DNA from: Escherichia coli
GTDB taxonomy: Bacteria > Pseudomonadota > Gammaproteobacteria > Enterobacterales > Enterobacteriaceae
Assembly (NCBI RefSeq): GCF_044324875.1
Contig: NZ_CP172185.1
Length of the DNA stretch: 64,000 bases
Reading direction: 5' to 3' (one strand)
In this document: positions 1 to 64,000 of the stretch, one piece after another
Position numbering within the stretch: position 1 is the first letter of the stretch
Layout: every line of letters begins with the position of its first letter
Program-made: the position numbers and the translations under genes
The notes under the pieces: model-generated
What the model was told of the DNA's origin: nothing
Databases searched by the model: none
What the model saw: only the letters and a program-made list of their open reading frames with translations

Positions 1-137
1 CGGGAGATTACCGGGAAATGCCAACGCGCGATCAGCGTGACCGAAATGAGATGTATCTTTCGGTTATTCCGGCGGCAGATGTCATTGCTGCTGTCGATAA
101 ATTACTGCCCTCCTCCACGACAGGTACGTCGTTATGA
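1..137 (+). CDS. waaQ: 3' end of LPS core heptosyltransferase III gene (partial, start lies outside window)
   Basis: Open frame from window edge to TGA at 135-137, overlapping the waaG ATG by 4 bp; position upstream of waaG matches the waaQ operon order. Confidence 0.55.
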   Translation, partial: GDYREMPTRDQRDRNEMYLSVIPAADVIAAVDKLLPSSTTGTSL

Positions 138-1258
138 TCGTTGCTTTTTGTTTATATAAATATTTTCCCTTTGGCGGTTTGCAGCGCGATTTCATGCGTA
201 TTGCTCAGACAGTCGCCGCTCGAGGTCATCATGTTCGGGTTTATACCCAGTCGTGGGAAGGCGAATGCCCTGATGTATTTGAACTGATCAAAGTGCCGGT
301 TAAATCGCATACCAATCACGGGCGCAATGCGGAGTATTTTGCCTGGGTGCAAAAACATTTACGCGAACATCCCGTCGATAGAGTCGTTGGATTCAACAAA
401 ATGCCGGGGCTGGACGTTTATTATGCCGCTGATGTTTGTTATGCCGAGAAAGTAGCGCAGGAGAAAGGCTTTTTCTATCGCCTGACGTCACGTTATCGCC
501 ATTATGCCGCCTTTGAGCGAGCAACCTTTGAACAGGGTAAGCCGACACAGCTGCTGATGCTGACAGATAAGCAAATCGCCGATTTCCAGAAACATTATCA
601 GACTGAAGCGGAGCGTTTTCATATTCTGCCACCGGGGATTTACCCTGATCGTAAATATAGCCAGCAGCCAGCCAATAGCCGTGAAATCTTCCGTAAGAAG
701 AATGGAATAACCGAACAGCAATATTTATTGTTGCAGGTCGGTTCAGACTTCACGCGTAAAGGTGTCGATCGCTCCATTGAAGCACTTGCTTCGTTACCGG
801 ATTCGCTGCGCCACAACACATTGCTATATGTTGTTGGGCAGGATAAACCGCGAAAATTTGAGGCGCTGGCAGAAAAACGCGGCGTGCGCAGTAATGTTCA
901 CTTCTTCTCGGGGCGCAATGATGTCTCGGAATTAATGGCGGCGGCGGATTTATTACTGCATCCTGCCTACCAGGAAGCGGCGGGAATTGTGCTGCTGGAA
1001 GCGATTACTGCAGGATTACCGGTACTAACAACTGCCGTTTGTGGCTATGCGCATTATATTGTCGACGCCAATTGCGGCGAGGCTATTGCTGAGCCATTCC
1101 GCCAGGAAACATTGAATGAGATTTTACGCAAAGCGTTAACGCAATTTTCATTGCGCCAGGCCTGGGCGGAAAATGCGCGACATTATGCTGATACACAAGA
1201 TTTGTACAGTCTGCCAGAGAAAGCGGCGGATATCATAACGGGTGGTCTGGATGGTTGA
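134..1258 (+). CDS. waaG: LPS core glucosyltransferase I (GT4)
   Basis: 374-aa ORF; N-terminus and length match WaaG as I recall it. Confidence 0.9.
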
Positions 1259-2048
1259 ACTTAAAGAGCCGTTTGCCACGTTATGGCGCGGAAAAGATCC
1301 TTTTGAGGAAGTTAAAACTTTGCAGGGTGAGGTATTTCGTGAACTGGAAACTCGCCGTACTCTGCGCTTTGAAATGGCGGGCAAAAGCTATTTTCTCAAA
1401 TGGCATCGCGGCACGACCCTGAAAGAGATAATCAAAAATTTACTCTCATTGCGGATGCCAGTATTAGGCGCAGACCGCGAATGGAATGCGATTCATCGAC
1501 TGCGGGATGTCGGCGTTGATACTATGTATGGGGTGGCATTCGGCGAAAAAGGCATTAATCCGCTGACCAGAACCTCGTTTATTATAACCGAAGATCTGAC
1601 ACCAACCATCAGTCTGGAAGATTACTGTGCTGACTGGGCGACTAACCCTCCAGATGTTCGCGTAAAGCGTATGCTTATTAAGCGTGTCGCGATGATGGTG
1701 CGCGATATGCATGCTGCGGGCATTAACCACCGTGACTGTTATATCTGTCATTTCCTGCTGCACTTGCCTTTTTCCGGTAAGGAAGAGGAGTTAAAAATTT
1801 CGGTAATTGACCTGCACCGGGCGCAGCTTCGCACGCGCGTTCCACGTCGTTGGCGCGATAAAGATCTTATTGGGCTTTATTTTTCTTCGATGAATATTGG
1901 CCTGACTCAGCGGGATATCTGGCGGTTTATGAAAGTGTATTTTGCCGCCCCGCTTAAAGACATTCTCAAGCAGGAACAAGGACTGCTGTCGCAAGCAGAA
2001 GCAAAAGCCACAAAAATCAGGGAAAGAACGATTAGAAAATCGTTGTAA
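1251..2048 (+). CDS. waaP: LPS core heptose kinase
   Basis: ORF track starts at 1242; trimmed to MVELKEP giving 265 aa as in WaaP; overlaps waaG stop. Confidence 0.88.
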
Positions 2049-2090
2049 CCCGTAACTTATTTTTGCCAAAATTTTGGATACAGAATAAAT

Positions 2091-3098
2091 ATGTCTCAAC
2101 TCAATGATAGTGACATCATCCTTTTTGAGTATAACTTTCATTATCAAAATATAAGATCTAAAAATACTCTTGATATCGCATTTGGTATTGACAGAAATTT
2201 TCTTTTTGGATGTGGTGTAGCCATCGCATCTATTCTATTAAACAATAGCGAAATCTCTTGTGAATTTCATGTTTTCACAGATTATATCAGTGATAAAGAC
2301 AAGTTATATTTTTCCGATTTAGCAAAACAATATAATTCAAGAATTAATATTTATGTTATCAATTGTGATAAGCTGAAGTCATTACCAAGCACGAAAAACT
2401 GGACTTACGCTACATATTTTCGATTTATAATTGCAGATTATTTCTATAATAAACATGAAAAAATACTATACCTTGATGCAGATATTGCTTGCAAGGGTAG
2501 TATTAAAGAACTCTTAGATTATCAATTCTCTACTAATGAAATTGCCGCAGTTGTAGCTGAAAGAGATGTTGAATGGTGGCAGAATCGAGCCTCGGTATTA
2601 ACTACACCACAATTAGCTTCTGGATATTTCAATGCTGGTTTTTTGCTGATAAATATTGATGAGTGGAATCTAAATAACATTTCGTCAAAAGCTATTGAAA
2701 TGTTGCGTGACCCAGATTGGGTAAGTAAAATCACCCACCTTGATCAAGATGTACTGAATGTATTATTGAATGGTAAAGTGAAGTTTATTTCGGGGAAATA
2801 TAATACCCGATATAGTATTAACTATGAATTAAAAGACAAAGTTGATAATCCAGTCAATGATGACACCGTGTTTATACACTATGTGGGACCTACAAAACCC
2901 TGGCATGAGTGGGCTGATTATCCGGTGTCACGTAGTTTTTTGATCGCCAAAGCAGCTTCTCCGTGGTGTAAAGAAGATTTACTTAAACCTGTGAATAGCA
3001 ATCAGTATCGGTATTGTGCAAAACATAAATTTAAACAAAAGCATTATATGGCAGGCATTTTTAATTATTTAAAGTATTATAAAGAAAAATGCTTCTAA
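2091..3098 (+). CDS. waaI: LPS outer-core alpha-1,3 glycosyltransferase, GT8 family (WaaI/WaaO type)
   Basis: 335-aa GT8-like protein directly after waaP; AT-rich; name assigned from R3-type gene order. Confidence 0.7.
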   Translation: MSQLNDSDIILFEYNFHYQNIRSKNTLDIAFGIDRNFLFGCGVAIASILLNNSEISCEFHVFTDYISDKDKLYFSDLAKQYNSRINIYVINCDKLKSLPSTKNWTYATYFRFIIADYFYNKHEKILYLDADIACKGSIKELLDYQFSTNEIAAVVAERDVEWWQNRASVLTTPQLASGYFNAGFLLINIDEWNLNNISSKAIEMLRDPDWVSKITHLDQDVLNVLLNGKVKFISGKYNTRYSINYELKDKVDNPVNDDTVFIHYVGPTKPWHEWADYPVSRSFLIAKAASPWCKEDLLKPVNSNQYRYCAKHKFKQKHYMAGIFNYLKYYKEKCF

Positions 3099-3123
3099 AG
3101 ATTTAAGGTTAAAATAATTCATT

Positions 3124-3831
3124 ATGATATATAATAAAACGATAAATGGGTTGAAAGTTTTCATAAAAGATAATGATCCCTTTTATGAGCAAGTGCTGAA
3201 TGACTTTTTAACTTGCAGGGTTAAAACATTAAAAGTTTTTCGTTCTATTGATGATACTAAAGTCATTCTTATTGACACTGCTCGTGGACCTCTTGTACTT
3301 AAAGTTTATGCGCCAAAGCATAAAATGATCGAACGTTTCTTAAAATCTTGCGTAAAAAAAGATTATTATGAAAATTTAATTTATCAAACCGATCGGGTAC
3401 GTGGTGAAGGCATTCAATCAATTAATGACTATTTTTTGCTTGCTGAACGTAAAACATTAAATTTCGCGCATTATTATATTATGCTCATTGAGTATATTGA
3501 AGGTGTCGGGTTAAATGAGTATTTGGAAATTTCTGAAGATCTGAAGGAACAATTATCAGAATCGATAAAAGAGTTGCATCAGCATGGAATGGTGTCTGGC
3601 GATCCTCATAAAGGAAATTTTATAGTATCCGAAAAAGGTTTAAGACTAATTGACCTTTCAGGTAAAAAAACAACCGCAGTTTTAAAAGCAAAAGATCGCA
3701 TTGATCTTGAACGGCACTATAATATAAAAAATGAATTGAAAGACTTTGGCTATACATATCTCATATTCAAAAAGAAAATTAAAAAAGCAATCAGGGATGT
3801 AAAAGTAAAACTAGGATTGAAGAGCAAATAA
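3124..3831 (+). CDS. waaY: LPS core heptose II kinase
   Basis: 235-aa kinase-like protein, size and position as WaaY. Confidence 0.7.
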   Translation: MIYNKTINGLKVFIKDNDPFYEQVLNDFLTCRVKTLKVFRSIDDTKVILIDTARGPLVLKVYAPKHKMIERFLKSCVKKDYYENLIYQTDRVRGEGIQSINDYFLLAERKTLNFAHYYIMLIEYIEGVGLNEYLEISEDLKEQLSESIKELHQHGMVSGDPHKGNFIVSEKGLRLIDLSGKKTTAVLKAKDRIDLERHYNIKNELKDFGYTYLIFKKKIKKAIRDVKVKLGLKSK

Positions 3832-3855
3832 TGATTATGATGAAGGGTAATTAAA

Positions 3856-4869
3856 TTGGATTTTAAACATCTTACTCAATTTAAAGATATAATTGAACTG
3901 GACAAGCGCCCCGTTAAACTTGATGAACGGGAAACGTTTAATGTCTCATGGGGTATTGATGAGAACTACCAGGTTGGGGCTGCGATTTCAATTGCTTCAA
4001 TTCTTGAAAATAATAAACAAAACAAATTTACCTTTCACATAATCGCTGATTACTTAGACAAAGAGTATATTGAATTATTATCACAATTAGCAACGAAGTA
4101 TCAAACAGTAATTAAATTATATCATATTGATTCTGAGCCATTGAAGGCGCTACCTCAATCAAATATCTGGCCAGTATCTATTTATTATCGTTTGCTTTCA
4201 TTTGATTATTTTTCTGCGCGATTGGATTCATTATTATATCTTGATGCTGATATCGTCTGTAAGGGTTCATTGAACGAGTTAATAGCATTAGAGTTTAAAG
4301 ATGAATATGGGGCTGTGGTAATTGATGTAGATGCTATGCAAAGTAAAAGCGCTGAGCGTTTATGTAATGAGGATTTTAACGGTAGCTATTTTAACTCTGG
4401 TGTAATGTATATTAATTTACGGGAATGGTTACAACAAAGACTAACGGAGAAATTTTTTGATCTATTATCAGATGAGTCAATTATCAAAAAATTAAAGTAT
4501 CCGGATCAAGATATTTTAAACTTAATGTTTTTACATCATGCTAAAATATTACCGAGAAAATATAATTGTATTTATACTATAAAGTCAGAATTTGAAGAAA
4601 AAAATAGTGAATATTACACCCAGTTTATTAATGATGAAACTGTCTTCATACATTATACTGGTGTAACTAAGCCATGGCATGATTGGGCGGACTACGCATC
4701 TGCAGATTATTTTCGTAATATTTATAATATATCTCCATGGAGAAATATACCTTATAAAAAAGCTGTTAAAAAACATGAGTACAAAGAAAAATATAAACAC
4801 TTGCTTTACCAGAAAAAATTTCTCAATGGTGTTTTTACAGCAATTAAATATAATGTTATGAAAGGTTAA
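3856..4869 (+). CDS. waaJ: LPS outer-core alpha-1,2 glycosyltransferase, GT8 family (WaaJ type)
   Basis: 337-aa GT8-like protein; frame opens after TGA at 3841-3843 and first start codon is TTG at 3856. Confidence 0.65.
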   Translation: MDFKHLTQFKDIIELDKRPVKLDERETFNVSWGIDENYQVGAAISIASILENNKQNKFTFHIIADYLDKEYIELLSQLATKYQTVIKLYHIDSEPLKALPQSNIWPVSIYYRLLSFDYFSARLDSLLYLDADIVCKGSLNELIALEFKDEYGAVVIDVDAMQSKSAERLCNEDFNGSYFNSGVMYINLREWLQQRLTEKFFDLLSDESIIKKLKYPDQDILNLMFLHHAKILPRKYNCIYTIKSEFEEKNSEYYTQFINDETVFIHYTGVTKPWHDWADYASADYFRNIYNISPWRNIPYKKAVKKHEYKEKYKHLLYQKKFLNGVFTAIKYNVMKG

Positions 4870-4877
4870 TATTCGAG

Positions 4878-6020
4878 ATGGTTGATAAAATAATATTTAC
4901 AGTTACTCCTATTTTTTCAATTCCTCCCCGCGGAGCGGCCGCTGTTGAAACGTGGATGTATCAGGTTGCTCAGCGTACCAATTTCCCAAATCGCATTGTT
5001 TGTATCAAGAATCCAGGATACTCAAATTACACCTTTGTTAATGATAATTGTAGTATTCATAGGGTTGGATTCAGTCGCATATATAAGCGGTTATTTCAAA
5101 AATGGACAAGACTTGATCCTCTACCATATTCACAGAGAATATTGAATATTGCCCATGATTTTCCTATAACGAAAGAAAGTGTTATTGTAGTTCATAATAG
5201 CATGAAGCTATACACTCAAATTCGTAAGCGAGCTCCTCAGGCAAGAGTGGTTATTCATATGCATAATGCATTTGAACCAAAATTGCTTGAGCAAAATGTT
5301 AAAATGATAGTGCCTAGTTTATACTTGAAAAAGTATTACCAATCTTATTTAGCAAATGCAGATATTGAGATTGTACCAAATGGAATTGATTTAGAAACCT
5401 ATCAATCTACTTTTCAGCCGATCACTAGAAGCGAACTTAATATCTCCCCTGAAGAGAAAATTATTTTTTATGCTGGGCGTATCGTCCCTGACAAAGGCAT
5501 ATTACTGTTGATGCAATCATTCGAAAAATTGGCCGTTGCTCACAAAAATTTAAAATTAGTTGTGATTGGTGATTATACAGAAATGAGTAAAAGTGACAAA
5601 GGTGCATATCAACACAATGTCAGGGAAATTGCAAAACGTTTGAAGGATCGTTGCATTATGTTAGGAAGCATACCGCCTGAAAAGATGCATTGTTATTACC
5701 CACTGGCAGATTTAGTTGTCATTCCTTCCCAGTTCCAGGAACCATTTTGCATGGTGGCAATTGAAGCTATGGGGGCTGGTAAGCCTGTTTTAGTGAGTAC
5801 GCGTGGGGGGATGACGGAATTTGTCAAAGAAAATACTACGGGATTCCATTTAAAAGAACCTATGACTGCAGACTCCATAAGCAGCGATATTTTAAAAACG
5901 TTAGCGAATCCTGAATTAACAGCAGTTGCAAAGCAAGGTCAGGATTTTGTGTTTGATCACTACAGTTGGGATGGCGTAACTCAAAGATTCGAAGAGGTCA
6001 TTCATAATTGGTTTGAATAA
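4878..6020 (+). CDS. waaD: LPS outer-core glycosyltransferase, GT4-like (WaaD of R3-type clusters)
   Basis: 380-aa glycosyltransferase as last gene of the waaQ operon, convergent with waaL. Confidence 0.6.
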   Translation: MVDKIIFTVTPIFSIPPRGAAAVETWMYQVAQRTNFPNRIVCIKNPGYSNYTFVNDNCSIHRVGFSRIYKRLFQKWTRLDPLPYSQRILNIAHDFPITKESVIVVHNSMKLYTQIRKRAPQARVVIHMHNAFEPKLLEQNVKMIVPSLYLKKYYQSYLANADIEIVPNGIDLETYQSTFQPITRSELNISPEEKIIFYAGRIVPDKGILLLMQSFEKLAVAHKNLKLVVIGDYTEMSKSDKGAYQHNVREIAKRLKDRCIMLGSIPPEKMHCYYPLADLVVIPSQFQEPFCMVAIEAMGAGKPVLVSTRGGMTEFVKENTTGFHLKEPMTADSISSDILKTLANPELTAVAKQGQDFVFDHYSWDGVTQRFEEVIHNWFE

Positions 6021-6021
6021 A

Positions 6022-6056
6022 TAAAAAGGCCGCATTATGCAGCCTTTTTTATTTTT
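6022..6056. terminator. Bidirectional intrinsic terminator between convergent waaD and waaL
   Basis: Stem aaaaggc(6024-6030)/gcctttt(6042-6048) with T-runs on both strands. Confidence 0.6.
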
Positions 6057-7265
6057 TTACTTGTTTTTCATTGCTAATAATAAGCCGGCGTAAACGCCTA
6101 ATAAATTTGGTTCAATTTGTTCTACGTTTCCACGGATAACAAAATAACCTATAAAAGATAGTAAGATTATATAATATGCATTATATGGTGAGCGGTTTTT
6201 ATTCTGGACGCCATTTTTTATACACTCTTTCAATATTGCGCAGTATAGCATCATAAGACTTATCAGCCCTAATAAACCAGTGCCAAACCAGATGAATAGC
6301 GCAAAATTATGTGGCCCTATCGATTGTCTAAAGGTCCATTCTGGATAATCAACGACACGTTTATTATAGACATCTTTATATGCAACGTTACCGTAACCGT
6401 AACCAATAACAGGATTTTCTAATATTAGATCGAGTGCGCTGCCTTGAGTACCATTTGCATAGCGATAAGAACTATTAGTTTGTTGAAGTTTATACGTTAG
6501 ATTTGCGGTCATCTCCTTATGTGTGAAAATAACCGATAATGCAATGATGGAAACCATTACTCCTACTAATAGTAACTTCCATTGTTTAAACATCAGAATC
6601 CATATTAATCCAATGACTAACACGGAAAGCCAGGCTCCTCTGGATAAAGTTCCTAATATCAGAAAAATAAAAATAACGCTTAGAACCGCAAAAGAAATGC
6701 GGTATTTTGCTGATTTGATAAGCCAGAGATTTAACAATGCAGGAAATAAAAAGACCATCGAGTCAGAAATGCTACGGTGTCTATAATCTGCAAATGGCAT
6801 TACCCCTTGTTGATAGTCCTTATAATAGGCAATCAATTCAGAAAAACAACGTAAGCCCAACGCACTTATAAATGAGAAGAAAACGATTTTTTCGACATCT
6901 TCTCTTTTCTCGTCTCTCAATATGACCGGTATTGCTATTGTGCATAGTAAAGTATTTTCAATGATAGCTTTGAAAATTTCCTTCATGCTAGCACCTGCAT
7001 CTGGGGATTGAAGAAGTGATAGCAATGCAGCAATAGTTAATATGGCAACACTACCAAAAAGACATGTTTTAAATAGTGAAAGATAGTGTTTTGGCCGTTT
7101 GCAGAGATAGACGATTGTCGTTATTGTCATAAGAATAACAATAAGATGTTTATACCTTGTAATCCCACCCAAAAAATAGGTGGTAATGAATAAGAATACG
7201 AGAGCTCTGTTCCAGTACGCTATCCAGTTTTTTTTCTCGAGAGAGAAAAATAATGTTGAGGTCAT
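6057..7265 (-). CDS. waaL: O-antigen ligase
   Basis: 402-aa polytopic membrane protein at the waaL position after waaC; AT-rich like the central waa genes. Confidence 0.8.
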   Translation of the reverse strand: MTSTLFFSLEKKNWIAYWNRALVFLFITTYFLGGITRYKHLIVILMTITTIVYLCKRPKHYLSLFKTCLFGSVAILTIAALLSLLQSPDAGASMKEIFKAIIENTLLCTIAIPVILRDEKREDVEKIVFFSFISALGLRCFSELIAYYKDYQQGVMPFADYRHRSISDSMVFLFPALLNLWLIKSAKYRISFAVLSVIFIFLILGTLSRGAWLSVLVIGLIWILMFKQWKLLLVGVMVSIIALSVIFTHKEMTANLTYKLQQTNSSYRYANGTQGSALDLILENPVIGYGYGNVAYKDVYNKRVVDYPEWTFRQSIGPHNFALFIWFGTGLLGLISLMMLYCAILKECIKNGVQNKNRSPYNAYYIILLSFIGYFVIRGNVEQIEPNLLGVYAGLLLAMKNK

Positions 7266-8254
7266 CTTATCTCCGATGTCAACTTATTGGTTATTATTTC
7301 AAGATTTAAATTTTGAAAAACGGTTTGAGCTGGCAAATCTGCAAGAGACATACTTGTAGAACGACACTCTACTTGATTCTTCCCATACCCGCCAATTAAT
7401 CCCGGATCGGTAGGTCCATAAACCGTGATATTGGGTCTATCCAGTGCCGCCGTTAAATGGCTTAACCCCGTATCCACCGACACTACAAATTTAGCCCCGG
7501 CCAGCACGCGGGCAACGCCTTCCAGACTCATCTTCGGCAATACTTCAACATAAGCAAATCCTTCCGCCAGTCGTTTCGCCCGTTCTTCCTCATGCGGCGC
7601 GCCCCACGGAAGTTTAATCCGTATTCCTGAATCTGCCAGTAAACCAATCAAATCTCGCCAGTGTTCTTCCGGCCAGTGTTTATCATCACGGGTCGTCGCA
7701 TGAAGAAATACGGCATATTCGCCAGCATCTGTAGGCAGGTTCGTCAGGAAATGCTGTGCAATAGCATAATCGCCCTGGGTTTGCGGTTTGCTATAGCCCA
7801 GACTTTTGGCAAACAGTTCGCGGGTGCGTTCTACGGCGTGCTGCTGTTTCGCAATATGATGCTTACGATTGTAAAACAAGCTTGCCAGTGGTTCGCGAGC
7901 GGTTTGCCAGTCCATTCCATGCTTTACGCCATGTGCCAGACGCGTCACCAGCGCCGCGCTTTTTACCAGCCCCTGAGCGTCGATAACTGCGTCATAGTTC
8001 TCTGCTTGTAGCGCTTCACGAAACGCTTTCCGTTCAGCTTTTATGGGGGCCGAGAACCAGGCTTTACGCCAGCGACGTATTGCCACAGGAATAACTCGCT
8101 CAACAGCGGCGTGCCAGGAAGGAATTTGTGCGAACCCTTCTTCCACCACCCAGTCAAACTTAATCCCTGGGATTGCCTGCTGGGCATCAGTGAGTGCGGG
8201 CAACGTATGGAGAACATCGCCCATCGACGATGTTTTAACGATCAAAACCCGCAT
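7262..8254 (-). CDS. waaC: LPS heptosyltransferase I
   Basis: N-terminus MRVLIVKTSSMGDVLHTLPALTDA matches WaaC; C-terminal tail differs from K-12 and overlaps waaL start by 4 bp. Confidence 0.9.
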   Translation of the reverse strand: MRVLIVKTSSMGDVLHTLPALTDAQQAIPGIKFDWVVEEGFAQIPSWHAAVERVIPVAIRRWRKAWFSAPIKAERKAFREALQAENYDAVIDAQGLVKSAALVTRLAHGVKHGMDWQTAREPLASLFYNRKHHIAKQQHAVERTRELFAKSLGYSKPQTQGDYAIAQHFLTNLPTDAGEYAVFLHATTRDDKHWPEEHWRDLIGLLADSGIRIKLPWGAPHEEERAKRLAEGFAYVEVLPKMSLEGVARVLAGAKFVVSVDTGLSHLTAALDRPNITVYGPTDPGLIGGYGKNQVECRSTSMSLADLPAQTVFQNLNLEIITNKLTSEIR

Positions 8255-8257
8255 CCG

Positions 8258-9304
8258 TCAGGCTTCCTCTTGTAACAATAGCGCGTTGAGTTCTTCCAGT
8301 GCGCGCTGGGGAGTAATGTCGATCAAGCTCTGGTGATAACCCTCCGCAGCGTCACCTTTACGCACTTTGTGATAGCCGGTAATCAGGCGGATCACGCGTG
8401 CTTTATGGGATAGCGGCGGTGTGAAGTCCGGGCTACTCGGACCATACAGGGCAACCAGCGGACGATTGAGCGCCGCCGCAACGTGCATCAGGCCAGAATC
8501 GTTAGTGACAATGGCTTTACAGGCTGCAATCAGGATAACCGCTTGATCAAGCTGTGTTTCCCCCGCCAGGTTCCGGCACCATGCCTGCTGCTCGGTATTC
8601 AAAGCGGCAAGAATCTCATTGCCCGCTTCATGATCTTTCGCCGAGCCAAACAGAACCACCTGATAACCTTCATCAATCAGCTGCTTTGCCAGTTCCGCAT
8701 AGTGGTAGTGTGGCCAGCGTTTTGCCGGACCAAACTCCGCACCCGGGCAAAAGCCAATCATCGGACGTTCTGATGAAAGCGAAAATTGATTACAGGTATA
8801 TGATTTTTCACCTTCGCTCACCTGCAACTGCGGCCATAACAATGGCTGCGGCAGATCTTGTGCTGTACGCATAATGCCTTTGTCATAGGCCAGCGCGACA
8901 TAGCGTTCCACCATTAGCGGCCAGGCTTCTTTATCGAGCACGCGTACATCGTTAAGTAAACCGTAGCGCATCTCGCCGCGCCAGCCGGTGCGATGAGGAA
9001 TACCCGCGAAGAAAGGCACTAATGCGGACTTGAAGGAGTTGGGTAAGACGTAGGCGCGGTCGTAGCGCTTTTCACGCAGACTATGACCCAGTTTGCGGCG
9101 TTCGCCGATTTCCAGCGCTCCGTGACCGAGAGGCATAGGGATAGCTTCGTTAACTTCCGGCATCCGCGATAATAATGGACGGCACCATGCCGGTGCCATC
9201 ACGTCGATTATCGCCTGGGGATAGCGCGCCTGGAGCGTGCGATAGAGACTTTGCGACATCATCATGTCGCCAACCCAAGACGGGCCGATCACCAGTATTT
9301 TCAT
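8258..9304 (-). CDS. waaF: LPS heptosyltransferase II
   Basis: 348-aa ORF MKILVIGPSWVGDMMMSQSLYRTL, WaaF-like. Confidence 0.9.
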   Translation of the reverse strand: MKILVIGPSWVGDMMMSQSLYRTLQARYPQAIIDVMAPAWCRPLLSRMPEVNEAIPMPLGHGALEIGERRKLGHSLREKRYDRAYVLPNSFKSALVPFFAGIPHRTGWRGEMRYGLLNDVRVLDKEAWPLMVERYVALAYDKGIMRTAQDLPQPLLWPQLQVSEGEKSYTCNQFSLSSERPMIGFCPGAEFGPAKRWPHYHYAELAKQLIDEGYQVVLFGSAKDHEAGNEILAALNTEQQAWCRNLAGETQLDQAVILIAACKAIVTNDSGLMHVAAALNRPLVALYGPSSPDFTPPLSHKARVIRLITGYHKVRKGDAAEGYHQSLIDITPQRALEELNALLLQEEA

Positions 9305-9313
9305 GCAGAGCTC

Positions 9314-10246
9314 TTATGCGTCGCGATTCAGCCAGGCCATGTATTCCGTTACACCTTCAGCAACGGTTTTGAACGGTTTGTCGTAACCCGCCGCGCGCAG
9401 ATTTGTCAGATCAGCCTGAGTGAACGCCTGATAGCGGCCTTTCAGTTTATCCGGGAACGGAATGTATTCGATCTGCCCTTTCTTGTGATAAGCAAGCGTA
9501 GCATCTGCTACTGCCTGGAAGGATTCTGCACGACCGGTGCCGAGGTTGAAGATACCGGAAACGCCATTTTCCAGGAACCACAGGTTTACATCTGCTACGT
9601 CGCCCACATAGACGAAGTCACGTTTGAAGTTCTCGCTACCTTCAAACAGCTTCGGTGATTCACCGTTGTTAAGCTGAGTGTTGAGATGGAAAGCGACGCT
9701 CGCCATGCTACCTTTATGGCCTTCACGCGGTCCATAAACGTTGAAATAGCGGAAGCCAACAATCTGCGAGTTCGCTTCAGGCAGGATTTGGCGAACATAT
9801 TCATCAAACAGGAATTTTGAGTAACCGTAGACATTCAACGGTTTTTCATATTCGCGGGATTCAATAAAGTCGGAGGTGCGACCGCCGTAAGTGGCTGCAG
9901 AAGAAGCGTACAGGAACGGGATTTCGCGCTCAAGGCAGTAGTGCAGCAGCTCCTTGGAGTATTGATAGTTGTTATCCATCATATATTTGCCGTCCCACTC
10001 GGTGGTGGAAGAGCACGCGCCTTCGTGGAAAATCGCTTCGACATCGCCGAACTCTTCGCCAGCCATAATCTGGATCAGGAAGTCTTCCTTATCCATATAG
10101 TCCGCGATATCCAGATCCACCAGGTTCACAAACTTGGTGCCGTCTTTCAGGTTGTCCACCACCAGAATATCGGTGATGCCTTTGTCATTCAGGGCTTTAA
10201 CGATGTTGCTGCCGATAAAGCCCGCGCCGCCGGTAACGATGATCAT
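9314..10246 (-). CDS. hldD: ADP-L-glycero-D-manno-heptose 6-epimerase
   Basis: 310-aa NAD-binding epimerase [23 protein letters not shown]. Confidence 0.92.
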
Positions 10247-10549
10247 AACTGTAACCTTCGAATTATGGAGTCAGAGACAATCTCAGACACGAATGTCTGT
10301 AATCATACCATCACATCCGAATCCCTTCAGCCCTTTACATAGAGATGCAAGGATGCTAATTGCAACAAACTAGTTTGGGTTTTAGCCAGTCCTTCATGGC
10401 GGATGTTGGATTTGCACGTGAATAGTGCTTTAGTATCAATATTCCGATGTATGATAAATAACTGAAACATTTGAATGGATAATATACAGTATACATTCTG
10501 TTAATATTTATGATATAATTCTTTTTTTATATTAATGGTCTTATTAGTA

Positions 10550-11407
10550 ATGAAATCATCCACCACAATTATCACTGCATATTTTGACATTGGTAGAGGG
10601 GATTGGACTGCTAATAAAGGGTTCCGTGAAAAACTAGCTCGTTCAGTTGATGTTTATTTTAGTTACTTTGAGCGTCTGGCCGCACTTGAAAATGAGATGA
10701 TTATTTTCACTTCTCCCGATTTGAAATCAAGGGTTGAAGCGATTCGCAACGGAAAACCAACAACGGTTATCGTTATCGATATAAAAAAGAAATTTAGATA
10801 TATCAGAAGTCGTATCGAAAAAATTCAAAAAGATGAGTCGTTTACAAATAGACTTGAGCCTCGACAATTAAAAAACCCAGAGTACTGGTCACCAGAGTAT
10901 GTTTTGGTATGTAACCTTAAGGCCTATTTTGTAAATAAAGCTATCAACATGGGCTTAGTGAAAACGCCTCTTGTTGCGTGGATAGATTTTGGCTATTGCC
11001 GTAAGCCAAATGTAACTCGAGGATTGAAAATTTGGGATTTCCCATTTGATGAAAATAAGATGCATCTTTTCACTATAAAAAAAGGGCTTACTGTCACATC
11101 TCAACAACAGGCTTTTGATTTCATGATTGGCAATCATGTATATATTATTGGTGGCGCAATTGTTGGTTCACAGCATAAATGGAAAGAATTCTATAAATTA
11201 GTTCTGGAAAGTCAAAAAATAACCCTAAACAATAACATTGTGGACGATGACCAGGGCATCTTTGTCATGTGCTATTACAAACGTTCCGATCTCTTCAACC
11301 TAAACTATCTGGGGAGAGGAAAATGGTTCGATTTGTTTCGCTGCTTCAGGAGTAACACTTTAGGGGCAAAAATGCAGGCGCTGAGAATTTTCCTTTCAAG
11401 AAAATAG
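10550..11407 (+). CDS. htrL: HtrL/YibB family protein
   Basis: ORF trimmed to MKSSTTIITAYF (285 aa); divergent from hldD as in K-12. Confidence 0.8.
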   Translation: MKSSTTIITAYFDIGRGDWTANKGFREKLARSVDVYFSYFERLAALENEMIIFTSPDLKSRVEAIRNGKPTTVIVIDIKKKFRYIRSRIEKIQKDESFTNRLEPRQLKNPEYWSPEYVLVCNLKAYFVNKAINMGLVKTPLVAWIDFGYCRKPNVTRGLKIWDFPFDENKMHLFTIKKGLTVTSQQQAFDFMIGNHVYIIGGAIVGSQHKWKEFYKLVLESQKITLNNNIVDDDQGIFVMCYYKRSDLFNLNYLGRGKWFDLFRCFRSNTLGAKMQALRIFLSRK

Positions 11408-11452
11408 GTTTCCCTCCATTAGTGGGTAGCGTTTTGATGCCAACTGAGATAG

Positions 11453-11486
11453 GAAAAAATGATGCTTTGGCATCATTTTTTCTTTT
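11453..11486. terminator. Intrinsic terminator downstream of htrL
   Basis: Perfect stem atgatgc/gcatcat (11459-11476) flanked by A-run and T-run. Confidence 0.65.
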
Positions 11487-11682
11487 TATATCAATGCAGT
11501 AAAATCACTCATCATTATGCCCAGCCAAAACTGTACAGTTTTTCTACTATCTATAGGTGTTGAGAGACATCAAGATTCACGTTATTTATCCTGAATTTTG
11601 CAGAAGTGTTAACGCGTCATCTCGTCGCAACCTATAAGTTTGGGTAATATGTGCTGGAATTTGCCCTGTCTGGAGAATCGCA

Positions 11683-12879
11683 ATGCGTGGAGAATTTTAT
11701 CAGCAGTTAACCAACGATCTGGAAACCGCACGGGCGGAAGGGTTGTTTAAAGAAGAGCGCATTATTACGTCTGCGCAGCAAGCAGATATCACTGTGGCTG
11801 ATGGAAGCCACGTCATTAACTTTTGTGCCAATAACTATCTCGGACTGGCGAATCATCCGGATCTGATTGCGGCGGCAAAGGCGGGAATGGATTCTCACGG
11901 TTTCGGCATGGCTTCGGTGCGTTTTATTTGCGGCACTCAGGACAGCCATAAAGAGCTTGAACAAAAACTGGCGGCCTTCCTGGGGATGGAAGATGCGATT
12001 CTCTACTCTTCCTGCTTTGATGCTAACGGTGGCCTGTTTGAAACGCTGTTGGGCGCGGAAGACGCCATTATCTCCGACGCACTGAACCACGCGTCTATTA
12101 TTGATGGTGTGCGTCTGTGCAAAGCTAAACGCTATCGTTATGCCAACAACGATATGCAGGAGCTGGAAGCACGTCTGAAAGAAGCGCGTGAAGCCGGTGC
12201 GCGTCATGTGCTGATTGCCACCGATGGTGTGTTCTCGATGGACGGCGTGATTGCCAATCTGAAAGGCGTTTGCGATCTGGCAGATAAATATGATGCCCTG
12301 GTGATGGTAGATGACTCCCACGCGGTAGGTTTTGTCGGTGAAAACGGTCGTGGTTCCCATGAATACTGCGATGTGATGGGCCGGGTCGATATTATCACCG
12401 GCACGCTCGGTAAAGCGCTGGGCGGGGCTTCTGGTGGTTATACCGCGGCGCGCAAAGAAGTGGTTGAGTGGCTGCGCCAGCGTTCTCGTCCGTATCTGTT
12501 CTCCAACTCGCTGGCACCGGCCATTGTTGCCGCTTCCATCAAAGTGCTGGAGATGGTTGAAGCGGGTAGCGAGCTGCGTGACCGTCTCTGGGCGAACACG
12601 CGTCAGTTCCGTGAGCAAATGTCGGCGGCGGGCTTTACCCTAGCGGGAGCCGATCACGCCATTATTCCGGTCATGCTTGGTGATGCGGTAGTAGCGCAGA
12701 AATTTGCCCGTGAGCTGCAAAAAGAGGGCATTTACGTCACCGGTTTCTTCTATCCGGTCGTTCCGAAAGGTCAGGCGCGTATTCGTACCCAGATGTCTGC
12801 GGCGCATACCCCTGAGCAAATTACGCGTGCAGTAGAAGCATTCACGCGTATTGGTAAACAACTGGGCGTTATCGCCTGA
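11683..12879 (+). CDS. kbl: 2-amino-3-ketobutyrate CoA ligase (glycine C-acetyltransferase)
   Basis: 398-aa PLP-dependent enzyme, Kbl-like sequence. Confidence 0.93.
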
Positions 12880-12888
12880 GGATGTGAG

Positions 12889-13914
12889 ATGAAAGCGTTA
12901 TCCAAACTGAAAGCGGAAGAGGGCATCTGGATGACCGACGTTCCTGTACCGGAACTCGGGCATAACGATCTGCTGATTAAAATCCGTAAAACAGCCATCT
13001 GCGGGACTGACGTTCACATCTATAACTGGGATGAGTGGTCGCAAAAAACCATCCCGGTGCCGATGGTCGTGGGCCATGAATATGTCGGTGAAGTGGTAGG
13101 TATTGGTCAGGAAGTGAAAGGCTTCAAGATTGGCGATCGCGTTTCTGGCGAAGGCCATATCACCTGCGGTCACTGTCGCAACTGTCGTGGCGGTCGTACC
13201 CATCTGTGCCGCAACACGATCGGCGTCGGCGTTAACCGTCCGGGCTGCTTCGCCGAGTATCTGGTGATTCCGGCGTTCAACGCTTTCAAAATCCCTGACA
13301 ATATCTCCGATGATCTGGCTTCCATTTTTGATCCCTTCGGTAACGCCGTGCATACCGCGCTGTCGTTTGATCTGGTGGGCGAGGATGTGCTGGTCTCTGG
13401 TGCAGGCCCGATTGGTATTATGGCGGCGGCGGTGGCGAAACACGTTGGTGCACGTAACGTGGTGATTACTGATGTTAACGAATACCGCCTTGAGTTGGCG
13501 CGTAAAATGGGTGTCACCCGTGCGGTTAACGTCGCTAAAGAGAACCTCAATGATGTGATGGCAGAACTGGGCATGACCGAAGGCTTTGATGTCGGTCTGG
13601 AAATGTCCGGTGCGCCGCCAGCGTTTCGTACCATGCTCGACACCATGAACCACGGCGGTCGTATTGCGATGCTGGGTATTCCACCATCTGATATGTCTAT
13701 CGACTGGACCAAAGTGATCTTTAAAGGCTTGTTCATTAAAGGTATTTACGGTCGTGAGATGTTTGAAACCTGGTACAAGATGGCGGCGCTGATTCAGTCT
13801 GGCCTCGATCTCTCGCCGATCATTACCCATCGTTTCTCTATCGATGATTTCCAGAAGGGCTTTGACGCCATGCGTTCGGGCCAGTCCGGGAAAGTTATCC
13901 TGAGCTGGGATTAA
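12889..13914 (+). CDS. tdh: L-threonine 3-dehydrogenase
   Basis: 341-aa zinc-ADH family protein, Tdh-like sequence. Confidence 0.93.
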
Positions 13915-13923
13915 CACAAACAA

Positions 13924-13946
13924 GGGCTGGTATTCCAGCCCTTTTT
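13924..13946 (+). terminator. Intrinsic terminator of the kbl-tdh operon
   Basis: Stem gggctgg/ccagccc followed by TTTTT. Confidence 0.75.
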
Positions 13947-14152
13947 CCTGAGGATAATCCGTTAAATATGTAAAATCCTGTCAGTGTAATAAAGAGTTCG
14001 TAATTGCGCTGATCTCTTATATAGCTGTTCTCATTATCTCTCTACCCTGAAGTGACTCTCTCACCTGTAAAAATAATATCTCACAGGCTTAATAGTTTCT
14101 TAATACCAAGCCTGTAAAACGTCAGGATAACTTCAGAGGTTGTCGGTAATTT

Positions 14153-15187
14153 ATGATGAACAGCACCAATAAACTTAGTGTTATTATCCCGTTATATAAT
14201 GCGGGTGATGATTTCCGCACTTGTATGGAATCTTTAATTACGCAAACCTGGACTGCTCTGGAAATCATTATTATTAACGATGGTTCAACGGATAATTCTG
14301 TTGAAATAGCAAAGCATTACGCAGAAAACTATCCGCACGTTCGTTTGTTGCATCAGGCGAATGCTGGCGCATCGGTGGCGCGTAATCGTGGGATCGAGGT
14401 GGCGACGGGCAAATATGTCGCTTTTGTCGATGCTGATGATGAGGTGTATCCCACCATGTACGAAACGCTGATGACCATGGCGTTAGAGGACGACCTCGAC
14501 GTGGCGCAGTGCAACGCTGACTGGTGTTTTCGTGAAACGGGAGAAACCTGGCAATCCATCCCCACCGATCGCCTTCGCTCAACCGGCGTATTAACCGGCC
14601 CGGATTGGTTGCGGATGGGGCTTTCTTCCCGCCGTTGGACTCACGTTGTCTGGATGGGGGTTTATCGCCGCGATGTTATTGTTAAAAATAACATTAAATT
14701 TATTGCCGGATTACATCATCAGGATATTGTCTGGACAACAGAATTTATGTTTAATGCGCTGCGTGCGCGATATACCGAGCAATCGTTATATAAATATTAT
14801 CTGCATAATACGTCAGTGAGTCGGTTGAATAGACAAGGGAATAAAAACCTTAATTATCAACGTCACTATATTAAGATTACCCGCCTGCTAGAGAAATTAA
14901 ATCGAAATTATGCCGACAAAATTACGATTTATCCGGAATTTCATCAGCAAATAACTTACGAAGCATTGCGTGTTTGCCATGCGGTGCGCAAAGAGCCGGA
15001 TATTATTACCCGCCAACGGATGATTGCCGAGATATTTACTTCCGGTATGTATAAGCGCCTGATTACCAATGTGCGCAGCGTGAAGGTGGGTTATCAGGCG
15101 TTACTGTGGTCTTTCCGCTTATGGCAATGGCGCGACAAAACGCGGTCGCACCATCGCATTACGCGTAGCGCCTTTAATTTGCGCTAG
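14153..15187 (+). CDS. waaH: LPS core glucuronic acid transferase (GT2), Pho-regulon member in K-12
   Basis: 344-aa GT2 protein MMNSTNKLSVIIPLYNAGDD matching WaaH/YibD. Confidence 0.88.
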   Translation: MMNSTNKLSVIIPLYNAGDDFRTCMESLITQTWTALEIIIINDGSTDNSVEIAKHYAENYPHVRLLHQANAGASVARNRGIEVATGKYVAFVDADDEVYPTMYETLMTMALEDDLDVAQCNADWCFRETGETWQSIPTDRLRSTGVLTGPDWLRMGLSSRRWTHVVWMGVYRRDVIVKNNIKFIAGLHHQDIVWTTEFMFNALRARYTEQSLYKYYLHNTSVSRLNRQGNKNLNYQRHYIKITRLLEKLNRNYADKITIYPEFHQQITYEALRVCHAVRKEPDIITRQRMIAEIFTSGMYKRLITNVRSVKVGYQALLWSFRLWQWRDKTRSHHRITRSAFNLR

Positions 15188-16133
15188 CGTTAAGTTTTGC
15201 CGCTTCAGGCTGTTTGCCCCAGCCTTGCCACTGATGCTGGAAGTAAACGATCAGCGTGCTCTGGCTGATGCTTTCGCTTAATACTTCAAAGAAGCGATTA
15301 GCATAAACAGGTTCTATCGGTTTCTTCGGTTTGCACAGCTTCACGCCACGGAACGGATTACGCGGTGTGTCAGGCACAGTGTTTTTCGGCGGTGTAGACG
15401 TATCAACCTGCGGTTCATTCAGCAAGCTGCTGGCTTTCACCAGCGTAATGTCTGGCGGCAGGTTATAAACCATCTGTTGTAGCACGCGTACCGTTGAAGG
15501 GTGAGGATGCCCAATGGCAATGGTTGAACCGTTGCGACGCGCCAGATCAATTGCGCGATTGAACTGCACACGGATGTCCGCTTCATTTTGCGAATCGTCG
15601 AGGAACACTTTCCGTTTGATCACCTTCACGCCAGTGCCTTGCGCTGCGCGCATCGCCTGGGTATTACCGATGGTTACGCTGTCGAGGAAGTAAAGATTGT
15701 AACGCTCCAGCGCCTGCATCACTTTCTGCATACCAAACAGGTTAGAGGTCATCTTGCTGCCCATGTGGTTGTTGATCCCCACGGCATAGGGCACGTTATT
15801 GACCGCACTACGAATAATGCGCTCAATTTCGTCGCTGCTCATCTCCGGGCGTAGCGTATTTTTCTCCAGCGGCTGTTTACTCAGTGGTGCCATCGGTAGA
15901 TGAATCAACACTTCGTGACCGCTGTTATGCGCTTTGGTCGCCATCTCTCTGGCGTGCGGTGAATCGGGTAATACAGCGACGGAGATAGCGGAAGGCATCG
16001 CCAGCACCTGGTTTTCGTTGTGCGGGCGATACCCAAAATCATCAATGACGATGGCAAGTTTGCCAGCAATTACGGGGGAGGAGAGCGCCAACAGAGCGGC
16101 AAATGCAAGAACGTTACGACGAAATGGAAACAA
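15174..16133 (-). CDS. yibQ: Divergent polysaccharide deacetylase family protein
   Basis: 319-aa ORF with signal peptide, YibQ-like. Confidence 0.85.
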   Translation of the reverse strand: MFPFRRNVLAFAALLALSSPVIAGKLAIVIDDFGYRPHNENQVLAMPSAISVAVLPDSPHAREMATKAHNSGHEVLIHLPMAPLSKQPLEKNTLRPEMSSDEIERIIRSAVNNVPYAVGINNHMGSKMTSNLFGMQKVMQALERYNLYFLDSVTIGNTQAMRAAQGTGVKVIKRKVFLDDSQNEADIRVQFNRAIDLARRNGSTIAIGHPHPSTVRVLQQMVYNLPPDITLVKASSLLNEPQVDTSTPPKNTVPDTPRNPFRGVKLCKPKKPIEPVYANRFFEVLSESISQSTLIVYFQHQWQGWGKQPEAAKLNASAN

Positions 16134-16136
16134 AAC

Positions 16137-17396
16137 TTATCTTCCCAACCACGGCTGTGGATTGACCGCCTGACCCTGGCGGCGAATTTCGAAATAGAGT
16201 GAAGGCCGACCCTGACCGCCACTGCTGCCCACCAGTGCAATCGGCTGGCCCGCGCGAACCTGCGAACCAACGCTCACCAGTGCGCTCTGATTATAGCCGT
16301 AAAGACTCATGTCGCCTTTACCATGCTCAACCACCACCACCAGACCGTAGCCTTGCAGCCAGTCAGCCAGAATCACCCGACCGTCGGCAATGGCTTTAAC
16401 TTCAGTACCTTCAGAGGCACCGATAACCATTCCTTTCCAGCGTAATTCACCCTGTAGCTGCTCGCCATAGCGATGTAGCGTCGGCCCGCGAACCGGCCAG
16501 AATGCCTGACCACGCGGCGCGCCCAGGCCACCAGTTCGGGACATCAGCGATTTTTCGCTTTCGGTCGGTTTGTAGGTGGTGCCTTTGCGCGTCGCTTCTT
16601 TCTGGCGGTCGCGAACCGCCTGGGCCTCACGCGCTTCTCGTTCAGCACGCGCTTTCGCCGCGGCTTCCGCACGGGCAATGCTGTTACGCAGACGGGATTC
16701 GTTGGCACGCAGTTCACTTAGCTGCTGCTGACCTTGCTGGATGGAAGATTCCAGCCCCGCCAGCGTCTTTTTACGCTCGTTCAGCGCCTGGGTCAGCTTC
16801 GCCTGTTGGGCGCGCTGTTCATATAACAGCGTTTGTTGCTCGCTCTGTTTCTCTTCCAGTTCAGCACGCTGCATGGCGACTTCTTCACGCGTTTGCTTCA
16901 ACTGGGCAATGGTTTCTTGTCGCGCCTGGTTGAGATAGCCGAAATAAGCCTGTAAACGCTGTCCACGCTGGCTTTCTTCACCGCTGAGAATCAGCTGAAT
17001 ACCGGTATGCTCGCCCTGACGGAATGCGGCATCCAGTTGTGCGGCGAGGCTGCGCTCCTGGGCGGCTTTTTGCTGCTCCAGTTTGGCAATCGACGCGTTC
17101 ATCTCATCAATCTGTTTATTCAGTTGATTGAGAGTGTTTTGCGTTTCGCGCAGCTTACGGGTGGCTTCCGAGATCGCTTCTTCCTGCTTTTTCAACTGAG
17201 CAAGCAGGCTGGAGCGTTGTTGTTGCTTTTGGCGTACCGCGCGCTCTTTCGCGGCGATATCGGCCTGAATAGATTTGAGTTGGTCACGCTCATCCGCGTG
17301 GGCGGAAAAGGCGCACAACAATACGCCAGCGCTAAGAACGCTGGCGTAGATGATGGGCCTGATTGTAAACCTGCGCGGTTTCACGGCCCGTGTCAT
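16137..17396 (-). CDS. envC: Murein hydrolase activator EnvC (coiled-coil plus LytM domain)
   Basis: ORF track gives 427 aa; trimmed to MTRAVKP for 419 aa; Q/E-rich coiled coil and C-terminal LytM-like region. Confidence 0.88.
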   Translation of the reverse strand: MTRAVKPRRFTIRPIIYASVLSAGVLLCAFSAHADERDQLKSIQADIAAKERAVRQKQQQRSSLLAQLKKQEEAISEATRKLRETQNTLNQLNKQIDEMNASIAKLEQQKAAQERSLAAQLDAAFRQGEHTGIQLILSGEESQRGQRLQAYFGYLNQARQETIAQLKQTREEVAMQRAELEEKQSEQQTLLYEQRAQQAKLTQALNERKKTLAGLESSIQQGQQQLSELRANESRLRNSIARAEAAAKARAEREAREAQAVRDRQKEATRKGTTYKPTESEKSLMSRTGGLGAPRGQAFWPVRGPTLHRYGEQLQGELRWKGMVIGASEGTEVKAIADGRVILADWLQGYGLVVVVEHGKGDMSLYGYNQSALVSVGSQVRAGQPIALVGSSGGQGRPSLYFEIRRQGQAVNPQPWLGR

Positions 17397-17429
17397 GGTA
17401 TTAATCGCCTTTCCCCTCATGGGGAGGGA

Positions 17430-18974
17430 TTATTCCACGATGAACAGCGGCTTACCAGTCATCTCTTGCGGGATTTCCATACCCATCAGCGACAACATGG
17501 TCGGCGCGATGTCAGAAAGTTTGCCGCCTTCAACCGCTTTCACGTTCTTATCACCAACGTAAATCAGCGGAACTGGCAGGTTGGTGTGTGCCGTGTGTGC
17601 CTGACCCGTTGCCGGATCGCGCATCTGTTCAGCGTTACCGTGGTCAGCGGTGATCAGCAGTTGTCCACCCACGGACTCAACCGCTTTCGCGACTTCTTCC
17701 ACGCAGTGATCCAGCGCTTCAACCGCTTTAACCGCCGCTTCCATCACCCCGGTGTGACCTACCATGTCGCCGTTCGGATAGTTACAGATAATGGTGTCGT
17801 ATTTGCCGCTCTTGATTGCCGCAACCAGTTTTTCGGTCAGCTCTGCGGAGCTCATTTCCGGTTGCAGATCGTAGGTAGCCACTTTCGGTGAGTTGATCAG
17901 AATGCGATCTTCGCCTTTGAACGACTCTTCTACGCCACCGTTGAAGAAGAAAGTAACGTGGGCATATTTTTCGGTTTCGGAAATACGCAACTGAGTTTTG
18001 TCGTTTTTCGCCATCCACTCGCCGAAGGTGTTAACCAGGGACGCTGGTGGGTAAGCAACCGCAGTTTTGATGTCAGCGGCGTATTCGGTCAGCATCACGA
18101 AATCGACGTTAACCACTTTCTTGCGCGCGAAGCCATCGAAATCAGCGTTCACGAATGCACGAGTGATTTCACGCGCGCGGTCAGCACGGAAGTTCATGAA
18201 AATCAGCGCATCGCCGTCTTCCATTGCCGCGTCTGGCTGACCTTCTGCACGAATAACGGTCGCTTTCACGAATTCGTCGTTTTCGTCGCGAGCATAAGCA
18301 GCCTGCAAACCAGCAACGGCGGTATCGGCCTGGAACTCACCCTGCGCCAGAGTCAGCAGGTCATAAGCTTTTTCAACGCGATCCCAGCGGTTATCGCGGT
18401 CCATGGCGTAGTAACGACCAATGATGGACGCTACGCGGCCTTTACCCAGCGCGGCAAATTTCTCTTCGAATTTTTTCAGCGAGGATTCAGCACTGCGCGG
18501 CGGAGTGTCGCGACCGTCAAGGAATGCGTGCAGGTAGATTTTTTCTGCGCCGCGTTCAGCGGCCAGTTCTACCATCGCCATGATGTGATCTTCGTGGCTG
18601 TGTACGCCGCCTGCGGAGAGCAGACCCATAATGTGAACTGCTTTGCCTGCGTTTTTCGCTTTATCTACCGCGCCAGTCAGTACCGGGTTAGCGAAGAAAG
18701 CGCGATCTTTGATTTCAACGTCCAGACGAGTCAGGTCCTGATACACGATGCGGCCGGCACCCAGGTTAACGTGACCTACTTCGGAGTTACCCATCTGACG
18801 GTCAGGCAGACCGACTTCCAGACCGGAAGCGTCGATCAGGGTATGCGGACGATTGGCCCACAGTGCATCCATTACCGGGGTTTTAGCACTAAAAATGGCG
18901 TTATCCTGCTGTTCTTCACGATAGCCATAGCCATCCAGAATCACCAGTACCATAGGTTTTTTAGAAACCGACAT
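17430..18974 (-). CDS. gpmM: 2,3-bisphosphoglycerate-independent phosphoglycerate mutase
   Basis: ORF track 5'-overextended; true start [18 protein letters not shown] gives 514 aa. Confidence 0.93.
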
Positions 18975-19218
18975 TGCGACAACCTCATACTCAAGAGTCA
19001 AAATTTGCGTAATTTTACTACAGCTGAATCGATAAAATAGCCTCTGAAGATCAAAATATACGACCGCTCGCAGCAAGCCGATGCCAGATTTGCGCTTTTT
19101 TTTCGTCGCGCCCCGCAAAATTGCATTCCAGTTAACGCGCTGGCTGTATTTGCCGCACCGCGCAGGTATACTCCTTTCCTGGTTTTTTTAATCACTACGT
19201 CGGGAGTTGTTACCCCCC

Positions 19219-19650
19219 ATGCAAGAAATTATGCAATTTGTTGGCCGTCATCCCATACTGAGTATCGCCTGGATCGCGTTACTGGTGGCGGTTCTTGTGA
19301 CTACGTTTAAGAGCCTGACCTCGAAAGTGAAGGTGATTACTCGTGGTGAAGCTACGCGTCTGATCAACAAAGAAGATGCTGTGGTTGTGGATTTACGTCA
19401 GCGTGATGACTTCCGTAAAGGCCATATCGCAGGTTCTATCAACCTGTTGCCGAGCGAAATCAAAGCCAACAATGTTGGTGAGCTTGAGAAGCACAAAGAC
19501 AAACCGGTTATCGTGGTAGACGGTTCTGGCATGCAGTGCCAGGAGCCTGCAAACGCGCTGACGAAAGCTGGTTTTGCGCAAGTATTCGTGCTGAAAGAGG
19601 GCGTTGTTGGCTGGGCTGGCGAAAACTTACCTCTGGTGCGCGGCAAATAA
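19219..19650 (+). CDS. yibN: Rhodanese-domain inner-membrane protein
   Basis: 143 aa from MQEIMQ; single TM segment plus rhodanese fold. Confidence 0.85.
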
Positions 19651-19791
19651 TTTACCTGTCGTCTTTCATGATGCAGGCCGTTAGCTGCAATTAGGCCCCC
19701 AGCGACTTATTGTTATAAGCTTCTGGGGACACTCCATTTTGCAGCCGCCCTGCAACAAGAAATTTCAGGGTAAAAAAACAGGAGCTAAGTT

Positions 19792-20043
19792 ATGGCCAAT
19801 GTTGAAATCTATACCAAAGAAACCTGCCCGTATTGCCATCGTGCGAAAGCACTGCTGAGCAGCAAGGGCGTGAGTTTTCAGGAGTTGCCGATCGATGGCA
19901 ACGCCGCTAAGCGTGAAGAGATGATCAAACGCAGCGGTCGCACCACGGTTCCCCAGATTTTTATTGACGCACAGCACATTGGCGGCTGTGATGACTTGTA
20001 TGCATTGGATGCACGTGGTGGACTGGATCCCCTGCTGAAATAA
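19792..20043 (+). CDS. grxC: Glutaredoxin 3
   Basis: 83 aa with CPYC active-site motif. Confidence 0.93.
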
Positions 20044-20105
20044 CGTGTGAACGTTGGCATTACATTGCGCAGTATTTAAGGACAACACTTAAGGGTTTTC
20101 TACAC

Positions 20106-20573
20106 ATGTCAGAACAAAACAACACCGAAATGACTTTCCAGATCCAACGTATTTATACCAAGGATATTTCTTTCGAAGCGCCGAACGCGCCGCACGTTTT
20201 CCAGAAAGATTGGCAGCCAGAAGTTAAACTTGATCTGGATACGGCATCTTCTCAACTGGCAGATGACGTTTACGAAGTGGTACTGCGTGTTACCGTAACG
20301 GCCTCCCTGGGCGAAGAAACCGCGTTCCTGTGTGAAGTTCAGCAGGGCGGTATTTTCTCCATCGCGGGTATCGAAGGCACCCAGATGGCACATTGCCTGG
20401 GTGCATACTGCCCGAACATTCTGTTCCCGTATGCTCGTGAGTGCATCACCAGCATGGTATCCCGCGGTACATTCCCGCAACTGAACCTTGCGCCGGTTAA
20501 CTTCGATGCGCTGTTCATGAACTATTTGCAGCAGCAGGCTGGCGAAGGTACTGAAGAACATCAGGATGCCTGA
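20106..20573 (+). CDS. secB: Protein-export chaperone SecB
   Basis: 155-aa sequence matching SecB. Confidence 0.95.
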
Positions 20574-21592
20574 TGAACCAACGTAATGCTTCAATGACTG
20601 TGATCGGTGCCGGCTCGTACGGCACCGCTCTTGCCATCACCCTGGCAAGAAATGGCCACGAGGTTGTCCTCTGGGGCCATGACCCTGAACATATCGCAAC
20701 GCTTGAACGCGACCGCTGTAACGCCGCGTTTCTCCCCGATGTGCCTTTTCCCGATACGCTCCATCTTGAAAGCGATCTCGCCACTGCGCTGGCAGCCAGC
20801 CGTAATATTCTCGTCGTCGTACCCAGCCATGTCTTTGGTGAAGTGCTGCGTCAGATTAAACCGCTGATGCGTCCTGATGCGCGTCTGGTGTGGGCGACCA
20901 AAGGGCTGGAAGCGGAAACCGGGCGTCTGTTGCAGGACGTGGCGCGTGAGGCGTTAGGCGATCAAATTCCGCTGGCGGTTATCTCTGGCCCAACGTTTGC
21001 GAAAGAACTGGCAGCAGGTTTACCGACGGCTATTTCGCTGGCCTCTACCGACCAGACCTTTGCTGATGATCTCCAGCAGCTGCTGCACTGCGGCAAAAGT
21101 TTCCGCGTTTACAGCAATCCGGATTTCATCGGTGTGCAGCTTGGCGGCGCGGTGAAAAACGTCATTGCCATTGGCGCGGGAATGTCCGACGGTATCGGTT
21201 TTGGTGCGAATGCGCGTACGGCGCTGATCACTCGTGGGCTGGCTGAGATGTCGCGTCTTGGCGCGGCGCTGGGTGCCGATCCTGCCACCTTTATGGGCAT
21301 GGCGGGGCTGGGCGATCTGGTGCTTACCTGTACCGACAACCAGTCGCGTAACCGCCGTTTTGGCATGATGCTCGGTCAGGGCATGGATGTACAAAGCGCG
21401 CAGGAGAAGATTGGTCAGGTGGTGGAAGGCTACCGCAATACGAAAGAAGTCCGCGAACTGGCGCATCGCTTCGGCGTTGAAATGCCAATAACCGAGGAAA
21501 TTTATCAAGTATTATATTGCGGAAAAAACGCGCACGAGGCAGCATTGACGTTATTAGGGCGTGCACGCAAGGACGAGCGCAGTAGCCACTAA
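20573..21592 (+). CDS. gpsA: NAD(P)H-dependent glycerol-3-phosphate dehydrogenase
   Basis: 339 aa with [10 protein letters not shown] Rossmann motif. Confidence 0.95.
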
Positions 21593-21621
21593 ACCCAGGG
21601 AACCTTTGTTACCGCTATGAC

Positions 21622-21644
21622 CCGGCCCGCGCAGAACGGGCCGG
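21622..21644 (+). terminator. GC-rich hairpin between gpsA and cysE (possible partial terminator or attenuator)
   Basis: 8-bp perfect stem ccggcccg/cgggccgg with 7-nt loop; only a weak T tract follows. Confidence 0.4.
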
Positions 21645-21671
21645 TCATTATCTCATCGTGTGGAGTAAGCA

Positions 21672-22493
21672 ATGTCGTGTGAAGAACTGGAAATTGTCTG
21701 GAACAATATTAAAGCCGAAGCCAGAACGCTGGCGGATTGTGAGCCAATGCTGGCCAGTTTTTACCACGCGACGCTACTCAAGCACGAAAACCTGGGCAGT
21801 GCACTGAGCTACATGCTGGCGAACAAGCTGTCATCGCCAATTATGCCTGCCATTGCTATCCGCGAAGTGGTGGAAGAGGCCTACGCCGCCGACCCGGAAA
21901 TGATCGCTTCTGCGGCCTGTGATATTCAGGCAGTGCGTACCCGCGACCCGGCGGTGGATAAATACTCGACTCCATTGTTATATCTGAAAGGTTTTCATGC
22001 CTTGCAGGCCTATCGTATCGGTCACTGGCTGTGGAATCAGGGCCGCCGCGCACTGGCAATATTTCTGCAAAACCAGGTTTCTGTAACGTTCCAGGTTGAT
22101 ATTCACCCGGCAGCAAAAATTGGCCGCGGTATCATGCTTGACCACGCCACGGGCATCGTTGTGGGTGAAACGGCGGTGATTGAAAACGACGTATCGATTC
22201 TGCAATCTGTGACGCTTGGCGGTACGGGTAAATCTGGTGGCGACCGTCATCCGAAAATTCGTGAAGGTGTGATGATTGGCGCGGGCGCGAAAATCCTCGG
22301 CAATATTGAAGTTGGGCGCGGCGCGAAGATTGGCGCAGGTTCCGTGGTGCTGCAACCGGTGCCGCCGCATACCACCGCCGCTGGCGTTCCGGCACGCATT
22401 GTCGGCAAGCCGGATAGCGATAAACCGTCAATGGATATGGATCAGCATTTCAACGGTATTAACCATACGTTTGAATATGGGGATGGGATCTGA
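21672..22493 (+). CDS. cysE: Serine O-acetyltransferase
   Basis: 273-aa hexapeptide-repeat acyltransferase matching CysE. Confidence 0.95.
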   Translation: MSCEELEIVWNNIKAEARTLADCEPMLASFYHATLLKHENLGSALSYMLANKLSSPIMPAIAIREVVEEAYAADPEMIASAACDIQAVRTRDPAVDKYSTPLLYLKGFHALQAYRIGHWLWNQGRRALAIFLQNQVSVTFQVDIHPAAKIGRGIMLDHATGIVVGETAVIENDVSILQSVTLGGTGKSGGDRHPKIREGVMIGAGAKILGNIEVGRGAKIGAGSVVLQPVPPHTTAAGVPARIVGKPDSDKPSMDMDQHFNGINHTFEYGDGI

Positions 22494-23048
22494 CGTCCTG
22501 TGATTGTGCCGGATGCGATGTAATTGAACTGCACCCCAAATGTTGGACATAATCTGACATCTGAAGGTGCAGTTTATGAAACATTCATTTGAAGTAAAAC
22601 TTGCCGCTGTAAATCACTACCTGGCCGGTCATGCAGGCATCATTTCTACGGCAAAACTCTTTCAACTTTCTCACACCAGCCTCTCACACTGGATTAATCT
22701 TTTTCTTCTTCACGGTCCTCGGGCACTGGATTGCAGACACAAGCGTAGCTATTCTCCTGAAGATAAACTTTGCGTGGTTCTTTATGCTCTCGGGCATTCT
22801 GAGTCTCTACCCCGGGTAGCTGCCCGGTTTAACATTCCCAGCCACAACACGGTTAAAAACTGGATAAAAGGCTACCGCAAATCTGGTAATGAGGCCTTTA
22901 TCAGGCGCTGGAAGGAGAAAAGCATGACCCGTTCTGATGATACCCATGAAAACGAGGCAAACATGACGCCGGAAGAGATGAAGAATGAGCTGCGTTATCT
23001 TCGCGCAGAAAATGCATATCTGAAAGCCATGCAGGAGCATCTCCTGGA

Positions 23049-23956
<908 letters not shown>

Positions 23957-23980
23957 AATCATCTATCCGGCATACAGTAA

Positions 23981-24454
23981 CTAATCTCTCAACACCGCTC
24001 CCGGATATCCCAGCTGCCGCCAGGCTTCATACACCACGACCGACACCGCATTGGACAGGTTCATGCTGCGGCTGTCCGGCACCATTGGAATGCGAATTTT
24101 TTGTTCAGCGGGCAGGGCATCGAGAATGCTTGCTGGCAGGCCGCGCGTTTCCGGGCCGAACATCAGATAATCGCCATCCTGATAGCTTACGGCGCTGTGA
24201 GCAGGCGTACCTTTCGTGGTGAGGGCAAACAGGCGCTGGGGATTTTCTGCTTCGAGGAACGCGCGATAGTCATGATGACGCGTAACGGCGGTAAACTCGT
24301 GATAGTCCAGCCCCGCGCGGCGCAGGCGCTTATCGTCCCAGGCAAATCCCATCGGTTCGATGATATGCAGACGAAAGCCGGTATTAGCGCAAAGACGGAT
24401 GATGTTGCCAGTATTTGGCGGAATTTCTGGTTCGTAAAGTACGATGTTTAGCAT
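23981..24454 (-). CDS. trmL: tRNA (cytidine/uridine-2'-O)-methyltransferase, SpoU family
   Basis: 157-aa protein [27 protein letters not shown] matching TrmL/YibK. Confidence 0.92.
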
Positions 24455-24526
24455 ACTGCCCCCTTAGTGCGGGGGCAGGATAGCAGAAAATTGGTGATTG
24501 GTACGGCCTTTTCCCCTCACCCCCAA

Positions 24527-25717
24527 CTATGCCGCATTCCCTTTCGCCATCGGAGCCAGTGCCGCAGGCAACTCTTTACCCAGCCCTTGCACCAGCGAAT
24601 CTTGCGTAATTTCACTGATCGATTTCGCGCCAGTCAGCGTCATTGCCACTTTCATCTCTTTCTCGATTAGATTAAGCAGATTTGCCACGCCCGCCTGGCC
24701 CGCTGTTGCCAGCGCATACAGGAAAGCACGACCCAGCAGTACGGTGTCGGCACCGAGCGCAATCATACGCACGACATCAAGCCCGTTACGAATCCCGCTA
24801 TCCGCCAGAATGGCGATATCACCTTTCACGGCATCCGCAATAGCAGGCAGTGCACGGGCAGAAGAGAGCACACCGTCCAGCTGGCGGCCACCGTGGTTAG
24901 AAACCACAATTCCATCAGCACCAAAACGTACTGCATCGCGCGCATCTTCCGGATCGAGGATCCCTTTGATCACCATCGGGCCATCCCAGAAATCGCGGAT
25001 CCACTCAAGGTCTTTCCATGAGATGGACGGATCGAAATTATTCCCCAGCCAGCCGATGTAATCTTCCAGTCCGGTCGGTTTGCCGAGGTAAGCCGAGATA
25101 TTACCTAAATCATGTGGACGACCGTTCAGGCCCACATCCCACGCCCATTGCGGATGCGTCACCGCCTGTAAGTAACGGCGCATTGCCGCATTTGGGCCGC
25201 TCATACCCGAGTGTGCATCACGGTAACGCGCGCCCGGTGTCGGCATATCCACGGTGAAAACCAGCGTCGAGCAGCCTGCCGCTTTTGCTCGCTCCAGTGC
25301 GTTACGCATAAAGCCGCGATCGCGCAGCACATAAAGCTGGAACCACATCGGACGTTTGATAGCTGGAGCGACTTCTTCAATCGGGCAAACGGAAACCGTC
25401 GAGAGAGTAAACGGAATGCCATGCGCATCCGCCGCTTTGGCAGCCTGAACTTCGCCACGACGCGCATACATGCCACACAAACCCACCGGAGCCAGCGCCA
25501 CCGGCATCGACAATTTCTCATTAAACAGCGTCGTTTCCAGGCTTAAGTCAGACATGTTTTTCAGAATACGCTGGCGCAGCGCCACTTCTGACAAATCTTC
25601 CACGTTGCGGCGCAGCGTGTATTCAGAATATGCACCCCCATCCATATAGTGGAACAGGAACGGCGGCAGAATGCGTTGTGCTGCGGCGCGATAATCGCTG
25701 GCTGCGGAAATAATCAT
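24527..25717 (-). CDS. lldD: L-lactate dehydrogenase (FMN-dependent)
   Basis: 396-aa sequence matching LldD. Confidence 0.95.
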
Positions 25718-26490
25718 GCGTTTTTCTCCCTCGAATGCTCATTATGGTCACCAGGCAGGCGGGTAATGCGTGCATGGCGAGCTTGATCTTCATCGAATCG
25801 TTTCATGGTAGTGTGAACAAAGCTAAGGTGCGCCATCATTGCTTTACGCGCCCCGTCAGCATCACCGGCAAAAATGGCGTCAATGACTGCCTGATGTTGT
25901 TCGGTCAGCTGTGAAAAAACCGGGGGTACCAGATACATCCGCTGGCGGCTATGCTTCACAGAGGATTGCAGGACATCGAAGAAACCGCGCATGGTTTGCA
26001 GCAGCACGATGTTATGTGAGGCTTCGGCAATCGCCAGATGAAAACGAACGTCCGCTTGTGAGGCGAGATCCGGGTCTTCACTTAGCGTTGCTTCAAAGCA
26101 AAGCTGAATTTTCTCTTTTTCGCCTGGTGTGGCGCGCATTGCCGCATGCCACGCGGTGCTGGCTTCAATGGCGTAGCGGGCTTCCAGAATATCGAAACTG
26201 TAATCCGGATCATCGGCCATCAGCGTTTTCAGCGGCTGGACGATGTTTTGCTCCGACCATGTGTCATGACGCCAGCGAATAAACGTCCCGCCGCCGCGTC
26301 GACTAAGCAGCACGCCTTCGCTCACCAGTTTTGCCAGCGCCTCGCGCAGTGAATTACGCGATACGCCGAGTTGCATCGCCAGTTGACGTTCAGCGGGCAA
26401 CTTCATGCCCGCCTCCAGGTTTTTTTCATCAATCAGCGCCCGCACACGATCGGCAACCTCGTCTGACAGGCGTCTGGGTAAAACAATCAT
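25714..26490 (-). CDS. lldR: GntR-family regulator of the lld operon
   Basis: Trimmed to [11 protein letters not shown] (258 aa); overlaps lldD start. Confidence 0.9.
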
Positions 26491-28145
26491 TAAGGAATCA
26501 TCCACGTTAAGACATAAGCCTGAAGCGTGGTGATCACGCCCACCATACAGGTGAAGATCAGGCTGTGTTTGACGGTAAAGCGGAACAGATCTGACTCTTT
26601 GCCTACCAGGCCTACCGCCGCACAGGCGATAGCGATAGATTGCGGAGAGATCATCTTACCGGTGACACCACCGGTGGTGTTGGCGGCAACCAACAACAGG
26701 TCAGAAACGCCAATTTGTTGTGCTGCAGTGGCTTGCAGGGCGGCGAACAGGGCGTTAGATGAGGTATCCGATCCGGTCAGGAAGACACCAAGCCAGCCGA
26801 GGAACGGCGAGAAGAAGGTGAATGCATGGCCGGTGTGCGCCAGTGCCAGCGCCAGCGTTGATGATAGTCCGGAATAGTTCGAGATAAAGGCGAACGCCAG
26901 CACCATACCGATGGAGTAGATAGGCAGAGCCAGTTCTTTCAGCGTGCTGCCGAAGGTGCTGATAGCGTCAGATGGTTTCATCTTCAGCCAGACAATCGAG
27001 AGCAGGGCAGCAAAAAGAATGGCGGTACCGGTGGCAGAGAACCAGTCGAACTTAAACACGGCGGCATACGCTGTCGCTTCGCTGACCACTGGCGGCATAC
27101 GGGCAACCAGTTTATCGAGGTACGGCACCGGAATATTGATCACCCATTCATACAGCGCACCACCCGAAGCGAACAGGGCTTTAAACGGTGGAATACTCCA
27201 CAGCGTTACGGTGGCGGTCAGGAACAGGAACGGTGTCCAGGCGCGAAGCACCTGACCTGCGGTGTAACCGGTGTGAGCCAGCGTCATATCAACCTGTGAC
27301 GCCCCCAAGTCACCGAAGCGGAATACGCGCACTGGTTGCCAGCGTTTGAGGAACAGCGTCAGGCAGAGCAGTGATACCAGCGAAGAGATAATGTCTGGCA
27401 GTTCCGGCCCAATGAAGTTAGAGCTGAGGTATTGAGCAATGGCAAACGAACCACCTGCAACCACGACCGCAGGCCACGTCTCTTTGATACCGCGCCAACC
27501 GTCCATAATCGCCATGATCCAGAACAGCACGATAATGGTCATAAACGGCAGCTGACGCCCCACCATCTGACCAATCTCAAAGCTGTCGATGCCTGTTACC
27601 TGCCCGGCGACCAGAATCGGAATACCCATCGCGCCAAATGCCACTGGCGCGGTGTTAACAATCAGGCACAGTCCGGCGGCGTACAGTGGTTTAAAGCCCA
27701 GACCGACCAGTAATGCGGCGGTAATTGCTACCGGTGCGCCAAAGCCTGCGGCTCCTTCAAGGAAAGCGCCGAAACAGAAACCGACGATCAGCATTTGCAG
27801 GCGCTGGTCAGGGGTTATCGAAAGAATAGACGAGCGGATGATGTCAAACTGCCCGGTTTTCACCGAGATCTTATAGACGAACACTGCCGCAATAATGATC
27901 CACGCGATGGGCCACAAACCGTAGAAGAAGCCATAAATCACCGAGGCCAGCGCGTTAGCGACCGGCATTTTATAGAACAGCAAAGCCACGGCAAGGGCGA
28001 TTGCCACCGTCCATGAGGCGGCGACATAACCTTTGAGTTTGAGCTTAATCAGCGCAAAGAAGAAAAACAGGATGGGAAGCGATGCTATCAGGCTGGAAAG
28101 CCAGATATTCCCGGCGGGATCGTAGTTTTGTTGCCAGAGATTCAT
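26490..28145 (-). CDS. lldP: L-lactate permease
   Basis: Trimmed to [10 protein letters not shown] (551 aa); polytopic LctP-family transporter. Confidence 0.93.
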
Positions 28146-28220
28146 TGCAGGTCTCCTGGAGTCCACGCACATCGTGTAATGAGTCTGATGCTCATCTCCT
28201 TGTCACACGTTGTGTAAAAG

Positions 28221-28234
28221 TGGTACTGCCAATT
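28221..28234. promoter_or_regulatory. Candidate LldR operator half-site pair in the lldP upstream region
   Basis: tggtactgccaatt, a TGGT-N-CCA type motif about 80 bp upstream of lldP ATG. Confidence 0.3.
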
Positions 28235-28344
28235 GTGTTGTGTAGGGATAATGACAATGAATGGTTAACTAAATGTTATGCATTGGCAACATTGATGTGA
28301 GTTTTAATTGGAGATCTGTGAACCAGAGGTCAGATAAGCGAAGA

Positions 28345-28359
28345 ATTGGTAGGGCCAAT
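28345..28359. promoter_or_regulatory. Candidate LldR operator (perfect inverted repeat)
   Basis: attggtagggccaat: ATTGG-N5-CCAAT palindrome about 200 bp upstream of lldP ATG. Confidence 0.4.
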
Positions 28360-28382
28360 CTTGGTGGAGGGAGATGTCTGGT

Positions 28383-28418
28383 AAAGAAAAGGGCAATCCT
28401 CATCAGAGAATTGCCCTT
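28383..28418 (-). terminator. Intrinsic terminator of the adhesin gene
   Basis: On the minus strand, stem gggcaat/attgccc followed by a T-run, about 25 bp after the stop. Confidence 0.7.
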
Positions 28419-28441
28419 AGTCACACTAAGTTAATGGATCA

Positions 28442-31400
28442 TTACCACTGAATACCGGCACCGAGTGCGGCGGAGTATTCACCCTGGCTATTGGTACTAC
28501 CTTGTAATTTGTAGACCCAACGACCATTGGCGCTCACCATCGACACACCTAAAGCAACAGCCGATTCACCATTGTAAGTACCGCCACCAATAGAGGCCAT
28601 GCTGGCACCTGGAGTGTAAGCCTGCGGCAGACCGGTCATTGCCATTGCAGAAGCGATACCACCGCTCAACTTGCTTTCGGTTTTGGACAGTTTGTTATCC
28701 ATCTCAACCATCCGCTGATCGGTGTATTGCTTCGTTTCCTGCACGCTTTGCTTCAACTGCGCATAGTTCACTGCGTCGTTGTTGTTGACGCCAGCAGAGA
28801 CGTTGCTGATGCGAGTCGTACCGCCATTACCACCACCGAGAGTGATGTTGCTGTAGTCTATAGAACCATCAGCTTTGGTGTCGTAACGAACGCCGCCTGC
28901 CTCAGAAGACTTCAGCTGCGAAACGTTAACCGCATCGGTGGCATTAACACCTGCAGCAACGTTGGTGATACGACGCTGGTTGGTAGAAGAACCCACAGAG
29001 ATGGTGTTTTCTTCGTTGGCCACGGAACCGGTACCCAGCGCGACGCTGTTGTCAGCGGCAGCAATGGAACCAGAACCAATTGCAACACTGTCTTTACCCT
29101 GCGCGTTGGCATCTACGCCATCGGTGTTGGTCTTGAAGTATTTGGTGCTACCGGTGGTTACGATATCGCCAATGCCGTTTTCGATATTGGTAACGCGAGT
29201 ATCCAGATTCGTCACCTGATTGTTCAGGTTAGTAATGCTCTGGGTATTCTGGGAAACCTGCGCGTCCGTTACTTTCAACTGACCCACGTTAACCGCATCG
29301 GTATCAGCCGAACCAGCCGCGACGTTGGTGATCTGACGTTGACCGTCTTCACTGCCGACAGAGAACTCACCCACAGAGTTCTGCGGTGCGTCCATGTTGT
29401 AGGCGGCGTAGCCAGTTTGAGCACCACGAGTCGTCTGTGAGCCATTACCCATAGCAATGCTGTTTGCATGGTTTGCACGCGCGTTGCTACCGATAGCAAT
29501 GCCATTAAGTGCATTCGCGTCCACGTAGGCACCATAACCGATACCAATACCCGCATTACCATTAACGATAGTTTTCGCGCCCATTGCTAGCGAGTCTTCA
29601 CCTACTGCCAGTGAATCTTCTTCCGTTGAGTTGGCGTGGAAGTATTTGGTCGGCGTGGTAGCGACTGCACCAATGGCATTTTGCAACTGGCGAACCGTAA
29701 CGGCGTCATGGGCTTCGGAACCATCGGCTACGTTGATGATTTGACGATATTTACCGTCATCACCAATAGACAACGCACCAAGTAGTTCGCCATCCGTGGT
29801 GTCATAACCAATCACAACACCTTCTTCCGACACGCTGGTGTCACGAGAACCTTTAACTATTACACGGCTGGAAACGGAACTGCTACCCAGGGCGATACCC
29901 GTATCAACGGAGCTGCTGCTACCTTGACCAATGGCTACGCTGCTTTCGCCTGAGGCGACAGCGTTATAACCCACAGCCGTAGCGCCAATACCTGAAGCGC
30001 TGGCATCGTTGAACGCTAAGCCGTTGTCGTTGGTACGTACATAGTTAATGTCCGCACCGTTATCTTCGATGTAGGTTTCGCTGGTGTTACCGGCAAGCTG
30101 ATTGATGATTTCGCTGTTCTGCTGGATCAGCATATTGGTGTTAAACAGCTGAGAACCGTTGATGGCGTCAGTGCTGCCTTCGCCAATGTTACCATCAGCA
30201 ACATTTGTGATGATGCTGGCCTTGCCGTCATGGCTGGCGTTGTAGGCACCTGCGCCGTCATTGGCTGTTGCATCCCACAGCAGAGCGTTATCGTCGAGCG
30301 CATCCAGGGCGTCACCGACGTTGTTGTACTCGGCATTTGCAATGGTGTAACTCGGCGCAGTGATAGTGCCATCAGCGTTGACTTCTGCGTCACCACCCAG
30401 CGCATCAGCGATGTACTTGTTGGTGGTATACAGTTGTGAACCGTTAATGGCATCGCTGCTGGTGGAGGAAATTGCACCGTTAGCGACGTTAGTGATTACA
30501 CTGGCTGTTTTATCTTTTCCGTGAGCGGCGCTAAATGCACCATTACCATCATTGGCTGTGGCATCCCACAGCAGGGCGTCATCCAGCGTGGTATCGATCG
30601 CTTCCAGCGCGTCACCGACGTTGCTGTAACTGCCGCCAGCGATGGCATAAGTCGGTGCGGTGATTGTGCCGTCAGCATTGACTTCTGCGTCACCACCCAG
30701 AGTATCGGCAATGTACTTGCTGGTGTCATAGAGCTGTGAGCCGTTAATAGCGTCGCTGCTGGTAGAGGAAATTGCACCGTCTGCAACATTAGTAATGATG
30801 CTGGCCGTGTTATCTTTTCCGCGACCGGCGCTAAACGCACCGTCACCGCCCTTGGCGGTCGCATCCCAGAGTAGGGCGTCACCCAGTGATGTGCTAAATG
30901 ACGTGTTAATGGCAGCCAGAGCATCACCGACGTTATTGTAGTCAGTACCACCAATAGTGTAGGTTGGCCCGGTTAATACACCCGCATCACTGATATCAGC
31001 ACCACCGCCAAGGTATGACGTAAATGAATCAGCTAAGCCATAAAGTTGTGAGCCATTAATGGCGTCAGTGCTATCAGAGGATACCGTGCCTGCCAGTAAG
31101 TTGGTGATTTTGCTGTCAGTACCGTTGGTGCCGTGTTTGGCACTGAATGCACCCGCCGTAGCGTTCCACAGCAGGGAATCGTCACCGAGACTGTCAACAG
31201 CGTCAGTCAGGTTGGTGATGTTGGTGGTGTTCGTGGCGATATTGGTGGTGTTGGTTGCCACGGCATCGTTAGTGGTTTTCAGCTGAGAGCCGTTTACCGC
31301 GTCAGTGCTGCCAGCCGTCAGGTCACCGTCTTTGACGTTGGTGATTTTGCTGGTGGCTTCGGTACCGTGCGCGGCGCTGAATGCACCCGCCGTAGCGTTC

Positions 31401-33466
31401 CACAGCAGGGAATCGTCACCGAGACTGTCAACAGCGTCAGTCAGGTTGGTGATGTTGGTGGTATTCGTGGCGATATTGGTGGTGTTGGCTGCTACGGCAT
31501 CGTTAGTGGTTTTCAGCTGAGAGCCGTTTACCGCGTCAGTGCTGCCAGCCGTCAGGTCACCGTCTTTGACGTTAGTGATTTTGCTGGTGGCATCAGTACC
31601 GTGCGCGGCACTGAATGCCCCCGCAGTAGCGTTCCACAGCAGTGAATCGTCACCGAGACTGTCAACAGCGTCAGTCAGGTTGGTGATGTTAGTGGTGTTC
31701 GTGGCGATATTGGTGGTGTTGGCTGCCACGGCATCGTTAGTGGTTTTGAGCTGAGAGCCGTTAACCGCGTCGGTGCTGCCAGCCGTCAGGTCACCGTCTT
31801 TGACGTTGGTGATTTTGCTGGTGGCATCAGTACCGTGCGCGGCACTGAACGCGGTGCCATTCCACAGCAGGGCATCGTCTTTAAGGTCGTCAACGGAATC
31901 CGTCAGGGTATTGATACTGTTAGTGTTGGTGGTGATATTGGCAGTATTGGTCGCTACGTTATCGTTGGTGGTTTTCAGCTGAGAACCGTTAACCGCATCC
32001 TTACTGGTATCAGAAATAGCGCCGTCTTTAACGTTGGTGATGGTACTGGTAGTATCTGTACCATGTGCCGCACTATATGCCTTTTTAAGGGAGTCCCATT
32101 GTAACGTATTATTGTCCAGGCCCGTTAAGGCGTCGCCAACAGTGCCGAAAATACCACTTTTCAGCCTGTAATTTGGGGAAGTAACGACGCCTTGCGCATT
32201 GACGGTAGCCCCCCCACCAAGATTGTCCGCTACTGACTTACTGATAGCATAAAGCTGTGATCCATTGATGGCATCAGTACTGGTAGTGCTGATATCACCT
32301 GCTGCCATATTGACAATTTGTCGCTGAGCTGTTGTGTTACCCACAGAAACAGTATCCGCGTCAGTCGCTACAGAACCAGCACCCAGAGCAACTGAATTTT
32401 TCCCTTGAGCACTGGCTTGAGCACCAATTGCAGTGCCATTTTCTAAACCGGCATAACTGCCTTGTCCAAGAGCAATAGCATTTACACCACCTGTAATACT
32501 ACCATTACCCAGCGCGATAGCATTTGCGCCGTCAGCTTTATTCCCTTGACCGATGGCAATTGCGCCAGCCGCTACTGCCTGACTTTGATTGCCCAGAGCA
32601 ATCGTGTTGTCGACATCTGCAATACTGCCGGAGCCCAACGCGATACTATTAAGTCCATTTGCCTCCGCGTTAGTACCAACTGCCGTCGCATTTTCAGCAG
32701 CTTTGCTCTCTGCACCCATAGCAATCGCGTTTGCGGCGCTGGCGGCGGATTGTCTGCCGAATGCGAGGCTGTCTACGCCAGCTGCAGCACTGTTGCGGCC
32801 TACTGCAATCGCGTTAGCTGCAGATGCGGCGCTACTTGCACCCAGCGCCATTGCATATTCTTTCGACGCATTAGCCGTGGCTCCGAGGGCGATACTCATA
32901 ATTCCTAAGGCCTTGCTTTCACGTCCAAATGCGATGGCGTCATCAGCACCAGTCTCTGCGTAATCCCCTTGTGCAATAGAAAATTCACCTGTTGAGTTTG
33001 CATAACGACCAAGTGCGATTGAAAATCCACCCGTTGACGTTGCCGATGCACCTATAGCGAGGCTTCGCTCACCTGCTGAGGTAGTGTTAATCCCTAACGC
33101 CACTGATGCTTCGCCAAGCGAATGGGTCTTAGCGCCGAGGGCTGTTGACCACCTTCCGTCAGCAGTTGCGTGATAACCTACTGCGGTGCTGGAGCCACCC
33201 CCGGTGTCTGTAAAACTATTTGCTTTTACATCTTCACCGATAGCAACCCAGCCTGTTCCTGTTCCCTGGCCATAATTGACGCCCTGACCGTTGTCCCTTC
33301 CTGCCTGAGCCTGTACCCCAAACGACGACAACATTCCCCCAGCAACCAGAGCAGAAATTAACAGCTTACTGCGCCCGGATTTCTTGCCACGGCTCTTCGC
33401 CGTTTCGCTGGCAACGGTGTAACTGCCCGTCGCCGGATTCCAGATAACTTTAAATATTTTGTTCAT
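28442..33466 (-). CDS. Trimeric autotransporter adhesin, YadA-like (UpaG/EhaG/SadA family)
   Basis: 1674 aa; N-terminal extended signal peptide [21 protein letters not shown]; long repetitive stalk with INGSQL-type motifs; C-terminal anchor ending GIQW. Confidence 0.9.
30140..32300. repeat. Tandem intragenic repeat array in the adhesin stalk
   Basis: Roughly 300-bp degenerate units from about 30147, then three near-identical 234-bp copies (motif at 31153, 31387, 31621) and a diverged fourth. Confidence 0.85.
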
Positions 33467-33509
33467 TATTGATGCTCTCTATTCCTTGATATAAGCGCAG
33501 AAGCTGCAT

Positions 33510-34193
33510 TTATTTTTTGTTTTTTCGCTGCCGAGTTTCAGCAGGTTGAACAGTGTCGAACTGGAGATTGTCCATATTGATGGACAACTTCAGATACTTC
33601 AGGTTATTAGGCGAAACGCCTTTTAATGTCAGATTAATGTCTTGCCATTGGCCAGGCATTAATTGCAGAGTGGAATTCATGGTGGTGTTGAAAAGTAATT
33701 GTTGCCACTTTGCCAGAGCTTTGGCATCGGTGGGTCTTTCATTGCCCCATGTCGCATGAAAGCCAATATTTGATACGGGAACGCTTAAAAGGTTAACCAG
33801 CGAAATACGAATAACACTGCCATTTTCAACCGCATCAATAGCCAGCACCCGGCCTGCCAAACCGACCGATCCGTTATTTAAAATGAAATATTGTGTTTGT
33901 GCTGGGTTAAATTCTGTAAAGACAAATTCGTCCTGCTTGTCTTTAACCGCTTTCACCACGCCAGCGAGCGTCTTGGTACTATTTATGACAGTAGTTTGTT
34001 GTTTTTCAAAATGTTCTATCTTTCGCTTATCGAGTTCCTGCTGTTTCTCAAGCGCCTCAATTTTGCTTTTTTGCAACTCTTGCTGTGTAACGAGGTCGTC
34101 GACCTTACTCGCTTTTTCAATATAGTCACACCCTGCCAATAAGCAGAGAGGCACTATTATTAACACGCTTAACAGTGTTTTCTTTAGGTTCAT
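33510..34193 (-). CDS. Coiled-coil lipoprotein, SadB-like putative adhesin biogenesis helper
   Basis: 227 aa; signal peptide with LLAGC lipobox; Q/E/K-rich coiled-coil segment; stop 43 bp upstream of the adhesin start on the same strand. Confidence 0.65.
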   Translation of the reverse strand: MNLKKTLLSVLIIVPLCLLAGCDYIEKASKVDDLVTQQELQKSKIEALEKQQELDKRKIEHFEKQQTTVINSTKTLAGVVKAVKDKQDEFVFTEFNPAQTQYFILNNGSVGLAGRVLAIDAVENGSVIRISLVNLLSVPVSNIGFHATWGNERPTDAKALAKWQQLLFNTTMNSTLQLMPGQWQDINLTLKGVSPNNLKYLKLSINMDNLQFDTVQPAETRQRKNKK

Positions 34194-34750
34194 AGGATGA
34201 ATTCCTTTTCATAATCCCGATACAGTTGATAATTACGGCACAATCATTTTTTTATGAATGATTAGAGTGGAGCATATCCGACAAATAAATTTGTTAGAGA
34301 ATTTTTGTATTAATTGGTTGTGCGAATATGTTATTAAGTGTCAAACAATTTCGGTTTGTGGCCAATAATATTAATCGCGCGGATTTTAATGATCGGTGTC
34401 AATCAATGTCAAATGTTTCACCGGATAAAGATATAGCGGAGGGAAAGGTAAATATTCAGTTGAGTGATGTTTTATTGCGAAGTTTGCGATGCTGATAGAA
34501 AAATTTAAATAATTAATTATGTTTCAAGCATTGATATGCGGTAATTCATTGTTGATATTGATACATCATTATTTAATTTGTACCTGCTTTTCAGAATTTA
34601 GCCTGCTCCGAGCGCTCAGAAGTGTAGGTGGAGTTGAATATATAATGTTAAGAACGTTACAAATATTCGATCTCTGAAACAGGCTCCTGCATGTGCCAGC
34701 AGGAGCGAGTAAATCGTGAGTGGCTGTAATTACAGCGACGAGAAAGGAAC

Positions 34751-35113
34751 TTAAAACGCAGTCTTAGAGAACCCTGTCATCTCTTGCAGGCCCATTTCGC
34801 GGCCCAGCGCGGTCATTGGGTGCACAACGACCAGTCCGCGAACGCTCTTCTTCAGTTTGCCCATATCAGCTTGCTCTTTTTTAGTAATCGCGCGCTGGAA
34901 CGGCATCTTCATCAGCTTCTGTGCTTCCTTACTGAGTTTCTGGCTGTGAACTTCGCGCAGGCGAGCAATTTCTGCTTCCAGAGTGGCTTTCTCTTTTTCC
35001 AGTTCAGCATATTTGTCTGCGGCTTCAACCAGCGACAGATCGGCCTGCTGGTGGCGGATGGCGTCCAGACGATCGCTGAGACGTTTGATTTCGTTTTTTT
35101 CGACTTCTTTCAT
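34751..35113 (-). CDS. yibL: YibL family ribosome-associated protein
   Basis: 120-aa sequence matching YibL. Confidence 0.85.
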
Positions 35114-35396
35114 GTGATGGCTTCTGATAAAGATAAATTTATAGCCCCTAGTATGCGCGACCAGGTGCTTTATTCACAACTGATGACATTGCAATAGTTC
35201 TATAACGTAAACATTAACATGCTTAAAAACTACGCAATTTATTGATTAATTAAGAAATTTAAAGAAAAAAGATAGTTAACAAAAGCGGATGATTATTGAG
35301 GATTGAGCACGTTTTCCTTAATGTCATTTATACCGGGATCTAAACTAAAATTGGCGGCCGCGCATTCCCGGCGCGGGGTTATACGGAGATATCATC

Positions 35397-35606
35397 ATGG
35401 GCAAATTAGGTGAAAACGTTCCGCTTCTTATCGATAAAGCCGTAGATTTCATGGCATCGAGCCAGGCGTTCCGGGAGTATCTGAAAAAACTACCTCCCCG
35501 TAACGCGATTCCGTCCGGAATACCTGATGAAAGCGTGCCGTTATATCTACAACGTCTGGAGTATTATCGTCGGCTTTATCGGCCGAAGCAGGTAGAGGGG
35601 CAGTAA
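35397..35606 (+). CDS. yibT: Small protein YibT
   Basis: 69-aa ORF at the conserved position between yibL and mtlR. Confidence 0.7.
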
Positions 35607-35617
35607 GCAGGCGTTGC

Positions 35618-36205
35618 TTACTTTTGGAAGGCTTTTTTTAAGCTGATTTTGGAAATCAGCTCTGTCAGTGAAAGGACCATTGTTGATCGCACAGCCTGTT
35701 GGTAACGCTGAATTTGCATTGCATACAAACTGGAGTCTGCAGGTTCAAACTGTGGCGGCGGTGGTAACGCCGCCACGCAATGCAGTTCACCAAAGGGTCC
35801 AAGGATTTCGTCGTCGGTAAACGCGTACTCGTTGCCGTCGTGATTTAGCTCTTCACGCAATGCCATCAGTAGCTCCGCATCTTCGTATTCCTGGCGGTTA
35901 ATGACGCCCAACCCGTAAATGAGTTTTAAACGCACAGAAAGATCGCCCAGCGGACCGTCGCCGTCGAGTAACGGTTCTACAGCATACTTCACCGCGTAAT
36001 CGTCTTTGCGGAATACCTGAAGCACCAGAAGATTTACCGCCTCGGTCAAAAGCTCGACGGCGGTGATCAGAAAGCTTCGCACGGTTTTGCCAGCATTCAG
36101 ACGCTCAAGCACACGGTTTTCAAAGGCCTGGGTTTGTTCCATTGTTGCCTGCATATCTGACAATCTGTTATTCGGGCGCAGGGTATCCTGCGCCTGGTCC
36201 ACCAT
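35618..36205 (-). CDS. mtlR: Mannitol operon repressor
   Basis: 195-aa protein immediately downstream of mtlD. Confidence 0.88.
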   Translation of the reverse strand: MVDQAQDTLRPNNRLSDMQATMEQTQAFENRVLERLNAGKTVRSFLITAVELLTEAVNLLVLQVFRKDDYAVKYAVEPLLDGDGPLGDLSVRLKLIYGLGVINRQEYEDAELLMALREELNHDGNEYAFTDDEILGPFGELHCVAALPPPPQFEPADSSLYAMQIQRYQQAVRSTMVLSLTELISKISLKKAFQK

Positions 36206-37353
36206 TATTGCATTGCTTTATAAGCGGTTACCGCCTCGGATACAACCTCGCTGTTGGCATCAAGACCGGAAATCTGTGCCAGCGCCGCCTGCGGACCTTT
36301 GTCAGCGATCAGTGCTGCCAGTTCCTGAGCCTGCGGATCATCTTCACTGCGGAAGTGCATTGCAGCGGCAATACCTTCAATCAGGTTTTTATGTGGCAGA
36401 CCATATTCCAGCGTTCCGAGCAGTGGCTTGATCAGACGGTCGCCAGCACTCAGTTTACGCAGCGGCTGACGGCCTACGCGCTCTACATCATCTTTCAGAT
36501 ACGGGTTCTCGAAACGACCGAGGATTTTCCGGATGTACGCCGCATGTTTGTCTGCGTCAAAGCCGTAGCGCTTGATCAATACTGCACCACTTTCTTCCAT
36601 CGCACCTTTTACCACCGCGCGGATTTTCTCGTCGAGAATAGCGTCACGAATGGTCTGATGACCGGCCAGTTTTCCGAGGTACGCGGTTATAGCATGACCC
36701 GTGTTCAGGGTGAAGAGTTTACGTTCGACAAATGCCATCAGGTTGTCGGTTAACTCCATGCCTGGAATGTTCGGCAACGCGCCTTTGAACTGGGTTTTAT
36801 CAACAATCCATTCGCTGAATGTTTCTACCGTCACTTCCAGCGGATCGTTGGTTGCAGAAGCCGAAGGCGGCACGATGCGGTCAACGGCGGAATCGACAAA
36901 GCCAACGTGTTCTTCTACCCACGCTTTGGCATCTTCCGGCAGGGCGTTCATTACATGGCCTTTCAGCTGCGTGGTGCCGCGTACCATGTTTTCACAGGCG
37001 ATGATGTTCAGCGGGGATTCATTACCTTGTTCTTTACGTTTCACCAGCCCTTTGGCGATTGCCGGGGCAATACGTTCCAGCACAACCGGACCAACGGCGG
37101 TAGTGACTAAATCAACCTGAGCAATCAGATCAACGACATCATCACCAATGCTGCTGACGGCATTGACGCCGGAAACGGTATCTACCTGCTCGGTTTCACC
37201 GACCACATGAACCTGATAGCTATGACGGGCATTCAGGGCATCAAGTACCACCTGATTGACATCGGCAAACGTCAGTTGGATACCCGCGTCTGCCAGCAGT
37301 TTACCGATAAAGCCACGACCGATATTACCTGCGCCAAAATGTAATGCTTTCAT
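36205..37353 (-). CDS. mtlD: Mannitol-1-phosphate 5-dehydrogenase
   Basis: ORF track 5'-overextended; true start [15 protein letters not shown] gives 382 aa. Confidence 0.93.
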
Positions 37354-37392
37354 AGTATTAACCTTCATCAATGTTTTTACCCGAGAGGGCTG

Positions 37393-37575
<183 letters not shown>

Positions 37576-37581
37576 ATTGGA

Positions 37582-39495
37582 TTACTTACGACCTGCCAGC
37601 AGTTCCAGCACTTCATCCACGCTGGTGGTGTGTGCCAGACGCTCGATGACAGACTCATCATCCAGTGCATTGGTCAGGCTGGTGATAACCTGAATGTGCT
37701 CGTTGTTACGGGCAGCAATACCAATCACCAGACGGGCAATGTCATCTTCTTCTTCACCGAAGCGCACGCCTTCCGGGTACTGGCAGAACACCACGCCCGT
37801 TTTCAGTACGCGATCTTTCGCTTCAACCGTACCGTGCGGTACCGCGATGGACTCACCCAGATAAGTCGGGGTCAGTTTTTCACGATCCAGCATCGCCTGA
37901 ACGTATTCCGGCTCAACGTAACCGCCTTTCACCAGCTGCTCGCCAGCAAAACGAATCGCTTCTTCTTTGGTGGCCGCTTTGCGACCGAGGAAGATGTTCT
38001 CCGCGCCCAGTTTGAACAGGTTAGCACTGGAATCGTCAAAGCTGTCTTTCAGACTGTCTTTCACTTTCACTTCGTTTTCAGTATGGCGCTGGGCAGCAAC
38101 CAGACGTTCGGTCAGGCTGGTGTACAGGCCGCTGTCGAGGAAGTTGGTCAGCGAAATATGCTGTGCCTGCGGAACCTGGCGCATAGCGCGTTCGGTCAGG
38201 TCACGGTGAGTGATGACCAGGTCCACATCTGGCGGCAGGTTGTTGATCGCGCTGTTAGTAACAGAAATCTGCGACAGACCTGCATCCTGAATTTTCTTAC
38301 GCAGCACACCTGCGCCCATCGCACTGGAACCCATACCGGCATCACAGGCAACGATGATTTTACGTACGTGGCTCAGGTCGTTAGTCACATCGCCCGCAGA
38401 CAGCGGGGACGCACCTTTAGACTCAGCTTTCATGTCCTGCATACGACGAGTTGCTGCTTCAATATCATCTTCTTCTTTCACTTTGCTGGTTTTCAGCAGA
38501 ATGGCAGAGACAACGAAGGAGACAGCCATCGCCGCACACACACCCGCGATGTTAGCGAAATAAGCACCTTTTGGTGTCATCGCCAGTACAGCAAGGATAG
38601 AACCCGGAGATGCCGGAGAAACCAGACCACCGCCCAGGATAGTCAGCGTGAACACGCCAGTCATACCACCGAGGATAACGGCCAGAATCAGACGCGGATT
38701 CATCAGCACATACGGGAAGTAGATTTCGTGGATACCGCCCAGGAAGTGGATGATTGCCGCACCGCCCGCAGACTGTTTAGCGCTACCACGACCAAAGAAC
38801 ATGTACGCCAGCAGCACGCCCATACCCGGACCTGGGTTAGCTTCAATCAGGAAGAAGATGGATTTACCCAGTTCATGGGACTGCTGAATGCCCAGCGGCG
38901 AGAAGATACCGTGGTTAATGGCGTTGTTGAGGAACAGGATTTTCGCCGGTTCAACAAAGATAGACGCCAGCGGCAGCATGTCATGGACAACCATGAAGTT
39001 AACGCCCGCAGCCAGCATTTTGGACAGGGCTTCAACAATCGGGCCAATGCCGAGGAATGCCAGAATAGCGAGGATCATCCCGATGATGCCTGCGGAGAAG
39101 TTATTCACCAGCATCTCAAAACCGGATTTGATCTTACCGTCTACCCAGCGGTCGAAGTGCTTAATGCACCAGCCACCCAGCGGACCTGCAATCATAGAAC
39201 CGAGGAACATCGGCATGTCTGCGCCGACGATAACGCCCATGGTGGTAATGGCACCGACTACGCCGCCACGTTCGCCGCCTACCAGCTTACCACCGGTATA
39301 ACCGATCAGCAGCGGCAGGAGATAAGTGATCATCGGCCCGACCAGCTTCGCCAGCGTTTCGTTCGGTAACCACCCTGTTGGAATAAATAACGCGGTGATG
39401 ATACCCCACGCGATAAACGCGCCGATATTTGGCATCACCATGTTGCTGAGGAAACGACCAAAGCTTTGCACTTTGATCTTAATATCGGATGACAT
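37582..39495 (-). CDS. mtlA: PTS mannitol-specific EIICBA component
   Basis: 637 aa MSSDIKIKVQSFGRFLSNMVMPNIG matching MtlA. Confidence 0.95.
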   Translation of the reverse strand: MSSDIKIKVQSFGRFLSNMVMPNIGAFIAWGIITALFIPTGWLPNETLAKLVGPMITYLLPLLIGYTGGKLVGGERGGVVGAITTMGVIVGADMPMFLGSMIAGPLGGWCIKHFDRWVDGKIKSGFEMLVNNFSAGIIGMILAILAFLGIGPIVEALSKMLAAGVNFMVVHDMLPLASIFVEPAKILFLNNAINHGIFSPLGIQQSHELGKSIFFLIEANPGPGMGVLLAYMFFGRGSAKQSAGGAAIIHFLGGIHEIYFPYVLMNPRLILAVILGGMTGVFTLTILGGGLVSPASPGSILAVLAMTPKGAYFANIAGVCAAMAVSFVVSAILLKTSKVKEEDDIEAATRRMQDMKAESKGASPLSAGDVTNDLSHVRKIIVACDAGMGSSAMGAGVLRKKIQDAGLSQISVTNSAINNLPPDVDLVITHRDLTERAMRQVPQAQHISLTNFLDSGLYTSLTERLVAAQRHTENEVKVKDSLKDSFDDSSANLFKLGAENIFLGRKAATKEEAIRFAGEQLVKGGYVEPEYVQAMLDREKLTPTYLGESIAVPHGTVEAKDRVLKTGVVFCQYPEGVRFGEEEDDIARLVIGIAARNNEHIQVITSLTNALDDESVIERLAHTTSVDEVLELLAGRK

Positions 39496-39638
39496 AAAAA
39501 CACCCCTTCTTATGTTTGCTGTCGCGCAGGCTGGAAGCCCGAGGTTTTTTGTTAATGTGGCGGCAGAGGTAGCCGGACCTTGTAGATACTGCGAAATCTG
39601 GCACTGAATCGGTTAACTGTCCAGTCGACGGCCTTTTG

Positions 39639-39654
39639 TGTGATATCGGTCACA
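39639..39654. promoter_or_regulatory. CRP binding site (perfect consensus half-sites) in mtlA promoter
   Basis: TGTGA-tatcgg-TCACA. Confidence 0.75.
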
Positions 39655-39755
39655 TAAATATAGGGGGTAGAGAGGTAATTGACGTGATGCTCATCACAAA
39701 ACTATTGTGTAAAAAAGCAACAAGGCGGCGATTTTCGCTAAAAATGGCATTTAAA

Positions 39756-39771
39756 TGTGAGTAATGTCACA
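39756..39771. promoter_or_regulatory. CRP binding site (perfect consensus half-sites) in mtlA promoter
   Basis: TGTGA-gtaatg-TCACA. Confidence 0.75.
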
Positions 39772-39799
39772 TTTTTGTTTTGTTGGTTTGTTGAATCTT

Positions 39800-39815
39800 T
39801 GTGATCTGAATCACA
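39800..39815. promoter_or_regulatory. CRP binding site (perfect consensus half-sites) in mtlA promoter
   Basis: TGTGA-tctgaa-TCACA. Confidence 0.75.
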
Positions 39816-40031
39816 AGATATTTTCTTACGGCGTTCACCTGATGTGATCTACAGCATGTTATGCCCTCGTCATAAAATCGTTATGTAACTAAGCAACTCA
39901 TCACCTCTAAAAATTATTCTTTGGTGTTATGGCGAGAATCGCGAACCCGAATTATTGTCAAAATATCAGCCTGACTCCCTTCTGGCTGCCAGCCAAAAAA
40001 CAACACTGATAAACGTGAATCCGAGGCAGAT

Positions 40032-40394
40032 ATGTTTCTAAACTATTTCGCGTTGGGAGTGCTGATCTTCGTCTTTCTGGTGATTTTTTATGGAATCATC
40101 GCGATACATGACATCCCTTATCTGATTGCCAAAAAGCGCAACCACCCCCATGCCGACGCTATTCATACAGCGGGCTGGGTGAGCCTGTTTACTCTGCATG
40201 TTATCTGGCCGTTTCTGTGGATCTGGGCGACGCTCTATCAACCGGAGCGCGGCTGGGGCATGCAGTCACATGTTGCGTCGCAAGAGAAAGCGACTGACCC
40301 GGAAATCGCCGCACTTTCTGACCGAATTTCCCGGCTGGAGCACCAACTCGCCGCCGAGAAAAAGACTGACTATTCCACGTTCCCGGAGATCTAA
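40032..40394 (+). CDS. yibI: DUF3302-family small inner-membrane protein
   Basis: 120 aa with two predicted TM segments; N-terminal ~78 aa near-identical to the yiaW product in this window. Confidence 0.8.
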
Positions 40395-40396
40395 AT

Positions 40397-41533
40397 ATGG
40401 ATCTATTGATTGTTTTAACTTACGTGGCGCTGGCGTGGGCGGTCTTTAAAATCTTCCGCATTCCGGTGAATCAGTGGACGCTGGCGACGGCGGCGCTGGG
40501 AGGCGTGTTTCTGGTGAGTGGTTTGATTTTGTTGATGAACTACAACCACCCTTACACTTTTACCGCGCAAAAGGCAGTGATAGCGATCCCCATCACGCCA
40601 CAGGTGACGGGAATTGTTACTGAAGTCACCGACAAAAATAATCAGCTTATTCAGAAGGGCGAGGTGCTTTTTAAGCTCGACCCGGTTCGTTACCAGGCGC
40701 GAGTTGACAGACTTCAGGCTGACCTGATGACGGCGACGCATAATATAAAGACGCTGCGCGCGCAGCTCACTGAAGCGCAGGCCAACACCACCCAGGTTTC
40801 AGCGGAGCGCGACCGTCTGTTTAAAAATTATCAACGTTACCTGAAAGGCAGCCAGGCGGCGGTGAATCCGTTCTCGGAACGTGACATCGACGATGCGCGG
40901 CAAAACTTCCTCGCGCAGGACGCGCTGGTGAAAGGCTCGGTGGCGGAGCAGGCGCAGATCCAGAGCCAGCTCGACAGTATGGTTAACGGCGAGCAATCGC
41001 AGATTGTGAGCTTAAGAGCGCAACTTACTGAAGCAAAATATAACCTTGAGCAGACTGTCATTCGCGCACCAAGCAATGGCTACGTTACTCAGGTACTGAT
41101 CCGCCCAGGTACATACGCAGCTGCCTTGCCGCTACGTCCGGTGATGGTTTTCATCCCCGAGCAAAAACGGCAAATTGTCGCCCAATTTCGGCAGAACTCG
41201 CTGTTACGTCTGAAACCCGGCGATGATGCGGAAGTGGTGTTTAACGCGCTACCTGGGCAGGTGTTCCACGGCAAACTGACCAGTATTTTACCTGTCGTGC
41301 CAGGCGGTTCGTATCAGGCGCAAGGGGTATTGCAATCATTAACGGTCGTGCCCGGCACGGACGGTGTGCTGGGAACCATTGAACTGGACCCCAACGATGA
41401 TATCGATGCCTTACCCGACGGCATCTACGCCCAGGTGGCGGTTTACTCCGACCATTTCAGCCATGTTTCGGTGATGCGAAAAGTGCTGCTAAGAATGACC
41501 AGCTGGATGCATTATCTTTATTTGGATCATTGA
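40397..41533 (+). CDS. yibH: HlyD-family membrane-fusion-like protein
   Basis: 378 aa; N-terminal TM anchor, coiled coil, beta-barrel-like C-terminus; paralogue of the yiaV product. Confidence 0.8.
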
Positions 41534-41603
41534 GACTTATATCACCTGTGTTTTGCGTGAGCCTGAGCCATACTGATATTTTTCCTCGCACAAAGGACTC
41601 GGC

Positions 41604-42212
41604 ATGAAACTCGTCGGTAGCTACACCAGCCCGTTTGTACGCAAACTTTCTATTCTGTTGTTAGAAAAGGGCATAACTTTCGAATTTATTAATGAACTGC
41701 CCTATAACGCGGACAACGGCGTGGCGCAATTTAACCCGTTAGGGAAAGTGCCGGTGCTGGTGACCGAAGAGGGCGAATGCTGGTTTGATTCGCCGATCAT
41801 CGCTGAATATATTGAATTAATGAATGTCGCTCCGGCGATGTTGCCGCGCGATCCGCTGGAGTCGTTGCGGGTGCGCAAAATTGAGGCACTGGCGGATGGC
41901 ATTATGGATGCCGGGCTGGTATCGGTGCGTGAACAGGCGCGTCCAGCGGCGCAGCAGTCTGAAGATGAATTGTTACGCCAGCGGGAGAAAATCAACCGCA
42001 GTCTGGATGTGCTGGAAGGATATCTGGTCGATGGCACACTCAAAACCGATACGGTCAATCTGGCGACTATCGCCATTGCCTGTGCCGTCGGATATCTCAA
42101 TTTCCGCCGCGTTGCGCCAGGTTGGTGTGTCGACCGCCCACACTTAGTCAAACTGGTCGAAAACCTGTTTAGCCGCGAAAGTTTTGCTCGCACCGAACCG
42201 CCAAAGGCTTGA
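41604..42212 (+). CDS. yibF: Glutathione S-transferase family protein
   Basis: 202 aa with GST N- and C-domain character. Confidence 0.85.
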
Positions 42213-42309
42213 TGCGCGATATGTCCTCCTGACCCATCTCACGTTACAATCCGTGGTTATGTTAAACGCCCTTCTCCGTGTGAGAGGGCCTTGATCAGCC
42301 AGGTTTCCT

Positions 42310-43701
42310 ATGACAACCGAAACGCGTTTCCTCTATAGTCAACTTCCGGCTATTGATCGCTTATTGCGCGATAGCTCCTTCCTTTCTTTGCGTGATACTT
42401 ATGGTCACACCCGCGTGGTGGAATTGCTGCGTCAGATGCTTGACGAAGCGCGAGAAGTGATTCGTGACAGCCAGACGCTGCCCGCATGGTGTGAAAACTG
42501 GGCGCAAGAAGTCGATGCCCGACTGACGAAGGAGGCGCAGAGCGCGCTGCGTCCGGTGATCAACCTGACGGGAACCGTGCTGCATACCAACCTTGGTCGA
42601 GCTTTACAGGCGGAAGCCGCGGTGGAAGCCGTTGCGCAGGCTATGCGTTCGCCAGTGACCCTCGAGTACGATCTGGACGACGCCGGACGCGGACATCGCG
42701 ATCGGGCGCTGGCGCAGCTGCTGTGCCGTATTACGGGGGCGGAAGATGCCTGTATCGTTAATAACAATGCGGCGGCGGTGTTATTGATGTTGGCGGCCAC
42801 TGCTAGCGGGAAAGAGGTGGTGGTATCTCGCGGCGAACTGGTGGAGATTGGCGGCGCGTTTCGTATTCCTGATGTCATGCGTCAGGCAGGCTGCACCCTA
42901 CACGAAGTAGGGACCACCAACCGCACGCACGCGAATGATTATCGTCAGGCGGTGAATGAAAATACCGCACTGTTGATGAAAGTACATACCAGTAACTACA
43001 GCATTCAGGGGTTCACCAAAGCGATAGACGAAGCTGAACTGGTGGCGCTTGGCAAAGAACTGGATATTCCCGTGGTGACTGATTTAGGCAGTGGCTCGCT
43101 GGTCGATCTTAGCCAGTACGGTTTGCCGAAAGAGCCAATGCCGCAGGAGTTGATTGCGGCGGGCGTCAGTCTGGTGAGTTTCTCCGGCGACAAGTTGTTA
43201 GGCGGGCCGCAGGCAGGGATTATCGTTGGTAAAAAAGAGATGATCGCCCGCCTGCAAAGCCACCCGCTGAAGCGTGCATTACGCGCGGATAAAATGACCC
43301 TCGCGGCGCTGGAAGCCACGTTGCGTCTTTATTTACACCCTGAAGCTCTGAGTGAAAAATTACCGACCCTGCGCCTGCTTACCCGCAGCGCAGAGGTCAT
43401 TCAAATCCAGGCACAACGTTTACAGGCTCCCCTTGCCGCACATTACGGCGCGGAGTTTGCGGTACAGGTTATGCCATGTCTTTCGCAGATTGGCAGTGGT
43501 TCGCTGCCGGTTGATCGCCTGCCGAGCGCGGCATTAACGTTTACACCCCATGATGGACGCGGTAGCCACCTTGAGTCATTAGCCGCCCGCTGGCGTGAAT
43601 TGCCAGTGCCGGTGATTGGTCGTATTTATGACGGACGATTGTGGCTGGATTTACGCTGCCTTGAAGATGAGCAACGGTTTTTGGAGATGTTGTTGAAATG
43701 A
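42310..43701 (+). CDS. selA: L-seryl-tRNA(Sec) selenium transferase
   Basis: 463-aa sequence matching SelA. Confidence 0.95.
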
Positions 43702-45542
43702 TTATTGCGACTGCCGGACACGTTGACCACGGCAAAACAACCTTATTGCAGGCGATTACTGGCGTAAATGCCGATCGTCTGCCGGAAGAAAAAAAGCGCG
43801 GCATGACCATCGATCTCGGCTATGCCTACTGGCCGCAGCCGGATGGTCGCGTGCCTGGTTTTATCGACGTACCCGGTCATGAAAAGTTTCTTTCCAACAT
43901 GCTGGCGGGCGTTGGTGGTATCGATCACGCGCTGTTGGTGGTGGCGTGCGATGACGGCGTGATGGCTCAGACTCGTGAGCATCTGGCGATTTTGCAGCTG
44001 ACCGGTAACCCGATGCTGACAGTGGCGCTGACCAAAGCCGATCGCGTGGACGAAGCGCGTGTTGATGAGGTTGAACGCCAGGTAAAGGAGGTGCTGCGGG
44101 AATACGGTTTTGCTGAGGCAAAACTGTTTATCACCGCAGCAACCGAAGGTCGGGGAATTGATGCCCTGCGCGAGCATTTGCTTCAGTTACCAGAACGTGA
44201 ACACGCCAGCCAACATAGTTTCCGCCTCGCGATCGACCGTGCATTTACCGTAAAAGGTGCCGGGCTGGTCGTCACCGGTACGGCGTTAAGCGGGGAAGTG
44301 AAGGTAGGCGATTCACTCTGGCTGACTGGTGTAAATAAACCGATGCGTGTACGTGCGCTGCATGCACAAAACCAGCCAACAGAAACCGCCCATGCCGGGC
44401 AGCGTATCGCGCTTAACATCGCGGGTGATGCGGAAAAAGAGCAGATTAACCGTGGCGACTGGCTGCTTACCGATGCGCCGCCGGAGCCGTTCACACGGGT
44501 GATTGTCGAGCTTCAAACCCATACACCGCTGAACCAGTGGCAGCCGCTGCATATTCACCACGCCGCCAGCCACGTCACGGGACGCGTTTCGCTGCTTGAA
44601 GATAACCTTGCCGAGCTGGTGTTCGACACGCCGCTATGGCTGGCGGATAACGATCGCCTGGTGCTGCGCGATATCTCGGCCCGCAACACGCTGGCGGGGG
44701 CGCGTGTGGTGATGCTTAACCCGCCGCGTCGCGGTAAGCGTAAGCCGGAATATCTGCAATGGCTGGCGTCTCTTGCACGGGTGCAGAGTGATGCCGATGC
44801 GTTATCTGTTCATCTGGAACGCGGAGCGGTTAACCTTGCAGATTTCGCCTGGGCACGGCAGCTCAACGGCGAAGGGATGCGCGAACTGCTGCAACAGCCT
44901 GGTTATATTCAGGCTGGTTATAGCTTGTTGAATGCGCCGGTTGCCGCCCGCTGGCAGCGGAAAATTCTCGACACATTAGCGACTTATCATGAGCAACATC
45001 GCGATGAACCTGGTCCTGGGCGAGAACGTCTGCGACGTATGGCGTTGCCAATGGAAGATGAAGCGCTGGTACTGTTGCTGATTGAAAAGATGCGCGAAAG
45101 CGGCGACATCCTCAGTCATCACGGTTGGCTGCATCTGCCGGATCATAAAGCGGGCTTCAGCGAAGAGCAGCAGGCCATCTGGCAAAAAGCAGAGCCGCTG
45201 TTTGGTGACGAGCCGTGGTGGGTGCGTGATCTGGCAAAAGAGACGGGAACCGACGAGCAGGCAATGCGCCTGACGCTACGCCAGGCGGCGCAGCAAGGAA
45301 TTATTACCGCGATCGTTAAAGATCGTTATTACCGTAACGATCGGATTGTCGAGTTTGCCAATATGATCCGCGATCTCGATCAGGAGTGTGGTTCAACCTG
45401 CGCGGCGGATTTCCGCGATCGCTTAGGTGTTGGTCGAAAACTGGCAATTCAAATTCTGGAATATTTTGACCGCATTGGCTTTACGCGTCGTCGTGGAAAT
45501 GATCATTTATTGCGCGACGCATTATTATTTCCGGAAAAATAA
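43698..45542 (+). CDS. selB: Selenocysteine-specific translation elongation factor
   Basis: 614 aa with GTPase motifs [11 protein letters not shown] and DVPGHE; overlaps selA stop. Confidence 0.95.
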
Positions 45543-45595
45543 GGAAATGATTAATTAAGTTTTAAAATAAATTAATACAAAATTCTTATGAATTT

Positions 45596-45634
45596 AAAAA
45601 AAGCACATTGTTTAATGAATACAATGTGCTTTTT
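45596..45634 (+). terminator. Intrinsic terminator after selAB
   Basis: A-run, stem agcacattg/caatgtgct, T-run. Confidence 0.8.
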
Positions 45635-45731
45635 ATTAGATTAATTTTGATAATCAATAATACTGATCATATTTTTGAATGAAAATCCTCAGTAAGCTGC
45701 CCGCCCTTTTTTACACTTTCAGGAGTGTGTT

Positions 45732-46883
45732 ATGGCAGCTTCAACCTTTTTTATTCCTGCCGTGAATGTTATTGGTGCTGATTCATTGAATGATGCAATG
45801 AATATGATGGCAGATTATGGATTTACCCGTACCTTAATTGTCACTGACAATATGTTAACGAAATTGGGTATGGCGGGTGATGTGCAAAAAGCACTGGAAG
45901 AACGCAATATTTTTAGCGTTATTTATGATGGCACCCAACCTAACCCCACCACGGAAAACGTCGCTGCAGGTTTGAAATTACTTAAAGAAAATAATTGCGA
46001 TAGCGTGATTTCCTTAGGCGGTGGTTCTCCACACGACTGCGCAAAAGGTATTGCGCTGGTGGCAGCCAATGGTGGCGATATTCGCGATTACGAAGGCGTT
46101 GACCGCTCTGCAAAACCGCAGCTGCCGATGATCGCCATCAATACCACGGCGGGTACGGCCTCTGAAATGACCCGTTTCTGCATCATCACTGACGAAGCGC
46201 GTCATATCAAAATGGCGATTGTTGATAAACATGTAACTCCGTTGCTTTCTGTCAATGACTCCTCGCTGATGATCGGTATGCCGAAGTCACTGACCGCCGC
46301 AACGGGTATGGATGCCTTAACACACGCTATCGAAGCGTATGTCTCTATCGCTGCAACGCCGATCACTGACGCTTGCGCACTGAAAGCGGTGACCATGATT
46401 GCCGAAAACCTGCCGTTAGCCGTTGAAGATGGCAGCAATGCTAAAGCGCGTGAAGCAATGGCTTATGCCCAGTTCCTCGCTGGTATGGCGTTCAACAACG
46501 CATCTCTTGGTTATGTTCATGCGATGGCGCACCAACTGGGCGGTTTCTACAACCTGCCACACGGTGTATGTAATGCTGTTCTGCTGCCACACGTTCAGGT
46601 GTTCAACAGCAAAGTCGCTGCTGCGCGTCTGCGTGACTGTGCTGCTGCCATGGGCGTTAACGTGACAGGCAAAAATGACGCGGAAGGCGCAGAAGCGTGC
46701 ATCAATGCCATCCGTGAACTGGCGAAGAAAGTGAATATCCCGGCAGGCCTGCGTGACCTGAACGTGAAAGAAGAGGATTTCGCGGTACTGGCCACCAATG
46801 CCCTGAAAGATGCGTGTGGGTTTACTAACCCGATTCAGGCAACTCACGAAGAGATTGTGGCAATTTATCGCGCTGCGATGTAA
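45732..46883 (+). CDS. yiaY: Iron-containing alcohol dehydrogenase
   Basis: 383-aa Fe-ADH family sequence matching YiaY. Confidence 0.9.
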
Positions 46884-46896
46884 TCATCATTCCCCC

Positions 46897-46925
46897 AATG
46901 GCTGGCTAATTGTCAGCCATTTTTT
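46897..46925 (+). terminator. Intrinsic terminator after yiaY
   Basis: Stem aatggctg/cagccatt followed by TTTTT. Confidence 0.75.
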
Positions 46926-47083
46926 AAACTATCTCAAAATTTGCGATTTTTGAGAGAGTTTTAGTTATCTCTGTAACCCTTGCCCGTAAATTCGTGATAG
47001 CCGTCGTAAAGCTGTTACCGACTGGCGAAGATTTCGCCAGCCACGTCTACCCTTGTTATACCTCACACCGCAAGGAGACGATC

Positions 47084-48622
47084 ATGACCAATAATCCCCC
47101 TTCAGCACAGATTAAGCCCGGCGAGTATGGTTTCCCCCTCAAGTTAAAAACCCGCTATGACAACTTTATTGGCGGCGAATGGGTAGCCCCTGCCGATGGT
47201 GAGTATTACCAGAACCTGACGCCGGTGACCGGGCAGCTGCTGTGCGAAGTGGCGTCTTCGGGCAAACGAGACATCGATCTGGCGCTGGATGCTGCGCACA
47301 AAGTGAAAGATAAATGGGCGCACACCTCGGTGCAGGATCGTGCGGCGATTCTGTTTAAGATTGCCGATCGAATGGAACAAAACCTCGAGCTGTTAGCGAC
47401 AGCTGAAACCTGGGATAACGGCAAACCCATTCGCGAAACCAGTGCTGCTGATGTACCGCTGGCGATTGACCATTTCCGCTATTTCGCCTCGTGTATTCGG
47501 GCGCAGGAAGGTGGGATCAGTGAAGTTGATAGCGAAACCGTGGCCTATCATTTCCATGAACCGTTAGGCGTGGTGGGGCAGATTATCCCGTGGAACTTCC
47601 CGCTGCTGATGGCGAGCTGGAAAATGGCCCCTGCGCTGGCGGCGGGCAACTGCGTGGTGCTGAAACCCGCACGGCTTACCCCGCTTTCTGTACTGCTGCT
47701 AATGGAAATCGTCGGTGATTTACTGCCGCCGGGCGTGGTGAACGTGGTCAACGGTGCAGGTGGGGAAATTGGCGAATATCTGGCGACCTCGAAACGCATC
47801 GCCAAAGTGGCGTTTACCGGCTCAACGGAAGTGGGTCAACAAATTATGCAATACGCCACGCAAAACATTATTCCGGTGACGCTGGAGCTGGGCGGCAAAT
47901 CGCCAAATATCTTCTTTGCTGACGTGATGGATGAAGAAGATGCCTTTTTTGATAAAGCGCTGGAAGGCTTTGCACTGTTTGCCTTTAACCAGGGCGAAGT
48001 TTGCACCTGTCCAAGCCGTGCTTTAGTGCAGGAGTCTATCTACGAACGCTTCATGGAACGCGCCATCCGCCGTGTTGAAAGTATTCGTAGCGGTAACCCG
48101 CTCGACAGCGTGACGCAAATGGGCGCGCAGGTTTCTCACGGGCAACTGGAAACCATCCTCAACTACATTGATATTGGTAAAAAAGAGGGCGCAGACGTGC
48201 TCACCGGCGGGCGGCGCAAGCTGCTGGAAGGAGAACTGAAAGACGGCTACTACCTCGAACCGACGATTCTGTTTGGTCAGAATAATATGCGCGTGTTCCA
48301 GGAAGAAATTTTTGGTCCGGTGCTGGCGGTGACCACCTTCAAAACGATGGAAGAAGCGCTGGAGCTGGCGAACGACACACAATATGGCCTGGGCGCGGGT
48401 GTCTGGAGCCGCAACGGTAATCTGGCCTATAAGATGGGGCGCGGCATTCAGGCTGGGCGCGTGTGGACCAACTGTTATCACGCTTACCCGGCACATGCGG
48501 CGTTTGGCGGCTACAAACAGTCGGGCATCGGACGCGAAACCCATAAGATGATGCTTGAGCATTACCAGCAAACCAAGTGCCTGCTGGTGAGCTATTCGGA
48601 TAAACCGTTGGGGCTGTTCTGA
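47084..48622 (+). CDS. aldB: Aldehyde dehydrogenase B
   Basis: ORF track 5'-overextended; start [17 protein letters not shown] gives 512 aa. Confidence 0.93.
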
Positions 48623-48653
48623 TATAAGAAGCTGGTCGCATTGGGTATTCATT

Positions 48654-48737
48654 GCCTGATGCGACGCTTACGCGTTTTATCATGCCTACGGGGACCTGAC
48701 CGTAGGCCGGATAAGGCGTACACGCCGCATCCGGCAT
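48654..48737. repeat. REP/BIME element downstream of aldB
   Basis: gcctgatgcgacgcttacgcg... and gtaggccggataaggcgtacacgccgcatccggcat REP-like units. Confidence 0.8.
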
Positions 48738-48848
48738 AAACAAAGCGCACGTTGTTACAATTTACGTTTTAAACCTACGTGCGCAATAACCCAATAACCC
48801 AGACTACGCCAACAGAAGTGCGTTTCTGGGGCGTGTTTTGCCAGGAGT

Positions 48849-49061
48849 TTAATCTCGCGTTTCGATGGTGAGCGGGCGAACCAGACCATAAATCACCATT
48901 GGCGTTCCGAGGCCAATCAGCAATAAACGGTAGATAATTGAAGGTTTAATACGCTTAATCTGTACTGTGGATGTTTTACTGGAGTTATTCATTAGTTTGG
49001 CCAATAGTTCCATTATTTCAATATGATAAGCCTCGCACTGTTGAAAAGCCAGGCTGCACAT
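48849..49061 (-). CDS. Hypothetical small membrane protein (54-70 aa)
   Basis: ORF with C-terminal hydrophobic segment IIYRLLLIGLGTPMVIYGLV between aldB and yiaW; no family recognised. Confidence 0.25.
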   Translation of the reverse strand: MCSLAFQQCEAYHIEIMELLAKLMNNSSKTSTVQIKRIKPSIIYRLLLIGLGTPMVIYGLVRPLTIETRD

Positions 49062-49174
49062 TTCAGAAAGTATATAAAAAACAATATGTCGTTATATAAA
49101 TAAGGAAATTGCACCGCATTATGGTATTTCATAATATGCGTTAATTGTTCTTTTCTATATTCTCTGAGGGAAAT

Positions 49175-49498
49175 ATGTTCCTGGATTATTTTGCATTGGG
49201 AGTGCTTATTTTTGTATTTCTGGTGATATTCTATGGGATTATTATTTTACATGATGTTCCCTACCTGATTGCTAAAAAACGTAATCATCCACATGCCGAC
49301 GCCATTCATGTTGCTGGTTGGGTAAGTCTTTTTACGTTACATGTTATCTGGCCATTTTTGTGGATTTGGGCCACGCTTTACCGCCCGGAGCGGGGATGGG
49401 GAATGCAAAACCATGACTCCTCCGTTGTGCAACTACAACAGCGTATTGCCGGGCTGGAGAAACAGCTCGCCGACATCAAATCCTCTTCTGCCGAGTAA
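49175..49498 (+). CDS. yiaW: DUF3302-family small inner-membrane protein
   Basis: 107 aa from [11 protein letters not shown]; paralogue of the yibI product. Confidence 0.85.
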
Positions 49499-49503
49499 TA
49501 CTT

Positions 49504-50640
49504 ATGGATTTACTGATTATTTTAACCTATGTGGCTTTCGCATGGGCAATGTTTAAGATCTTCAAAATTCCTGTAAATAAATGGACCATTCCCACAGCGG
49601 CCCTGGGTGGCATATTTATTGTCAGCGGTTTAATTCTGTTAATGAACTATAACCATCCGTATACCTTTAAAGCGCAAAAAGCGGTTATTTCTATTCCTGT
49701 TGTCCCACAGGTGACAGGCGTGGTGATCGAAGTGACGGACAAGAAAAATACGCTGATTAAAAAAGGTGAGGTGCTATTTCGACTGGACCCGACGCGTTAT
49801 CAGGCGCGGGTGGATCGGCTGATGGCGGATATCGTTACCGCAGAACATAAACAGCGGGCGTTGGGCGCAGAGTTAGATGAGATGGCGGCGAATACTCAGC
49901 AGGCAAAGGCCACGCGGGATAAATTCGCTAAAGAGTATCAGCGTTACGCACGCGGCAGTCAGGCGAAAGTAAACCCGTTTTCAGAACGTGATATCGATGT
50001 GGCGCGGCAAAATTATCTGGCACAGGAAGCCTCCGTAAAATCAGCGGCGGCGGAACAAAAACAGATCCTGAGCCAGCTGGATAGCCTGGTGTTGGGTGAA
50101 CATTCTCAAATCGCCAGCCTGAAAGCACAGCTCGCGGAAGCAAAATATAACCTTGAGCAGACGATAGTGCGTGCGCCGAGCGATGGTTATGTGACCCAGG
50201 TACTGATTCGTCCGGGTACCTATGCCGCGTCGCTGCCGCTACGTCCGGTGATGGTGTTTATACCCGATCAGAAACGACAAATCGTGGCGCAGTTCCGTCA
50301 GAACTCCTTGCTGCGACTGGCTCCTGGCGACGATGCGGAAGTGGTGTTTAATGCTCTGCCAGGTAAGGTATTCAGCGGTAAGCTGGCAGCCATTAGTCCA
50401 GCCGTTCCCGGCGGAGCTTATCAGTCGACCGGCACCTTACAGACGTTAAACACAGCGCCGGGTTCAGATGGCGTTATCGCGACCATTGAACTGGATGAGC
50501 ATACTGATTTGAGCGCATTACCAGACGGTATTTACGCCCAGGTGGCGGTCTACTCTGATCATTTCAGCCATGTCTCGGTGATGCGCAAAGTACTGTTACG
50601 CATGACCAGCTGGGTGCATTACCTTTATCTCGATCATTAA
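49504..50640 (+). CDS. yiaV: HlyD-family membrane-fusion-like protein
   Basis: 378 aa; paralogue of the yibH product, with an almost identical C-terminal tail. Confidence 0.85.
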
Positions 50641-51611
50641 TCTTCGCTTTCCGCCGTTTGTTCAGGCCGCAGTTGCTGCGACTGAGCAAGCTGGTGGCGA
50701 ATTTCACGCAGCATTTCATCCAGCACATACTGGACCCGCCAGGGCTGGTATTCCCGTTTACGGAAGATAGCCACCAGATCCAGCCACCATTCATACGGGT
50801 GCTGAAAGCAGGGCACCAGCGTGCCGTCTTGCAGGTCGCTCTGCACACTTTTGTCTGGCGCAAACACAATCCCCAGGTGATTTCGTGCCAGCTCCAGCGC
50901 AGATTGCGTGTTGTCGCAAACGTAATTTCCCTTCACGCGATAATCCCGCACCTCTTTACTCCCGGCGACGTTGAAGCGCCAGATATTCGCGTCGTCGATC
51001 ATCATCGAGTCGATCAAAATACAGGAGTGATGTTCGAGTTCGTCAGGACGGCTAATGGGATGTTTCTCAAGATAGCGCTGGCTGGCATAAGCGGTTACGG
51101 CATATTGGGTAATAAAACTGGCAACCAGCGATTCATCTTTTGGTTGGGCGTAGCTGATTAAAACATCACAATCATCGGGAAATTCGACGCCTTCATAAAA
51201 GGCATTACGCTCAAGATTGCAGGTTTTTAGCGATAAGGTGATATCACCGATATCTTTAATTTTATCGATTACATGTTTGGATAAATAGGTAATTATGCCG
51301 GTTGGTGCATAGATAGTGACCCGACCACGTTTCTCATGCTTATAATCTGCAATAAAATTATTAAGCTGCTCGTTTCTGTCCAGCATGTCGTTGATGTACG
51401 GTAACAGCACGGTGCCAAAAGGTGTGAGCATCAGCTGTCGGGTGGTTCGGTCAAAGACTTTTAAACCCACTTTTGATTCAAAATCAGCAAGATATTTGCT
51501 GACGTTGGCCTGTGCGATGCCAAGTACAGTCGCGGCATGGCTGATATTTTCACTGGCAGCGATTACCGAGATAATTTTTAACTCCCGGTACTTAAGTTGT
51601 AATTTTGTCAT
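50637..51611 (-). CDS. yiaU: LysR-family transcriptional regulator
   Basis: 324 aa with N-terminal HTH and LysR substrate-binding domain; convergent with yiaV, stops overlap. Confidence 0.88.
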
Positions 51612-51734
51612 CGCAACAGCCCAATTATATATAATTTTATATATTACTATATAAATATGAATCTTGCACCGGATAAATTGTAAGCATTACTATGCCGACT
51701 CTTTTTTATCTTATTTTAAAATGGAATACCGGAC

Positions 51735-52475
51735 ATGTTAATTAACCGCAATATTGTGGCGTTATTTGCGTTGCCTTTTATGGCAAGCGCAACTGCTTCT
51801 GAATTATCCATTGGTGCTGGTGCGGCTTATAATGAATCGCCTTATCGCGGTTATAATGAAAATACAAAGGCAATTCCGCTGATTAGTTATGAAGGTGATA
51901 CTTTTTATGTTCGTCAGACCACGTTAGGTTTTATTCTGTCGCAAAGTGAAAAAAATGAACTTAGCCTGACCGCATCCTGGATGCCGCTGGAATTTGACCC
52001 TGCCGATAATGACGATTATGCCATGCAACAGCTTGATAAGCGTGATAGTACGGCTATGGCGGGGGTTGCCTGGTATCACCACGAGCGTTGGGGAACCGTG
52101 AAAGCCTCTGCGGCTGCGGACGTTCTGGATAACAGCAACGGCTGGGTGGGGGAGCTATCGGTATTCCACAAAATGCAGATAGGTCGCCTGTCGCTGACAC
52201 CTGCGCTGGGCGTTCTCTATTATGACGAGAATTTCAGTGACTATTACTATGGCATTTCAGAGAGTGAGTCCCGTCGTAGCGGTCTGGCAAGTTATTCCGC
52301 GCAGGATGCCTGGGTGCCCTATGTCAGCCTGACGGCAAAATACCCGATAGGAGAGCACGTCGTATTGATGGCGAGCGCAGGATACAGCGAGCTGCCGGAA
52401 GAGATTACCGACAGCCCGATGGTTGATCGTAATGAGAGTTTTACCTTTGTCACTGGCGTGAGCTGGCGTTTTTAA
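51735..52475 (+). CDS. yiaT: MipA/OmpV-family outer-membrane protein
   Basis: 246 aa with signal peptide and C-terminal aromatic residue (ends SWRF). Confidence 0.85.
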   Translation: MLINRNIVALFALPFMASATASELSIGAGAAYNESPYRGYNENTKAIPLISYEGDTFYVRQTTLGFILSQSEKNELSLTASWMPLEFDPADNDDYAMQQLDKRDSTAMAGVAWYHHERWGTVKASAAADVLDNSNGWVGELSVFHKMQIGRLSLTPALGVLYYDENFSDYYYGISESESRRSGLASYSAQDAWVPYVSLTAKYPIGEHVVLMASAGYSELPEEITDSPMVDRNESFTFVTGVSWRF

Positions 52476-52484
52476 TTCACCGGT

Positions 52485-52604
52485 GGATGTCGGTGCGGCT
52501 GGCCTACGCTCTCGCACCGACTTGTAGGCCTGATAAGACGTGTTAAGCGTCGCATCAGGCAATGTGCACCCTACGGTGGATGCGGCGCGAGTGCCTTATC
52601 CAAC
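52485..52604. repeat. REP/BIME-like palindrome cluster at the yiaT-proximal boundary of the accessory insert
   Basis: Hairpin gtcggtgcg/cgcaccgac; REP-like gcctgataagacgtgttaagcgtcgcatcaggc; further REP-like half. Confidence 0.75.
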
Positions 52605-54575
52605 CTACGGATGGCAATGCTTTTCCTCATTCACCCAGATCCGCATTTCGCCTTCACCCCGGTTGGCCCAGCTAAACCACGGGATAAACGTCAGAATTTG
52701 CGGCTGGCGTTTGGCTGGCGCGCTGTCGTAATGCCACAGCGGTTGCTGCTCTGGATTGCTCTGTTCATACCGGTAACCCGGTGCCTGGATTAAGATCTTA
52801 TGGCTGAACAATCCCTTACCTTCAAATGTCGTAAATGGCGCATCGGCGGGCAGCCACAGGTTATGCAGTGACTCGCCGTTGTCGGCCTGTTCCAGGCAAT
52901 ACACCAGCGGGCCGCGCTGAATCGCCACTTTTCCGGCGACGTGACGCACCAGAGGGTTACCGTAAACGCGGCGTACCGGCATCGGCAAAGTCAGATTCAG
53001 CGTATCGCCCTCCTGCCATTCGCGGGTAATGTGCAAATACCCTTTACGAATATCCTGCTCGACCTCTTCCCCATTCAATATGATCTGCGGCTGTGTGCAC
53101 CAGTCCGGCAGACGTAAAGCCAGCGTATGACGCACCGGCTGGGGCGATTCAACCGCAATTGTCACCTGTTCCTGCCACGGATAGTTCCCGCTAACCCGCA
53201 GGCGCAACGTGCCATTTTCTACCGGCACTTCCATGCTGTTTCCTGCGTAGATGTTGATATACAACGCATCTTCACGCGGCGTGTAGAGATAATGACCAAT
53301 CGAGGTCAGTACGCGGGCGATATTTGGCGGACAACAAGCGCAGCCAAACCAACGCTGGCGGAGCGGTTTAACGTGATCGTAGATATGGTTGAATTTCAGC
53401 GATTTTGGATGTACTTCCAGCGGATTCACATAGAAGAAATGTTTGCCATCCAGTGCCATGCCGCCGAGCACAGTGTTGTACAGCGCGCGCTCCATCACAT
53501 CGGCATATTGACTGTCGCCTTCCATTTCCAGCATTCGCCGGGCAAACATCATCAGGCCGATGGAGGCGCAACTTTCAGCGTATACCGTGTCATTCGGCAG
53601 ATCGTAATCGCTGCTGAACGCTTCACCGCTGCTTTGTGAGCCAATGCCGCCGGTAATATATAACTGACGCTGGGCCATATTGTTCCACAGCCGCAGGCAA
53701 TCCTGACGCTTGCTTTCATCGTGACTTAAACGCGCCAGATGTGCGACGCCAGTCATCAGGTAGACAAAGCGTACTGCATGTCCGATGGCGGTTTGTTGCT
53801 GTGCGATGGGCAAATGCGCCTGGCTGTAGGCTTTATCTTTCACCATCCACGCCGGGCCGTAGGTGTGCCAGTGCGAGGTCTGCCCGCGCTTTTCATATTC
53901 CTGGTCGTAATAGTGCGGTTGCGCACCACGCTGTTCGACAAAATAGTTCGTCAGCGCCAGGTAGCGCGGCTCTTCGGTCACTTCATACAGGCGCATTAGT
54001 GCCAGTTCAATTTCCGGGTGACCAGGATAACCGTGTAACTTACTTTCACCTGGACCAAATACGCTGTCGATATGATCGGCCAGACGGCAAACCACTTCCA
54101 GCAAGCGCCGCTTGCCCGTGGCCTGGAAGAAGGCGACTCCGGCTTCAATCAGATGACCGGCGCAGTAAAGTTCATGACACTCCGCCAGATTGCTCCAGCG
54201 TTCTTCGGGCGCTTTTACCGTAAAGTAAGTATTGAGATAGCCATCTTCGCACTGGGCGGAGGCGATCAGTTCAATCACCTCGTCAGCAGTTTTTTCCAGT
54301 TCGGCATCCGGCTTCTGGCACAGCGACCAGGCTACCGCTTCCAGCCATTTGGCGACGTCGCTGTCCTGAAACACCATCCCGTAAAATTCACCGTCTTGCA
54401 GTCCTGCGGCAATGCGAAAGTTTTCAATCGCATGGCTGGGTTCCGCTTCTGGGATACGATCGTTCAAGGCGTCCCACTGATAAGGAATCACCACATCGCG
54501 GACCAGTTGTTGGTACTGACCGAGGAACGGATCGCTGACCGTCAGTTTATGCAGATCGACTTCCGAAATGTTCAT
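52605..54575 (-). CDS. Glycoside hydrolase family 127 protein (DUF1680; beta-L-arabinofuranosidase-like)
   Basis: About 656 aa from MNISEVDLHKL; family assigned from overall resemblance to HypBA1-type proteins, including a Cys-rich C-terminal region. Confidence 0.65.
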   Translation of the reverse strand: MNISEVDLHKLTVSDPFLGQYQQLVRDVVIPYQWDALNDRIPEAEPSHAIENFRIAAGLQDGEFYGMVFQDSDVAKWLEAVAWSLCQKPDAELEKTADEVIELIASAQCEDGYLNTYFTVKAPEERWSNLAECHELYCAGHLIEAGVAFFQATGKRRLLEVVCRLADHIDSVFGPGESKLHGYPGHPEIELALMRLYEVTEEPRYLALTNYFVEQRGAQPHYYDQEYEKRGQTSHWHTYGPAWMVKDKAYSQAHLPIAQQQTAIGHAVRFVYLMTGVAHLARLSHDESKRQDCLRLWNNMAQRQLYITGGIGSQSSGEAFSSDYDLPNDTVYAESCASIGLMMFARRMLEMEGDSQYADVMERALYNTVLGGMALDGKHFFYVNPLEVHPKSLKFNHIYDHVKPLRQRWFGCACCPPNIARVLTSIGHYLYTPREDALYINIYAGNSMEVPVENGTLRLRVSGNYPWQEQVTIAVESPQPVRHTLALRLPDWCTQPQIILNGEEVEQDIRKGYLHITREWQEGDTLNLTLPMPVRRVYGNPLVRHVAGKVAIQRGPLVYCLEQADNGESLHNLWLPADAPFTTFEGKGLFSHKILIQAPGYRYEQSNPEQQPLWHYDSAPAKRQPQILTFIPWFSWANRGEGEMRIWVNEEKHCHP

Positions 54576-54585
54576 CTTGTGCTCC

Positions 54586-55986
54586 TTAAGGCTGTACATG
54601 ACGCTGACGCAGGTCGCTAGCAATGCGTGACATCATAGGGTTATTGAGTTTGCAAAAGCGGATCGCCATCGCCAGCAGCAGGTGGAATAGCGCAGGCAGC
54701 AATGTTTCCATTGCTGTGATCCCGCCAAGCGAACTGGCGGTCTGGTTTTCCACGCCTGGCTGGTAGGCGACAAAAATAAACAGCAGGCTGATGATCCCGG
54801 CGCTGGAGGCCCAGGCCAGCTTGATGAAAAACAGATTGAAGGCGAAGTTCATGCCGGAAGAACGTACGCGGGTTTTCCACTCGCCGTAGTCATCGGCAAA
54901 GGCCATCAATGAGAAGTGCAGTGGCAATGTGAAGCCAAGAATCACGCCATTACCGAGGATCACCGCCAGCCACAGCGTTTGATAAGCCGGGCCAGAGGGC
55001 AGGAACCACATCAACACCGCCAGCGCAGCGAGGAGCAGGTTGGTGTAGTAGTAAATTTTGACGGTATCGAAACGCCGCGTTAATGGGCTGACAATCACCG
55101 AGCCGATAATGGAGGCGAAGGTGACCATGGTGAAGAACAGCGACGTGTAGCCCGTACTGCCTTGTAAGACGTAGGTAATGAAGTACATATACCCACCGCC
55201 GCGAATATTAAAGACGTTAATCAGCAGGAAAGACATGACCAGCATCAGCAGCAGTTGGTCGTTGTTTCGCAGCCCGGCAAGATGTTCGCGCAGGGTAAAT
55301 TTCCCCATTGTGGAGAGTGGTACCCGTTCACGAACCCAGAAGAAACAGCACAGGAACATCACCACAGCGATGGCGCACAGCACGCCGACGCCCAGTTGAT
55401 AGCCGCGCGCGGCATTACCCTGACCGAAGAGATCCACCATCCACGGTAAGCCTACCGAAACCAGAAATCCCGCTACACCGCAGAGAACGAATCGCCAGGA
55501 CTGGCAGGAGATCACTTCATTGTGGCGGGTGGTCATGGTGTTGATCAGCGCGCAGTACGGCACGTTGATGGCGGTATAACCGACTGAAAGGAGCAGGTAA
55601 GTGCCGAACGCCCAGGCGATTTTTACTCCCATGCTGGCATCTGGCACGGTGAACGTCAGGATGCCGATAATGCCGATGGGAATGGCAATCCATAACTGCC
55701 ACGGACGAAAGCGCCCCCAGTGACTTTGCGTCCGGTCGGCAATGACGCCCATCACCGGGTCGGAGATGGCATCAAACACGCGCAGTGCAATAAACAGCGT
55801 GCCGACCAGCGCCGGAGTTAAGCCAAAAACGTCGGTGTAGAAAAAGGTGAGAAAGTTCATGATCAGGCAAGTTATTACGGTGCCGCCTGCGTCACCCAGG
55901 CCGTAGCCTATTTTTTCCCGTACAGATAACGCATCGTCAATTTTACCTTTAGCGATATCAGCGGTAGTAATCGGTGTAGAGGTCAT
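54586..55986 (-). CDS. Glycoside-pentoside-hexuronide (GPH) family cation symporter
   Basis: 466-aa 12-TM MFS-type protein, MelB/YicJ-like; 10 bp upstream of the GH127 gene. Confidence 0.75.
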
Positions 55987-56146
55987 AGATATTCCTCGTA
56001 AATAGGGAGCAATTTTTAGTTTTATTGCAATGACCTGATTAATTCTGCCGTGAACGGGAATATCAACAAGGCGAGAAAAGAGTAAAAAAAGGTGACGATT
56101 CCGACCTGAATTTAAAAGTGTGAATTGGATCAGGTGAAATTAATGT

Positions 56147-56165
56147 TTTTGATTAATAATCAAAA
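56147..56165. promoter_or_regulatory. Candidate operator palindrome in the divergent transporter/regulator promoter region
   Basis: ttttgatta-a-taatcaaaa, 9-bp perfect arms, about 50 bp upstream of the AraC-type gene. Confidence 0.35.
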
Positions 56166-56211
56166 GGTAATGTGTTTGATCATTAATGAATAAGCGGGAA
56201 ATTACATATCA

Positions 56212-57027
56212 ATGCTCGAATTATCCATGACGTTACCGATTAAAGTGCAAAATGGTGGATTATTTATTTCCCGTGGCGTAGGGAGGCATCCGGCAAGGCG
56301 GCTGGAGTCATGGGAAATTATCTTTGTCGAAAAAGGTCGATTAGCGATTCAGGAAGAAGAGCGGATATTTCTGGTCGATGCGGGAGAGAGTTTATTACTC
56401 TGGCCGAACCGACAGCATGTTGGGGTAGAGGATTTTCCCGCCGATCTCAAATTTTACTGGCTGCATTTTGAGGTTAAAGCGCCGGACAACGACCCGCGCT
56501 GGCTCACTCATCTTAGCGTGCCGCAACAAACAAAGGTTGCCGATCGGCAGGCGCTGGTGGCCCTGTTTCGCCAGTTCTTAAGCGAACAGGAAAAGCATCA
56601 ACGCACTCCGGCGCTGGAGTTTATTGTGCTGCTGATTTTGCAGCAACTCACCCGTGACGCGCGTCTTGATGAACAGGCCGATGCCGCAGGTACCACGCTT
56701 GCCTGGAAAGCGCAGAAACTGATCCGCACGCAATATCATCGCCCGCTTTCCACGGCGCTTTTAGCCCGCGAGCTGTACTGCAATGCCGATTATCTTGGGC
56801 GCGTCTACCGGCGGGTGTTTCATCTGACGTTAACAGAAGCAATTCATCGCCAGCGAGTGCGCGAAGCCGAAAAGCTGTTAATTAGCGAAGCGCGATCGCT
56901 CACTGAAGTGGCTGCGTTGTGCGGGTTTAATGACGTTGGCTATTTCCGACAGATTTTTCGCAAACACACCGGTTTAACGCCAGCTGCGTGGAAGCGACGT
57001 TACAGCAAGGAACATATCAATTCGTAG
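56212..57027 (+). CDS. AraC/XylS-family transcriptional regulator
   Basis: 271 aa; cupin-like N-terminus and C-terminal double-HTH region. Confidence 0.8.
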   Translation: MLELSMTLPIKVQNGGLFISRGVGRHPARRLESWEIIFVEKGRLAIQEEERIFLVDAGESLLLWPNRQHVGVEDFPADLKFYWLHFEVKAPDNDPRWLTHLSVPQQTKVADRQALVALFRQFLSEQEKHQRTPALEFIVLLILQQLTRDARLDEQADAAGTTLAWKAQKLIRTQYHRPLSTALLARELYCNADYLGRVYRRVFHLTLTEAIHRQRVREAEKLLISEARSLTEVAALCGFNDVGYFRQIFRKHTGLTPAAWKRRYSKEHINS

Positions 57028-57028
57028 T

Positions 57029-57050
57029 GCCGGGGCAATGAAGCCCCGGC
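57029..57050. terminator. GC-rich hairpin between convergent AraC-type gene and sgbE
   Basis: Perfect stem gccggggc/gccccggc with 6-nt loop; no clear U-tract on either strand. Confidence 0.45.
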
Positions 57051-57058
57051 GTGAGGGA

Positions 57059-57754
57059 TTACTGCCCGTAATAGGCATTGGCCCCATGCTTACGCAGGTA
57101 GTGCTTATCTAACAGTTCGTTTTGCATCGCAGGGAGCTGCGGCGCAAGCTGACGCGAGAACAGGCCCATATAGGCACACTCTTCCAGCACCACGGCGTTA
57201 TGCACTGCATCGGCGGCATTTTTTCCCCAGGCGAACGGGCCGTGAGAATGTACCAGAACCGCCGGGATTTGCGCTGGACTCCTGCCGCGTTCTTCGAGGG
57301 TTTCAATGATCACTTCGCCAGTCTGGTATTCATACTCGCCGTTGATCTCTTCTGCGGTCATCAGGCGCGTGCAGGGGATGGCTCCATAGAAGTAATCGGC
57401 GTGCGTGGTGCCCCAGGCGGGGAGATCCAGCCCGGCCTGTGACCAGATGGTCGCGTGGCGCGAGTGGGTATGCACAATGCCACCGATTTCGGCATAGCGA
57501 CGGTAGAGCGCCAGATGCGTTGGCGTGTCGGACGAGGGCTTTTTGCTGCCTTCCACCCCCTTACCGCTGGCTATCTCAACCACCACCATATCGTCGGCGG
57601 TCATCACGTCGTACTCGACGCCGGAAGGTTTGATTACCATCCATTGCCGCGTTTCGTCTACCGCGCTGACATTGCCCCAGGTGAACGTCACCAGATGGTG
57701 AGCGGGAAGCGCCAGATTCGCCGCCAGCACGTCGGCTTTCAGTTGCTCTAACAT
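57059..57754 (-). CDS. sgbE: L-ribulose-5-phosphate 4-epimerase
   Basis: 231-aa class II aldolase/epimerase matching SgbE. Confidence 0.9.
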
Positions 57755-58608
57755 ATAAATCCAGCCTCCTGCATACGCGCTTCAATCCAGCGCCGCGCCT
57801 GAATAATCTCCAGCACCGGCTCTTTGGCTTTTTCGGTCCACATCTCAATCAGGAAAGAACCGCGATAGTTCAGTTCATGCAGCGTTTTGAAGATGCCAAC
57901 GAAATCGACGCAGCCTTCGCCAAACGGCACATCACGGAACTGTCCGGGACTTTGCTCGGTGACTGGCCGGGTGTCTTTCAGGTGGATTGCGGCAATACGG
58001 TCAATGCCCAGTTTCAGTTCGGCGGAAACATCATTGCCCCAGGCGCTGAGGTTGCCGACGTCCGGGTAGACGGTGAACCACGGCGAGGCGAGCATCTCGT
58101 CCCACTTTTTCCATTTGCTGATGGAGTTCATAAACGCGGTATCCATAATCTCCACCGCCAGCATTACTTGTGATGCCGCCGCCTGTTCGACCGCCCACGC
58201 CAGCCCTTCAGCAAAACGTTGCTGGGTGCCTTCGTCGTGGTCTTCGTAATAGACGTCATAACCCGCCAGTTGAATGGTGCGAATGCCGAGATCGCGCGCC
58301 AGGCGAATCGCTTTACTCATGATTTCCCGCGCCCGTTCGCGCACCGCCTTGTCCCGGCTGCCAAAGGGGAAACGACGATGGGCAGACAGGCACATTGACG
58401 GAATGGCAACACCCGTTTCGATCATCGCAGTGACCAGCGAAGCACGTTGTGCGGCGCTCCAGTCAAGGCGTGACAAACGTTCGTCAGTTTCATCCACCGA
58501 CATTTCGACAAAATCAAAACCGCAGCTTTTCGCCAGCACCAGCCGCTCGGGCCAGGAGAGATCTTTCGCCAGCGCTTTTTCATAAACTCCTAACGGATGA
58601 TTACGCAC
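57748..58608 (-). CDS. sgbU: L-xylulose-5-phosphate 3-epimerase
   Basis: ORF track 5'-overextended; trimmed to [15 protein letters not shown] (286 aa). Confidence 0.88.
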
Positions 58609-59263
58609 GCGCGCCTCCCCAGATGGCATCAATTTGCGCATGAAAATCAGCGGCCACTTGCGCCGGATTTGCTGCGCCTGCCAGCGCCCGCCCGGCAATA
58701 AACGCTTTCACGCGGATATCTTTAAACAGCGGCAGGTCAGCAGGGGTAATCCCGCCGGTAATGGAAAGCTCAAGGCCGATATCGGAAAGTGCCTTCATGC
58801 GTGCCAGATCGGCTTCGCCCCACTGTTGCCCGCTGGCTTGCGCGTCACGACCGCGATGATAAATGGCCTGCCGCACGCCAATACGATGCCAGTCGCGGGC
58901 GTCGTCCAGCGTCCAGTTACCGAACAGCTCTATCTGAATTTCACCACCGCAGCGTTGCGCCATCGCGTGGCCTTTTTCCACCGTCGCGAGCGGCGCGGCG
59001 CAGATGATGGTCATCCAGTTGGCACCCGCGCCAAACGCCTGTTGCGCGAGCGTTTCACCCGCGTCGGCGACCTTCCAGTCAGCAACGATGATTTTATCCG
59101 GGCATTGTTCGCGTAAGGCTTTCACCGCGCCAAGCCCTTCGTTTAAACAGAGAATGGTGCCTGCTTCGACGATATCGACGCTGTCTTTTAACAGCGTCAC
59201 GTCGCGCTGTGCGTCTTCAAGTGATGAGTGGTCGAGGGCCAGTTGCAGAAGTGGTCGGCTCAT
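58601..59263 (-). CDS. sgbH: 3-keto-L-gulonate-6-phosphate decarboxylase
   Basis: 220-aa sequence matching SgbH. Confidence 0.9.
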
Positions 59264-60756
59264 AATGTGTGCTCCTTGATGCGGGCGTGAAAGCCCTGAA
59301 GTGCGGCAATGAGATGCTGATAGCGTTGGTATTTTTGTTGGTAAAGCTGATGTGCGGTCATATCCGGCAGCAGGGTGCGTACCGGGTGCTGTAAATCACG
59401 TTGGGCTTCGCTGAAATCGCGATAAACTCCGGTGCCGACGCGGGCGGCAAGTGCCGCACCAAAGCAGCCGGTTTCTTCCACCTGCGGCAGTTCGATACGC
59501 AGCCCGCTGACGTCCGCCAGCATTTGCATCCAGACATCGGAATGCGCCGGGCCGCCAGTGACGCGCAGGGTGTGCACATCAGTAAAACGTTCGCGCATCC
59601 GGTTGAGATGGGTCATATGGCTGAACACCACGCCTTCATAAATGGCCTGCAACAGGTGTGCGCGGGTGTGAATGGCCTGCATCCCGTAGAAACCGCTGGT
59701 CATCTCGAGTCCGGCGTTGCTGCCGTACAGGAACGGCAGGAAAAAGAGATCGCCCCCGGCCTTTGGCAAGCTGGCAACGGCCTGGTTAATCTCATCAAAC
59801 GAGATTTCTCCCCACTGTGCGGTAAACCATTCGAGGTTGCCGGAAGAGGTGGGGCTGGCTTCGTGAACGATAAATTGACCATCGTTAACGTAGCGACCAT
59901 AGACATACGGATGCGCTTCACCGTCACGTAAACCACGGGTTATGCCGCTGGTCACCGCCCAGGTTCCCATCACCGCATTGAGGGTGAATTCGTCTTCGAT
60001 CCCGGCGCAGAGTGCGGTGGAAACCACATCAAACAGGCCGCCGACAACGGGCGTACCCGCTTTCAGACCGGTCAGTGCGGCTGTCTGAGCGGTGATCTCC
60101 CCGCAGATTTCGGCAGATCCGACAACAGGCGGCAGGGCGTGGTTGATTTCAGCGATCCCCAGCCAGTCGGTGAGGCACGGGTCATATTCCCCAAGACTCA
60201 TGTTGTAGAGATTGGACTCAGAAATATTGCTCTCTTCGCAACCTTTGACGCCGGTTAAACACCAGCGCAGGTAGTCGTGCGTCATCATCACGCAGCCAAT
60301 TTGCGCGTAGCGTTCCGGTTCGTGCTCTTTCAGCCAGCGTAATAGCGACACCGGATGCCCGGTCCACAAGGTTTGTCGCGTCAGCGGGTAGAGTTTTTCC
60401 GGGATGCCATCTTCCTGCCAGCGACGAACGATTTCCATCGCCCGGCGATCCGAGGACAAAATGGCGTTACCGAGCGGCTTGTCGTTTTTATCCAGCAAAA
60501 ACAAGCCCTTTCCCTGTGCGGAGATGCCGATACCGACTATTTGTTCCCCGCTAACACCAGAATGAGTAAGCAGGGGGCGAATGACAGCCATGCAGCATTG
60601 CCACAGTTCTGCCATATCGCGCTCTGCCCAGCCTGGCTGCGGGCTTAATGCGCACAGCGGCAGGCGTTGTACGCCTGCCTCCCGGCCTTCGCGGTCATAC
60701 AGCCCGGCTTTCAGCCAGCTACCGCCACAATCTAACCCCAGCCAGTATTGCGTCAT
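59260..60756 (-). CDS. lyxK: L-xylulose/3-keto-L-gulonate kinase (FGGY family)
   Basis: 498-aa sequence matching LyxK. Confidence 0.9.
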   Translation of the reverse strand: MTQYWLGLDCGGSWLKAGLYDREGREAGVQRLPLCALSPQPGWAERDMAELWQCCMAVIRPLLTHSGVSGEQIVGIGISAQGKGLFLLDKNDKPLGNAILSSDRRAMEIVRRWQEDGIPEKLYPLTRQTLWTGHPVSLLRWLKEHEPERYAQIGCVMMTHDYLRWCLTGVKGCEESNISESNLYNMSLGEYDPCLTDWLGIAEINHALPPVVGSAEICGEITAQTAALTGLKAGTPVVGGLFDVVSTALCAGIEDEFTLNAVMGTWAVTSGITRGLRDGEAHPYVYGRYVNDGQFIVHEASPTSSGNLEWFTAQWGEISFDEINQAVASLPKAGGDLFFLPFLYGSNAGLEMTSGFYGMQAIHTRAHLLQAIYEGVVFSHMTHLNRMRERFTDVHTLRVTGGPAHSDVWMQMLADVSGLRIELPQVEETGCFGAALAARVGTGVYRDFSEAQRDLQHPVRTLLPDMTAHQLYQQKYQRYQHLIAALQGFHARIKEHTL

Positions 60757-60759
60757 GGT

Positions 60760-61746
60760 TTATTGCACCTCATCCACGGCTTTCAGCAGATCAGCTCCCT
60801 GCGGCACATCTTTAACAAACATGTCGCGAACCTGATTCCCCAGTGCGTCGCTAAAGGCTTTGCGGTCGAGATCGGTGATGACTTCCACGCCCGCTTCTTT
60901 CATGCCGTCGATGATTTTTTGCTGATCTTCGGCAACCAGTTTGCGCTGGTAGTTACCCGCTTCCTGCGCAGATGAGATCAGCGCCTGCTGGAACTCCGGG
61001 GTTAAGCCGTCAAACTTCGCTTTGTTGATCACCACCAGAAGTGGCGAATAGGCGTGGTGCGTCAGAGAAAGGTACTTCTGTACTTCGAAAAATTTTGCTG
61101 ACCAGACGACGTTGATCGGGTGTTCCTGAGCGTCGATAGTGCGCGTTTCCAGCCCGGTATAGACTTCGGCAAACGGCATCGGGATCGGGTTAGCGCCAAA
61201 GACTTTGAATGCGGCGATATTCATCGGGCTATTGTTGGTGCGAATTTTCAGCCCTTTCAGGTCGGCGGGGGTTTTAACCGGTGCGCGCGAGTTGGTGACA
61301 TCGCGCCAGCCGTTTTCCCAGTAGGCAAGTACTTTCAGTCCTTTACCTTCAAGGGAGACTTTCAGGTCATCACCGACTTTGCCGTCGAGCGTTTTATGCG
61401 CGTGAGCGGTATCGCGGAACAGGAAAGGGACATCAAGCAGGTTGATGACGGGCGAGAGTCCCGTAAAGTTATTGGAGCCGGACATCTCCATATCAATAGT
61501 GCCGCCACGCACGCCGCTGATCATCGCCTGCGCATTACCGAGGGTGCTATCCGGAAACAATTTTAATTTCAGTTCGCCTTTGGTTTTTTCCTGTAATAAT
61601 TCATTGAATTTTTTCGCTGCAATATGTTGCGAGTCGGTTTGCGATGTTTCATAACCGAAACGTAATGATTGTGCCGCCAGAGAAGATGTGCTGAACGCCG
61701 CCACTCCGGCAATTAATAAAGCGTAGGTTACAGAACGTAATTTCAT
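60760..61746 (-). CDS. yiaO: TRAP transporter periplasmic solute-binding protein (2,3-diketo-L-gulonate)
   Basis: 328 aa with signal peptide, DctP family. Confidence 0.9.
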   Translation of the reverse strand: MKLRSVTYALLIAGVAAFSTSSLAAQSLRFGYETSQTDSQHIAAKKFNELLQEKTKGELKLKLFPDSTLGNAQAMISGVRGGTIDMEMSGSNNFTGLSPVINLLDVPFLFRDTAHAHKTLDGKVGDDLKVSLEGKGLKVLAYWENGWRDVTNSRAPVKTPADLKGLKIRTNNSPMNIAAFKVFGANPIPMPFAEVYTGLETRTIDAQEHPINVVWSAKFFEVQKYLSLTHHAYSPLLVVINKAKFDGLTPEFQQALISSAQEAGNYQRKLVAEDQQKIIDGMKEAGVEVITDLDRKAFSDALGNQVRDMFVKDVPQGADLLKAVDEVQ

Positions 61747-61758
61747 TATGATTTCCTT

Positions 61759-63036
61759 TTAACTCATCCATTTAAGAGGAGCGGTAATGAGCTCCGGTAT
61801 AAAAATAAATAATGCTAACAACATGAATAAAACCATGACGTAAGGCGCAACGCCTTTTACCGCATCGTCAAATTTAAGTTTCGCTACGCCGCATACCACG
61901 TTAAGAACATTACCGACCGGAGGCGTAATCAGTGATATTGAACAGTTGATAATAAACATGATGCCGAAATAGACCGGATCTATTCCCGCTTCTTTCACTA
62001 ATGGCATTAATACTGGTGTAAGAATTAATACGGTAGGCGTTAAGTCCATGACCGTACTGATCACCATAATAGCGAGCATAATAACGATGAATAATAAGCG
62101 AGGCGAATCAACCAACGGTTGTAATAGCTCCGATACCATCATGGGTAATTCGGCGATCGTAATAAGCCATGCAGATACCTCAGCAGAGGCCACCAGGAAC
62201 ATCACCACGGAAGTGGTTTTCGCCGCGTTAATCAGGACATGATAAAGCGTGGAGAAGGTCATTTCGCGATAGACCACCACCGAGACGAACAGAGCGTAGA
62301 AGGCGGCAACCGCGCCTGCTTCGGTCGGTGTAAATAACCCCGAACGGAAACCGCCAATAATAATTATCGGTAAAAAGAGCGCCCAAATACCGGAAACTAA
62401 GGATTGCCAGACTTCTCGCAGTGAGGCTTTCGGCTGACAAGGTAAATTCAGTCGTTTTGCCTGCCACCACCAGGTAACCATCAGCGTGACACCCATCATG
62501 ATGCCCGGTGCGATGCCCGCCATAAACAGTTTGCTGATGGAGAGTCCGCTGGAGACGCCGAAGATAATGAGCGGAATAGAGGGCGGGATAATGGCCGCAA
62601 TAATACCCCCGGAACCGATAAGCCCGGCGGCGCGGTTTACCGGATAGTTGGCCTGGCGCATCATCGGCACCAGCAGTGCCGCAACAGCTGCGGTATCAGC
62701 AACAGCAGAACCGGACAGGCTTGCCATGATCATCGCTGCCAGCACGCCCACGTAACCCAGACCGCCTGGTCTGTGGCCCACCAGTTTCATTGGCAAGTCG
62801 ACAATACGTTGCGACAGGCCGCCTGCGTTCATGATCTCACCCGCCAGCACAAAGAAGGGAATGGCTAACAGGGAGAAGCTGTCTGCGCCATTTACCAACG
62901 TTTGCGCCAGAATCTGGACATCGAAGATGTCCATCCAGAACATCAATGAGATGCCGCACAGTAATAATGCCCAGGCGATGGGAACGCCAAGAGCGATAGC
63001 CCCTAACAAACTGACAATAAATATAAGGATTGTCAT
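61759..63036 (-). CDS. yiaN: TRAP transporter large permease
   Basis: ORF track 5'-overextended; trimmed to MTILIFIVSLLG (425 aa), DctM family. Confidence 0.88.
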   Translation of the reverse strand: MTILIFIVSLLGAIALGVPIAWALLLCGISLMFWMDIFDVQILAQTLVNGADSFSLLAIPFFVLAGEIMNAGGLSQRIVDLPMKLVGHRPGGLGYVGVLAAMIMASLSGSAVADTAAVAALLVPMMRQANYPVNRAAGLIGSGGIIAAIIPPSIPLIIFGVSSGLSISKLFMAGIAPGIMMGVTLMVTWWWQAKRLNLPCQPKASLREVWQSLVSGIWALFLPIIIIGGFRSGLFTPTEAGAVAAFYALFVSVVVYREMTFSTLYHVLINAAKTTSVVMFLVASAEVSAWLITIAELPMMVSELLQPLVDSPRLLFIVIMLAIMVISTVMDLTPTVLILTPVLMPLVKEAGIDPVYFGIMFIINCSISLITPPVGNVLNVVCGVAKLKFDDAVKGVAPYVMVLFMLLALFIFIPELITAPLKWMS

Positions 63037-63038
63037 CG

Positions 63039-63506
63039 TCAGGCTCCTTGTTGTTTTCGGCTGGGGGTATTTGTGAACTGCCGGTATAAGTGACGCAATT
63101 CCAGCAATGCGATAATCAGACTGGTGGGGATAGCGGCGGCGTACATTAAGCCAACGGGGACGCCAAGAATGGGCGATAAGTTGCTCCAGTCTTGCGCTGT
63201 TTTTTCTATAGCGCCCCAGGCCAGCCCCAGACACAGCAATAAAATGAGCGTATGGGTTAGCAGCGAAACACGTTGTTGATTAGCAGGTGAGAGTTTTTCG
63301 ACTAAAAAAGTAACCTGCACATGGCTGTTGTCCATATAAGCAACGATTGCGCCAATAAAGGTTAACCAGACAAATAAAAGTCGGGATAATTCATCAATCG
63401 ATAATATACTTGTGTGGAATCCATATCGAAGAATGATATTAATAAAAATAATACAAGACAGTATTGCGATGATGATCGCAAGAATGCCTTCGAGTATCCG
63501 TTTCAT
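63039..63506 (-). CDS. yiaM: TRAP transporter small permease
   Basis: 155-aa 4-TM protein, DctQ family. Confidence 0.88.
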
Positions 63507-63620
63507 AACGAGTCCTTCTTGTTATGCTATATGTTTTCATTAATTGATATTATTGGTATTCGTAATATTTATTGGAAAGCGACTAATCAGAGATTCAATG
63601 TGCTATTTAAGTGAAACGGA

Positions 63621-64000
63621 TTAACGAGATTCATTCAGAGAGTGAATGCCGTTACGTAATATTTCGATGCGATGGTGCACATCAGCCGTCGCATTTATTT
63701 CCAGTAGCTTGATCCCAGCAAAATGCAATGTTGACGATTCTGCTACATTAAATAACTCGCGAACATGATCTGTGGTCATCAGGCTTTCTGCGCAGAATGG
63801 TGCAAACGGCGCGTGTAAATCCTGCCATTCTCCGTATGCTCCGTTTAGCGTCGTACCAGAGAACATCAACGCGCCGAGTTTTCCGGCTTGTTTCGCCATT
63901 TGGGTATGGGTCAGCGGCAACGCTGTATTGCGCCCTTCAATAGCGGAGCGCGCCCAGTTTATACAGATGCTGATGTCATAATCGGCAATAACTTCCAGCA
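63621..64000 (-). CDS. yiaL: DUF386-family protein (partial; 5' end beyond window)
   Basis: C-terminal portion matching YiaL at the conserved position upstream of yiaM. Confidence 0.7.

Follow-up and report, generated by a model that had tools for sequence, protein, structure and literature searches.

In the R3 core oligosaccharide of Escherichia coli, Glc and GlcNAc substituents decorate a Glc-Gal-Glc backbone, and a strain's core type determines its fit with phages, antibodies and O antigens. A low-G+C variable segment has been described in the waa loci of all five E. coli core types, together with the transfer of this variable locus centre by homologous recombination, and the R3 cassette has been described as restricted to Escherichia and Shigella and of unknown origin (PMC8715443). 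The R3 outer-core cassette, its AT-richness and its swapping by recombination are therefore already known, and in these respects the locus described here is ordinary. We analysed a 64-kb stretch of E. coli DNA (the window) and compared its waa locus with typed E. coli loci and with loci of other enterobacterial genera.

Gene content and core type of the locus

The window begins inside the 3' end of waaQ. The conserved left flank continues with waaG (134-1258, plus strand), encoding a GT4 enzyme predicted to add Glc I of the outer core, and waaP (1251-2048, plus strand), the heptose I kinase gene and the final conserved gene ahead of the type-specific cassette. WaaG was 99% identical in amino acid sequence to the R1, R3 and R4 exemplars and 88-90% identical to MG1655 and the R2 exemplar, and WaaP scored 480 bits against NCBIfam PRK15123 (cut-off 170). 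The outer-core genes follow on the same strand. The product of waaI (2091-3098; named waaO by PGAP), a predicted GT8 alpha-1,3-galactosyltransferase, exceeded the gathering scores of Pfam PF01501 and PF08437 (Glyco_transf_8, 249 bits; Glyco_transf_8C, 74 bits) and the cut-off of NCBIfam PRK15171 (616 against 461 bits). The heptose II kinase gene waaY (3124-3831; PF06176 and PRK10359) lies between both GT8 genes, as in R3. The second GT8 gene is waaJ (3856-4869), whose product was above the same Pfam gathering scores (214 and 48 bits) and, at 296 bits, below the 461-bit cut-off of the NCBIfam 3-alpha-galactosyltransferase equivalog, which fits a specificity other than that of WaaI. The product of the GT4 gene waaD (4878-6020; PF00534) is predicted to complete the R3 outer core.

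The O-antigen ligase gene waaL (6057-7265, minus strand) is convergent with waaD, and its product matched PF04932 (Wzy_C, 76.6 against a cut-off of 31.7) and the RfaL equivalog NCBIfam PRK15487 (689 against 277). The heptosyltransferase I gene waaC (7262-8254, minus strand) overlaps the start of waaL by 4 nt, and waaF (8258-9304) and hldD (9314-10246), both on the minus strand, belong to the conserved right flank. Between waaD and waaL lies a bidirectional intrinsic terminator, a hairpin flanked by A and T runs (6023-6049), in which the length of the T run differs among strains. A promoter scan of the cassette returned fewer sites than in shuffled sequence. Beyond hldD, we observed an AT-rich presence/absence segment with yibB/htrL (10295-11578, plus strand; gene at 10550-11407), which is present in 042, EDL933, MG1655 and GN25 and missing from the LS4, 4/2-1, E24377A, VL7S7 and MLI023K2 loci.

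The first-pass annotation had read the order waaG-waaP-GT8-waaY-GT8-GT4 with convergent waaL as the R3 layout, and not as K-12 or R1, and had proposed a comparison with the R1-R4 and K-12 waa clusters. We performed this comparison. The results showed that region 2091-7265 aligns along its entire length with O157:H7 EDL933, an R3-type strain, at 98.2% DNA identity. The cassette proteins were 97-99% identical to those of EDL933 (WaaI 98.8%, WaaY 97.9%, WaaJ 97.9%, WaaD 99.2% and WaaL 97.3%), compared with 22-58% or no detectable similarity for the K-12, R1, R2 and R4 exemplars. Outside R3, identities were 52-57% for WaaY across the other core types, 57% for WaaD with R2 WaaK, and 51% for WaaL with R2, the maximum for any other type; protein comparison of WaaL with the K-12, R1 and R4 exemplars gave no match. 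WaaI, WaaJ, WaaD and WaaL thus matched R3 and no different core type.

The R3 typing primers located in waaJ and waaD, with a published amplicon of 1021 bp (PMC13293308), matched exactly in silico (R3-R at 3940-3962 in waaJ, R3-F at 4941-4960 in waaD) and delimited an amplicon of 1021 bp. The other seven typing primers had no match in the sequence with up to 3 mismatches allowed, and the same primer set correctly typed a panel of all five core types. The order waaQGP-waaI-waaY-waaJ-waaD, with convergent waaL upstream of waaC, is that of R3; the annotated order was the same in 042 and EDL933 and unlike that of the typed K-12, R1, R2 and R4 exemplars. An R3-specific waaL allele serves as a typing criterion (PMC8715443), and the waaL of this locus is the R3 allele. 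By open reading frames and annotation, waaS, waaB, waaZ, waaK/U, waaT, waaW and waaV/X were all missing from the locus. A cluster look-up of six proteins returned generic PGAP names without core-type labels. Region 2091-7265 had a match in 25.1% of the complete E. coli genomes (1363 of 5426), and the published R3 prevalence is 25.8% (PMC13293308); 177 genomes carry an allele with identity of ≥99%.

Genes, strands and the R3 reading therefore stood as first annotated. Only the K-12 order quoted for contrast, waaQGPSBIJYZK, used old rfa-era names; the current form is waaQGPSBOJYZU. These findings indicate that the locus is almost certainly the chromosomal waa (rfa) locus of E. coli with the R3 core type, a typing that is useful but routine.

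Cassette limits, base composition and relatives in other genera

Using blastn and junction alignments, we delimited an R3-specific AT-rich cassette at 2049-7373, which spans the outer-core genes and the ligase gene and reaches into the 3' end of waaC, with sharp junctions against other core types. On the left, about 98.5% identity to R1/R4 held through base 2048, and the cassette starts directly past the waaP stop codon; on the right, identity to K-12, R1 and R4 returned at base 7374. The final 37 codons of waaC (7262-7373) are part of the cassette and encode an R3-specific tail, indicating that the WaaC tail is particular to each core type. The earlier remark that the WaaC C-terminus is unlike that of K-12 proved correct (330 against 319 aa, diverging past ...GGYGKNQ). 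The earlier limits of 2091-7265 do correspond to the start codons of waaI and waaL, but the type-specific segment is slightly larger. These base-level boundaries, reaching into waaC, are an addition of the present analysis.

No tRNA genes were found in 1-16000, no boundary repeats were found at the cassette, and no integrase, transposase or mobility genes were annotated. Of the features of a classical genomic island, the segment has the atypical composition and lacks the tRNA site, the flanking direct repeats and the integrase or transposase; it is an allelic cassette, not a genomic island.

The GC content of 2049-7373 was 0.334, whereas the other 5.3-kb segments of the 64 kb had a mean of 0.517 (sd 0.022, minimum 0.463), placing the cassette about 8 sd lower. 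Gene by gene, waaI, waaY, waaJ, waaD and waaL ranged from 0.30 to 0.37 (GC3 0.25-0.33), against 0.47-0.54 for waaG, waaP, waaC, waaF and hldD. Composition is thus not uniform, and the outer-core genes and waaL are AT-rich relative to the flanks, as the first-pass annotation had claimed. When one locus per genus was compared, the variable segment was also AT-rich in Cedecea, Silvania, Kosakonia and Salmonella (0.37-0.41, against 0.52-0.57 in the flanks). Because collinear AT-rich cassettes occur in other genera, the low GC is probably a conserved trait and not a mark of recent import. AT-richness by itself does not diagnose transfer, and the equally AT-rich R3-like cassettes weaken the habit of reading low GC at this site as recent foreign origin.

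For R3 WaaI, WaaJ, WaaD and WaaL, identity was 70-75% to the Cedecea and Silvania proteins and 22-60% to those of other E. coli types and Salmonella, whereas WaaF, HldD and Kbl showed the relationships expected from the species tree. In Kosakonia cowanii, the order is exactly GT8-waaY-GT8-GT4 facing waaL. These results suggest that the R3 cassette probably belongs to an old inter-generic collinear outer-core-plus-ligase lineage with Cedecea, Silvania and, more distantly, Kosakonia, apart from the Salmonella/R2/K-12 lineage, rather than being confined to Escherichia and Shigella as previously described, and that its AT-richness was maintained and is no import scar. Such an ancient allele lineage, with AT-richness maintained, could reflect balancing selection under phage or immune pressure or a long-ago passage between genera. 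We lean slightly towards this account, with which the protein identities, the AT-richness of all compared cassettes and the Kosakonia gene order agree, although the sample is one locus per genus. The AT-richness might stem from weak codon selection or from RfaH/H-NS-type regulation; alternatively, GC-biased gene conversion might be reduced, since type-specific DNA seldom meets a homologous partner. This account complements the main explanation, an R3 allele exchanged through its conserved flanks, and does not compete with it.

A probable recombination tract around the cassette

We identified a block (1566-14106) that is nearly identical to 042 and GN25 within a background 1-2% diverged. The block measures about 12 kb, from about 1566/2035 to 14106, and both flanks differ by 1-2%. 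GN25 showed 2 differences from the block in 12.07 kb, where 141 were expected at the flank rate (Poisson about 1e-57), and the comparison with 042 gave a similar picture. In the GN25 comparison, the left edge of the block lay at most 15 bp from the cassette boundary, and the cassette phylogeny was in conflict with the flanking-gene phylogeny. A 12-kb block between diverged flanks is direct evidence, at the sequence level, of what appears to be a recent recombinational exchange, and the window thereby adds a clean example of a recent 12-kb tract that carries the cassette. The sharp junctions, the block and the phylogeny conflict support the earlier claim of horizontal exchange of the outer-core and ligase cassette, and are stronger evidence for it than base composition.

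The 12-kb identity with 042 and GN25 could alternatively be a shared clonal frame into which the flanks were imported, and cassette movement would then be unevidenced in the window. The visible DNA is 64 kb alone, E. coli genomes are mosaic, and the right part of the window is 95% to 99.9% identical to 042/GN25, all of which would suit a clonal frame. However, the identical portion covers just about 12 of the 64 kb, and its left edge in GN25 falls at the cassette boundary. Furthermore, complete genomes matched 13300-31000 at no more than 99.1% and 40000-64000 at no more than 97.3%; with no high-identity genome outside the block, none of the strains carrying it is a close clone of the source. 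We consider a shared clonal frame unlikely and retain recombination as the preferred reading of the block.

A recent import from a distant low-GC donor, in the manner of a classical horizontally acquired island, is quite improbable. The GC contrast (0.334 against 0.517) and the GC3 of 0.25-0.33 would fit such an import, and low G+C has been taken as a sign of horizontal transfer (PMC8715443). However, the homologous cassettes of Cedecea, Silvania, Kosakonia and Salmonella are equally AT-rich relative to their own flanks, indicating that low GC persisted across genus-level divergence. Moreover, divergence between the 042-type and O157-type R3 cassettes is 1.75%, which equals that of their flanks, and the searches described above found no tRNA gene, integrase genes or boundary repeats. 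The equal divergence of cassette and flanks also led us to reject a recent transfer of the cassette alone between the lineages of 042 and O157. Finally, the reading of the locus as another core type, or as an R2/K-12-style hybrid sharing only its gene order with R3, is so improbable that we set it aside: hybrid waa loci are known (PMC13293308) and the nearest E. coli relatives of WaaD and WaaL are in R2, but the full-length identity to EDL933, the protein identities, the lack of other-type primer matches even with 3 mismatches and the missing waaS, B, Z, K/U, T, W and V/X genes rule it out.

Predicted working of the locus and comparison with known systems

The specificity of each enzyme and the core structure that would result were deduced from the literature. 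The conserved flanks, waaQGP and hldD-waaF-waaC, would build the inner core and add the first glucose, and the cassette would supply the type-specific steps. WaaI, which is reported to add Gal (PMC3184986), would transfer alpha-1,3-Gal onto Glc I, WaaJ would add alpha-1,2-Glc to that Gal, and WaaD would add one further Glc. WaaY is predicted to phosphorylate heptose II, and the matching WaaL ligase would join the O antigen to the finished core. The two convergent operons probably stop at their shared terminator. The cassette behaves like one allele among five that can occupy the same fixed chromosomal position; it is devoid of mobility genes and presumably exchanged via homologous recombination in the conserved flanks.

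The annotation of WaaD may need correction. PGAP names it a GlcNAc transferase (WaaK subfamily), and it scored 766 against the 618 cut-off of NCBIfam PRK15484. WaaD has been described as a glucosyltransferase (PMC9927288, citing Kaniuk 2004), and GlcNAc is implied as its sugar in PMC3184986, at odds with that description. The PGAP name is probably a misnaming by automatic annotation, which we flag here. A complete R3 core also requires the GlcNAc transferase WabB, whose gene is plasmid-borne in O157:H7 and Shigella (Kaniuk 2004; PMC4267944). The WabB gene is not in the 64-kb window, and WabB was not among the matches listed in a tblastn search of WaaD against plasmids. Instead, WaaK-like genes with 60% identity turned up in the same search on plasmids of E. 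albertii, E. coli and E. fergusonii. Separately, plasmid pAA of strain 042 carries shf-capU-virK, and direct protein comparison showed CapU to be 58% identical to a pO157 GT4 protein whose gene adjoins a deacetylase gene; a megablast search with the 042 shf-capU-virK region had no pO157 plasmid among the matches listed.

Compared with the R3 loci of EDL933, 042 and Shigella flexneri, the locus has the same genes, order, strands, overlaps, 1021-bp amplicon and WaaC tail, with 2091-7265 identical in DNA sequence at 98.2% (EDL933) to about 100% (042). It differs in a one-base change of T-run length in the waaD/waaL terminator, and its genomic surroundings differ from those in 042. The R1 and R4 loci share nearly identical waaQGP (98.5% nt) and waaC-waaF-hldD, the same site and an AT-rich centre, but have the order waaO-T-Y-W-V/X, with waaL on the strand of the waaQ operon and a WaaL without detectable similarity to that of R3. 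In the R2 and Salmonella enterica loci (waaQGP-[S/wabA]-B-I/O-J-Y-Z-K), waaL is likewise convergent, in the hldD operon, and the variable segment is AT-rich. Among E. coli paralogue lineages, R2 WaaK, the GT4 adjoining waaL, and R2 WaaL are the closest to R3 (57% and 51%). The R2 and Salmonella loci nevertheless carry extra waaB, waaZ and waaS or wabA, have waaY 3' of both GT8 genes, and encode proteins only 42-60% identical to those of R3, in a separate clade.

Outside E. coli, collinearity with the R3 locus extends from tdh to waaA in Cedecea sp. FDAARGOS_727, Silvania and Kosakonia cowanii, whose loci are AT-rich and have GT8-GT8-GT4 facing waaL. Their proteins are 70-75% (Cedecea/Silvania) and 53-66% (Kosakonia) identical to those of R3, with blastn identity of about 70-74% through the cassette; Cedecea and Silvania are without waaY, and Kosakonia has htrL inside the operon. 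A further parallel is offered by the O-antigen (rfb) clusters between galF and gnd, in which low-GC cassettes lacking mobility genes likewise replace one another at a fixed position by recombination in the conserved flanks. Unlike the waa cassette, the rfb clusters have far more alleles and encode a repeat-unit pathway rather than the core.

Gene order and core type

We established the layout of the waa locus from its open reading frames, from NCBIfam and Pfam hits, and from how matching genomes are annotated in RefSeq. These sources were concordant and agreed with the gene order and coordinates of the first-pass annotation. The 3' end of waaQ (up to about 137), at the window start, is followed on the plus strand by waaG (134-1258), waaP (1251-2048), a GT8 gene (2091-3098; called waaI in work on R3 and "waaO" by PGAP, the RefSeq pipeline), waaY (3124-3831), a second GT8 gene, waaJ (3856-4869, TTG start), and the GT4 gene waaD (4878-6020). 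A 27-nt hairpin with A and T runs on its sides (6023-6049, both strands) forms a bidirectional intrinsic terminator, whose T-run (6044-6056) is of strain-dependent length (6 T in EDL933, 7 in the window, and 8 in 042). On the minus strand lie waaL (6057-7265), waaC (7262-8254, with a 4-nt overlap at the waaL start), waaF (8258-9304), and hldD (9314-10246).

A panel covering all five core types was taken from complete genomes (K-12: MG1655, LS4; R2: 4/2-1, MIN12; R1: E24377A, VL7S7; R4: MLI023K2; R3: 042, EDL933) and typed in silico with the published primers of PMC13293308. Every panel locus was matched by the primer pair of its own type, and the sole cross-match was K12-R, in waaY of both R2 loci. 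In MIN12, waaY is split by an IS2 insertion. The R3 pair alone matched the window, exactly, at 3940-3962 and 4941-4960, with the published amplicon of 1021 bp; no primer of another type matched it even with 3 mismatches allowed. The segment 2091-7265 was 98.2% identical to O157:H7 EDL933 and about 100% identical to strain 042. Full-length matches to it were present in 25.1% of complete E. coli genomes (1363/5426), in agreement with the R3 prevalence of 25.8% published together with a typing scheme (PMC13293308).

Amino acid identities to EDL933 were 98.8% for WaaI, 97.9% for WaaY, 97.9% for WaaJ, 99.2% for WaaD, and 97.3% for WaaL. Against the non-R3 core types, they were 54-58% for WaaI, 52-57% for WaaY, and 40-44% for WaaJ. 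WaaD was 57% identical to R2 WaaK, and in the remaining types it aligned only with WaaG, a paralogous GT4 (22%); WaaL was 51% identical to that of R2 and had no match in the K-12, R1, and R4 exemplars. The results showed that the R3 assignment survives comparison with the other core types, the refuting test put forward on first pass. In R1 and R4, waaL is codirectional with the waaQ operon, whereas it is convergent in the window, indicating that a convergent waaL itself discriminates core types.

Composition and boundaries of the cassette

The GC content of waaI, waaY, waaJ, waaD, and waaL was 0.30-0.37 each (GC3 0.25-0.33), compared with 0.47-0.54 in the flanking genes. Over the R3-specific segment 2049-7373, termed the cassette here, GC was 0.334, about 8 sd below the mean of the remaining 5.3-kb windows in the 64 kb (0.517, sd 0.022, minimum 0.463). 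The AT-richness claimed for the outer-core genes and waaL is therefore real and not due to chance.

Boundaries were located by blastn and column-by-column junction alignments with other core-type loci. Identity to R1 and R4 was about 98.5% as far as the waaP stop codon, which ends at base 2048, and no similarity to these loci was detected from 2049 on; against the K-12-type LS4, the break came earlier, at about 1944 within waaP. At the right edge, high identity to K-12, R1, and R4 returned at 7374, 37 codons ahead of the waaC stop, resulting in type-specific WaaC tails in all five types. WaaC is common to them as far as GGYGKNQ, and its length is 330 aa in R3, 319 in K-12 and R4, 318 in R2, and 323 in R1. 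The difference from the K-12 C-terminus noted on first pass thus holds for every core type. The R3 tail was closest to those of Cedecea and Silvania.

The waaQGP genes fall into two deep allele classes. Window 1-2048 was 97-98.5% identical in nucleotides to the R1, R4, R3, and K-12-like LS4 exemplars, but identity fell to 77% for MG1655 and the R2 exemplar, whose WaaG (88-90% aa identity) is about as distant as that of Salmonella.

Relatives in other genera and exchange between lineages

We searched for non-Escherichia relatives using R3 WaaL as the protein query. Identities of the nearest ones were 71% in Cedecea davisae and Cedecea sp., 67% in Cedecea neteri, 65% in Silvania and Enterobacter sp. 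Ap-916, and 54% in Salmonella. In the Cedecea sp. FDAARGOS_727 locus, collinearity extends between tdh and waaA, GT8-GT8-GT4 opposes waaL, and waaY alone is missing; its blastn alignments to the window cover 133-3079 (70.5%) and 3830-10345 (73.8%). Silvania and one metagenomic contig share this arrangement, and Kosakonia cowanii has the exact R3 order GT8-waaY-GT8-GT4. The cassette proteins split into a clade of R3, Cedecea, and Silvania and a clade of Salmonella and R2, with just 50-57% identity across the two, whereas WaaF, HldD, and Kbl agree with the species tree. The relatives' cassettes have a GC of 0.37-0.41 versus 0.52-0.57 in their own hldD-waaF-waaC flanks. Low GC is thus a conserved property of this gene class and does not on its own point to recent import. 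The exchange proposed on first pass is supported by other evidence, a 12-kb tract.

Window 1-2000 was 98.3-99.0% identical to both 042 and strain GN25. From 1566 (042) or 2035 (GN25) through 14106, the sequences were essentially identical; past 14106, identity to both was 98-99.3%, dropping to 95-98% beyond 46 kb. There were 2 differences from GN25 in 12.07 kb, against 141 expected from the flank rate (Poisson about 1e-57). The simplest reading is that a recent homologous-recombination tract moved the R3 cassette from one lineage to another along with waaC-waaF-hldD-yibB-kbl-tdh. That the block is instead clonal frame appears less likely, as judged from the 64 kb alone. Recent transfer of the cassette by itself between 042 and O157 left no sign, as divergence between 042 and EDL933 is 1.75% for the cassette and 1.3-3.3% for flanking genes. 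Identity of the window with strain 042 was rejected, since the flanks of the 1566-14106 block diverge from 042. No tRNA gene, boundary repeats, or mobility genes were found at the cassette, indicating an allelic cassette, not a mobile island.

The collection searched contains no close clone of the source: among the 5426 complete E. coli genomes, no match exceeded 99.1% to 13300-31000, and the best match to 40000-64000 was 97.3%, with none above. Identity of the latter region to 042 was 95-98%, especially over 46000-64000. This divergence reflects either a poorly represented source lineage or a divergent imported stretch.

Elsewhere in the window, the AT-rich yibB/htrL segment (10295-11578, GC about 0.36) is polymorphic for its presence: 042, EDL933, MG1655, GN25, and Cedecea also carry it, and LS4 and the R2, R1, and R4 exemplars lack it; in Kosakonia, yibB/htrL is located within the waaQ operon. 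An IS3-family insertion (about 22525-23956) between cysE and trmL is shared with GN25, where it is annotated as frameshifted, and not with 042. A large YadA-like trimeric autotransporter gene of the EhaG/UpaG type (about 5.2 kb, within about 30000-35500) showed repeat-driven divergence (91-96% to 042 and GN25). A low-GC stretch at 33501-35250 (0.38-0.41 in 1-kb windows) falls at its upstream end and in the adjoining DUF3251 gene region.

Enzyme roles and comparison with known systems

Roles were assigned from NCBIfam and Pfam families and the literature, with specificities inferred. WaaG would set Glc I, WaaI would attach Gal and WaaJ Glc II (PMC3184986), and WaaD would put a glucose substituent on the WaaJ-added residue (PMC9927288, citing Kaniuk 2004). 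WaaP and WaaY are predicted to phosphorylate heptoses I and II, and WaaL to ligate O antigen. WaaD scores above the cut-off of the WaaK subfamily model (766 vs 618 bits), which is why PGAP labels it "lipopolysaccharide N-acetylglucosaminyltransferase". PMC3184986 implies GlcNAc as its sugar; PMC9927288, contrary to the PGAP name, describes a glucosyltransferase. The PGAP name is probably wrong for R3 WaaD. The name waaD is also applied to hldD/rfaD, and PMC13293308 gives the R3 primer target the epimerase's name.

The GlcNAc branch is ascribed to the plasmid gene wabB in the title of Kaniuk 2004 and in PMC4267944. Plasmid pAA of 042 bears shf-capU-virK, and its CapU shares 58% identity with the pO157 GT4 adjoining a deacetylase gene, a likeness no more than suggestive, which may hint at a GlcNAc-branch gene in 042. 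GT4 genes of the WaaK/WaaD kind, with about 60% identity to WaaD, occur on plasmids of about 50-125 kb in E. albertii, E. coli, and E. fergusonii, often adjoining a DapH/GlmU-type acetyltransferase gene.

A waa locus with a low-G+C variable centre and conserved flanks, lacking mobile-element remnants and probably exchanged by homologous recombination, was described in PMC8715443. With typing and prevalence covered by PMC13293308, the locus is a known R3 system, which the first-pass annotation recognised correctly. The recombination tract is an incremental addition to it. So are the cross-genus relatives: PMC8715443 restricts homologues of the central region to Escherichia and Shigella, a claim that fails at 70-75% identity, the level found in Cedecea and Silvania.

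Follow-up and report, generated by a model that had tools for sequence, protein, structure and literature searches.

The TTG codon at positions 3856–3858 of the window (the whole 64,000-nucleotide stretch of Escherichia coli DNA analysed here) is very probably the true start codon of R3-type waaJ, read from a Shine-Dalgarno-like site in an unstructured leader and ancestral to the clade to which the gene belongs. The original prediction, made from the letters alone, was of a waaJ-type gene with a TTG start, and this is supported by the existing annotation, the domain boundaries of the protein, the position of the Shine-Dalgarno-like site and conservation across genera. The start is already annotated in public databases, and the only mildly new point is the depth of its conservation in other genera.

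According to the open reading frame (ORF) map, this part of the window covers the central operon of an R3-type LPS core (waa) locus of E. coli (Table 1). Both this map and the RefSeq annotation of the identical locus place waaJ between waaY and waaD(R3), upstream of the opposite-strand waaL. The order waaG-P-I/O-Y-J-D, followed by waaL on the other strand, is the same as in the R3 loci of RefSeq. Directly upstream of waaJ, waaY belongs to the same operon and the same reading frame, and 24 nt separate its stop codon from the TTG. A 601-base query across the junction of the two genes found a 100% identical sequence in E. coli strain 118UI and had matches in 1363 of 5426 complete E. coli genomes, among them O157:H7, O55:H7, O26, O103, O111 and O104:H4. 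R3-specific typing primers (PMC13293308) match the window at 3940–3962 and 4941–4960, with a product of 1,021 bp, as published. Further upstream in the operon, the start of waaP is ambiguous between a GTG and an ATG, and the end of waaG is overlapped either way.

Table 1. Features of the waa locus and of the waaJ start region (positions in the window).
Feature	Position	Strand	Basis or remark
waaG	134–1258		ORF map
waaP	start GTG 1242 (ORF list) or ATG 1251 (RefSeq)		after waaG
waaI/O	2091–3098		ORF map and RefSeq
waaY (rfaY), LPS core heptose(II) kinase	3124–3831	+	ORF map; RefSeq of the 100% identical strain 118UI
In-frame stop run TAA TGA tta TGA TGA, between waaY and waaJ	3829–3843	+	sequence, translation
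Out-of-frame mini-ORF ATG ATT ATG ATG AAG GGT AAT TAA (MIMMKGN*)	3831–3854	+	sequence
Shine-Dalgarno-like AAGGGT	3843–3848	+	pairing with the 16S 3' tail; 13 of 15 lineages
AAA adjoining the start codon	3853–3855	+	majority-base fraction across 15 lineages
TTG initiation codon of waaJ (very probable)	3856–3858	+	first canonical start after the stops; RefSeq CDS start; conservation
waaJ (R3 type), GT8 family, 337 aa	3856–4869	+	ORF map, RefSeq, Pfam, solved-structure matches
Glycosyltransferase family 8 catalytic domain (residues 29–278)	3940–4689	+	Pfam PF01501
DxD motif D130-A131-D132	4243–4251	+	invariant in the clade
First in-frame ATG (codon 161), rejected as start	4336–4338	+	3' of DxD, in the middle of GT8
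waaD(R3)	4878–6020		ORF map
waaL, waaC, waaF, hldD		opposite to the waaJ operon	ORF map

In the waaJ frame, the waaY stop codon (TAA, 3829–3831) is followed by TGA (3832–3834), TTA and two further TGA codons (3838–3840 and 3841–3843), after which AGG GTA ATT AAA lead to the TTG; the in-frame translation reads KSK, two stops, L, two stops, RVIKL. That the frame opens after the TGA at 3841–3843, that TTG 3856 is the first possible initiator and that no in-frame ATG lies between them had all been claimed beforehand, and each point was borne out by the sequence and its translation. The TTG is the first ATG, GTG or TTG after the stop and the sole canonical initiator ahead of the catalytic domain, and the ORF listing likewise opens the 337-residue frame with it. 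No GTG or TTG occurs between codons 2 and 28 of waaJ, and the stretch from codon 1 to the domain contains only the near-cognate codons ATA (codon 12), ATT (codon 13) and CTG (codon 15). The four in-frame stops parting waaY from waaJ fall within 15 nt; in O157:H7 the same run reads TAA TGA tta TAA TGA.

The domain structure of the protein sets a limit on where translation can begin. GT8 is an LgtC-like family of retaining glycosyltransferases with the GT-A fold. The GT8 family profile PF01501 matches residues 29–278 over its full length (profile positions 1–253 of 253; 214.1 bits against a cutoff of 24.3, E = 3.2e-63), followed by the C-terminal GT8C domain PF08437 at residues 280–336 (47.7 bits against a cutoff of 23). 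Among solved GT8 structures, WaaJ matches 3tzt (E = 5e-16) and LgtC (1g9r; E = 1.7e-13), with WaaJ residue 31 aligned to LgtC residue 4. With the GT8 domain starting at residue 29 and this alignment to LgtC, translation has to begin upstream of about nt 3940. The D130-A131-D132 triplet, the DxD motif that binds metal and nucleotide sugar in this family, is invariant among 20 aligned homologues and aligns with the DID region of LgtC. Given the strong GT8 match and a RefSeq CDS with identical coordinates, waaJ is not a chance ORF. Assignment of the protein to the WaaI/WaaO galactosyltransferases (NCBIfam NF011718) was rejected: at 296.1 bits against an equivalog cutoff of 461 it scores as a paralogue, and the true waaI/O of the window is a separate ORF (Table 1). 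From the literature, R3 WaaJ is the glucosyltransferase by which the outer-core galactose placed by WaaI receives Glc II; that WaaJ adds Glc II is stated in PMC3184986, which cites Kaniuk et al. (2004). Deletion of waaJ in S. flexneri 2457T truncated the core (Martinic et al., 2011; PMC3184986); the arms of that deletion correspond to window positions 3859–3888 (codon 2 onward) and 4837–4866 (to the last sense codon).

ATG is the commonest start codon of E. coli, opening 83% of its genes against about 3% for UUG, which initiates with methionine at 10–100% of the efficiency of AUG (bioRxiv 10.1101/063800). The original prediction had kept in reserve that the true start might be a downstream ATG, so that the TTG-proximal codons would be an untranslated leader. 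However, the first in-frame ATG is codon 161, past the DxD motif, and a protein begun there would lose GT8 residues 29–160, the nucleotide-sugar-binding N-terminal half of the domain including DxD. Across genera, moreover, codons 2–28 change synonymously while the protein that they encode is conserved. The fallback is thereby refuted, and we regard a downstream ATG start as next to impossible.

The N-termini of homologous proteins agree with initiation at the TTG. In a protein search, close relatives at 59–75% identity open with [M/L]DFKxLTxFKDI; the database entries of several carry an actual L in first place, and a few have longer N-termini from an upstream ATG. A conserved N-terminus beginning at a downstream ATG would have spoken for the fallback, yet the homologues align to the TTG position. 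The UUG would be decoded as formyl-methionine, giving WaaJ the predicted N-terminus M-D-F-K-H-L. A literature search found no direct published evidence on the WaaJ N-terminus.

Conservation of the start was analysed at the DNA level in 15 lineages, comprising the window and 14 fetched as DNA. The latter are Enterobacter sp. Ag1, Citrobacter freundii M-21, Citrobacter sp. R56, a multi-species Citrobacter protein, Silvania confinis, a genome labelled Vagococcus sp. WN89Y and eight metagenomic or SRA-assembled contigs. The 15 lineages span 55–83% protein identity, at which four-fold sites are saturated (pairwise identity 0.33 on average, range 0.17–0.49). While synonymous sites vary in this way, the initiator is conserved: at the position homologous to 3856, 14 lineages have TTG and one (L089) has GTG. 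None of the 34 four-fold columns reaches 14 of 15, and none keeps one base in more than 11 lineages. Likewise, at the 11 invariant-leucine columns no single codon is shared by more than nine lineages, and an internal TTG by no more than four. Had it encoded an ordinary leucine, the codon at 3856 would not have remained TTG, and from these comparisons we take it to be under constraint as an initiator. As a sign of adaptive tuning, the codon statistic is indicative but not conclusive, because a single codon also persists in at least 14 of the 15 lineages at 10 of the 114 columns whose amino acid is invariant.

The TTG was retained in four lineages (L022, L094, L097 and L098) despite an in-frame ATG 2–21 codons upstream, and also in L095, whose gene call used a downstream GTG. 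From codon 2 onward, the 15 lineages show conservation of the coding type, with position 2 more conserved than position 1 and position 1 more than position 3; beyond −20, similarity falls to background. Among the orthologs, the spacer between the Shine-Dalgarno-like site and the TTG varies by 1–2 nt and no relationship remains further upstream, so that the DNA ahead of the TTG is non-coding in the waaJ frame. The TTG, the Shine-Dalgarno-like site and the adjoining AAA would be ancestral to this GT8 clade and are kept across genera.

Annotated starts disagree among the orthologs. The gene call of L095 (1162–1203) uses a downstream GTG, and those of L022 (2977–3003), L097 (1201–1266) and L098 (1201–1230) use upstream in-frame ATGs. 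All four retain a TTG and a Shine-Dalgarno-like site at the homologous position, so their database N-termini are probably mis-set. Separately, the lineage labelled Vagococcus sp. WN89Y (L094, GCA_052220145.1) carries an enterobacterial-type waa locus (GT8, waaY, waaJ-like, GT4, HtrL). Vagococcus is a Gram-positive genus, and the assembly is likely mislabelled or contaminated.

Inspection of the sequence ahead of the TTG for a Shine-Dalgarno site, one of the checks proposed at the outset, found AAGGGT with its 3' end at −8, within the 5–10 nt spacing. Its duplex with the 3' tail of 16S rRNA has an energy of −4.6 kcal/mol, equal to or better than most of its neighbours in the operon (−3.1 to −6.6 kcal/mol for the other genes). 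The stretch from −30 to +33 has 21% G+C and a folding energy of only −4.5 kcal/mol, which makes for an A/U-rich and essentially unstructured leader. Across the 15 lineages, a site of the AAGG[G/T] type ends 5–9 nt upstream in 13, and the AAA at −3 to −1 has majority-base fractions of 0.93, 0.93 and 0.87, compared with about 0.40 further upstream. The AAGGGT site would direct initiation at the TTG from this open leader within the long waaQ operon transcript. A search for a promoter or terminator inside the waaY–waaJ junction gave no signal above shuffled controls. A sigma-70-like match lies in the first waaJ codons (3864–3893; TAAACA, 18 nt spacer, TATAAT; 10 of 12 positions); the number of such sites in the region, too, was not above shuffled controls.

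Initiation might also occur upstream of the TTG, either at ATT 3850, which is in frame, or from a mini-ORF ATG (3831, 3837 or 3840) combined with a +1 frameshift at AAT-TAA-A. Besides the frame of the ATT, such a start could draw on the motif ATGATG...AAGGGTAAT, which recurs in L004, L005, L006 and L098, and on L022 and L098, which have an upstream ATG in the frame of the TTG. For the ATT, however, the Shine-Dalgarno-like site is too near, at a distance of only 1 nt, and AUU initiates at about 1–2% of the AUG level (bioRxiv 10.1101/063800). It was rejected as the main start on these grounds, and might at most act as a minor one. Against the frameshift, the distance from ATG to TTG varies among orthologs (19, 20 or 23 nt, with frame offsets of 0, 1 and 2), and nine of the 15 lineages have no such ATG. 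By codon–anticodon rules, re-pairing of tRNA-Asn from AAU to AUU would in addition be poor. As the distance and frame vary and the ATG is missing from those nine lineages, there is no conserved frameshift site, and a programmed +1 frameshift from the upstream ATGs was rejected. Altogether, a start upstream of the TTG appears extremely unlikely.

The mini-ORF in the junction consists of seven codons. Its ATG overlaps the waaY stop (TAATG, 3829–3833) and its TAA (3852–3854) ends 1 nt before the TTG. The string ATGATG..AAAGGT recurs in L004, L005, L006 and L098, but its frames and stops differ, and the mini-ORF is therefore not a conserved ORF; most other lineages have gaps of 53–111 nt without an equivalent. 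It was consequently rejected as a clade-wide leader peptide, since frames and stops differ among the orthologs and the ATGs are missing in most lineages. Any role for it is speculative and would be confined to E. coli. Such a role could be a relay of termination and reinitiation, running from waaY through the TAATG mini-ORF to the TTG, by which the TTG would mainly be reached in E. coli. The geometry fits this reading, with the TAATG overlap, the mini-ORF stop beside the TTG and the 24-nt gap, and O157:H7 keeps the mini-ORF despite a substitution (MIIMKGN*). Yet the lineages with 53–111 nt gaps and no mini-ORF still keep both the TTG and the Shine-Dalgarno-like site, and the Shine-Dalgarno-like site inside the mini-ORF suffices for de novo initiation. 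We consider the relay unlikely as the main route to the TTG; if it did operate, the weak codon would be largely irrelevant to WaaJ output.

Within E. coli, the TTG start is shared by annotation and sequence alike. The R3 waaJ of E. coli and Shigella (RefSeq WP_000346019.1 and WP_000346017.1) is the same entity as the gene in the window, with the same coordinates and TTG start and no difference. In all strains inspected (118UI, HD12481 and O157:H7 2159), the RefSeq CDS begins at exactly this TTG and encodes 337 aa, under the product names UDP-glucose--(galactosyl) LPS alpha1,2-glucosyltransferase or glycosyltransferase family 8 protein. The 59 bases around the codon (3842–3900) are identical in 1343 of 1351 matching complete E. 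coli genomes; the other eight include strain EC18, the one looked at individually. Megablast searches of complete E. coli genomes with 85-base queries carrying ATG or GTG found no identical genome, a result that settles the matter only for the 804 genomes in which these 85 bases are the same as in the window. Strain EC18 (L099, NZ_CP060914.1) carries a 1195-bp IS5 element at 2044–3238, within waaJ codons 9–10 (about 3881–3884 of the window). The TTAA of window positions 3881–3884 was apparently duplicated, and the PGAP GT8 CDS starts inside the IS end. EC18 presumably has a truncated R3 core.

More distant enterobacterial GT8 core transferases, including WaaJ of Salmonella and homologues in Pectobacterium, Providencia and Arsenophonus, have the same GT8 plus GT8-C architecture at 33–54% identity. 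Their lead of 22–27 residues before [FL][NH][IV]xYG compares with the 27 residues that the TTG start gives WaaJ before FN[IV]S[WY]G. Nearly all of them have an ATG at a comparable position, whereas a few (Pseudocitrobacter and one Providencia) have GTG only and none has TTG only; these starts are approximate, being assigned by a simple rule from candidate starts upstream of the conserved motif and a Shine-Dalgarno score. On this comparison, the TTG start is a trait of the clade at about 55% identity or more and not of the whole family.

Because UUG initiates less efficiently than AUG, WaaJ synthesis would be expected to lie below the AUG level and to be kept modest. The long retention of the TTG suggests tolerance of this level at the least, and possibly selection for it. 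Belinky et al. (PMC5622118) found the rate at which UUG starts change to AUG or GUG to be roughly half that of four-fold sites. With four-fold sites saturated and switching at about half their rate (PMC5622118), several switches would be expected among the 15 lineages. One switch to GTG and none to ATG is fewer than this average predicts, which hints at specific retention. The original prediction also offered that a weak start codon may tune the proportions of the outer-core glycosyltransferases, and the keeping of TTG by 14 of 15 lineages at saturated synonymous divergence is compatible with this idea. It is conceivable, and we propose it only tentatively, that the TTG, the AAGG[G/T] site and the AAA are actively maintained by selection in Escherichia, Citrobacter, Enterobacter, Silvania and their relatives, capping WaaJ relative to the ATG-initiated core enzymes; the argument rests on conservation among 15 lineages that are not phylogenetically independent. 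In that case, Glc II addition could be kept from outrunning the preceding galactose and heptose-phosphorylation steps. Alternatively, WaaJ output could be made sensitive to IF3 or ribosome availability, and E. coli might add a two-step reinitiation relay through the MIMMKGN mini-ORF.

The TTG may also have persisted for non-adaptive reasons, if little WaaJ is needed, selection for ATG is too weak, and chance and shared ancestry did the rest. This account, to which we give not quite an even chance, agrees with the weakness of start-codon selection overall: selection generally favours AUG, and the asymmetry between UUG and AUG is not significant in the gamma-proteobacteria (Belinky et al., PMC5622118). 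One lineage did switch to GTG, and 10 of the 114 invariant-residue columns likewise keep a single codon in at least 14 lineages. What speaks against it is that only this one switch, and no substitution to ATG, occurred over a divergence at which four-fold sites are saturated.

Two E. coli genes offer points of comparison. In cya (adenylate cyclase), as in waaJ, a canonical but inefficient UUG follows an ordinary Shine-Dalgarno site. Reddy and colleagues reportedly raised cya expression, in work of 1985, by changing this UUG to GUG or AUG. The effect on expression was measured for cya, whereas what the present analysis shows for waaJ is evolutionary retention. The AUU start of infC, which encodes IF3, is tied to IF3 autoregulation, a feedback loop that has been demonstrated. 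A conserved non-AUG start is common to infC and waaJ, and in infC its weakness is the point of the design. Nothing suggests a feedback loop for waaJ, in contrast to infC. The two also differ in codon class, the AUU of infC being one of two confirmed non-canonical starts (bioRxiv 10.1101/063800).

Because the TTG-start annotation appears correct, constructs, deletion designs and typing schemes based on the 337-aa WaaJ are sound. In some relatives, gene callers have probably erred in choosing an upstream ATG or a downstream GTG. Biologically the point is modest, with nothing in it to surprise a specialist. Nevertheless, waaJ offers a clean natural case in which a UUG start has persisted while synonymous sites became saturated, and the gene could be used to test whether enzyme ratios within the LPS core operon are set by weak start codons.

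Follow-up and report, generated by a model that had tools for sequence, protein, structure and literature searches.

The waaH (yibD) upstream region of Escherichia coli: a perfect PmrA/BasR box and only weak Pho-box-like matches

The dominant, clearest and most conserved control element of the waaH (yibD) promoter in the Escherichia coli DNA analyzed here (a stretch of 64,000 nucleotides of contig NZ_CP172185.1, hereafter the window) is a PmrA/BasR box, and no consensus Pho box is present upstream of this gene. Both facts are already known from the literature on the waaH promoter. The best overall explanation, to which we assign a probability of about 60%, is an ordinary, species-typical waaH promoter without a canonical Pho box and with an activator-dependent sigma-70 core, where the PmrA/BasR box would take the -35 position, 10 nt ahead of the hexamer TAAAAC. 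BasR~P and, to a lesser extent, QseB~P would bind this box and recruit RNA polymerase, while the dependence on PhoB, which in K-12 is genuine but limited (about 4-fold, residual expression staying high), is not exerted via a consensus site.

The gene order around the promoter, kbl-tdh-waaH-yibQ-envC, is that of the E. coli chromosome, yibQ and envC being located beyond waaH on the opposite strand; the start of waaH was confirmed, and the identities of tdh and waaH are backed by the RefSeq annotation of matching regions (Table 1). The interval treated in the first-pass annotation, which starts at position 13947, begins directly past the hairpin of the tdh terminator. An Rfam search of the region returned chance matches only, well under the threshold, and thus no known RNA element.

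Table 1. Features of the waaH upstream region and neighboring genes (window coordinates)
Feature	Position	Strand	Sequence or description	Basis or remark
kbl	11683-12879
tdh	12889-13914		stop codon 13912-13914
tdh-waaH intergenic region	13915-14152
tdh intrinsic terminator	13922-13946	+	stem GGGCTGG / CCAGCCC, loop TATT, then T5	scan: hairpin 13922-13943
Conserved far-upstream module	13969-14020	+	TGTAAA(13969)-N4-TGTCAG(13979)-TGTAAT(13985)-N8-CGTAAT(13999)-TGCGC-N5-TCTTAT(14015)
Degenerate Pho-box-like 18-mer (weak box)	14066-14083	+	TGTAAAAATAATATCTCA	11/18 positions of CTGTCATAAAACTGTCAT; core of the 14064-14086 string
Perfect PmrA/BasR (and QseB) box	14088-14104	+	CTTAAT-AGTTT-CTTAAT	consensus match and conservation
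Strain-private substitution	14107	+	C here, A elsewhere	spacer between PmrA box and -10
Predicted -10 hexamer	14115-14120	+	TAAAAC	10 nt past PmrA box; TAnAAn in 21/21 orthologs
Likely ribosome-binding region	14145-14149	+	GGTAA	invariant columns G231-A235, cross-genus alignment A2
waaH (yibD) coding sequence	14153-15187	+	UDP-glucuronate:LPS(HepIII) glycosyltransferase, 344 aa	ORF list and RefSeq annotation of matching regions

A Pho box was taken to consist of two CTGTCAT-like 7-bp direct repeats separated by a 4-bp A/T-rich spacer (18 bp), and was looked for with two weight matrices, one derived from the 18-bp sites, 59 in number, that a genome-wide PhoB ChIP-seq study gives in its Table 1 (PMC10294691), the other, stricter one from ten sites upstream of PhoB-regulated genes. 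The top score of the 59-site matrix in the intergenic region, 6.5-6.8 bits, belongs to positions 14088-14105, that is, to the perfect PmrA/BasR box, which is absent from the first-pass annotation. The two strings quoted there as degenerate Pho-like repeats do exist (cctgtaaaaataatatctcacag at 14064-14086 and cctgtcagtgtaataaag at 13977-13994) and yield 5.2-5.3 bits for 14066-14083, the core of the former, and 4.1 bits for 13985-14002, a part of the latter. The ChIP-bound training sites score 6.3-23.8 bits, 57 out of 59 of them reaching at least 10, and the maximum observed in our region is attained by 23.5% of its dinucleotide-preserving shuffles. With the stricter matrix the maximum is 2.3 bits versus leave-one-out scores of 5.6-23.9 for real sites. 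The consensus search gave the same picture: neither CTGTCAT-N4-CTGTCAT with up to three mismatches nor an exact TGTCAT half-site occurs in the tdh-waaH intergenic region, and TGTCAT half-sites with one mismatch number three, with 2.4 expected. No repeats matching the PhoB motif were thus found, and the weak Pho-like matches are real strings which, as single sites, are no better than chance. The earlier impression of only weak matches and of no clean Pho box therefore holds. The matrix and consensus searches agree, so visual inspection is not the source of this result; nor does the accompanying suggestion of a site that is merely difficult to call by hand hold, two weight matrices having found none either, and the high-scoring box that such a scan might have revealed did not appear (maximum 6.8 bits).

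The PhoB site known from K-12 between yibT and yibL could not be used as an in-window control for the matrices because of two core mismatches in this strain, and the scores of the training sites together with the leave-one-out scores served as the control instead. In K-12 this ChIP-seq site reads TGTAATAGTTCTGTAACG; at 35190-35207 of the window it reads TGCAATAGTTCTATAACG, both TGT cores being hit. The yibL-yibT intergenic region as a whole is polymorphic, with a megablast match in 2,020 of 5,426 genomes, 439 of them at 99% identity or higher. The best PhoB-matrix match of the whole window (14.4-15.4 bits) is TGTAATCATACCATCACA at 10298-10315, in the divergent intergenic region between hldD/rfaD and htrL; it outscores many ChIP-bound sites, and no K-12 ChIP-seq peak is listed nearby.

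As to the PmrA/BasR box, the sequence has the direct repeat CTTAA(T/G)-N5-CTTAA(T/G), and the exact box occurs only once in 64 kb (0.02 instances expected). CTTAA-N5-CTTAA is the consensus published for PmrA, and yibD is listed there among the known targets (PMC1525208). The UPEC yibD promoter was shifted by both PmrA~P and QseB~P, and its Fe3+-induced surge was lost in a pmrA deletion and five-fold lower in a qseB deletion (PMC5677524); in Salmonella, both PmrA and PreA activate yibD (PMC2653508). A scan for sigma-70 promoters gave no matches in the region, with no -35/-10 pair, and the lack of a -35 match fits an activator-dependent promoter. Judging by the sequence, TAAAAC is the probable -10 hexamer and transcription would start near position 14127; the start should in any case lie upstream of 14134, since a reporter fragment ending at that position is active. 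An alternative, PhoB-dependent -10 within the PmrA box (14090-14098) was rejected, because genera differ in the spacer of this box and the divergent Escherichia sequence loses the key A.

Our comparison of orthologous promoters covered one genome per species and comprised 21 promoters, tdh-linked or belonging to WaaH proteins of 73-96% identity, from 10 genera (Escherichia, Citrobacter, Salmonella, Leclercia, Cedecea, Enterobacter, Pseudocitrobacter, Superficieibacter, Siccibacter, and Kosakonia; one sequence comes from a MAG classified to the family only). The PmrA box is present in all 21 of them, at -64 to -71 from the start codon, and is followed, exactly 10 nt further on, by TAnAAn, located 31-38 nt ahead of the start codon. 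In Silvania the copy of the box is degenerate. A strong, positionally conserved PhoB-matrix match was not found in the waaH orthologs of the 10 genera.

Some other homologs were also encountered. In genomes of the Citrobacter freundii complex and Kluyvera the gene directly after tdh encodes a 64-67% identical WaaH homolog, whose promoter is unrelated and contains a single CTTAAT only. In some Citrobacter an 82-83% identical homolog is preceded by a full PmrA box; it appears to reside at another locus, as its upstream sequence lacks the end of tdh.

The premise of the first-pass annotation that waaH is PhoB-dependent in K-12 is borne out by the RNA-seq data published with the PhoB ChIP-seq, where waaH has 13,872/11,547 reads in the wild type but 3,032/2,925 when phoB is deleted (log2 fold change of 2.1, about 4-fold). 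In the same deletion phoA, pstS, and phnC fall 100- to 2,500-fold, and eptA, basR, qseB, ygiW, and eptC are unchanged, which indicates that the effect of PhoB is promoter-specific and is not a result of general BasR/QseB activation. Indirect control through activation of BasR or QseB was rejected for this reason, and, eptA being unchanged, a PmrA box by itself is not sufficient for PhoB dependence. Stronger responses are known from other strains: in EDL933 waaH is upregulated 81-fold in low phosphate with a 15-fold dependence on PhoB, and in an APEC pst mutant it is upregulated 46-fold. A truncated K-12 yibD promoter, corresponding to 13996-14134 of the window (139 bp), retains tight low-phosphate induction, and removal of the upstream part did not reduce expression and even raised it in minimal medium. 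The expectation of a Pho box, which was deduced from the PhoB dependence, is nevertheless contested, as neither the PhoB ChIP-seq nor the earlier ChIP-chip gave any signal upstream of waaH, and the authors of the former call the regulation indirect, although their tagged PhoB was about 8-fold less active and they concede that weak sites could be missed. On the other side, according to a preprint PhoB shifts the waaH promoter of EDL933 in a dose-dependent manner, and in vitro PhoB binding at yibD is reportedly also described in a DNase footprinting paper by Yoshida of 2011. As for whether PhoB acts directly at waaH, the literature is thus in disagreement, in vitro binding standing against negative ChIP.

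Just one signal exceeds chance, namely that the two best matches are phased by exactly 22 bp. The 18-mer 14088-14105 has the geometry of a Pho box relative to the predicted TAAAAC, but it is the PmrA box; the weak box lies one box-length upstream, on the same strand and in phase, its start being exactly 22 bp upstream of that of the PmrA box. The summed score of the two phased matches (12.0) ranks first among 127,922 window positions and is reached by 0.1% of shuffles, with the reservation that this test was devised after the phasing had been noticed and that one member of the pair is the PmrA box, which adds to the PhoB score only because CTTAAT resembles tolerated PhoB half-sites. We suppose that PhoB~P could bind, with low affinity and possibly cooperatively, to four 11-bp-phased half-sites (TGTAAA at 14066, TATCTC at 14077, CTTAAT at 14088, and CTTAAT at 14099), which together make up the weak box and the PmrA box and end 9 nt before the predicted -10. 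A distance of 9 nt from the last 18-mer to the -10 is also the spacing in phoA. Such weak occupancy would explain why PhoB shifts the promoter in vitro and leaves no ChIP peak. Apart from the negative ChIP, other points speak against a direct action of PhoB on this array. At 22 bp upstream of the box the PhoB-matrix score is positive in Escherichia only (5.2 and 2.4, versus -6.8 to -50 in the other genera), so that the distal weak box may be a matter of chance, or its A/T core may be an UP element; and inductions of 46- to 81-fold sit poorly with sites as weak as these.

The same array could be extended to a dual-input promoter, in which two regulators of the OmpR/PhoB family would share the four half-sites, BasR using the perfect proximal CTTAAT pair and PhoB~P binding cooperatively as two tandem dimers across the Escherichia-specific distal weak box and the BasR box, the latter acting as a surrogate proximal Pho box. 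If true, this would account for the PhoB dependence in spite of the missing consensus site and ChIP peak; we consider it unlikely, and it is the one reading here with a slight degree of novelty.

Wholly indirect control by PhoB, with no binding in vivo, with the Pho-like strings arising by chance in A/T-rich DNA and with another PhoB-dependent factor or a physiological change bringing about the 4-fold effect, is a serious contender, if on the whole a rather unlikely one. It agrees with the lack of ChIP-seq and ChIP-chip signal and with the conclusion of the ChIP-seq authors, with single-site scores that do not exceed chance, with the lack of conservation of the weak box outside Escherichia and with the high residual expression of waaH in the phoB deletion. 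However, weak sites could have escaped ChIP given the reduced activity of the tagged protein, in vitro binding has been reported, there is no obvious intermediary, since the other BasR/QseB targets are not PhoB-dependent, and the 139-bp fragment carries the low-phosphate response by itself. Direct, weak, and possibly cooperative binding of PhoB therefore seems to us somewhat more likely than purely indirect control, though the evidence favors neither decisively.

The A/T-rich core of the weak box, GTAAAAATAATAT (14067-14079), is conserved in Escherichia, C. amalonaticus, and Silvania, and might serve as an UP element for the alpha subunit of RNA polymerase, which would be compatible with both direct and indirect control by PhoB. 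Distal UP subsites sit about -60 to -48 from the transcription start, and this block lies at about the same distance from the start predicted here; besides, the conservation spans the A/T run and not the second Pho half-site. We regard this assignment as unlikely, however, as the block is not conserved in most of the genera that keep the PmrA box, and the start position is itself a prediction.

Further upstream, about 125-160 bp from the predicted start and just past the tdh terminator, lies a module of TGTMAN-type direct repeats. Nothing else in the region is as well conserved across eight genera, with many invariant columns in alignment A2, and the module contains the second of the two strings quoted above. 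It is very improbable that this module (13969-14004, CTGTCAG-TGTAAT...CGTAAT) is the true target of PhoB, acting from about -140 or through a second promoter with TCTTAT (14015-14020) as its -10. Apart from the high conservation, such a role is suggested by the sequence TGTCATTGTCATAAAT, which other genera have in the module and with which the matrix score reaches 11.9 (6.7-11.9 in some Citrobacter and Pseudocitrobacter), by the resemblance of TGTAAT-N8-CGTAAT to the phoE Pho box TGTAATAAAAGCGTAAAC with three extra spacer bases, and by the conserved TCTTAT 10 nt past CGTAAT, possibly a part of that second promoter. On the other hand, the half-sites of the module are spaced by 10, 6, and 14 bp and not by the 11 bp needed by PhoB dimers, and in E. 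coli their scores do not exceed 4.1 bits. Moreover, most of the module, including TGTAAA, TGTCAG, and TGTAAT, is missing from the truncated yibDp promoter, which is still tightly inducible by low phosphate and is stronger in minimal medium; the second string is thus dispensable for the phosphate response, as a promoter without that part keeps its induction. One source labels the area an NsrR repressor site, which also speaks against PhoB; our inspection of the module by eye for the CpxR, NsrR, TorR, and ArcA motifs gave no convincing match.

An alignment of 301 bp with K-12 MG1655 shows nine substitutions and no indels, neither quoted motif being touched; both strings recur unchanged in K-12 and in five further diverse E. 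coli strains, and all promoter elements discussed here are invariant in six diverse strains. Of 5,426 complete E. coli genomes, 5,418 carry this region, in most cases with 95-99% identity. The idea, put forward in the first-pass annotation, that the site diverged in this strain from a proper Pho box in K-12 is virtually untenable and already refuted by these alignments: K-12 and diverse strains share the candidate motifs and the PmrA box letter for letter, the private substitution at 14107 falls outside every candidate site, the K-12 sequence gives the same matrix score as the window, and nothing was found in support. The missing Pho box is a trait of the species and the wider family and not of this strain. 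As to the substitution itself, other aligned E. coli strains have A in this column, and all 5,274 complete E. coli genomes matching the 41-mer 14095-14135 are one base off, none being identical; the change is probably neutral, as the column varies between genera, or a sequencing error.

Two other E. coli strains show changes at this locus. CAU16175 carries, in alignment with 14066-14077 of the window, a 12-bp tandem duplication of TGTAAAAATAAT, which gives the weak Pho-like box two copies of its first half and puts the sequence upstream out of phase with the PmrA box. In strain 119 from cattle waaH is annotated as a frameshifted pseudogene, its promoter being intact.

In general, these results matter little beyond tidy annotation. 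Some practical value stems from the wide use of the yibD promoter as a phosphate-depletion expression switch, and the idea of phased half-sites defines concrete mutations.

The waaH promoter resembles the PmrA/BasR-controlled promoters of eptA/pmrC, arnB/pbgP, ugd, and Salmonella yibD in that the CTTAA(T/G)-N5-CTTAA(T/G) repeat occupies the predicted -35 position with no -35 hexamer, and in that the gene product modifies LPS; PmrA binding and PmrA-dependent induction by Fe3+ are documented for yibD. In contrast to eptA, waaH depends also on PhoB and low phosphate and has a degenerate Pho-like box in phase just upstream. With the promoters of the Pho regulon (pstS, phoA, phoB, phoE, ugpB, phnC) it shares upregulation in low phosphate, reduced expression in the phoB deletion, activator dependence and 11-bp-phased direct repeats ending 9-10 nt before the predicted -10. 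It differs from them by having neither a consensus Pho box (at most 6.8 bits versus 10-24) nor a PhoB ChIP peak, by a decrease of about 4-fold in the phoB deletion versus 100- to 2,500-fold for phoA, pstS, and phnC, and by its promoter-proximal repeats being a PmrA box. Comparable are also ytfK and psiE, which, like waaH, are listed in the Pho regulon from older work and gave no ChIP-seq or ChIP-chip signal, in vitro PhoB binding having been claimed for ytfK; unlike both of them, waaH has a well-defined site for another response regulator.

Follow-up and report, generated by a model that had tools for sequence, protein, structure and literature searches.

The two palindromes upstream of lldP in an Escherichia coli chromosome very probably represent O1 and O2, the already described operators of the lldPRD promoter

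In the Escherichia coli chromosome window analysed here, a stretch of 64 kb taken over its whole length, the L-lactate permease gene lldP is preceded by two palindromes that had been proposed as candidate operators of the regulator LldR. This raises the question whether these elements are the sites through which LldR controls the lactate genes, and whether the adhesin gene that ends close by contributes to their transcription. Open reading frames, Pfam domains and RefSeq annotation give the order adhesin, intrinsic terminator, lldP, lldR and lldD on the minus strand, and one further gene lies upstream of the adhesin:

33510-34193, minus strand: gene of a 227-aa DUF3251 protein, upstream of the adhesin gene (RefSeq annotation)
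28442-33466, minus strand: YadA-like trimeric autotransporter adhesin of the EhaG/UpaG type, 1674 aa (ESPR, YadA_head, YadA_stalk and YadA_anchor domains)
26490-28145, minus strand: lldP, L-lactate permease (Pfam Lactate_perm at 1e-235 and RefSeq annotation)
25714-26490, minus strand: lldR, GntR/FadR-type regulator (GntR and FCD domains)
24527-25717, minus strand: lldD, FMN-dependent L-lactate dehydrogenase (FMN_dh domain and RefSeq annotation)

Both palindromes are thus located directly upstream of an operon that encodes the cognate regulator together with the permease and the dehydrogenase (Lactate_perm, GntR plus FCD, and FMN_dh domains). The LldR protein of the window is identical to that of K-12 in 255 of 258 residues (99%), and the DNA-binding domain, residues 1-123, does not differ at all. 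The original prediction had let lldP begin at 28172, an in-frame upstream ATG of the longest open reading frame that also set the left border (28173) of the region described there. This start has to be corrected, as the annotated RefSeq start is the ATG at 28145, which has a ribosome binding site ahead of it:

28146-28156, minus strand: Shine-Dalgarno sequence AGGAGA (28156-28151) and spacer to the lldP ATG at 28145 (conservation 0.998)

The surroundings of the operon differ between strains. K-12 lacks both the DUF3251 gene and the adhesin gene and has yibL and a REP element as upstream neighbours instead, and the DUF3251 gene product had no Pfam match at E<=0.001 in the domain scan. Of 5426 complete E. 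coli genomes, 5420 contain a match to a 401-bp query around the operator region, with a YadA-like/EhaG adhesin and lldP as annotated genes. Strain WP8-S18-ESBL-07 carries an adhesin of 1743 aa compared to the 1674 aa found here, while the lldP-adhesin intergenic regions of the two strains are 100% identical; in other strains the length ranges from about 1330 to 1790 aa, and these differences suggest repeat-number variation in the stalk or head. The adhesin gene is genomic context and stands outside the lldPRD regulatory module. On E. coli plasmids, 35 places show about 84% identity to the 5' end of lldP (e.g. NZ_OZ546942.1, 78477-78590), which points to diverged plasmid-borne lldP copies.

The first palindrome, a perfect ATTGG-N5-CCAAT inverted repeat at 28345-28359, is found exactly as predicted and reads ATTGGTAGGGCCAAT on the plus strand. 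The second one had been given as a TGGT-N-CCA motif at 28221-28234; the motif is real and reads TGGTACTGCCAATT, but this description was a loose one, since the complete box is AAGTGGTACTGCCAATT and extends from 28218 to 28234. At full length, the two boxes are as follows:

28344-28360, minus strand: predicted LldR operator O1, 17 bp (sense strand GATTGGCCCTACCAATT, plus strand AATTGGTAGGGCCAATC)
28218-28234, minus strand: predicted LldR operator O2, 17 bp (sense strand AATTGGCAGTACCACTT, plus strand AAGTGGTACTGCCAATT)

A repeat search also recovers the pair, both as a direct repeat with 126 bp from start to start and as an inverted repeat.

For the assignment to LldR, the comparison with published sites, suggested together with the original prediction, gives a positive result. 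Alignment with K-12 pairs O1 of the window, GATTGGCCCTACCAATT, with AATTGGCCCTACCAATT, and O2, AATTGGCAGTACCACTT, with AATTGGCAGTGCCACTT, which amounts to one substitution per box. For the lldP promoter, Anzai et al. (2023) list AAtTGGcCctACCAaTT and AAgTGGcactgCCAaTT as LldR boxes and state that these correspond to the pair of sites described by Aguilera et al. (2008); the aligned K-12 sequences are exactly these two boxes (PMC10272880). Moreover, San Martin et al. (2013; PMC3582500) cite AATTGGCCCTACCAATT as the sequence that LldR needs, and the lldP promoter gave the strongest LldR gSELEX peak in the genome, with binding confirmed by EMSA/gel shift (PMC10272880). Window and K-12 share the locus, the downstream gene order, the 126-bp spacing and an identical 15-bp O1 core, and O2 agrees in 16 of 17 positions. 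The proposal of LldR operators in the lldP upstream region is therefore borne out by one-substitution forms of the published sites together with a GntR plus FCD regulator encoded downstream. We are highly confident that, judged by sequence, the two palindromes are the O1/O2 operator pair of the lldPRD promoter, which means that they are already known. As the published binding evidence concerns the K-12 alleles, binding of LldR to the alleles of the window is a prediction.

The operator core of FadR-subfamily GntR regulators is TGGT-N3-ACCA, as the published LldR and PdhR boxes also have it. On the plus strand, the cores of O1 (TGGTAGGGCCA) and O2 (TGGTACTGCCA) of the window each deviate from TGGTnnnACCA by one mismatch, and K-12 O2 deviates by two. 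Counted manually against the LldR box AAnTGGTCnGACCAnTT, a consensus taken from PMC10272880, both O1 and O2 of the window match in 11 of 14 positions; for the K-12 boxes, 12/14 and 10/14 are given (PMC10272880).

Palindromes can also turn up by chance in an AT-rich intergenic region, and ATTGG-N5-CCAAT and its partner might be nothing else. Part of the statistics would allow this: using the relaxed 12-position pattern AANTGGNNNNNCCANTT with at most one mismatch, we found five matches in the window compared to 2.4 expected, so that the pattern is not enriched. However, ATTGGTAGGGCCAAT is the sole perfect ATTGG-N5-CCAAT in the 64 kb, where shuffles predict 0.10 per window, and two of the five relaxed matches share a single 296-bp intergenic region. 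By a rough estimate, the joint chance of two boxes in one such region would be in the order of 1e-5. The three further LldR-box-like matches (6792, 45439 and 47829) can be put down to chance, as 2.4 are expected, and we estimate from their coordinates that they lie inside coding regions. Since the relaxed pattern is not enriched window-wide, the case for operators is built on location and homology and not on motif counts.

To follow the boxes beyond E. coli, we used the first 29 nt of lldP as a degenerate anchor pattern, so that retrieval was independent of the operators. The comparison set comprised 57 lldP upstream regions (56 loci and the window) from about a dozen genera, covering Escherichia, Salmonella, Citrobacter, Klebsiella, Raoultella, Enterobacter, Kosakonia, Pluralibacter, Trabulsiella, Yokenella and Superficieibacter. 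Within this set, both boxes are present at every locus with enough upstream DNA. Counted from the ATG, the first position is -211 to -218 for O1 and -86 to -92 for O2, and the spacing between them is 126 bp in 49 regions and 125 bp in the other eight. Conservation was expressed as the mean majority fraction per segment in an alignment of 55 sequences:

O1 core (15 bp): 0.988
O2: 0.90
ArcA-like box, 28264-28278: 0.91
Shine-Dalgarno region: 0.998
DNA upstream of O1: 0.45-0.50
O1 to the -35 region: 0.64

The O1 core and O2 are islands of conservation compared to about 0.45-0.64 in most flanking segments. A constant position and spacing in 57 upstream regions whose flanks have diverged, and the identity of the boxes with experimentally bound K-12 sites, are not what chance palindromes would leave behind. 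Cross-species conservation and published binding data thus refute a chance origin, and the probability that we assign to it is vanishingly small.

Two contigs in this collection carry unexpected labels. One is labelled as an Oscillospiraceae MAG (L010) and has an lldP promoter 96% identical to that of E. coli, and the other, labelled Chryseobacterium sp. 18061 (L061), has an lldP promoter 85% identical to a Citrobacter locus. Probably, enterobacterial contigs have entered these public assemblies by misbinning or contamination.

A conserved operator need not serve one regulator only, and O1 could chiefly or additionally be an operator of PdhR, which would then repress lldPRD, so that the palindrome would integrate pyruvate and lactate. 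We regard this as well possible, although we lean somewhat against it. The PdhR box AATTGGTnnnACCAATT, found at the pdhR-aceEF-lpd, ndh and cyoA promoters, resembles O1 in being a palindrome of the same 17-bp type recognised by a paralogous FadR-subfamily GntR regulator. It differs in the centre, as AATTGG-N5-CCAATT of the PdhR box encloses TnnnA and O1 has CCCTA as its central 5 bp; furthermore, the strongest and primary binder of O1 is LldR, with lactate rather than pyruvate as effector. In the 2008 work of Aguilera, a pdhR mutation is said to have been without effect on an lldP-lacZ fusion, which counts against a role of PdhR. In support of it, a PdhR gSELEX peak was detected at yibL/lldP with the box AATTGGccctACCAATT, scored 13/14, and lldPRD mRNA increased 3.3-fold in a pdhR mutant (Anzai et al., 2020; PMC7660256). 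PdhR is also among the lldPRD regulators listed in the later study, in which, however, the LldR gSELEX signal is by far the strongest at the lldP locus (Anzai et al., 2023; PMC10272880). In the window, the G at O1 position 1 additionally costs one match to the PdhR box. In any case, occupation of O1 by PdhR is compatible with the LldR explanation and does not exclude LldR.

Turning to the layout of the promoter, the abstract of Aguilera's 2008 work reportedly places the transcription start 110 nt ahead of the ATG, with O1 between -105 and -89 and O2 between +22 and +38. Counted from the ATG at 28145, these numbers would put +1 at 28255 and the operators at exactly 28360-28344 and 28234-28218, an agreement that speaks well for their internal consistency. 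Together with the core promoter, this gives the following elements:

28255, minus strand: lldPRD transcription start, presumably (from the offsets reportedly given in Aguilera's 2008 work and the ATG at 28145)
28283-28288, minus strand: candidate -35 hexamer TTGCCA, of which TTG is invariant across species
28264-28278, plus strand: ArcA-box-like GTTAACTAAATGTTA between the operators and over the core promoter, 14/15 to a 15-bp consensus

A consensus scan called no sigma-70 promoter between 28000 and 28600, and for this reason we keep the assignment of the -10 and -35 elements as inferred; a missing sigma-70 consensus would be expected of an activator-dependent promoter. For scoring the ArcA-like box, we assumed the 15-bp consensus to be GTTAATTAAATGTTA, with two TGTTA-type direct repeats 11 bp apart. 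This box is the single match in the window, compared to 0.14 expected, with a cross-species conservation of 0.91, and the alignment shows it to be identical in K-12. This is in line with published work, according to which ArcA represses lldPRD and has an operator located between O1 and O2 (PMC8689689; PMC3798270).

Because glucose repression has been reported, we also looked for a CRP site, but TGTGA-N6-TCACA with up to two mismatches does not occur between 28146 and 28441. Between O1 and the -35 region, the minus strand carries two TCACA motifs (28317-28321 and 28296-28300) at a distance of 21 bp, which show little or no variation in 55 enterobacterial sequences, and no CRP-type site was detected there. 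Elsewhere in the window, the region that corresponds by synteny with WP8-S18-ESBL-07 to the mtlA-yibI intergenic region (39639-39815) contains four TGTGA-N6-TCACA sites with 0, 1, 0 and 0 mismatches; these are presumably the several CRP sites for which the mannitol operon promoter is known.

The published work also defines how the two sites act. Repression needs LldR at both sites flanking the start, whereas lactate-bound LldR at the upstream site activates (PMC3424551; PMC5412874). A synthetic construct required the presence of both sites and a position of O2 downstream of the transcription start (PMC7969014), and repression was found to depend on helical phasing, with looping presumed (PMC8689689). 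Two statements of the original prediction need adjustment in this light. Both motifs had been placed upstream of lldP, which is correct with respect to the coding start; as the repression sites flank the start site in published work, however, O2 is to be placed downstream of it, in the transcribed 5' leader. Likewise, control by a GntR-family repressor through two operators holds for the two sites and for an LldR with GntR and FCD domains, but LldR is a dual regulator and not a repressor only.

Transferred to the window, an LldR dimer would occupy each of the two 17-bp pseudo-palindromic boxes, with O1 as the high-affinity, activation-competent upstream site. Relative to the transcription start, the centre of O1 would be located about 97 bp upstream and that of O2 about 30 bp downstream, and since the centres are 126 bp apart, corresponding to 12 helical turns, both dimers would face the same side of the DNA. 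As long as lactate is absent, the dimers at O1 and O2 may interact and loop out the core promoter, which would result in repression; with L- or D-lactate, the loop would be released and LldR at O1 would activate transcription. The ArcA box between the operators would add anaerobic repression, and PdhR might also be able to occupy O1. DNA looping is a published hypothesis, deduced from phasing mutants and not visualised structurally. Our own evidence comprises sequence identity, position, spacing, deep conservation and an intact regulator, while binding, looping and the dual role are taken from the literature.

This arrangement resembles established looping systems (gal OE/OI, lac O1/O2/O3, ara O2/I1 and FleQ at pel), in which two dimer sites likewise bracket the core promoter. 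With these, lldPRD shares a spacing of integral helical turns and phasing-dependent repression (PMC8689689; PMC3424551). In contrast to them, inducer-bound LldR stays at the upstream site and turns into an activator, and looping at lldPRD is deduced from phasing mutants.

The operators are separated from the adhesin gene by a hairpin. An adhesin terminator adjoining the operator region had been predicted correctly:

28381-28418, minus strand: intrinsic terminator downstream of the adhesin gene, a 13-pair hairpin (28418-28389) and then UUUUCUUU

The hairpin has a centroid energy of -20.9 kcal/mol (z = -4.6) with 7/8 U in the tract, and no shuffle folded equally well. It begins 23 nt after the adhesin stop codon (TAA, 28444-28442), and O1 follows another 28 bp on. 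All eight aligned E. coli sequences (the window and seven genomes) have kept the hairpin, including K-12, where it follows yibL and the REP element. Across genera, a crude detector gave a terminator-like hairpin ahead of O1 in no more than 12 of 55 regions, and the idea that the terminator forms part of a conserved module with O1 was rejected on this count. In many strains, including O157 and O145, a REP/BIME-like insert of about 70-130 bp lies between the adhesin stop and the hairpin (loci L003-L007 and L001 compared); it is absent at 28419-28441 of the window and in strain KE55.

The original prediction considered read-through from the adhesin gene into lldPRD, and such transcripts could in principle make a material contribution to expression of the lactate genes. 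Adhesin and lldPRD are co-oriented, the distances of 23 nt from the adhesin stop to the hairpin and 28 nt from there to O1 are short, and the REP spacer of many strains is missing here. This is opposed by the predicted strength of the terminator between the adhesin gene and O1, as described by its 13-pair stem, energy, U tract and z score, and by the same terminator and promoter function in K-12, which is devoid of the adhesin. Furthermore, constructs of about 400 bp that contain nothing but the promoter show the same regulation (PMC10272880). Among the papers searched, we found none tying EhaG/UpaG transcription to lldP and none in support of read-through. Taken together, we consider a contribution of adhesin read-through to lldPRD transcription quite unlikely.

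The O1 palindrome and the hairpin also attract a match to an RNA family. The Rfam model STnc380 (RF02055) covers 28319-28427 on the plus strand over its full length (29.5 bits, E about 5e-4 to 1e-3) and also finds the corresponding position ahead of lldP in Salmonella enterica subsp. arizonae, with 21.4 bits. Instead of operator and terminator, the two elements could accordingly be parts of a small RNA of the plus strand, antisense to the lldP promoter. The RF02055 consensus indeed draws the O1 sequence AAUUGGUAGGGCCAAUU as a hairpin and includes a further hairpin, GGGCAAU...AUUGCCC, resembling the terminator; operator palindrome and terminator stem account for the match. Its score, however, is half of the gathering threshold of 60 bits, and six related loci gave no match at gathering level; a sub-threshold match is located at 8225-8326 of locus L027. 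The strand is opposite to lldP, no promoter-like site was found on it, and the U tract of the hairpin occurs on the minus strand only. Within O1, the supposed stem is invariant in sequence in 57 upstream regions and the supposed loop bases are conserved as well, while the sole variable pair (positions 1 and 17) is uncompensated (A/C 7, T/T 5 and C/T 5). An invariant stem with an uncompensated outer pair argues for a protein-binding site rather than an RNA stem. In the open literature searched, we found no STnc380 data, as only STnc3800 matched. Given the sub-threshold score, the minus-strand U tract, the missing plus-strand promoter and the lack of compensation in the O1 stem, the small RNA was rejected as highly improbable. 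Conversely, the Rfam STnc380 family may describe operator plus terminator rather than a small RNA.

With O1 and O2 read as LldR operators, the substitutions by which the window departs from K-12 deserve a closer look. In an exact-word search of 5426 complete E. coli genomes, the G at O1 position 1 (28360) of the window occurs in 244 and the A of K-12 in 4878; at O2 position 11 (28224), the A of the window occurs in 332 and the G of K-12 in 4370. The operator alleles of the window are minority natural variants, each carried by about 4-6% of genomes, and among the matches listed at least three strains have both. Across genera, the same positions vary in the 57 upstream regions, with A 39, T 7, G 6 and C 5 at O1 position 1 and G 34 and A 23 at O2 position 11. 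From K-12 to the window, the match to the LldR-box consensus falls from 12/14 to 11/14 in O1 and rises from 10/14 to 11/14 in O2. Conceivably, this haplotype, with a weakened outer base of O1, an O2 nearer to TGGTnnnACCA and no REP spacer, might shift O1/O2 and PdhR occupancy and with it, specifically for a lineage, the basal expression of lldPRD or its induction by lactate, a proposal that we regard as rather unlikely.

The lldPRD promoter has been dissected since 2008 and is a common part of lactate biosensors, and in terms of discovery the identification of its operators matters little. As by-products, the analysis places the operators, the ArcA-like box, the terminator and the correct start of lldP at exact positions in the window, and it yields the frequencies of two natural operator alleles, variants which biosensor engineers could test. 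For the family, it yields a two-box architecture with a spacing of 125/126 bp that is invariant across about a dozen enterobacterial genera.

Follow-up and report, generated by a model that had tools for sequence, protein, structure and literature searches.

The closest described counterpart of the locus examined here is the sadBA pair of Salmonella enterica, in which the lipoprotein SadB accompanies the trimeric autotransporter adhesin SadA. Salmonella SadB has a trimeric structure, enhances the display of SadA, and is located in the inner membrane, as argued from the Asp at position +2 and confirmed experimentally (Grin et al., 2014; PMC3953254). An independent study of Salmonella SadB/SadA reported that SadB raises display about three-fold (PMC11054257). 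In Escherichia, Salmonella, and Shigella, the sadBA genes are flanked by the mtl and lld operons, and E. coli K-12 has lost sadB and the adhesin gene in one 5-kb deletion; Grin et al., who drew on spacing and co-loss, term the operon a hypothesis (PMC3953254). The SadA relatives UpaG and EhaG belong to a family implicated in biofilm formation and extracellular matrix binding by pathogenic E. coli.

YajI, the E. coli paralogue of SadB (PDB 2JWY), is likewise a lipoprotein with a C-terminal beta-sandwich fold, but it has no adjoining autotransporter gene and shares 14% identity with Salmonella SadB (PMC3953254). TpgA of Acinetobacter is a small periplasm-facing protein whose gene lies beside that of the trimeric autotransporter AtaA and which promotes the display of AtaA, as SadB does for SadA. 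It differs in its unrelated fold, made up of a BamE-like domain and an OmpA-like peptidoglycan-binding domain, and in acting at the outer membrane/peptidoglycan and not at the inner membrane. Only two specific helpers of trimeric autotransporter export have been described, SadB being one of them.

The locus and its two genes

The window, a stretch of 64,000 nucleotides of E. coli DNA (NZ_CP172185.1), carries the following features at this locus.

33510..34193, minus strand: sadB orthologue, inner-membrane lipoprotein of 227 aa (PDB 4C47 match)
28442..33466, minus strand: trimeric autotransporter adhesin (type Vc) of the SadA/UpaG/EhaG family, 1674 aa (Pfam and PDB matches)
31139..31996, minus strand: tandem repeat of 234 bp × 3.7 in the adhesin gene (Tandem Repeats Finder, 90% matches)
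30294..30886, minus strand: tandem repeat of 300 bp × 2 in the adhesin gene, aa 861–1058 (Tandem Repeats Finder, 80% matches)
28421..34749, no strand: segment of 6329 bp absent from K-12-type chromosomes (comparison with strain HS-02)

The preliminary description had placed a 227-aa lipoprotein gene 43 bp before a 1674-aa trimeric autotransporter gene on the same strand, and the coordinates in the ORF list agree exactly, with a gap of 43 bp at 33467..33509. Upstream, yibL (120 aa) ends at 34751, leaving 557 bp (34194..34750) before the lipoprotein gene, and downstream the adhesin gene is adjoined by lldP (26490..28145/28172, minus strand). The K-12 map given in that description, with yibL next to lldP and no adhesin between them, was found in MG1655, where b3602 and b3603 are adjacent and 371 bp apart. 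The likeness to sadB-sadA proved closer than mere resemblance, with position, gene order, and SadB homology in agreement. The yibL/mtl-lldP position, the order of the genes, the Cys-Asp lipobox, and the ESPR/head/stalk/anchor domains are all shared with sadBA of S. enterica, where the spacer measures 44 bp (PMC3953254) against 43 bp in the window.

From gene anatomy, homology, synteny, the lack of internal signals, and the promoter footprint, all observed here, the locus is very probably the E. coli copy of the known enterobacterial sadBA-type operon, the adhesin of which is UpaG in uropathogenic and EhaG in enterohaemorrhagic E. coli. The two-gene unit is thus real and was correctly read at first, and it is an ordinary one: the unit, its mtl-lld location, and the K-12 deletion are already published (Grin et al., 2014; PMC3953254). 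The additions made here are small, namely a sigma-70 promoter footprint, a conserved ATTCTGAAAA block, and exact indel boundaries, and they leave the known picture unchanged. The value for the window lies in correct annotation, as close copies bear no more than the RefSeq labels 'DUF3251 domain-containing protein' and 'YadA-like family protein'.

The kinship of the lipoprotein with SadB was upheld by a match to PDB 4C47 (Salmonella SadB, 'inner membrane lipoprotein'; E=1.3e-70), in which query residues 23–227 align with chain residues 3–207 without gaps over the full mature length, at 53% identity and 76% similarity. The identification rests on this PDB match because Pfam-A and NCBIfam scans of the lipoprotein matched no family; close copies are named 'SadB/YajI family lipoprotein' or 'DUF3251' in RefSeq. 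YajI was not retrieved at E≤1 when solved structures were searched with the lipoprotein sequence. The signal peptide carries the lipobox LLAG/C (Cys22) with Asp at +2, the N-terminus reading MNLKKTLLSVLIIVPLCLLAG/CDY, and Cys-Asp-Tyr is kept in 6/6 aligned homologues having an N-terminus. The protein is hence predicted from its sequence to be lipidated on Cys22 and retained in the inner membrane by Asp +2, the same argument as for Salmonella SadB. An N-terminal coiled coil (approximately residues 30–90) is followed by the C-terminal beta-sandwich domain, an order implied by the gapless alignment to the 4C47 crystal structure. Heptad-like KI..LEKQQ repeats are visible, and the coiled-coil part is only 43% identical to that of Salmonella SadB. 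A pattern of variable coiled coil and conserved C-domain was observed for SadB.

The adhesin begins with an ESPR (PF13018, residues 1–48, E=1.1e-15) and contains YadA_head repeats at aa ∼90–380 and further inside, together with many stalk/neck units (YadA_stalk); head and stalk/neck units together gave numerous PF05658 and PF05662 matches. Its last 61 residues (aa 1614–1674) form a YadA_anchor (PF03895, E=1.9e-19), which Hia anchor structures also match. The C-terminal 420 residues matched the SadA crystal fragments 2YO0 (E=1.2e-134) and 2YO3 (E=1e-90), and the protein shares 67% identity over its full length with EhaG of O157:H7. It differs from S. Typhimurium SadA in length (1674 vs. 1461 aa) and in passenger make-up, having 78-aa repeats of its own; these near-identical stalk units (aa 491–776) are encoded by the 234-bp repeat.

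UpaG and EhaG are positional orthologues of the window adhesin within E. coli, each likewise preceded by the lipoprotein gene and a spacer of 43 bp; relative to them the window allele represents a third sequence class. Its passenger is a mosaic: compared with the JJ1886 adhesin, the C-terminal two thirds are 72% identical and the N-terminal part 50%. In global alignment, the window sadB DNA shows 86% identity to the ST131 JJ1886 gene and 68% to the gene of O157:H7 (87 and 75% by local BLAST).

Seven loci that extend to lldP show the order yibL-sadB-43/44 bp-adhesin-lldP; they come from E. coli (MEI003, JJ1886, and O157:H7), E. fergusonii, Salmonella enterica, and Pseudocitrobacter vendiensis. 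The yibL-sadB-adhesin part was also found in E. ruysiae and P. corydidari. sadB is present in 76% of complete E. coli genomes. K-12 and K-12-type strains lack sadB along with the adhesin gene: the yibL-lldP intergenic region of HS-02, a K-12-type strain, matches the window only at 34750..34810 and 28100..28420, with ∼95 bp of unrelated sequence between the two matched parts.

The AT-rich upstream region and the predicted promoter

The DNA between yibL and sadB contains the following features.

34194..34750, minus strand: AT-rich yibL-sadB intergenic region, presumed H-NS-silenced regulatory region (base composition, literature)
34683..34735, minus strand: two hairpins just past the yibL stop, presumed yibL terminator (RNA fold)
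34588..34597, minus strand: conserved block ATTCTGAAAA, candidate regulator site, ∼180 bp upstream of the -35 (alignment)
34383..34412, minus strand: predicted sigma-70 promoter of the unit (consensus scan and conservation)

The ∼550 bp of strongly AT-rich DNA announced in the preliminary description correspond to these 557 bp, which have a G+C content of 0.35 (0.32 without the yibL terminator hairpins) against a window mean of 0.499 (SD 0.073 in 500-bp windows), i.e., ∼2 SD lower. The region is nonetheless not the poorest in G+C within the window, as values fall to 0.26 at 2000..5000.

The composition is consistent with the repression of UpaG by H-NS, which PMC5012682 credits to Totsika et al. 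(2012), and from composition and literature together silencing is presumed here; AT-rich DNA around the promoter would then keep the operon silent via H-NS under laboratory conditions. None of the papers searched connects sadA/sadB with H-NS in Salmonella. The same composition could instead be the mere trace of a horizontally moving, recombining segment without any silencing role, a reading that agrees with the 42% G+C of sadB, with the 72–87% DNA identity between allele classes within E. coli, and with the lack of enrichment of the H-NS consensus TCGATAAATT (77 matches with ≤2 mismatches in the window vs. 71 expected, one weak match lying in the region). This is nevertheless quite unlikely, as the homologous regions of five other loci also have a G+C content of 0.31–0.35, so that the value holds in 6/6 loci despite 40–67% identity with the window, and as H-NS repression of UpaG is reported in the literature cited above. 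The retention of low G+C despite sequence divergence suggests that composition itself is maintained.

Within the presumably silenced region, the predicted promoter consists of a -35 TTGACA (34412..34407), an 18-nt spacer, and a -10 TAAAAT (34388..34383), and it is the sole 11/12 consensus match in 28100..35300. TTTGACA is invariant and the -10 TAnnAT is kept in 10/10 loci from Escherichia, Shigella, Salmonella, and Pseudocitrobacter, with the surrounding DNA ∼50% identical. The start site is predicted near 34376, which would give a leader of ∼183 nt. Further upstream, the block A(A/T)TC(T/C)GAAAA is kept in 9/9 sequences reaching its position, against a mean column identity of 53% in the alignment. 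Short direct and inverted repeats also occur in this region; as conserved elements they were discarded, being unconserved in the alignments except for one copy that overlaps the ATTCTGAAAA block.

The two hairpins past yibL fold with -28 kcal/mol (34660..34752, minus strand; z=-3.8 vs. shuffles) and would insulate the unit from read-through in their presumed role as a terminator. The simple terminator scan did not list them because their T-run is weak.

That the ATTCTGAAAA block, the invariant promoter, and the unusually conserved DNA that reaches from the 3′ end of sadB across the spacer as far as the start of the ESPR together mark an undescribed, dedicated regulatory input is a tentative and rather unlikely proposition. 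Such an input might take the form of a specific activator relieving H-NS silencing or of a coupling of adhesin translation to SadB synthesis. If true, it would offer a reason why conditions that naturally induce sadBA/upaG/ehaG stay elusive. The search for such conditions could be guided by the invariant promoter, the upstream block, the boundaries of the K-12 segment, and the SadB conservation pattern.

SadB as a putative helper of adhesin export

By homology to Salmonella SadB, the window SadB may assemble as a homotrimer, and once exported and lipidated it would be held in the inner membrane as a coiled-coil trimer facing the periplasm. With its extended ESPR signal peptide, the adhesin would pass the inner membrane via the Sec pathway, and its C-terminal YadA anchor would form a 12-stranded outer-membrane barrel through BAM. 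SadB would raise the amount and integrity of the surface-displayed adhesin, and it may keep the three nascent chains in register, a role that would matter because the stalk has near-identical 78-aa repeats. Trimer, helper effect, and H-NS repression are here carried over from the literature. Against such a transfer from Salmonella speaks the limited likeness of the window SadB to the protein on which the effect was measured, at 53% identity overall and 43% in the coiled coil.

It could be argued that SadB serves an independent function, as is presumed for its paralogue YajI, with the effect on the adhesin incidental or confined to overexpression. The helper effects on record come from inducible overexpression constructs (PMC3953254, PMC11054257), and an intact 227-aa sadB lies beside a frameshifted adhesin gene in Shigella flexneri (where the protein cluster comprises 3260 sequences) and beside a broken one in an E. 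marmotae-like contig. The broken adhesin genes of Shigella, however, may reflect recent decay. sadB strictly adjoins the adhesin gene in every locus examined, a 2026 survey of genes ≤5 ORFs from a trimeric autotransporter found SadB homologues only in Enterobacterales, and K-12 has lost both genes in a joint deletion. An independent function is very unlikely against these observations, and a helper role of SadB in adhesin display is preferred.

The intercistronic spacer and the probable single transcript

Two further features bear on how the genes are expressed.

33467..33509, minus strand: intercistronic spacer of 43 nt, with the purine-rich tract AAGGAATAGAGAG 8–21 nt before the adhesin start codon
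28389..28418, minus strand: intrinsic terminator of the unit, a 13-bp stem followed by UUUUCUUU (terminator scan)

A single transcript would most likely start from the sigma-70 promoter at 34412..34383, ∼183 nt before sadB, continue through sadB and across the 43-nt spacer along the whole 5-kb adhesin gene, and end at the hairpin at 28418..28389. On the coding strand of 28100..35300, the scan returned a single strong promoter-like site, which precedes sadB, and a single terminator-like site, which follows the adhesin gene; a separate promoter and terminator between the two genes, which the preliminary description had named as evidence against a common unit, were looked for in the same scan, and no site of either kind was present there. 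The least likely of the explanations weighed here is that of two separate transcription units, with an adhesin promoter either in the spacer or within the 3′ portion of sadB and with the lipoprotein as no more than a neighbour; signals could be hidden in the unusually conserved DNA that covers the final 240 nt of sadB, the spacer, and the first part of the adhesin gene (mean pairwise identity 0.84–0.98), but no promoter-like site lies on the coding strand from 34383 to 30729, no terminator-like site separates the genes, the spacer measures 43–44 nt in every locus, and both genes were lost together in K-12. Co-transcription of sadB and the adhesin gene is thus the probable arrangement, in which a weak internal promoter inside sadB, beyond the reach of the consensus scan, may also be active.

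The spacer is 84–100% identical to that of the window across genera. It was not retained as a separately conserved element, since conservation is similar on both sides, in the DNA coding for the SadB C-terminus and at the start of the ESPR. The folds of the spacer region (z=+1.2, no significant structure) and of the predicted 183-nt leader (z=+0.1, no more stable than shuffled sequences) led to an attenuator or RBS-sequestering structure being dropped. No match was obtained when the whole window was compared with Rfam at gathering thresholds, and therefore no known RNA element is placed in the leader or spacer. At the far end of the unit, the terminator forms a centroid hairpin of -20.9 kcal/mol (z=-4.6). 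This hairpin is also found in K-12-type strains, the sequence shared with them resuming at 28420.

Gene organization and identity of the two proteins

The preliminary description had placed a 227-aa lipoprotein gene 43 bp before a 1674-aa adhesin gene on the same strand, and these coordinates were confirmed in the ORF table. The features of the unit are listed below.

Features of the sadBA-type unit (coordinates in the window)
34194..34750, minus strand: yibL-sadB intergenic region, 557 bp (yibL, 120 aa, ends at 34751)
34412..34383, minus strand: predicted sigma-70 promoter, TTGACA, 18 nt, TAAAAT, 11/12 consensus positions
33510..34193, minus strand: lipoprotein gene, sadB orthologue, 227 aa (ORF table)
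33467..33509, minus strand: intercistronic spacer, 43 bp (ORF table)
28442..33466, minus strand: trimeric autotransporter adhesin gene, 1674 aa (ORF table)
31139..31996, minus strand: near-identical 78-aa units, 3.7 copies (234-bp repeat), within the adhesin gene
30294..30886, minus strand: two 100-aa units, within the adhesin gene

The unit is flanked by lldD-lldR-lldP on one side, with lldP next after the adhesin gene, and by yibL-yibT-mtlR-mtlD-mtlA on the other. For Escherichia, Salmonella, and Shigella, the adhesin gene has already been described as lying between the mtl and lld operons, with the lipoprotein gene directly upstream in a proposed operon with it (44-bp spacer in Salmonella), and both genes were lost from K-12 by a 5-kb deletion (Grin et al. 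2014, PMC3953254). The likeness to sadB-sadA that had been proposed from the sequence is thus right, with full-length SadB homology and the same gene order and location, and it is already published: location, operon, and K-12 deletion are all stated in that study. The unit is real, correctly read, and already known; this analysis adds no more than the promoter footprint, the boundaries of the indel, and a block of conserved DNA upstream of the promoter.

The N-terminus of the lipoprotein, MNLKKTLLSVLIIVPLCLLAG directly preceding CDY, comprises a basic n-region and a hydrophobic core together with a lipobox whose +2 residue is Asp. The proposed search against SadB detected similarity: among all solved structures there was one strong match, 4C47 ("inner membrane lipoprotein", E=1.3e-70), in which query residues 23-227 aligned to chain residues 3-207 with 53% identity and zero gaps. 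The entry 4C47 is Salmonella SadB (Grin et al. 2014, PMC3953254), whose trimer is built from a coiled coil of nine heptads and three beta-sandwich domains. No family was found for the lipoprotein (33513..34193) in Pfam-A or NCBIfam at any threshold, and a precomputed Pfam domain is absent from almost all SadB homologues; close copies are labeled "DUF3251 domain-containing protein" or "SadB/YajI family lipoprotein" in RefSeq. Alignment of SadB from six loci with 4C47 showed a variable coiled coil (30-71% identity) and a conserved C-terminal domain (57-97%), and the mature start Cys-Asp-Tyr was common to all homologues with an N-terminus. The window lipoprotein has every trait by which the SadB family is defined and that can be checked from sequence.

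The adhesin likewise showed all the sequence-testable defining features of trimeric autotransporters, and Pfam placed ESPR over residues 1-48 and YadA_anchor over the final 61 residues, along with numerous units of YadA_head and YadA_stalk. Its C-terminal 420 residues matched the SadA crystal fragments 2YO0 (E=1.2e-134) and 2YO3 (E=1e-90). EhaG of O157:H7 shared 67% full-length identity with it, and relative to both the ST131 and the Salmonella versions the window adhesin is a mosaic.

Transcription signals and a model of one operon

As described beforehand, the DNA upstream of the lipoprotein gene is strongly AT-rich: the 557-bp intergenic region has a G+C content of 0.35, falling to 0.32 when the yibL hairpins are left out (487 bp), against a window mean of 0.499 (sd 0.073, 500-bp windows). 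A scan for the H-NS consensus with up to 2 mismatches gave 77 matches in the window, where 71 would be expected, and a single weak one in the yibL-sadB region. The lowest G+C in the window, below that of the yibL-sadB region, was observed in 3 kb of coding DNA at 2000..5000 (0.26-0.31).

On the coding strand from 28100 to 35300, the promoter at 34412..34383 was the sole strong promoter-like site, and a hairpin 3' of the adhesin gene at 28418..28389 (-20.9 kcal/mol, z=-4.6) the sole terminator-like site; yibL has its own hairpins directly 3' of its stop codon. A separate promoter and terminator between the two genes, which had been named as evidence against a joint unit, were looked for on the coding strand and none was found. 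Transcription is predicted to start near 34376. Neither the predicted 183-nt leader nor the spacer with its flanks (z=+1.2) folded better than shuffled sequence.

In an alignment of the upstream region from ten loci of four genera (mean column identity 53%), TTTGACA was invariant and the -10 TAnnAT was kept, both in 10/10 loci. The block ATTCTGAAAA at 34597..34588 (minus strand), which lies ∼180 bp 5' of the predicted -35, was kept in all nine sequences reaching it (Escherichia, Salmonella, and Pseudocitrobacter), and the DNA around it was near random identity. Spacer identity to the window across genera was 84-100%; the coding DNA on either side, at the 3' end of sadB and at the start of ESPR, is conserved to a similar degree, so the spacer is not claimed as a separate element.

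One silent operon is the best-supported picture. It draws on what was observed here, namely gene anatomy and homology, synteny, the joint loss of the two genes, the lack of internal signals, and the promoter footprint, and on published work for the trimer, inner-membrane location, helper effect, and H-NS repression; for the last, PMC5012682 reports, citing Totsika et al. 2012, that UpaG is repressed by H-NS. The sigma-70 promoter within the AT-rich DNA would drive sadB and the adhesin gene jointly, as one probable transcript. The lipid would anchor SadB in the inner membrane with the trimer facing the periplasm, and SadB would increase the amount of surface adhesin and its protease resistance. 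SadB has been proposed to help three chains with repetitive stalks into register (Grin et al., PMC3953254), and an independent study found approximately three-fold better display with SadB (PMC11054257). A similar register-keeping role is presumed for the window SadB.

Distribution, deletion, and allele divergence

As stated in the preliminary description, yibL and lldP are adjacent in K-12, the pair being 371 bp apart in MG1655. When the K-12-type intergenic region of HS-02 was compared with the window, homology ended at 34750 after the yibL stop and resumed at 28420, before the terminator hairpin; hence 6329 bp of the window are replaced in HS-02 by ∼95 bp of unrelated sequence. These ∼95 bp, within 3630..4001 of the HS-02 locus (L001), fill precisely the gap from the yibL stop codon to the shared terminator hairpin, and both boundaries are sharp. 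A stretch inside them, GCCGCATCCGGCAAG, looks like a REP element.

The sadB gene was found in 4149 of 5426 complete E. coli genomes, in at least three DNA classes relative to the window copy (≥95%, 80-90%, and 60-80% identity). Protein homologues occurred in Escherichia species, Shigella, Salmonella, and Pseudocitrobacter; a 2026 survey places SadB homologues solely in Enterobacterales. Salmonella enterica, P. vendiensis, and E. fergusonii share the order yibL-sadB-43/44 bp-adhesin-lldP, and E. ruysiae and P. corydidari share it as far as the adhesin gene.

Within E. coli, sadB DNA identity to the window copy was 86% in the ST131 strain JJ1886 and 68% in O157:H7, with flanking yibL/lldP at 94-97%, so that alleles inside the species are as different as those between genera. 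The coiled-coil part varies most (protein identity 45-71% versus 76-97% for the C-terminal domain). This pattern suggests that recombination or diversifying selection may act at the sadB locus.

In an S. flexneri contig (L012, 1080..2228), a frameshifted adhesin gene (382 aa) lies downstream of a sadB whose 227-aa ORF is intact; the S. flexneri SadB cluster comprises 3260 member sequences. Similarly, in an E. marmotae-like metagenome contig (L010, 2228..3684) the adhesin is split (442 aa plus a second frame) beside an intact 227-aa sadB. Recent decay could account for such an arrangement, or it could point to a function that SadB has of its own.

The mtl segment was 99.6% identical to strain ST2747 and ∼97% to most other strains. 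In the mtlA-mtlD gap, a 34-nt stretch (37443..37476) of the mtl query matched many places per genome. The whole query had a median of 24 places per genome, presumably on account of this stretch, and a REP-type element dispersed in the genome is suggested. Because of this stretch, the mechanical mtlD ORF (36205..37536, 443 aa) extends upstream of the 382-aa annotated gene.

Follow-up and report, generated by a model that had tools for sequence, protein, structure and literature searches.

Tandem stalk modules vary in number among alleles of an UpaG/EhaG-like trimeric autotransporter adhesin locus of Escherichia coli

Can the stalk of a bacterial surface adhesin be lengthened and shortened by whole units when it is encoded by nearly identical DNA repeats arranged head to tail, and is the number of repeats read in one assembly to be trusted? 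Both questions are raised by an adhesin gene in a 64,000-nucleotide stretch of Escherichia coli DNA (hereafter the window), for which the initial annotation proposed recombinational expansion and contraction of the stalk.

The 1674-amino-acid (AA) product has a YadA-type beta-barrel anchor and a passenger made of a signal peptide, head, neck and coiled-coil stalk, with many YadA_head and at least 14 YadA_stalk matches in Pfam, which are the features of a type Vc autotransporter (Table 1). By homology to fragments of the trimeric SadA and AtaA, it would be an obligate homotrimer on the outer membrane. The gene order (lldP, the adhesin gene, a sadB-like gene, yibL) is that of annotated E. coli genomes, in which upaG and ehaG occupy the same chromosomal position; the adhesin gene has lldP on one side and yibL/mtlR on the other, and directly upstream a gene for a SadB-type lipoprotein. 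The latter matches SadB of Salmonella (4c47, E 1.3e-70), carries a DUF3251 annotation in all related loci compared, and is co-oriented with the adhesin gene, apparently in one operon. The translation follows the domain order of UpaG, EhaG and SadA, with DALL connectors, FGG-type inserts and the HANS motif (as YFHANS), and is collinear unit by unit with Nissle UpaG and with EhaG. From these sequence comparisons we assign the protein to the UpaG/EhaG family of E. coli surface adhesins: it shares locus, partner gene and overall architecture with UpaG (uropathogenic CFT073/Nissle, 1778 AA) and EhaG (enterohaemorrhagic E. coli), the three units of about 100 AA and the C-terminal half being conserved, while DNA identity to annotated upaG/ehaG is about 80–86% and the unit count and the unit U0 differ. 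RefSeq names it 'YadA-like family protein', and an identical protein is found under several NCBI accessions, on 86 contigs in all. An Rfam scan of the whole window gave no match.

Table 1. Features of the adhesin locus, in window coordinates
Feature	Position	Strand	Evidence or remark
Trimeric autotransporter adhesin gene, 1674 AA	28442-33466	-	ORF; UpaG/EhaG-locus allele (by sequence)
Extended signal peptide region, AA 1-48	33323-33466	-	Pfam ESPR PF13018, E 1e-15
N-terminal YadA-like head repeats, AA ~90-377	32336-33199	-	Multiple PF05658 matches
U0, diverged 76-AA (228-bp) stalk unit	31814-32041	-	Unit segmentation; 67% to reference copy; present in window-type alleles
U1, 78-AA (234-bp) unit: neck, coiled coil, DALL connector	31580-31813	-	YadA_stalk at AA 551-594; SadA 2ynz, E 1e-15
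21-bp (one heptad) sub-repeat, second copy, in U1	31681-31720	-	Tandem Repeats Finder
U2, 78-AA (234-bp) unit	31346-31579	-	13 nt differences from U1, 12 synonymous
U3, 79-AA (237-bp) unit, last ~10 residues divergent	31109-31345	-	Unit segmentation
21-bp (one heptad) sub-repeat in U3	31213-31252	-	Tandem Repeats Finder, period 21, 1.9 copies
V1, 312 bp, FGG-type insert	30797-31108	-	Unit segmentation
V2, 300 bp, FGG-type insert	30497-30796	-	Unit segmentation
V3, 285 bp, FGG-type insert	30212-30496	-	Unit segmentation
C-terminal YadA-type membrane anchor, AA 1614-1674	28445-28627	-	PF03895, E 2.5e-19
sadB-like (DUF3251) lipoprotein gene, upstream of adhesin	33510-34193	-	PDB 4c47 match, E 1.3e-70
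Promoter-like site upstream of sadB-like gene	34383-34412	-	11/12 consensus positions; consensus scan only
Terminator-like hairpin just past adhesin stop codon	28389-28418	-	13-bp stem then T-run; consensus scan only

The tandem repeats in the stalk are real. Tandem Repeats Finder detects an array of period 234 bp (3.7 copies, 90% matches, 31139–31996) and one of period 300 bp (2.0 copies, 80% matches, 30294–30886), the sole two arrays in the window, and a repeat search places copies at 31128–31384, 31362–31618 and 31596–31852 (95% and 94% to the reference), with a further copy at 31824–32080 (67% to the reference, spacing 228). Identity at a lag of 234 nt is 0.93, against 0.33 ± 0.02 (maximum 0.395) in 1000 codon shuffles, so the repeat is far beyond chance. 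The Pfam matches place it in the stalk of an adhesin. The array had been described as three near-identical 234-bp units flanked by diverged 234-bp and roughly 300-bp units, at 30140–32300. This interval contains the entire array and little more, and U1, U2 and U3 are indeed head to tail (31109–31813) and 91–94% identical in DNA, but they measure 234, 234 and 237 bp; the diverged unit is of 228 rather than 234 bp, and the larger units are three in number, of 285–312 bp (V1–V3, 30212–31108, about 100 AA each), and match SadA 2yo2/2yny and AtaA 3wpa. Over 234 nt, U1 and U2 differ at 13 positions, U1 and U3 at 22, and U2 and U3 at 18; U1 and U2 are identical at 77 of 78 residues, and U2 is 100% identical to one unit of strain SC418. 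In each unit a short neck (ITNVKDG...DAVNGSQL) is followed by a coiled coil of about four heptads whose core includes layers of asparagine ([21 protein letters not shown]) and by a DALL alpha-to-beta connector (GDDSLLW...AFSAAHG). Fibre structures of SadA, UpaG and EhaG were reportedly described by Hartmann in 2012. Fragments of the SadA fibre (PDB 2ynz, 2yo2, 2yny, 3zmf), which come from another species and allele, align to the unit junction and to the FGG-type units of the window; the neck/coiled-coil/DALL junction aligns to 2ynz, the reference DALL structure (PMC7247746), with E 1e-15, and also to 2yo2 and 3zmf. By this alignment, each 234-bp unit is one complete structural module.

Comparison of 20 alleles from complete E. 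coli genomes (L-numbers below) revealed the length polymorphism that would be expected if the stalk can expand and contract. The number of 78-AA units is 0, 1, 2, 3, 4, 5 or 6: units of 78/79 AA are absent from L006, single in L004 and L017, two in L005 and L014, three in the window, L001, L003, L008, L011 and L013, four in L016 and six in L007, while L002 and L015 have three and four, respectively, plus a 69-AA unit. The 78-AA module is also found in Nissle UpaG (three of 78 and two of 71 AA), in UTI89 (two) and in the EhaG allele examined (one). The 71- and 69-AA variants in other alleles are short by exactly one 'IATNTTN' heptad; units range from 207 to 237 bp, and every observed indel is a multiple of three that leaves the ORF intact, on which grounds a simple-sequence phase-variable (contingency) locus was rejected. 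Species-wide, the unit was detected in 963 of 5426 complete genomes, in one to eight copies (median 4), the figure of eight coming from the genome-search summary only and the directly seen range being 0 to 6. The downstream units of 104, 100 and 95 AA (V1–V3) are always three in the alleles examined, UpaG and EhaG included; they are 80% identical, and such constancy would be expected if only highly similar copies misalign.

The closest relatives are the most informative. Alleles were compared by global MAFFT and by direct comparison of the flanks, local megablast having aligned units out of register and given misleading identities. L016 and L003, and likewise L003 and L005, show no mismatch and one exact 234-bp indel, and L015 and L004 show no mismatch and a 909-bp indel. 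In the resulting series of two, three and four units (strains TOE51, WCHEC4533 and AR_0006), the gene and 2 kb of flank on each side are otherwise base-for-base identical, over about 8.8 kb. Furthermore, in L005 the second unit combines units 2 and 3 of L003, changing from one to the other once, between nt 122 and 155 of the unit (pattern aaaaaaaaabbbbbbbbb), and such a clean single-switch chimera in a shortened allele is expected from in-register misalignment.

It is very probable, in our opinion, that the array represents a variable-number tandem repeat, kept in frame, in an UpaG/EhaG-family stalk, to which misalignment adds, or from which it removes, whole units. Adjacent units, being 91–94% alike, could misalign in register, either during RecA-dependent unequal exchange between sister chromosomes or during RecA-independent replication slippage, and by either route whole units would be gained or lost. 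Because the length of the unit is divisible by three and it presumably forms a self-contained module of the trimer, each event would leave an intact, foldable fibre, one module longer or shorter; from coiled-coil geometry, one unit would represent, as a rough estimate, several nanometres. Fibre length may in turn set the projection of the head past LPS or capsule, hence adhesion, aggregation or immune exposure.

Assembly collapse or mis-joining of near-identical units would itself delete units in register and leave a chimeric one, as in L005, so that single-genome examples alone are no proof. Moreover, the contigs that carry the exact protein of the window are mostly drafts of 20–200 kb, SC418, the closest complete-genome allele, has one 207-bp unit more than the window, and among close alleles four units, rather than three, are detected most often. 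It is nevertheless improbable that the copy-number differences, perhaps including the window's count of three, are artefacts of this kind. The longest exact repeat within the array of the window is 86 bp, shorter than ordinary reads and large assembly k-mers; the identical protein recurs on the 86 contigs, with an interior position in draft contigs of about 72 kb; and independent complete genomes share the 76-78-78-78/79 architecture. Two independent assemblies, L004 and L017, each from a different country, agree on the one-unit allele (no difference over 8557 bp), other short variants recur in several genomes (H109–H111, H116–H117), and the reading frame is kept in all variants. The earlier caution that the copy number may be unreliable through collapse thus finds no support for this allele.

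The units of the window have pS values of 0.08–0.21 and pN values of 0–0.007. Their protein sequence is under strong purifying selection, as 12 of the 13 differences between U1 and U2 are synonymous and pN/pS is near 0. Units are 92–94% alike within window-type alleles and 98% within Nissle UpaG, but 83–85% between these lineages; the units of the window form a separate homogenised set, and this excess of within-lineage likeness reflects concerted evolution. DNA-identical unit pairs were found in none of the alleles examined, which indicates that the copies are not fresh duplications and that turnover may be slow in absolute terms. These data bear on whether the variation, though genuine, might be selectively neutral, a side effect of carrying DNA repeats in a gene that is seldom expressed, without any tuning of adhesin function. 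This is quite possible, if somewhat doubtful: upaG is derepressed by an hns deletion, a CFT073 mutant had no significant colonisation defect and the effect of a upaG deletion in the mouse bladder model was not significant (reviewed in PMC12525524), and in some strains the adhesin gene is frameshifted or the sadB-like gene is a pseudogene, suggesting relaxed selection in parts of the species. On the other hand, the purifying selection on the unit and the fact that the observed variants are all in-frame whole modules speak against neutrality, as does the finding that in Cha and YadA repeat number affects adhesive activity or has to be in keeping with other structures of the cell surface (as cited in PMC9704523).

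The adhesin gene is a mosaic, its first 1.1 kb or so in the window following another haplotype than the closest match, and some apparent gains or losses could be whole-allele imports by inter-strain recombination.

Variation of fibre length by whole units is ordinary, already-recognised behaviour of this adhesin class, and the locus represents no new kind of system. BadA of Bartonella henselae is likewise a trimeric autotransporter with repeated neck/stalk modules, which are multiplied, deleted or recombined between isolates, giving 18 to 34 domains, with repeats missed by earlier sequencing (PMC8859334). It far exceeds the E. coli adhesin in length, comprises numerous classes of domain and is flanked by pseudogenes from which sequence is donated. 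The array in E. coli has few units by comparison (0 to 6 observed directly, as many as 8 inferred), in a simple locus of two genes. Cha, from a Haemophilus cryptic genospecies, is also a trimeric autotransporter with variable tandem repeats, likened here by description, and its repeat unit is much shorter than that of the window. The number of its tandem peptide repeats modulates adhesive activity, according to the passage that cites this work in PMC9704523. Periscope Proteins are surface rods of highly similar tandem repeats whose number varies in close strains, so that a distal adhesive domain is projected to a different extent (PMC9704523). The adhesin of the window resembles them in that its repeat number varies among close strains, as in the two/three/four-unit series, but they are monomeric single-chain rods of individually folding domains and it is a trimeric autotransporter, a class that the periscope review explicitly excludes while granting a possibly similar function (PMC9704523). 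As a tentative and rather unlikely extension, the UpaG-family stalk might be a trimeric counterpart of the periscope, in which module turnover outpaces point mutation (alleles identical over about 8.8 kb differ solely in unit number) and unit number is under diversifying selection that matches head projection to O-antigen or capsule thickness or evades antibody.

UpaG and EhaG have been reported to bind extracellular matrix proteins, to aggregate and to form biofilms (reviewed in PMC12525524), and such adhesins are under discussion as targets of vaccines and of anti-adhesion treatment. Because stalk length varies, close relatives will differ in the length of the gene, the size of the protein and the outcome of PCR or typing, and the dosage of repeat-region epitopes varies. 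Copy numbers from draft assemblies need checking, above all for CFT073-type alleles, in which units are 98% identical. The two-, three- and four-unit alleles form a convenient natural series in which to ask whether adhesion is tuned by the length of the fibre.

Finally, the repeated small ORFs noticed earlier on the opposite strand do exist, at 31305–31520 (71 AA), 31539–31754 (71 AA) and 31773–31982 (69 AA) of the plus strand, with a spacing of 234, next to a longer one of 170 AA at 31133–31645. They are open and recur every 234 bp, and in one antisense frame 10 of the 13 differences between U1 and U2 are also synonymous, but this excess is geometric, because the third codon positions of that frame coincide with those of the adhesin frame. 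Against NCBIfam, the 170-AA ORF matches no family and a 71-AA ORF has one sub-threshold match (15.8 bits for a cut-off of 38). That these are genuine antisense genes is extremely improbable, given that they fall entirely within the adhesin gene on the opposite strand, which is strongly supported by domain and structure matches, and that they are bounded by one stop per unit, as expected for the shadow of a repeated sequence: the antisense ORFs are shadows of the repeat.

The units of the adhesin stalk are encoded in a single long minus-strand ORF. The initial annotation had described near-identical 234-bp units lying head-to-tail in the stalk, and this is confirmed, "almost identical" corresponding to 91–94% in DNA. 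Tandem Repeats Finder reports an array with a period of 234 bp (3.7 copies, 90% matches) and one with a period of 300 bp (2.0 copies, 80% matches), the only two in the 64-kb window. Over 234 nucleotides, the ~78-aa units U1 and U2 differ at 13 positions, U1 and U3 at 22 and U2 and U3 at 18, and U1 and U2 have 77 of 78 residues in common. Identity at a lag of 234 is 0.93 vs 0.33 ± 0.02 in codon shuffles.

Features of the adhesin locus and its surroundings (window coordinates)
Feature	Coordinates	Strand	Description
Adhesin gene	28442-33466	minus	1674 aa
U0	31814-32041	minus	76 aa, coding register
U1	31580-31813	minus	78 aa, coding register
U2	31346-31579	minus	78 aa, coding register
U3	31109-31345	minus	79 aa, coding register
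V1	30797-31108	minus	104 aa, coding register
V2	30497-30796	minus	100 aa, coding register
V3	30212-30496	minus	95 aa, coding register
234-bp array	31139-31996		period 234 bp
300-bp array	30294-30886		period 300 bp
21-bp sub-repeat	31213-31252, 31681-31720		one heptad
SadB-type gene	33510-34193	minus	227 aa
mtlA-position ORF	37582-39495	minus	637 aa
Overlapping ORF	37483-39369	plus	628 aa

Pfam finds in the protein an ESPR (extended signal peptide), many YadA_head, at least 14 YadA_stalk and a C-terminal YadA_anchor match, an architecture that, judged from sequence, is that of a trimeric autotransporter adhesin. By megablast against 5426 complete E. coli genomes, the gene occupies the UpaG/EhaG locus, flanked by lldP and a DUF3251 gene, then yibL, yibT and mtlR; annotated upaG (Nissle) and ehaG hold the same position. 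The upstream gene matches the solved SadB lipoprotein (4c47, E 1.3e-70). The gene belongs to the UpaG/EhaG/SadA group, with which it agrees in locus, partner gene, domain order and structural matches. Consensus scans predict a promoter-like site upstream of the SadB-type gene and a terminator-like hairpin after the adhesin stop codon. Both the gene and its types of module were known already, as was stalk-repeat variation as a general phenomenon in trimeric adhesins; the exact protein is listed in NCBI as "YadA-like family protein".

Each unit opens with a YadA_stalk/neck match. The segment that runs from the end of one unit's coiled coil and takes in "[19 protein letters not shown]" and "ITNVKDG...DAVNGSQL" can be aligned with the SadA fragments 2ynz (E 1e-15), 2yo2 and 3zmf, and also with AtaA fragments. 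Since a review lists 2ynz as the reference structure for the DALL alpha-to-beta connector (PMC7247746), one U unit is a complete module in which a neck is followed by a coiled coil and a DALL connector. Heptads are legible in the coiled coil ([21 protein letters not shown]), and a 21-bp sub-repeat that Tandem Repeats Finder detects within the 234-bp unit corresponds to one heptad. Exactly one "IATNTTN" heptad is missing from the 71-aa units of Nissle UpaG and the 69-aa units of several alleles; heptad presence or absence is a second, finer tier of stalk-length variation. In the ~100-aa V units there is an FGG-type insert, which matches 2yo2, 2yny and 3wpa.

Twenty alleles from complete genomes (L001–L020) were cut into units at the neck motif, the frameshifted L012 (strain ST648) being left unsegmented. 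The layout of the 104/100/95-aa V units and the rest of the protein are constant in all alleles examined, UpaG and EhaG included: the V units (30212-31108) are present in three copies in each, in contrast to the neighbouring 78-aa units.

Number of U-type units per allele
Units	Alleles
0 of 78/79 aa	L006
1 of 78/79 aa	L004, L017
2 of 78/79 aa	L005, L014
3 of 78/79 aa	window, L001, L003, L008, L011, L013
4 of 78/79 aa	L016
6 of 78/79 aa	L007
69-aa unit + 1 of 78/79 aa	L010
69-aa unit + 2 of 78/79 aa	L009
69-aa unit + 3 of 78/79 aa	L002
69-aa unit + 4 of 78/79 aa	L015

Three comparisons are decisive for copy-number change. AR_0006 (4 units) and WCHEC4533 (3 units), like WCHEC4533 and TOE51 (2 units), differ by one exact 234-bp indel with 0 mismatches, strains 144 and 54214 differ by one 909-bp indel with 0 mismatches, and the 2-kb flanks on either side are identical or differ by 1 base. 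Expansion and contraction of stalk length, proposed initially, are thus borne out: whole modules are gained or lost in frame between otherwise identical alleles. In TOE51, moreover, the second unit cleanly joins part of WCHEC4533 unit 2 to part of unit 3, switching from one to the other once, between unit nt 122 and 155; such a chimera is the footprint expected of in-register misalignment. Neighbouring units would misalign by homology, resulting in gain or loss of a unit, by unequal sister-chromosome exchange or replication slippage, two routes that sequence cannot separate. The V units are ~80% identical to one another, and their constant number fits a mechanism requiring long stretches of high identity. 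A phase-variable contingency locus is ruled out, as every change is in frame.

It had also been suggested that short-read assembly might have collapsed the array, so that its copy number in the window could differ from the true one. SC418, the nearest complete-genome allele (21 mismatches), does carry one additional 207-bp unit, and the commonest detectable count in close alleles is 4; with a single-unit query, which undercounts diverged alleles, 963 of 5426 genomes are positive, with 1–8 detectable copies (median 4). The case for collapse is nevertheless weak for this allele, as exact repeats within the array reach 86 bp at most, the same protein is found on 86 contigs and lies away from the ends of draft contigs of ~72 kb, and the same unit layout recurs in independent complete genomes. 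Collapse would be a more serious concern for CFT073-type upaG, because its units are 98% identical.

The window units show pS of 0.08–0.21 vs pN of 0–0.007, and the module is thus strongly conserved as protein. No DNA-identical pair of units was found in any allele examined, which means that none of the copies is a fresh duplicate. Within window-type alleles the units are 92–94% alike and within Nissle UpaG 98%, vs 83–85% between these lineages, a pattern of concerted evolution.

Each event would make the fibre one module longer or shorter, a module being perhaps several nanometres by a rough estimate from coiled-coil geometry. By analogy with other trimeric adhesins, length may matter for projection of the head past LPS or capsule: repeat number is linked with adhesion in Cha and length is matched to the injectisome needle in YadA (both as cited in PMC9704523), and BadA neck/stalk arrays vary among isolates (PMC8859334). 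Periscope Proteins behave similarly, but the window adhesin lacks the monomeric rod that defines that class, from which trimeric autotransporters are explicitly excluded (PMC9704523).

Periodic plus-strand ORFs are present across the array, as noticed initially, with one bounding stop per unit, and are contained in the strongly supported minus-strand gene. Among curated families, none matches the 170-aa ORF, and the 71-aa ORF has a single sub-threshold match (15.8 bits vs a cut-off of 38); we read them as shadows of the repeat, not genes. Elsewhere, a 628-aa plus-strand ORF runs, for almost its whole length, antisense to the 637-aa ORF assigned to mtlA by its position in a related annotated locus, and is probably a shadow.

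Variation also affects other parts of the locus. Between the window and SC418, 18 of 21 mismatches lie within the first ~1.1 kb (32405-33455, gene nt 12–1062). L001 and L006 are told apart by these variable columns too, and the gene is thus a mosaic in which inter-strain recombination reshuffles head haplotypes against stalk/anchor haplotypes. An in-frame GGAACA repeat (33255-33272 region, gene nt ~199–216) has 2 copies in the window, L001, L002 and L006 and 3 in WCHEC4533, TOE51 and AR_0006, the extra copy adding one Gly-Thr pair close to the N-terminus of the mature protein; its copy number is the sole difference across the adhesin gene between EBJ003 and WCHEC4533. The sadB-like gene is an annotated pseudogene with an internal stop in Z226-7 (L011 7063-7746) and UTI89 (L020 7858-8541), the adhesin gene being intact in both, and in the complete genome of strain ST648 (L012 2001-6552) the annotation gives both the adhesin gene and the adjoining sadB-like gene as pseudogenes with frameshifts.
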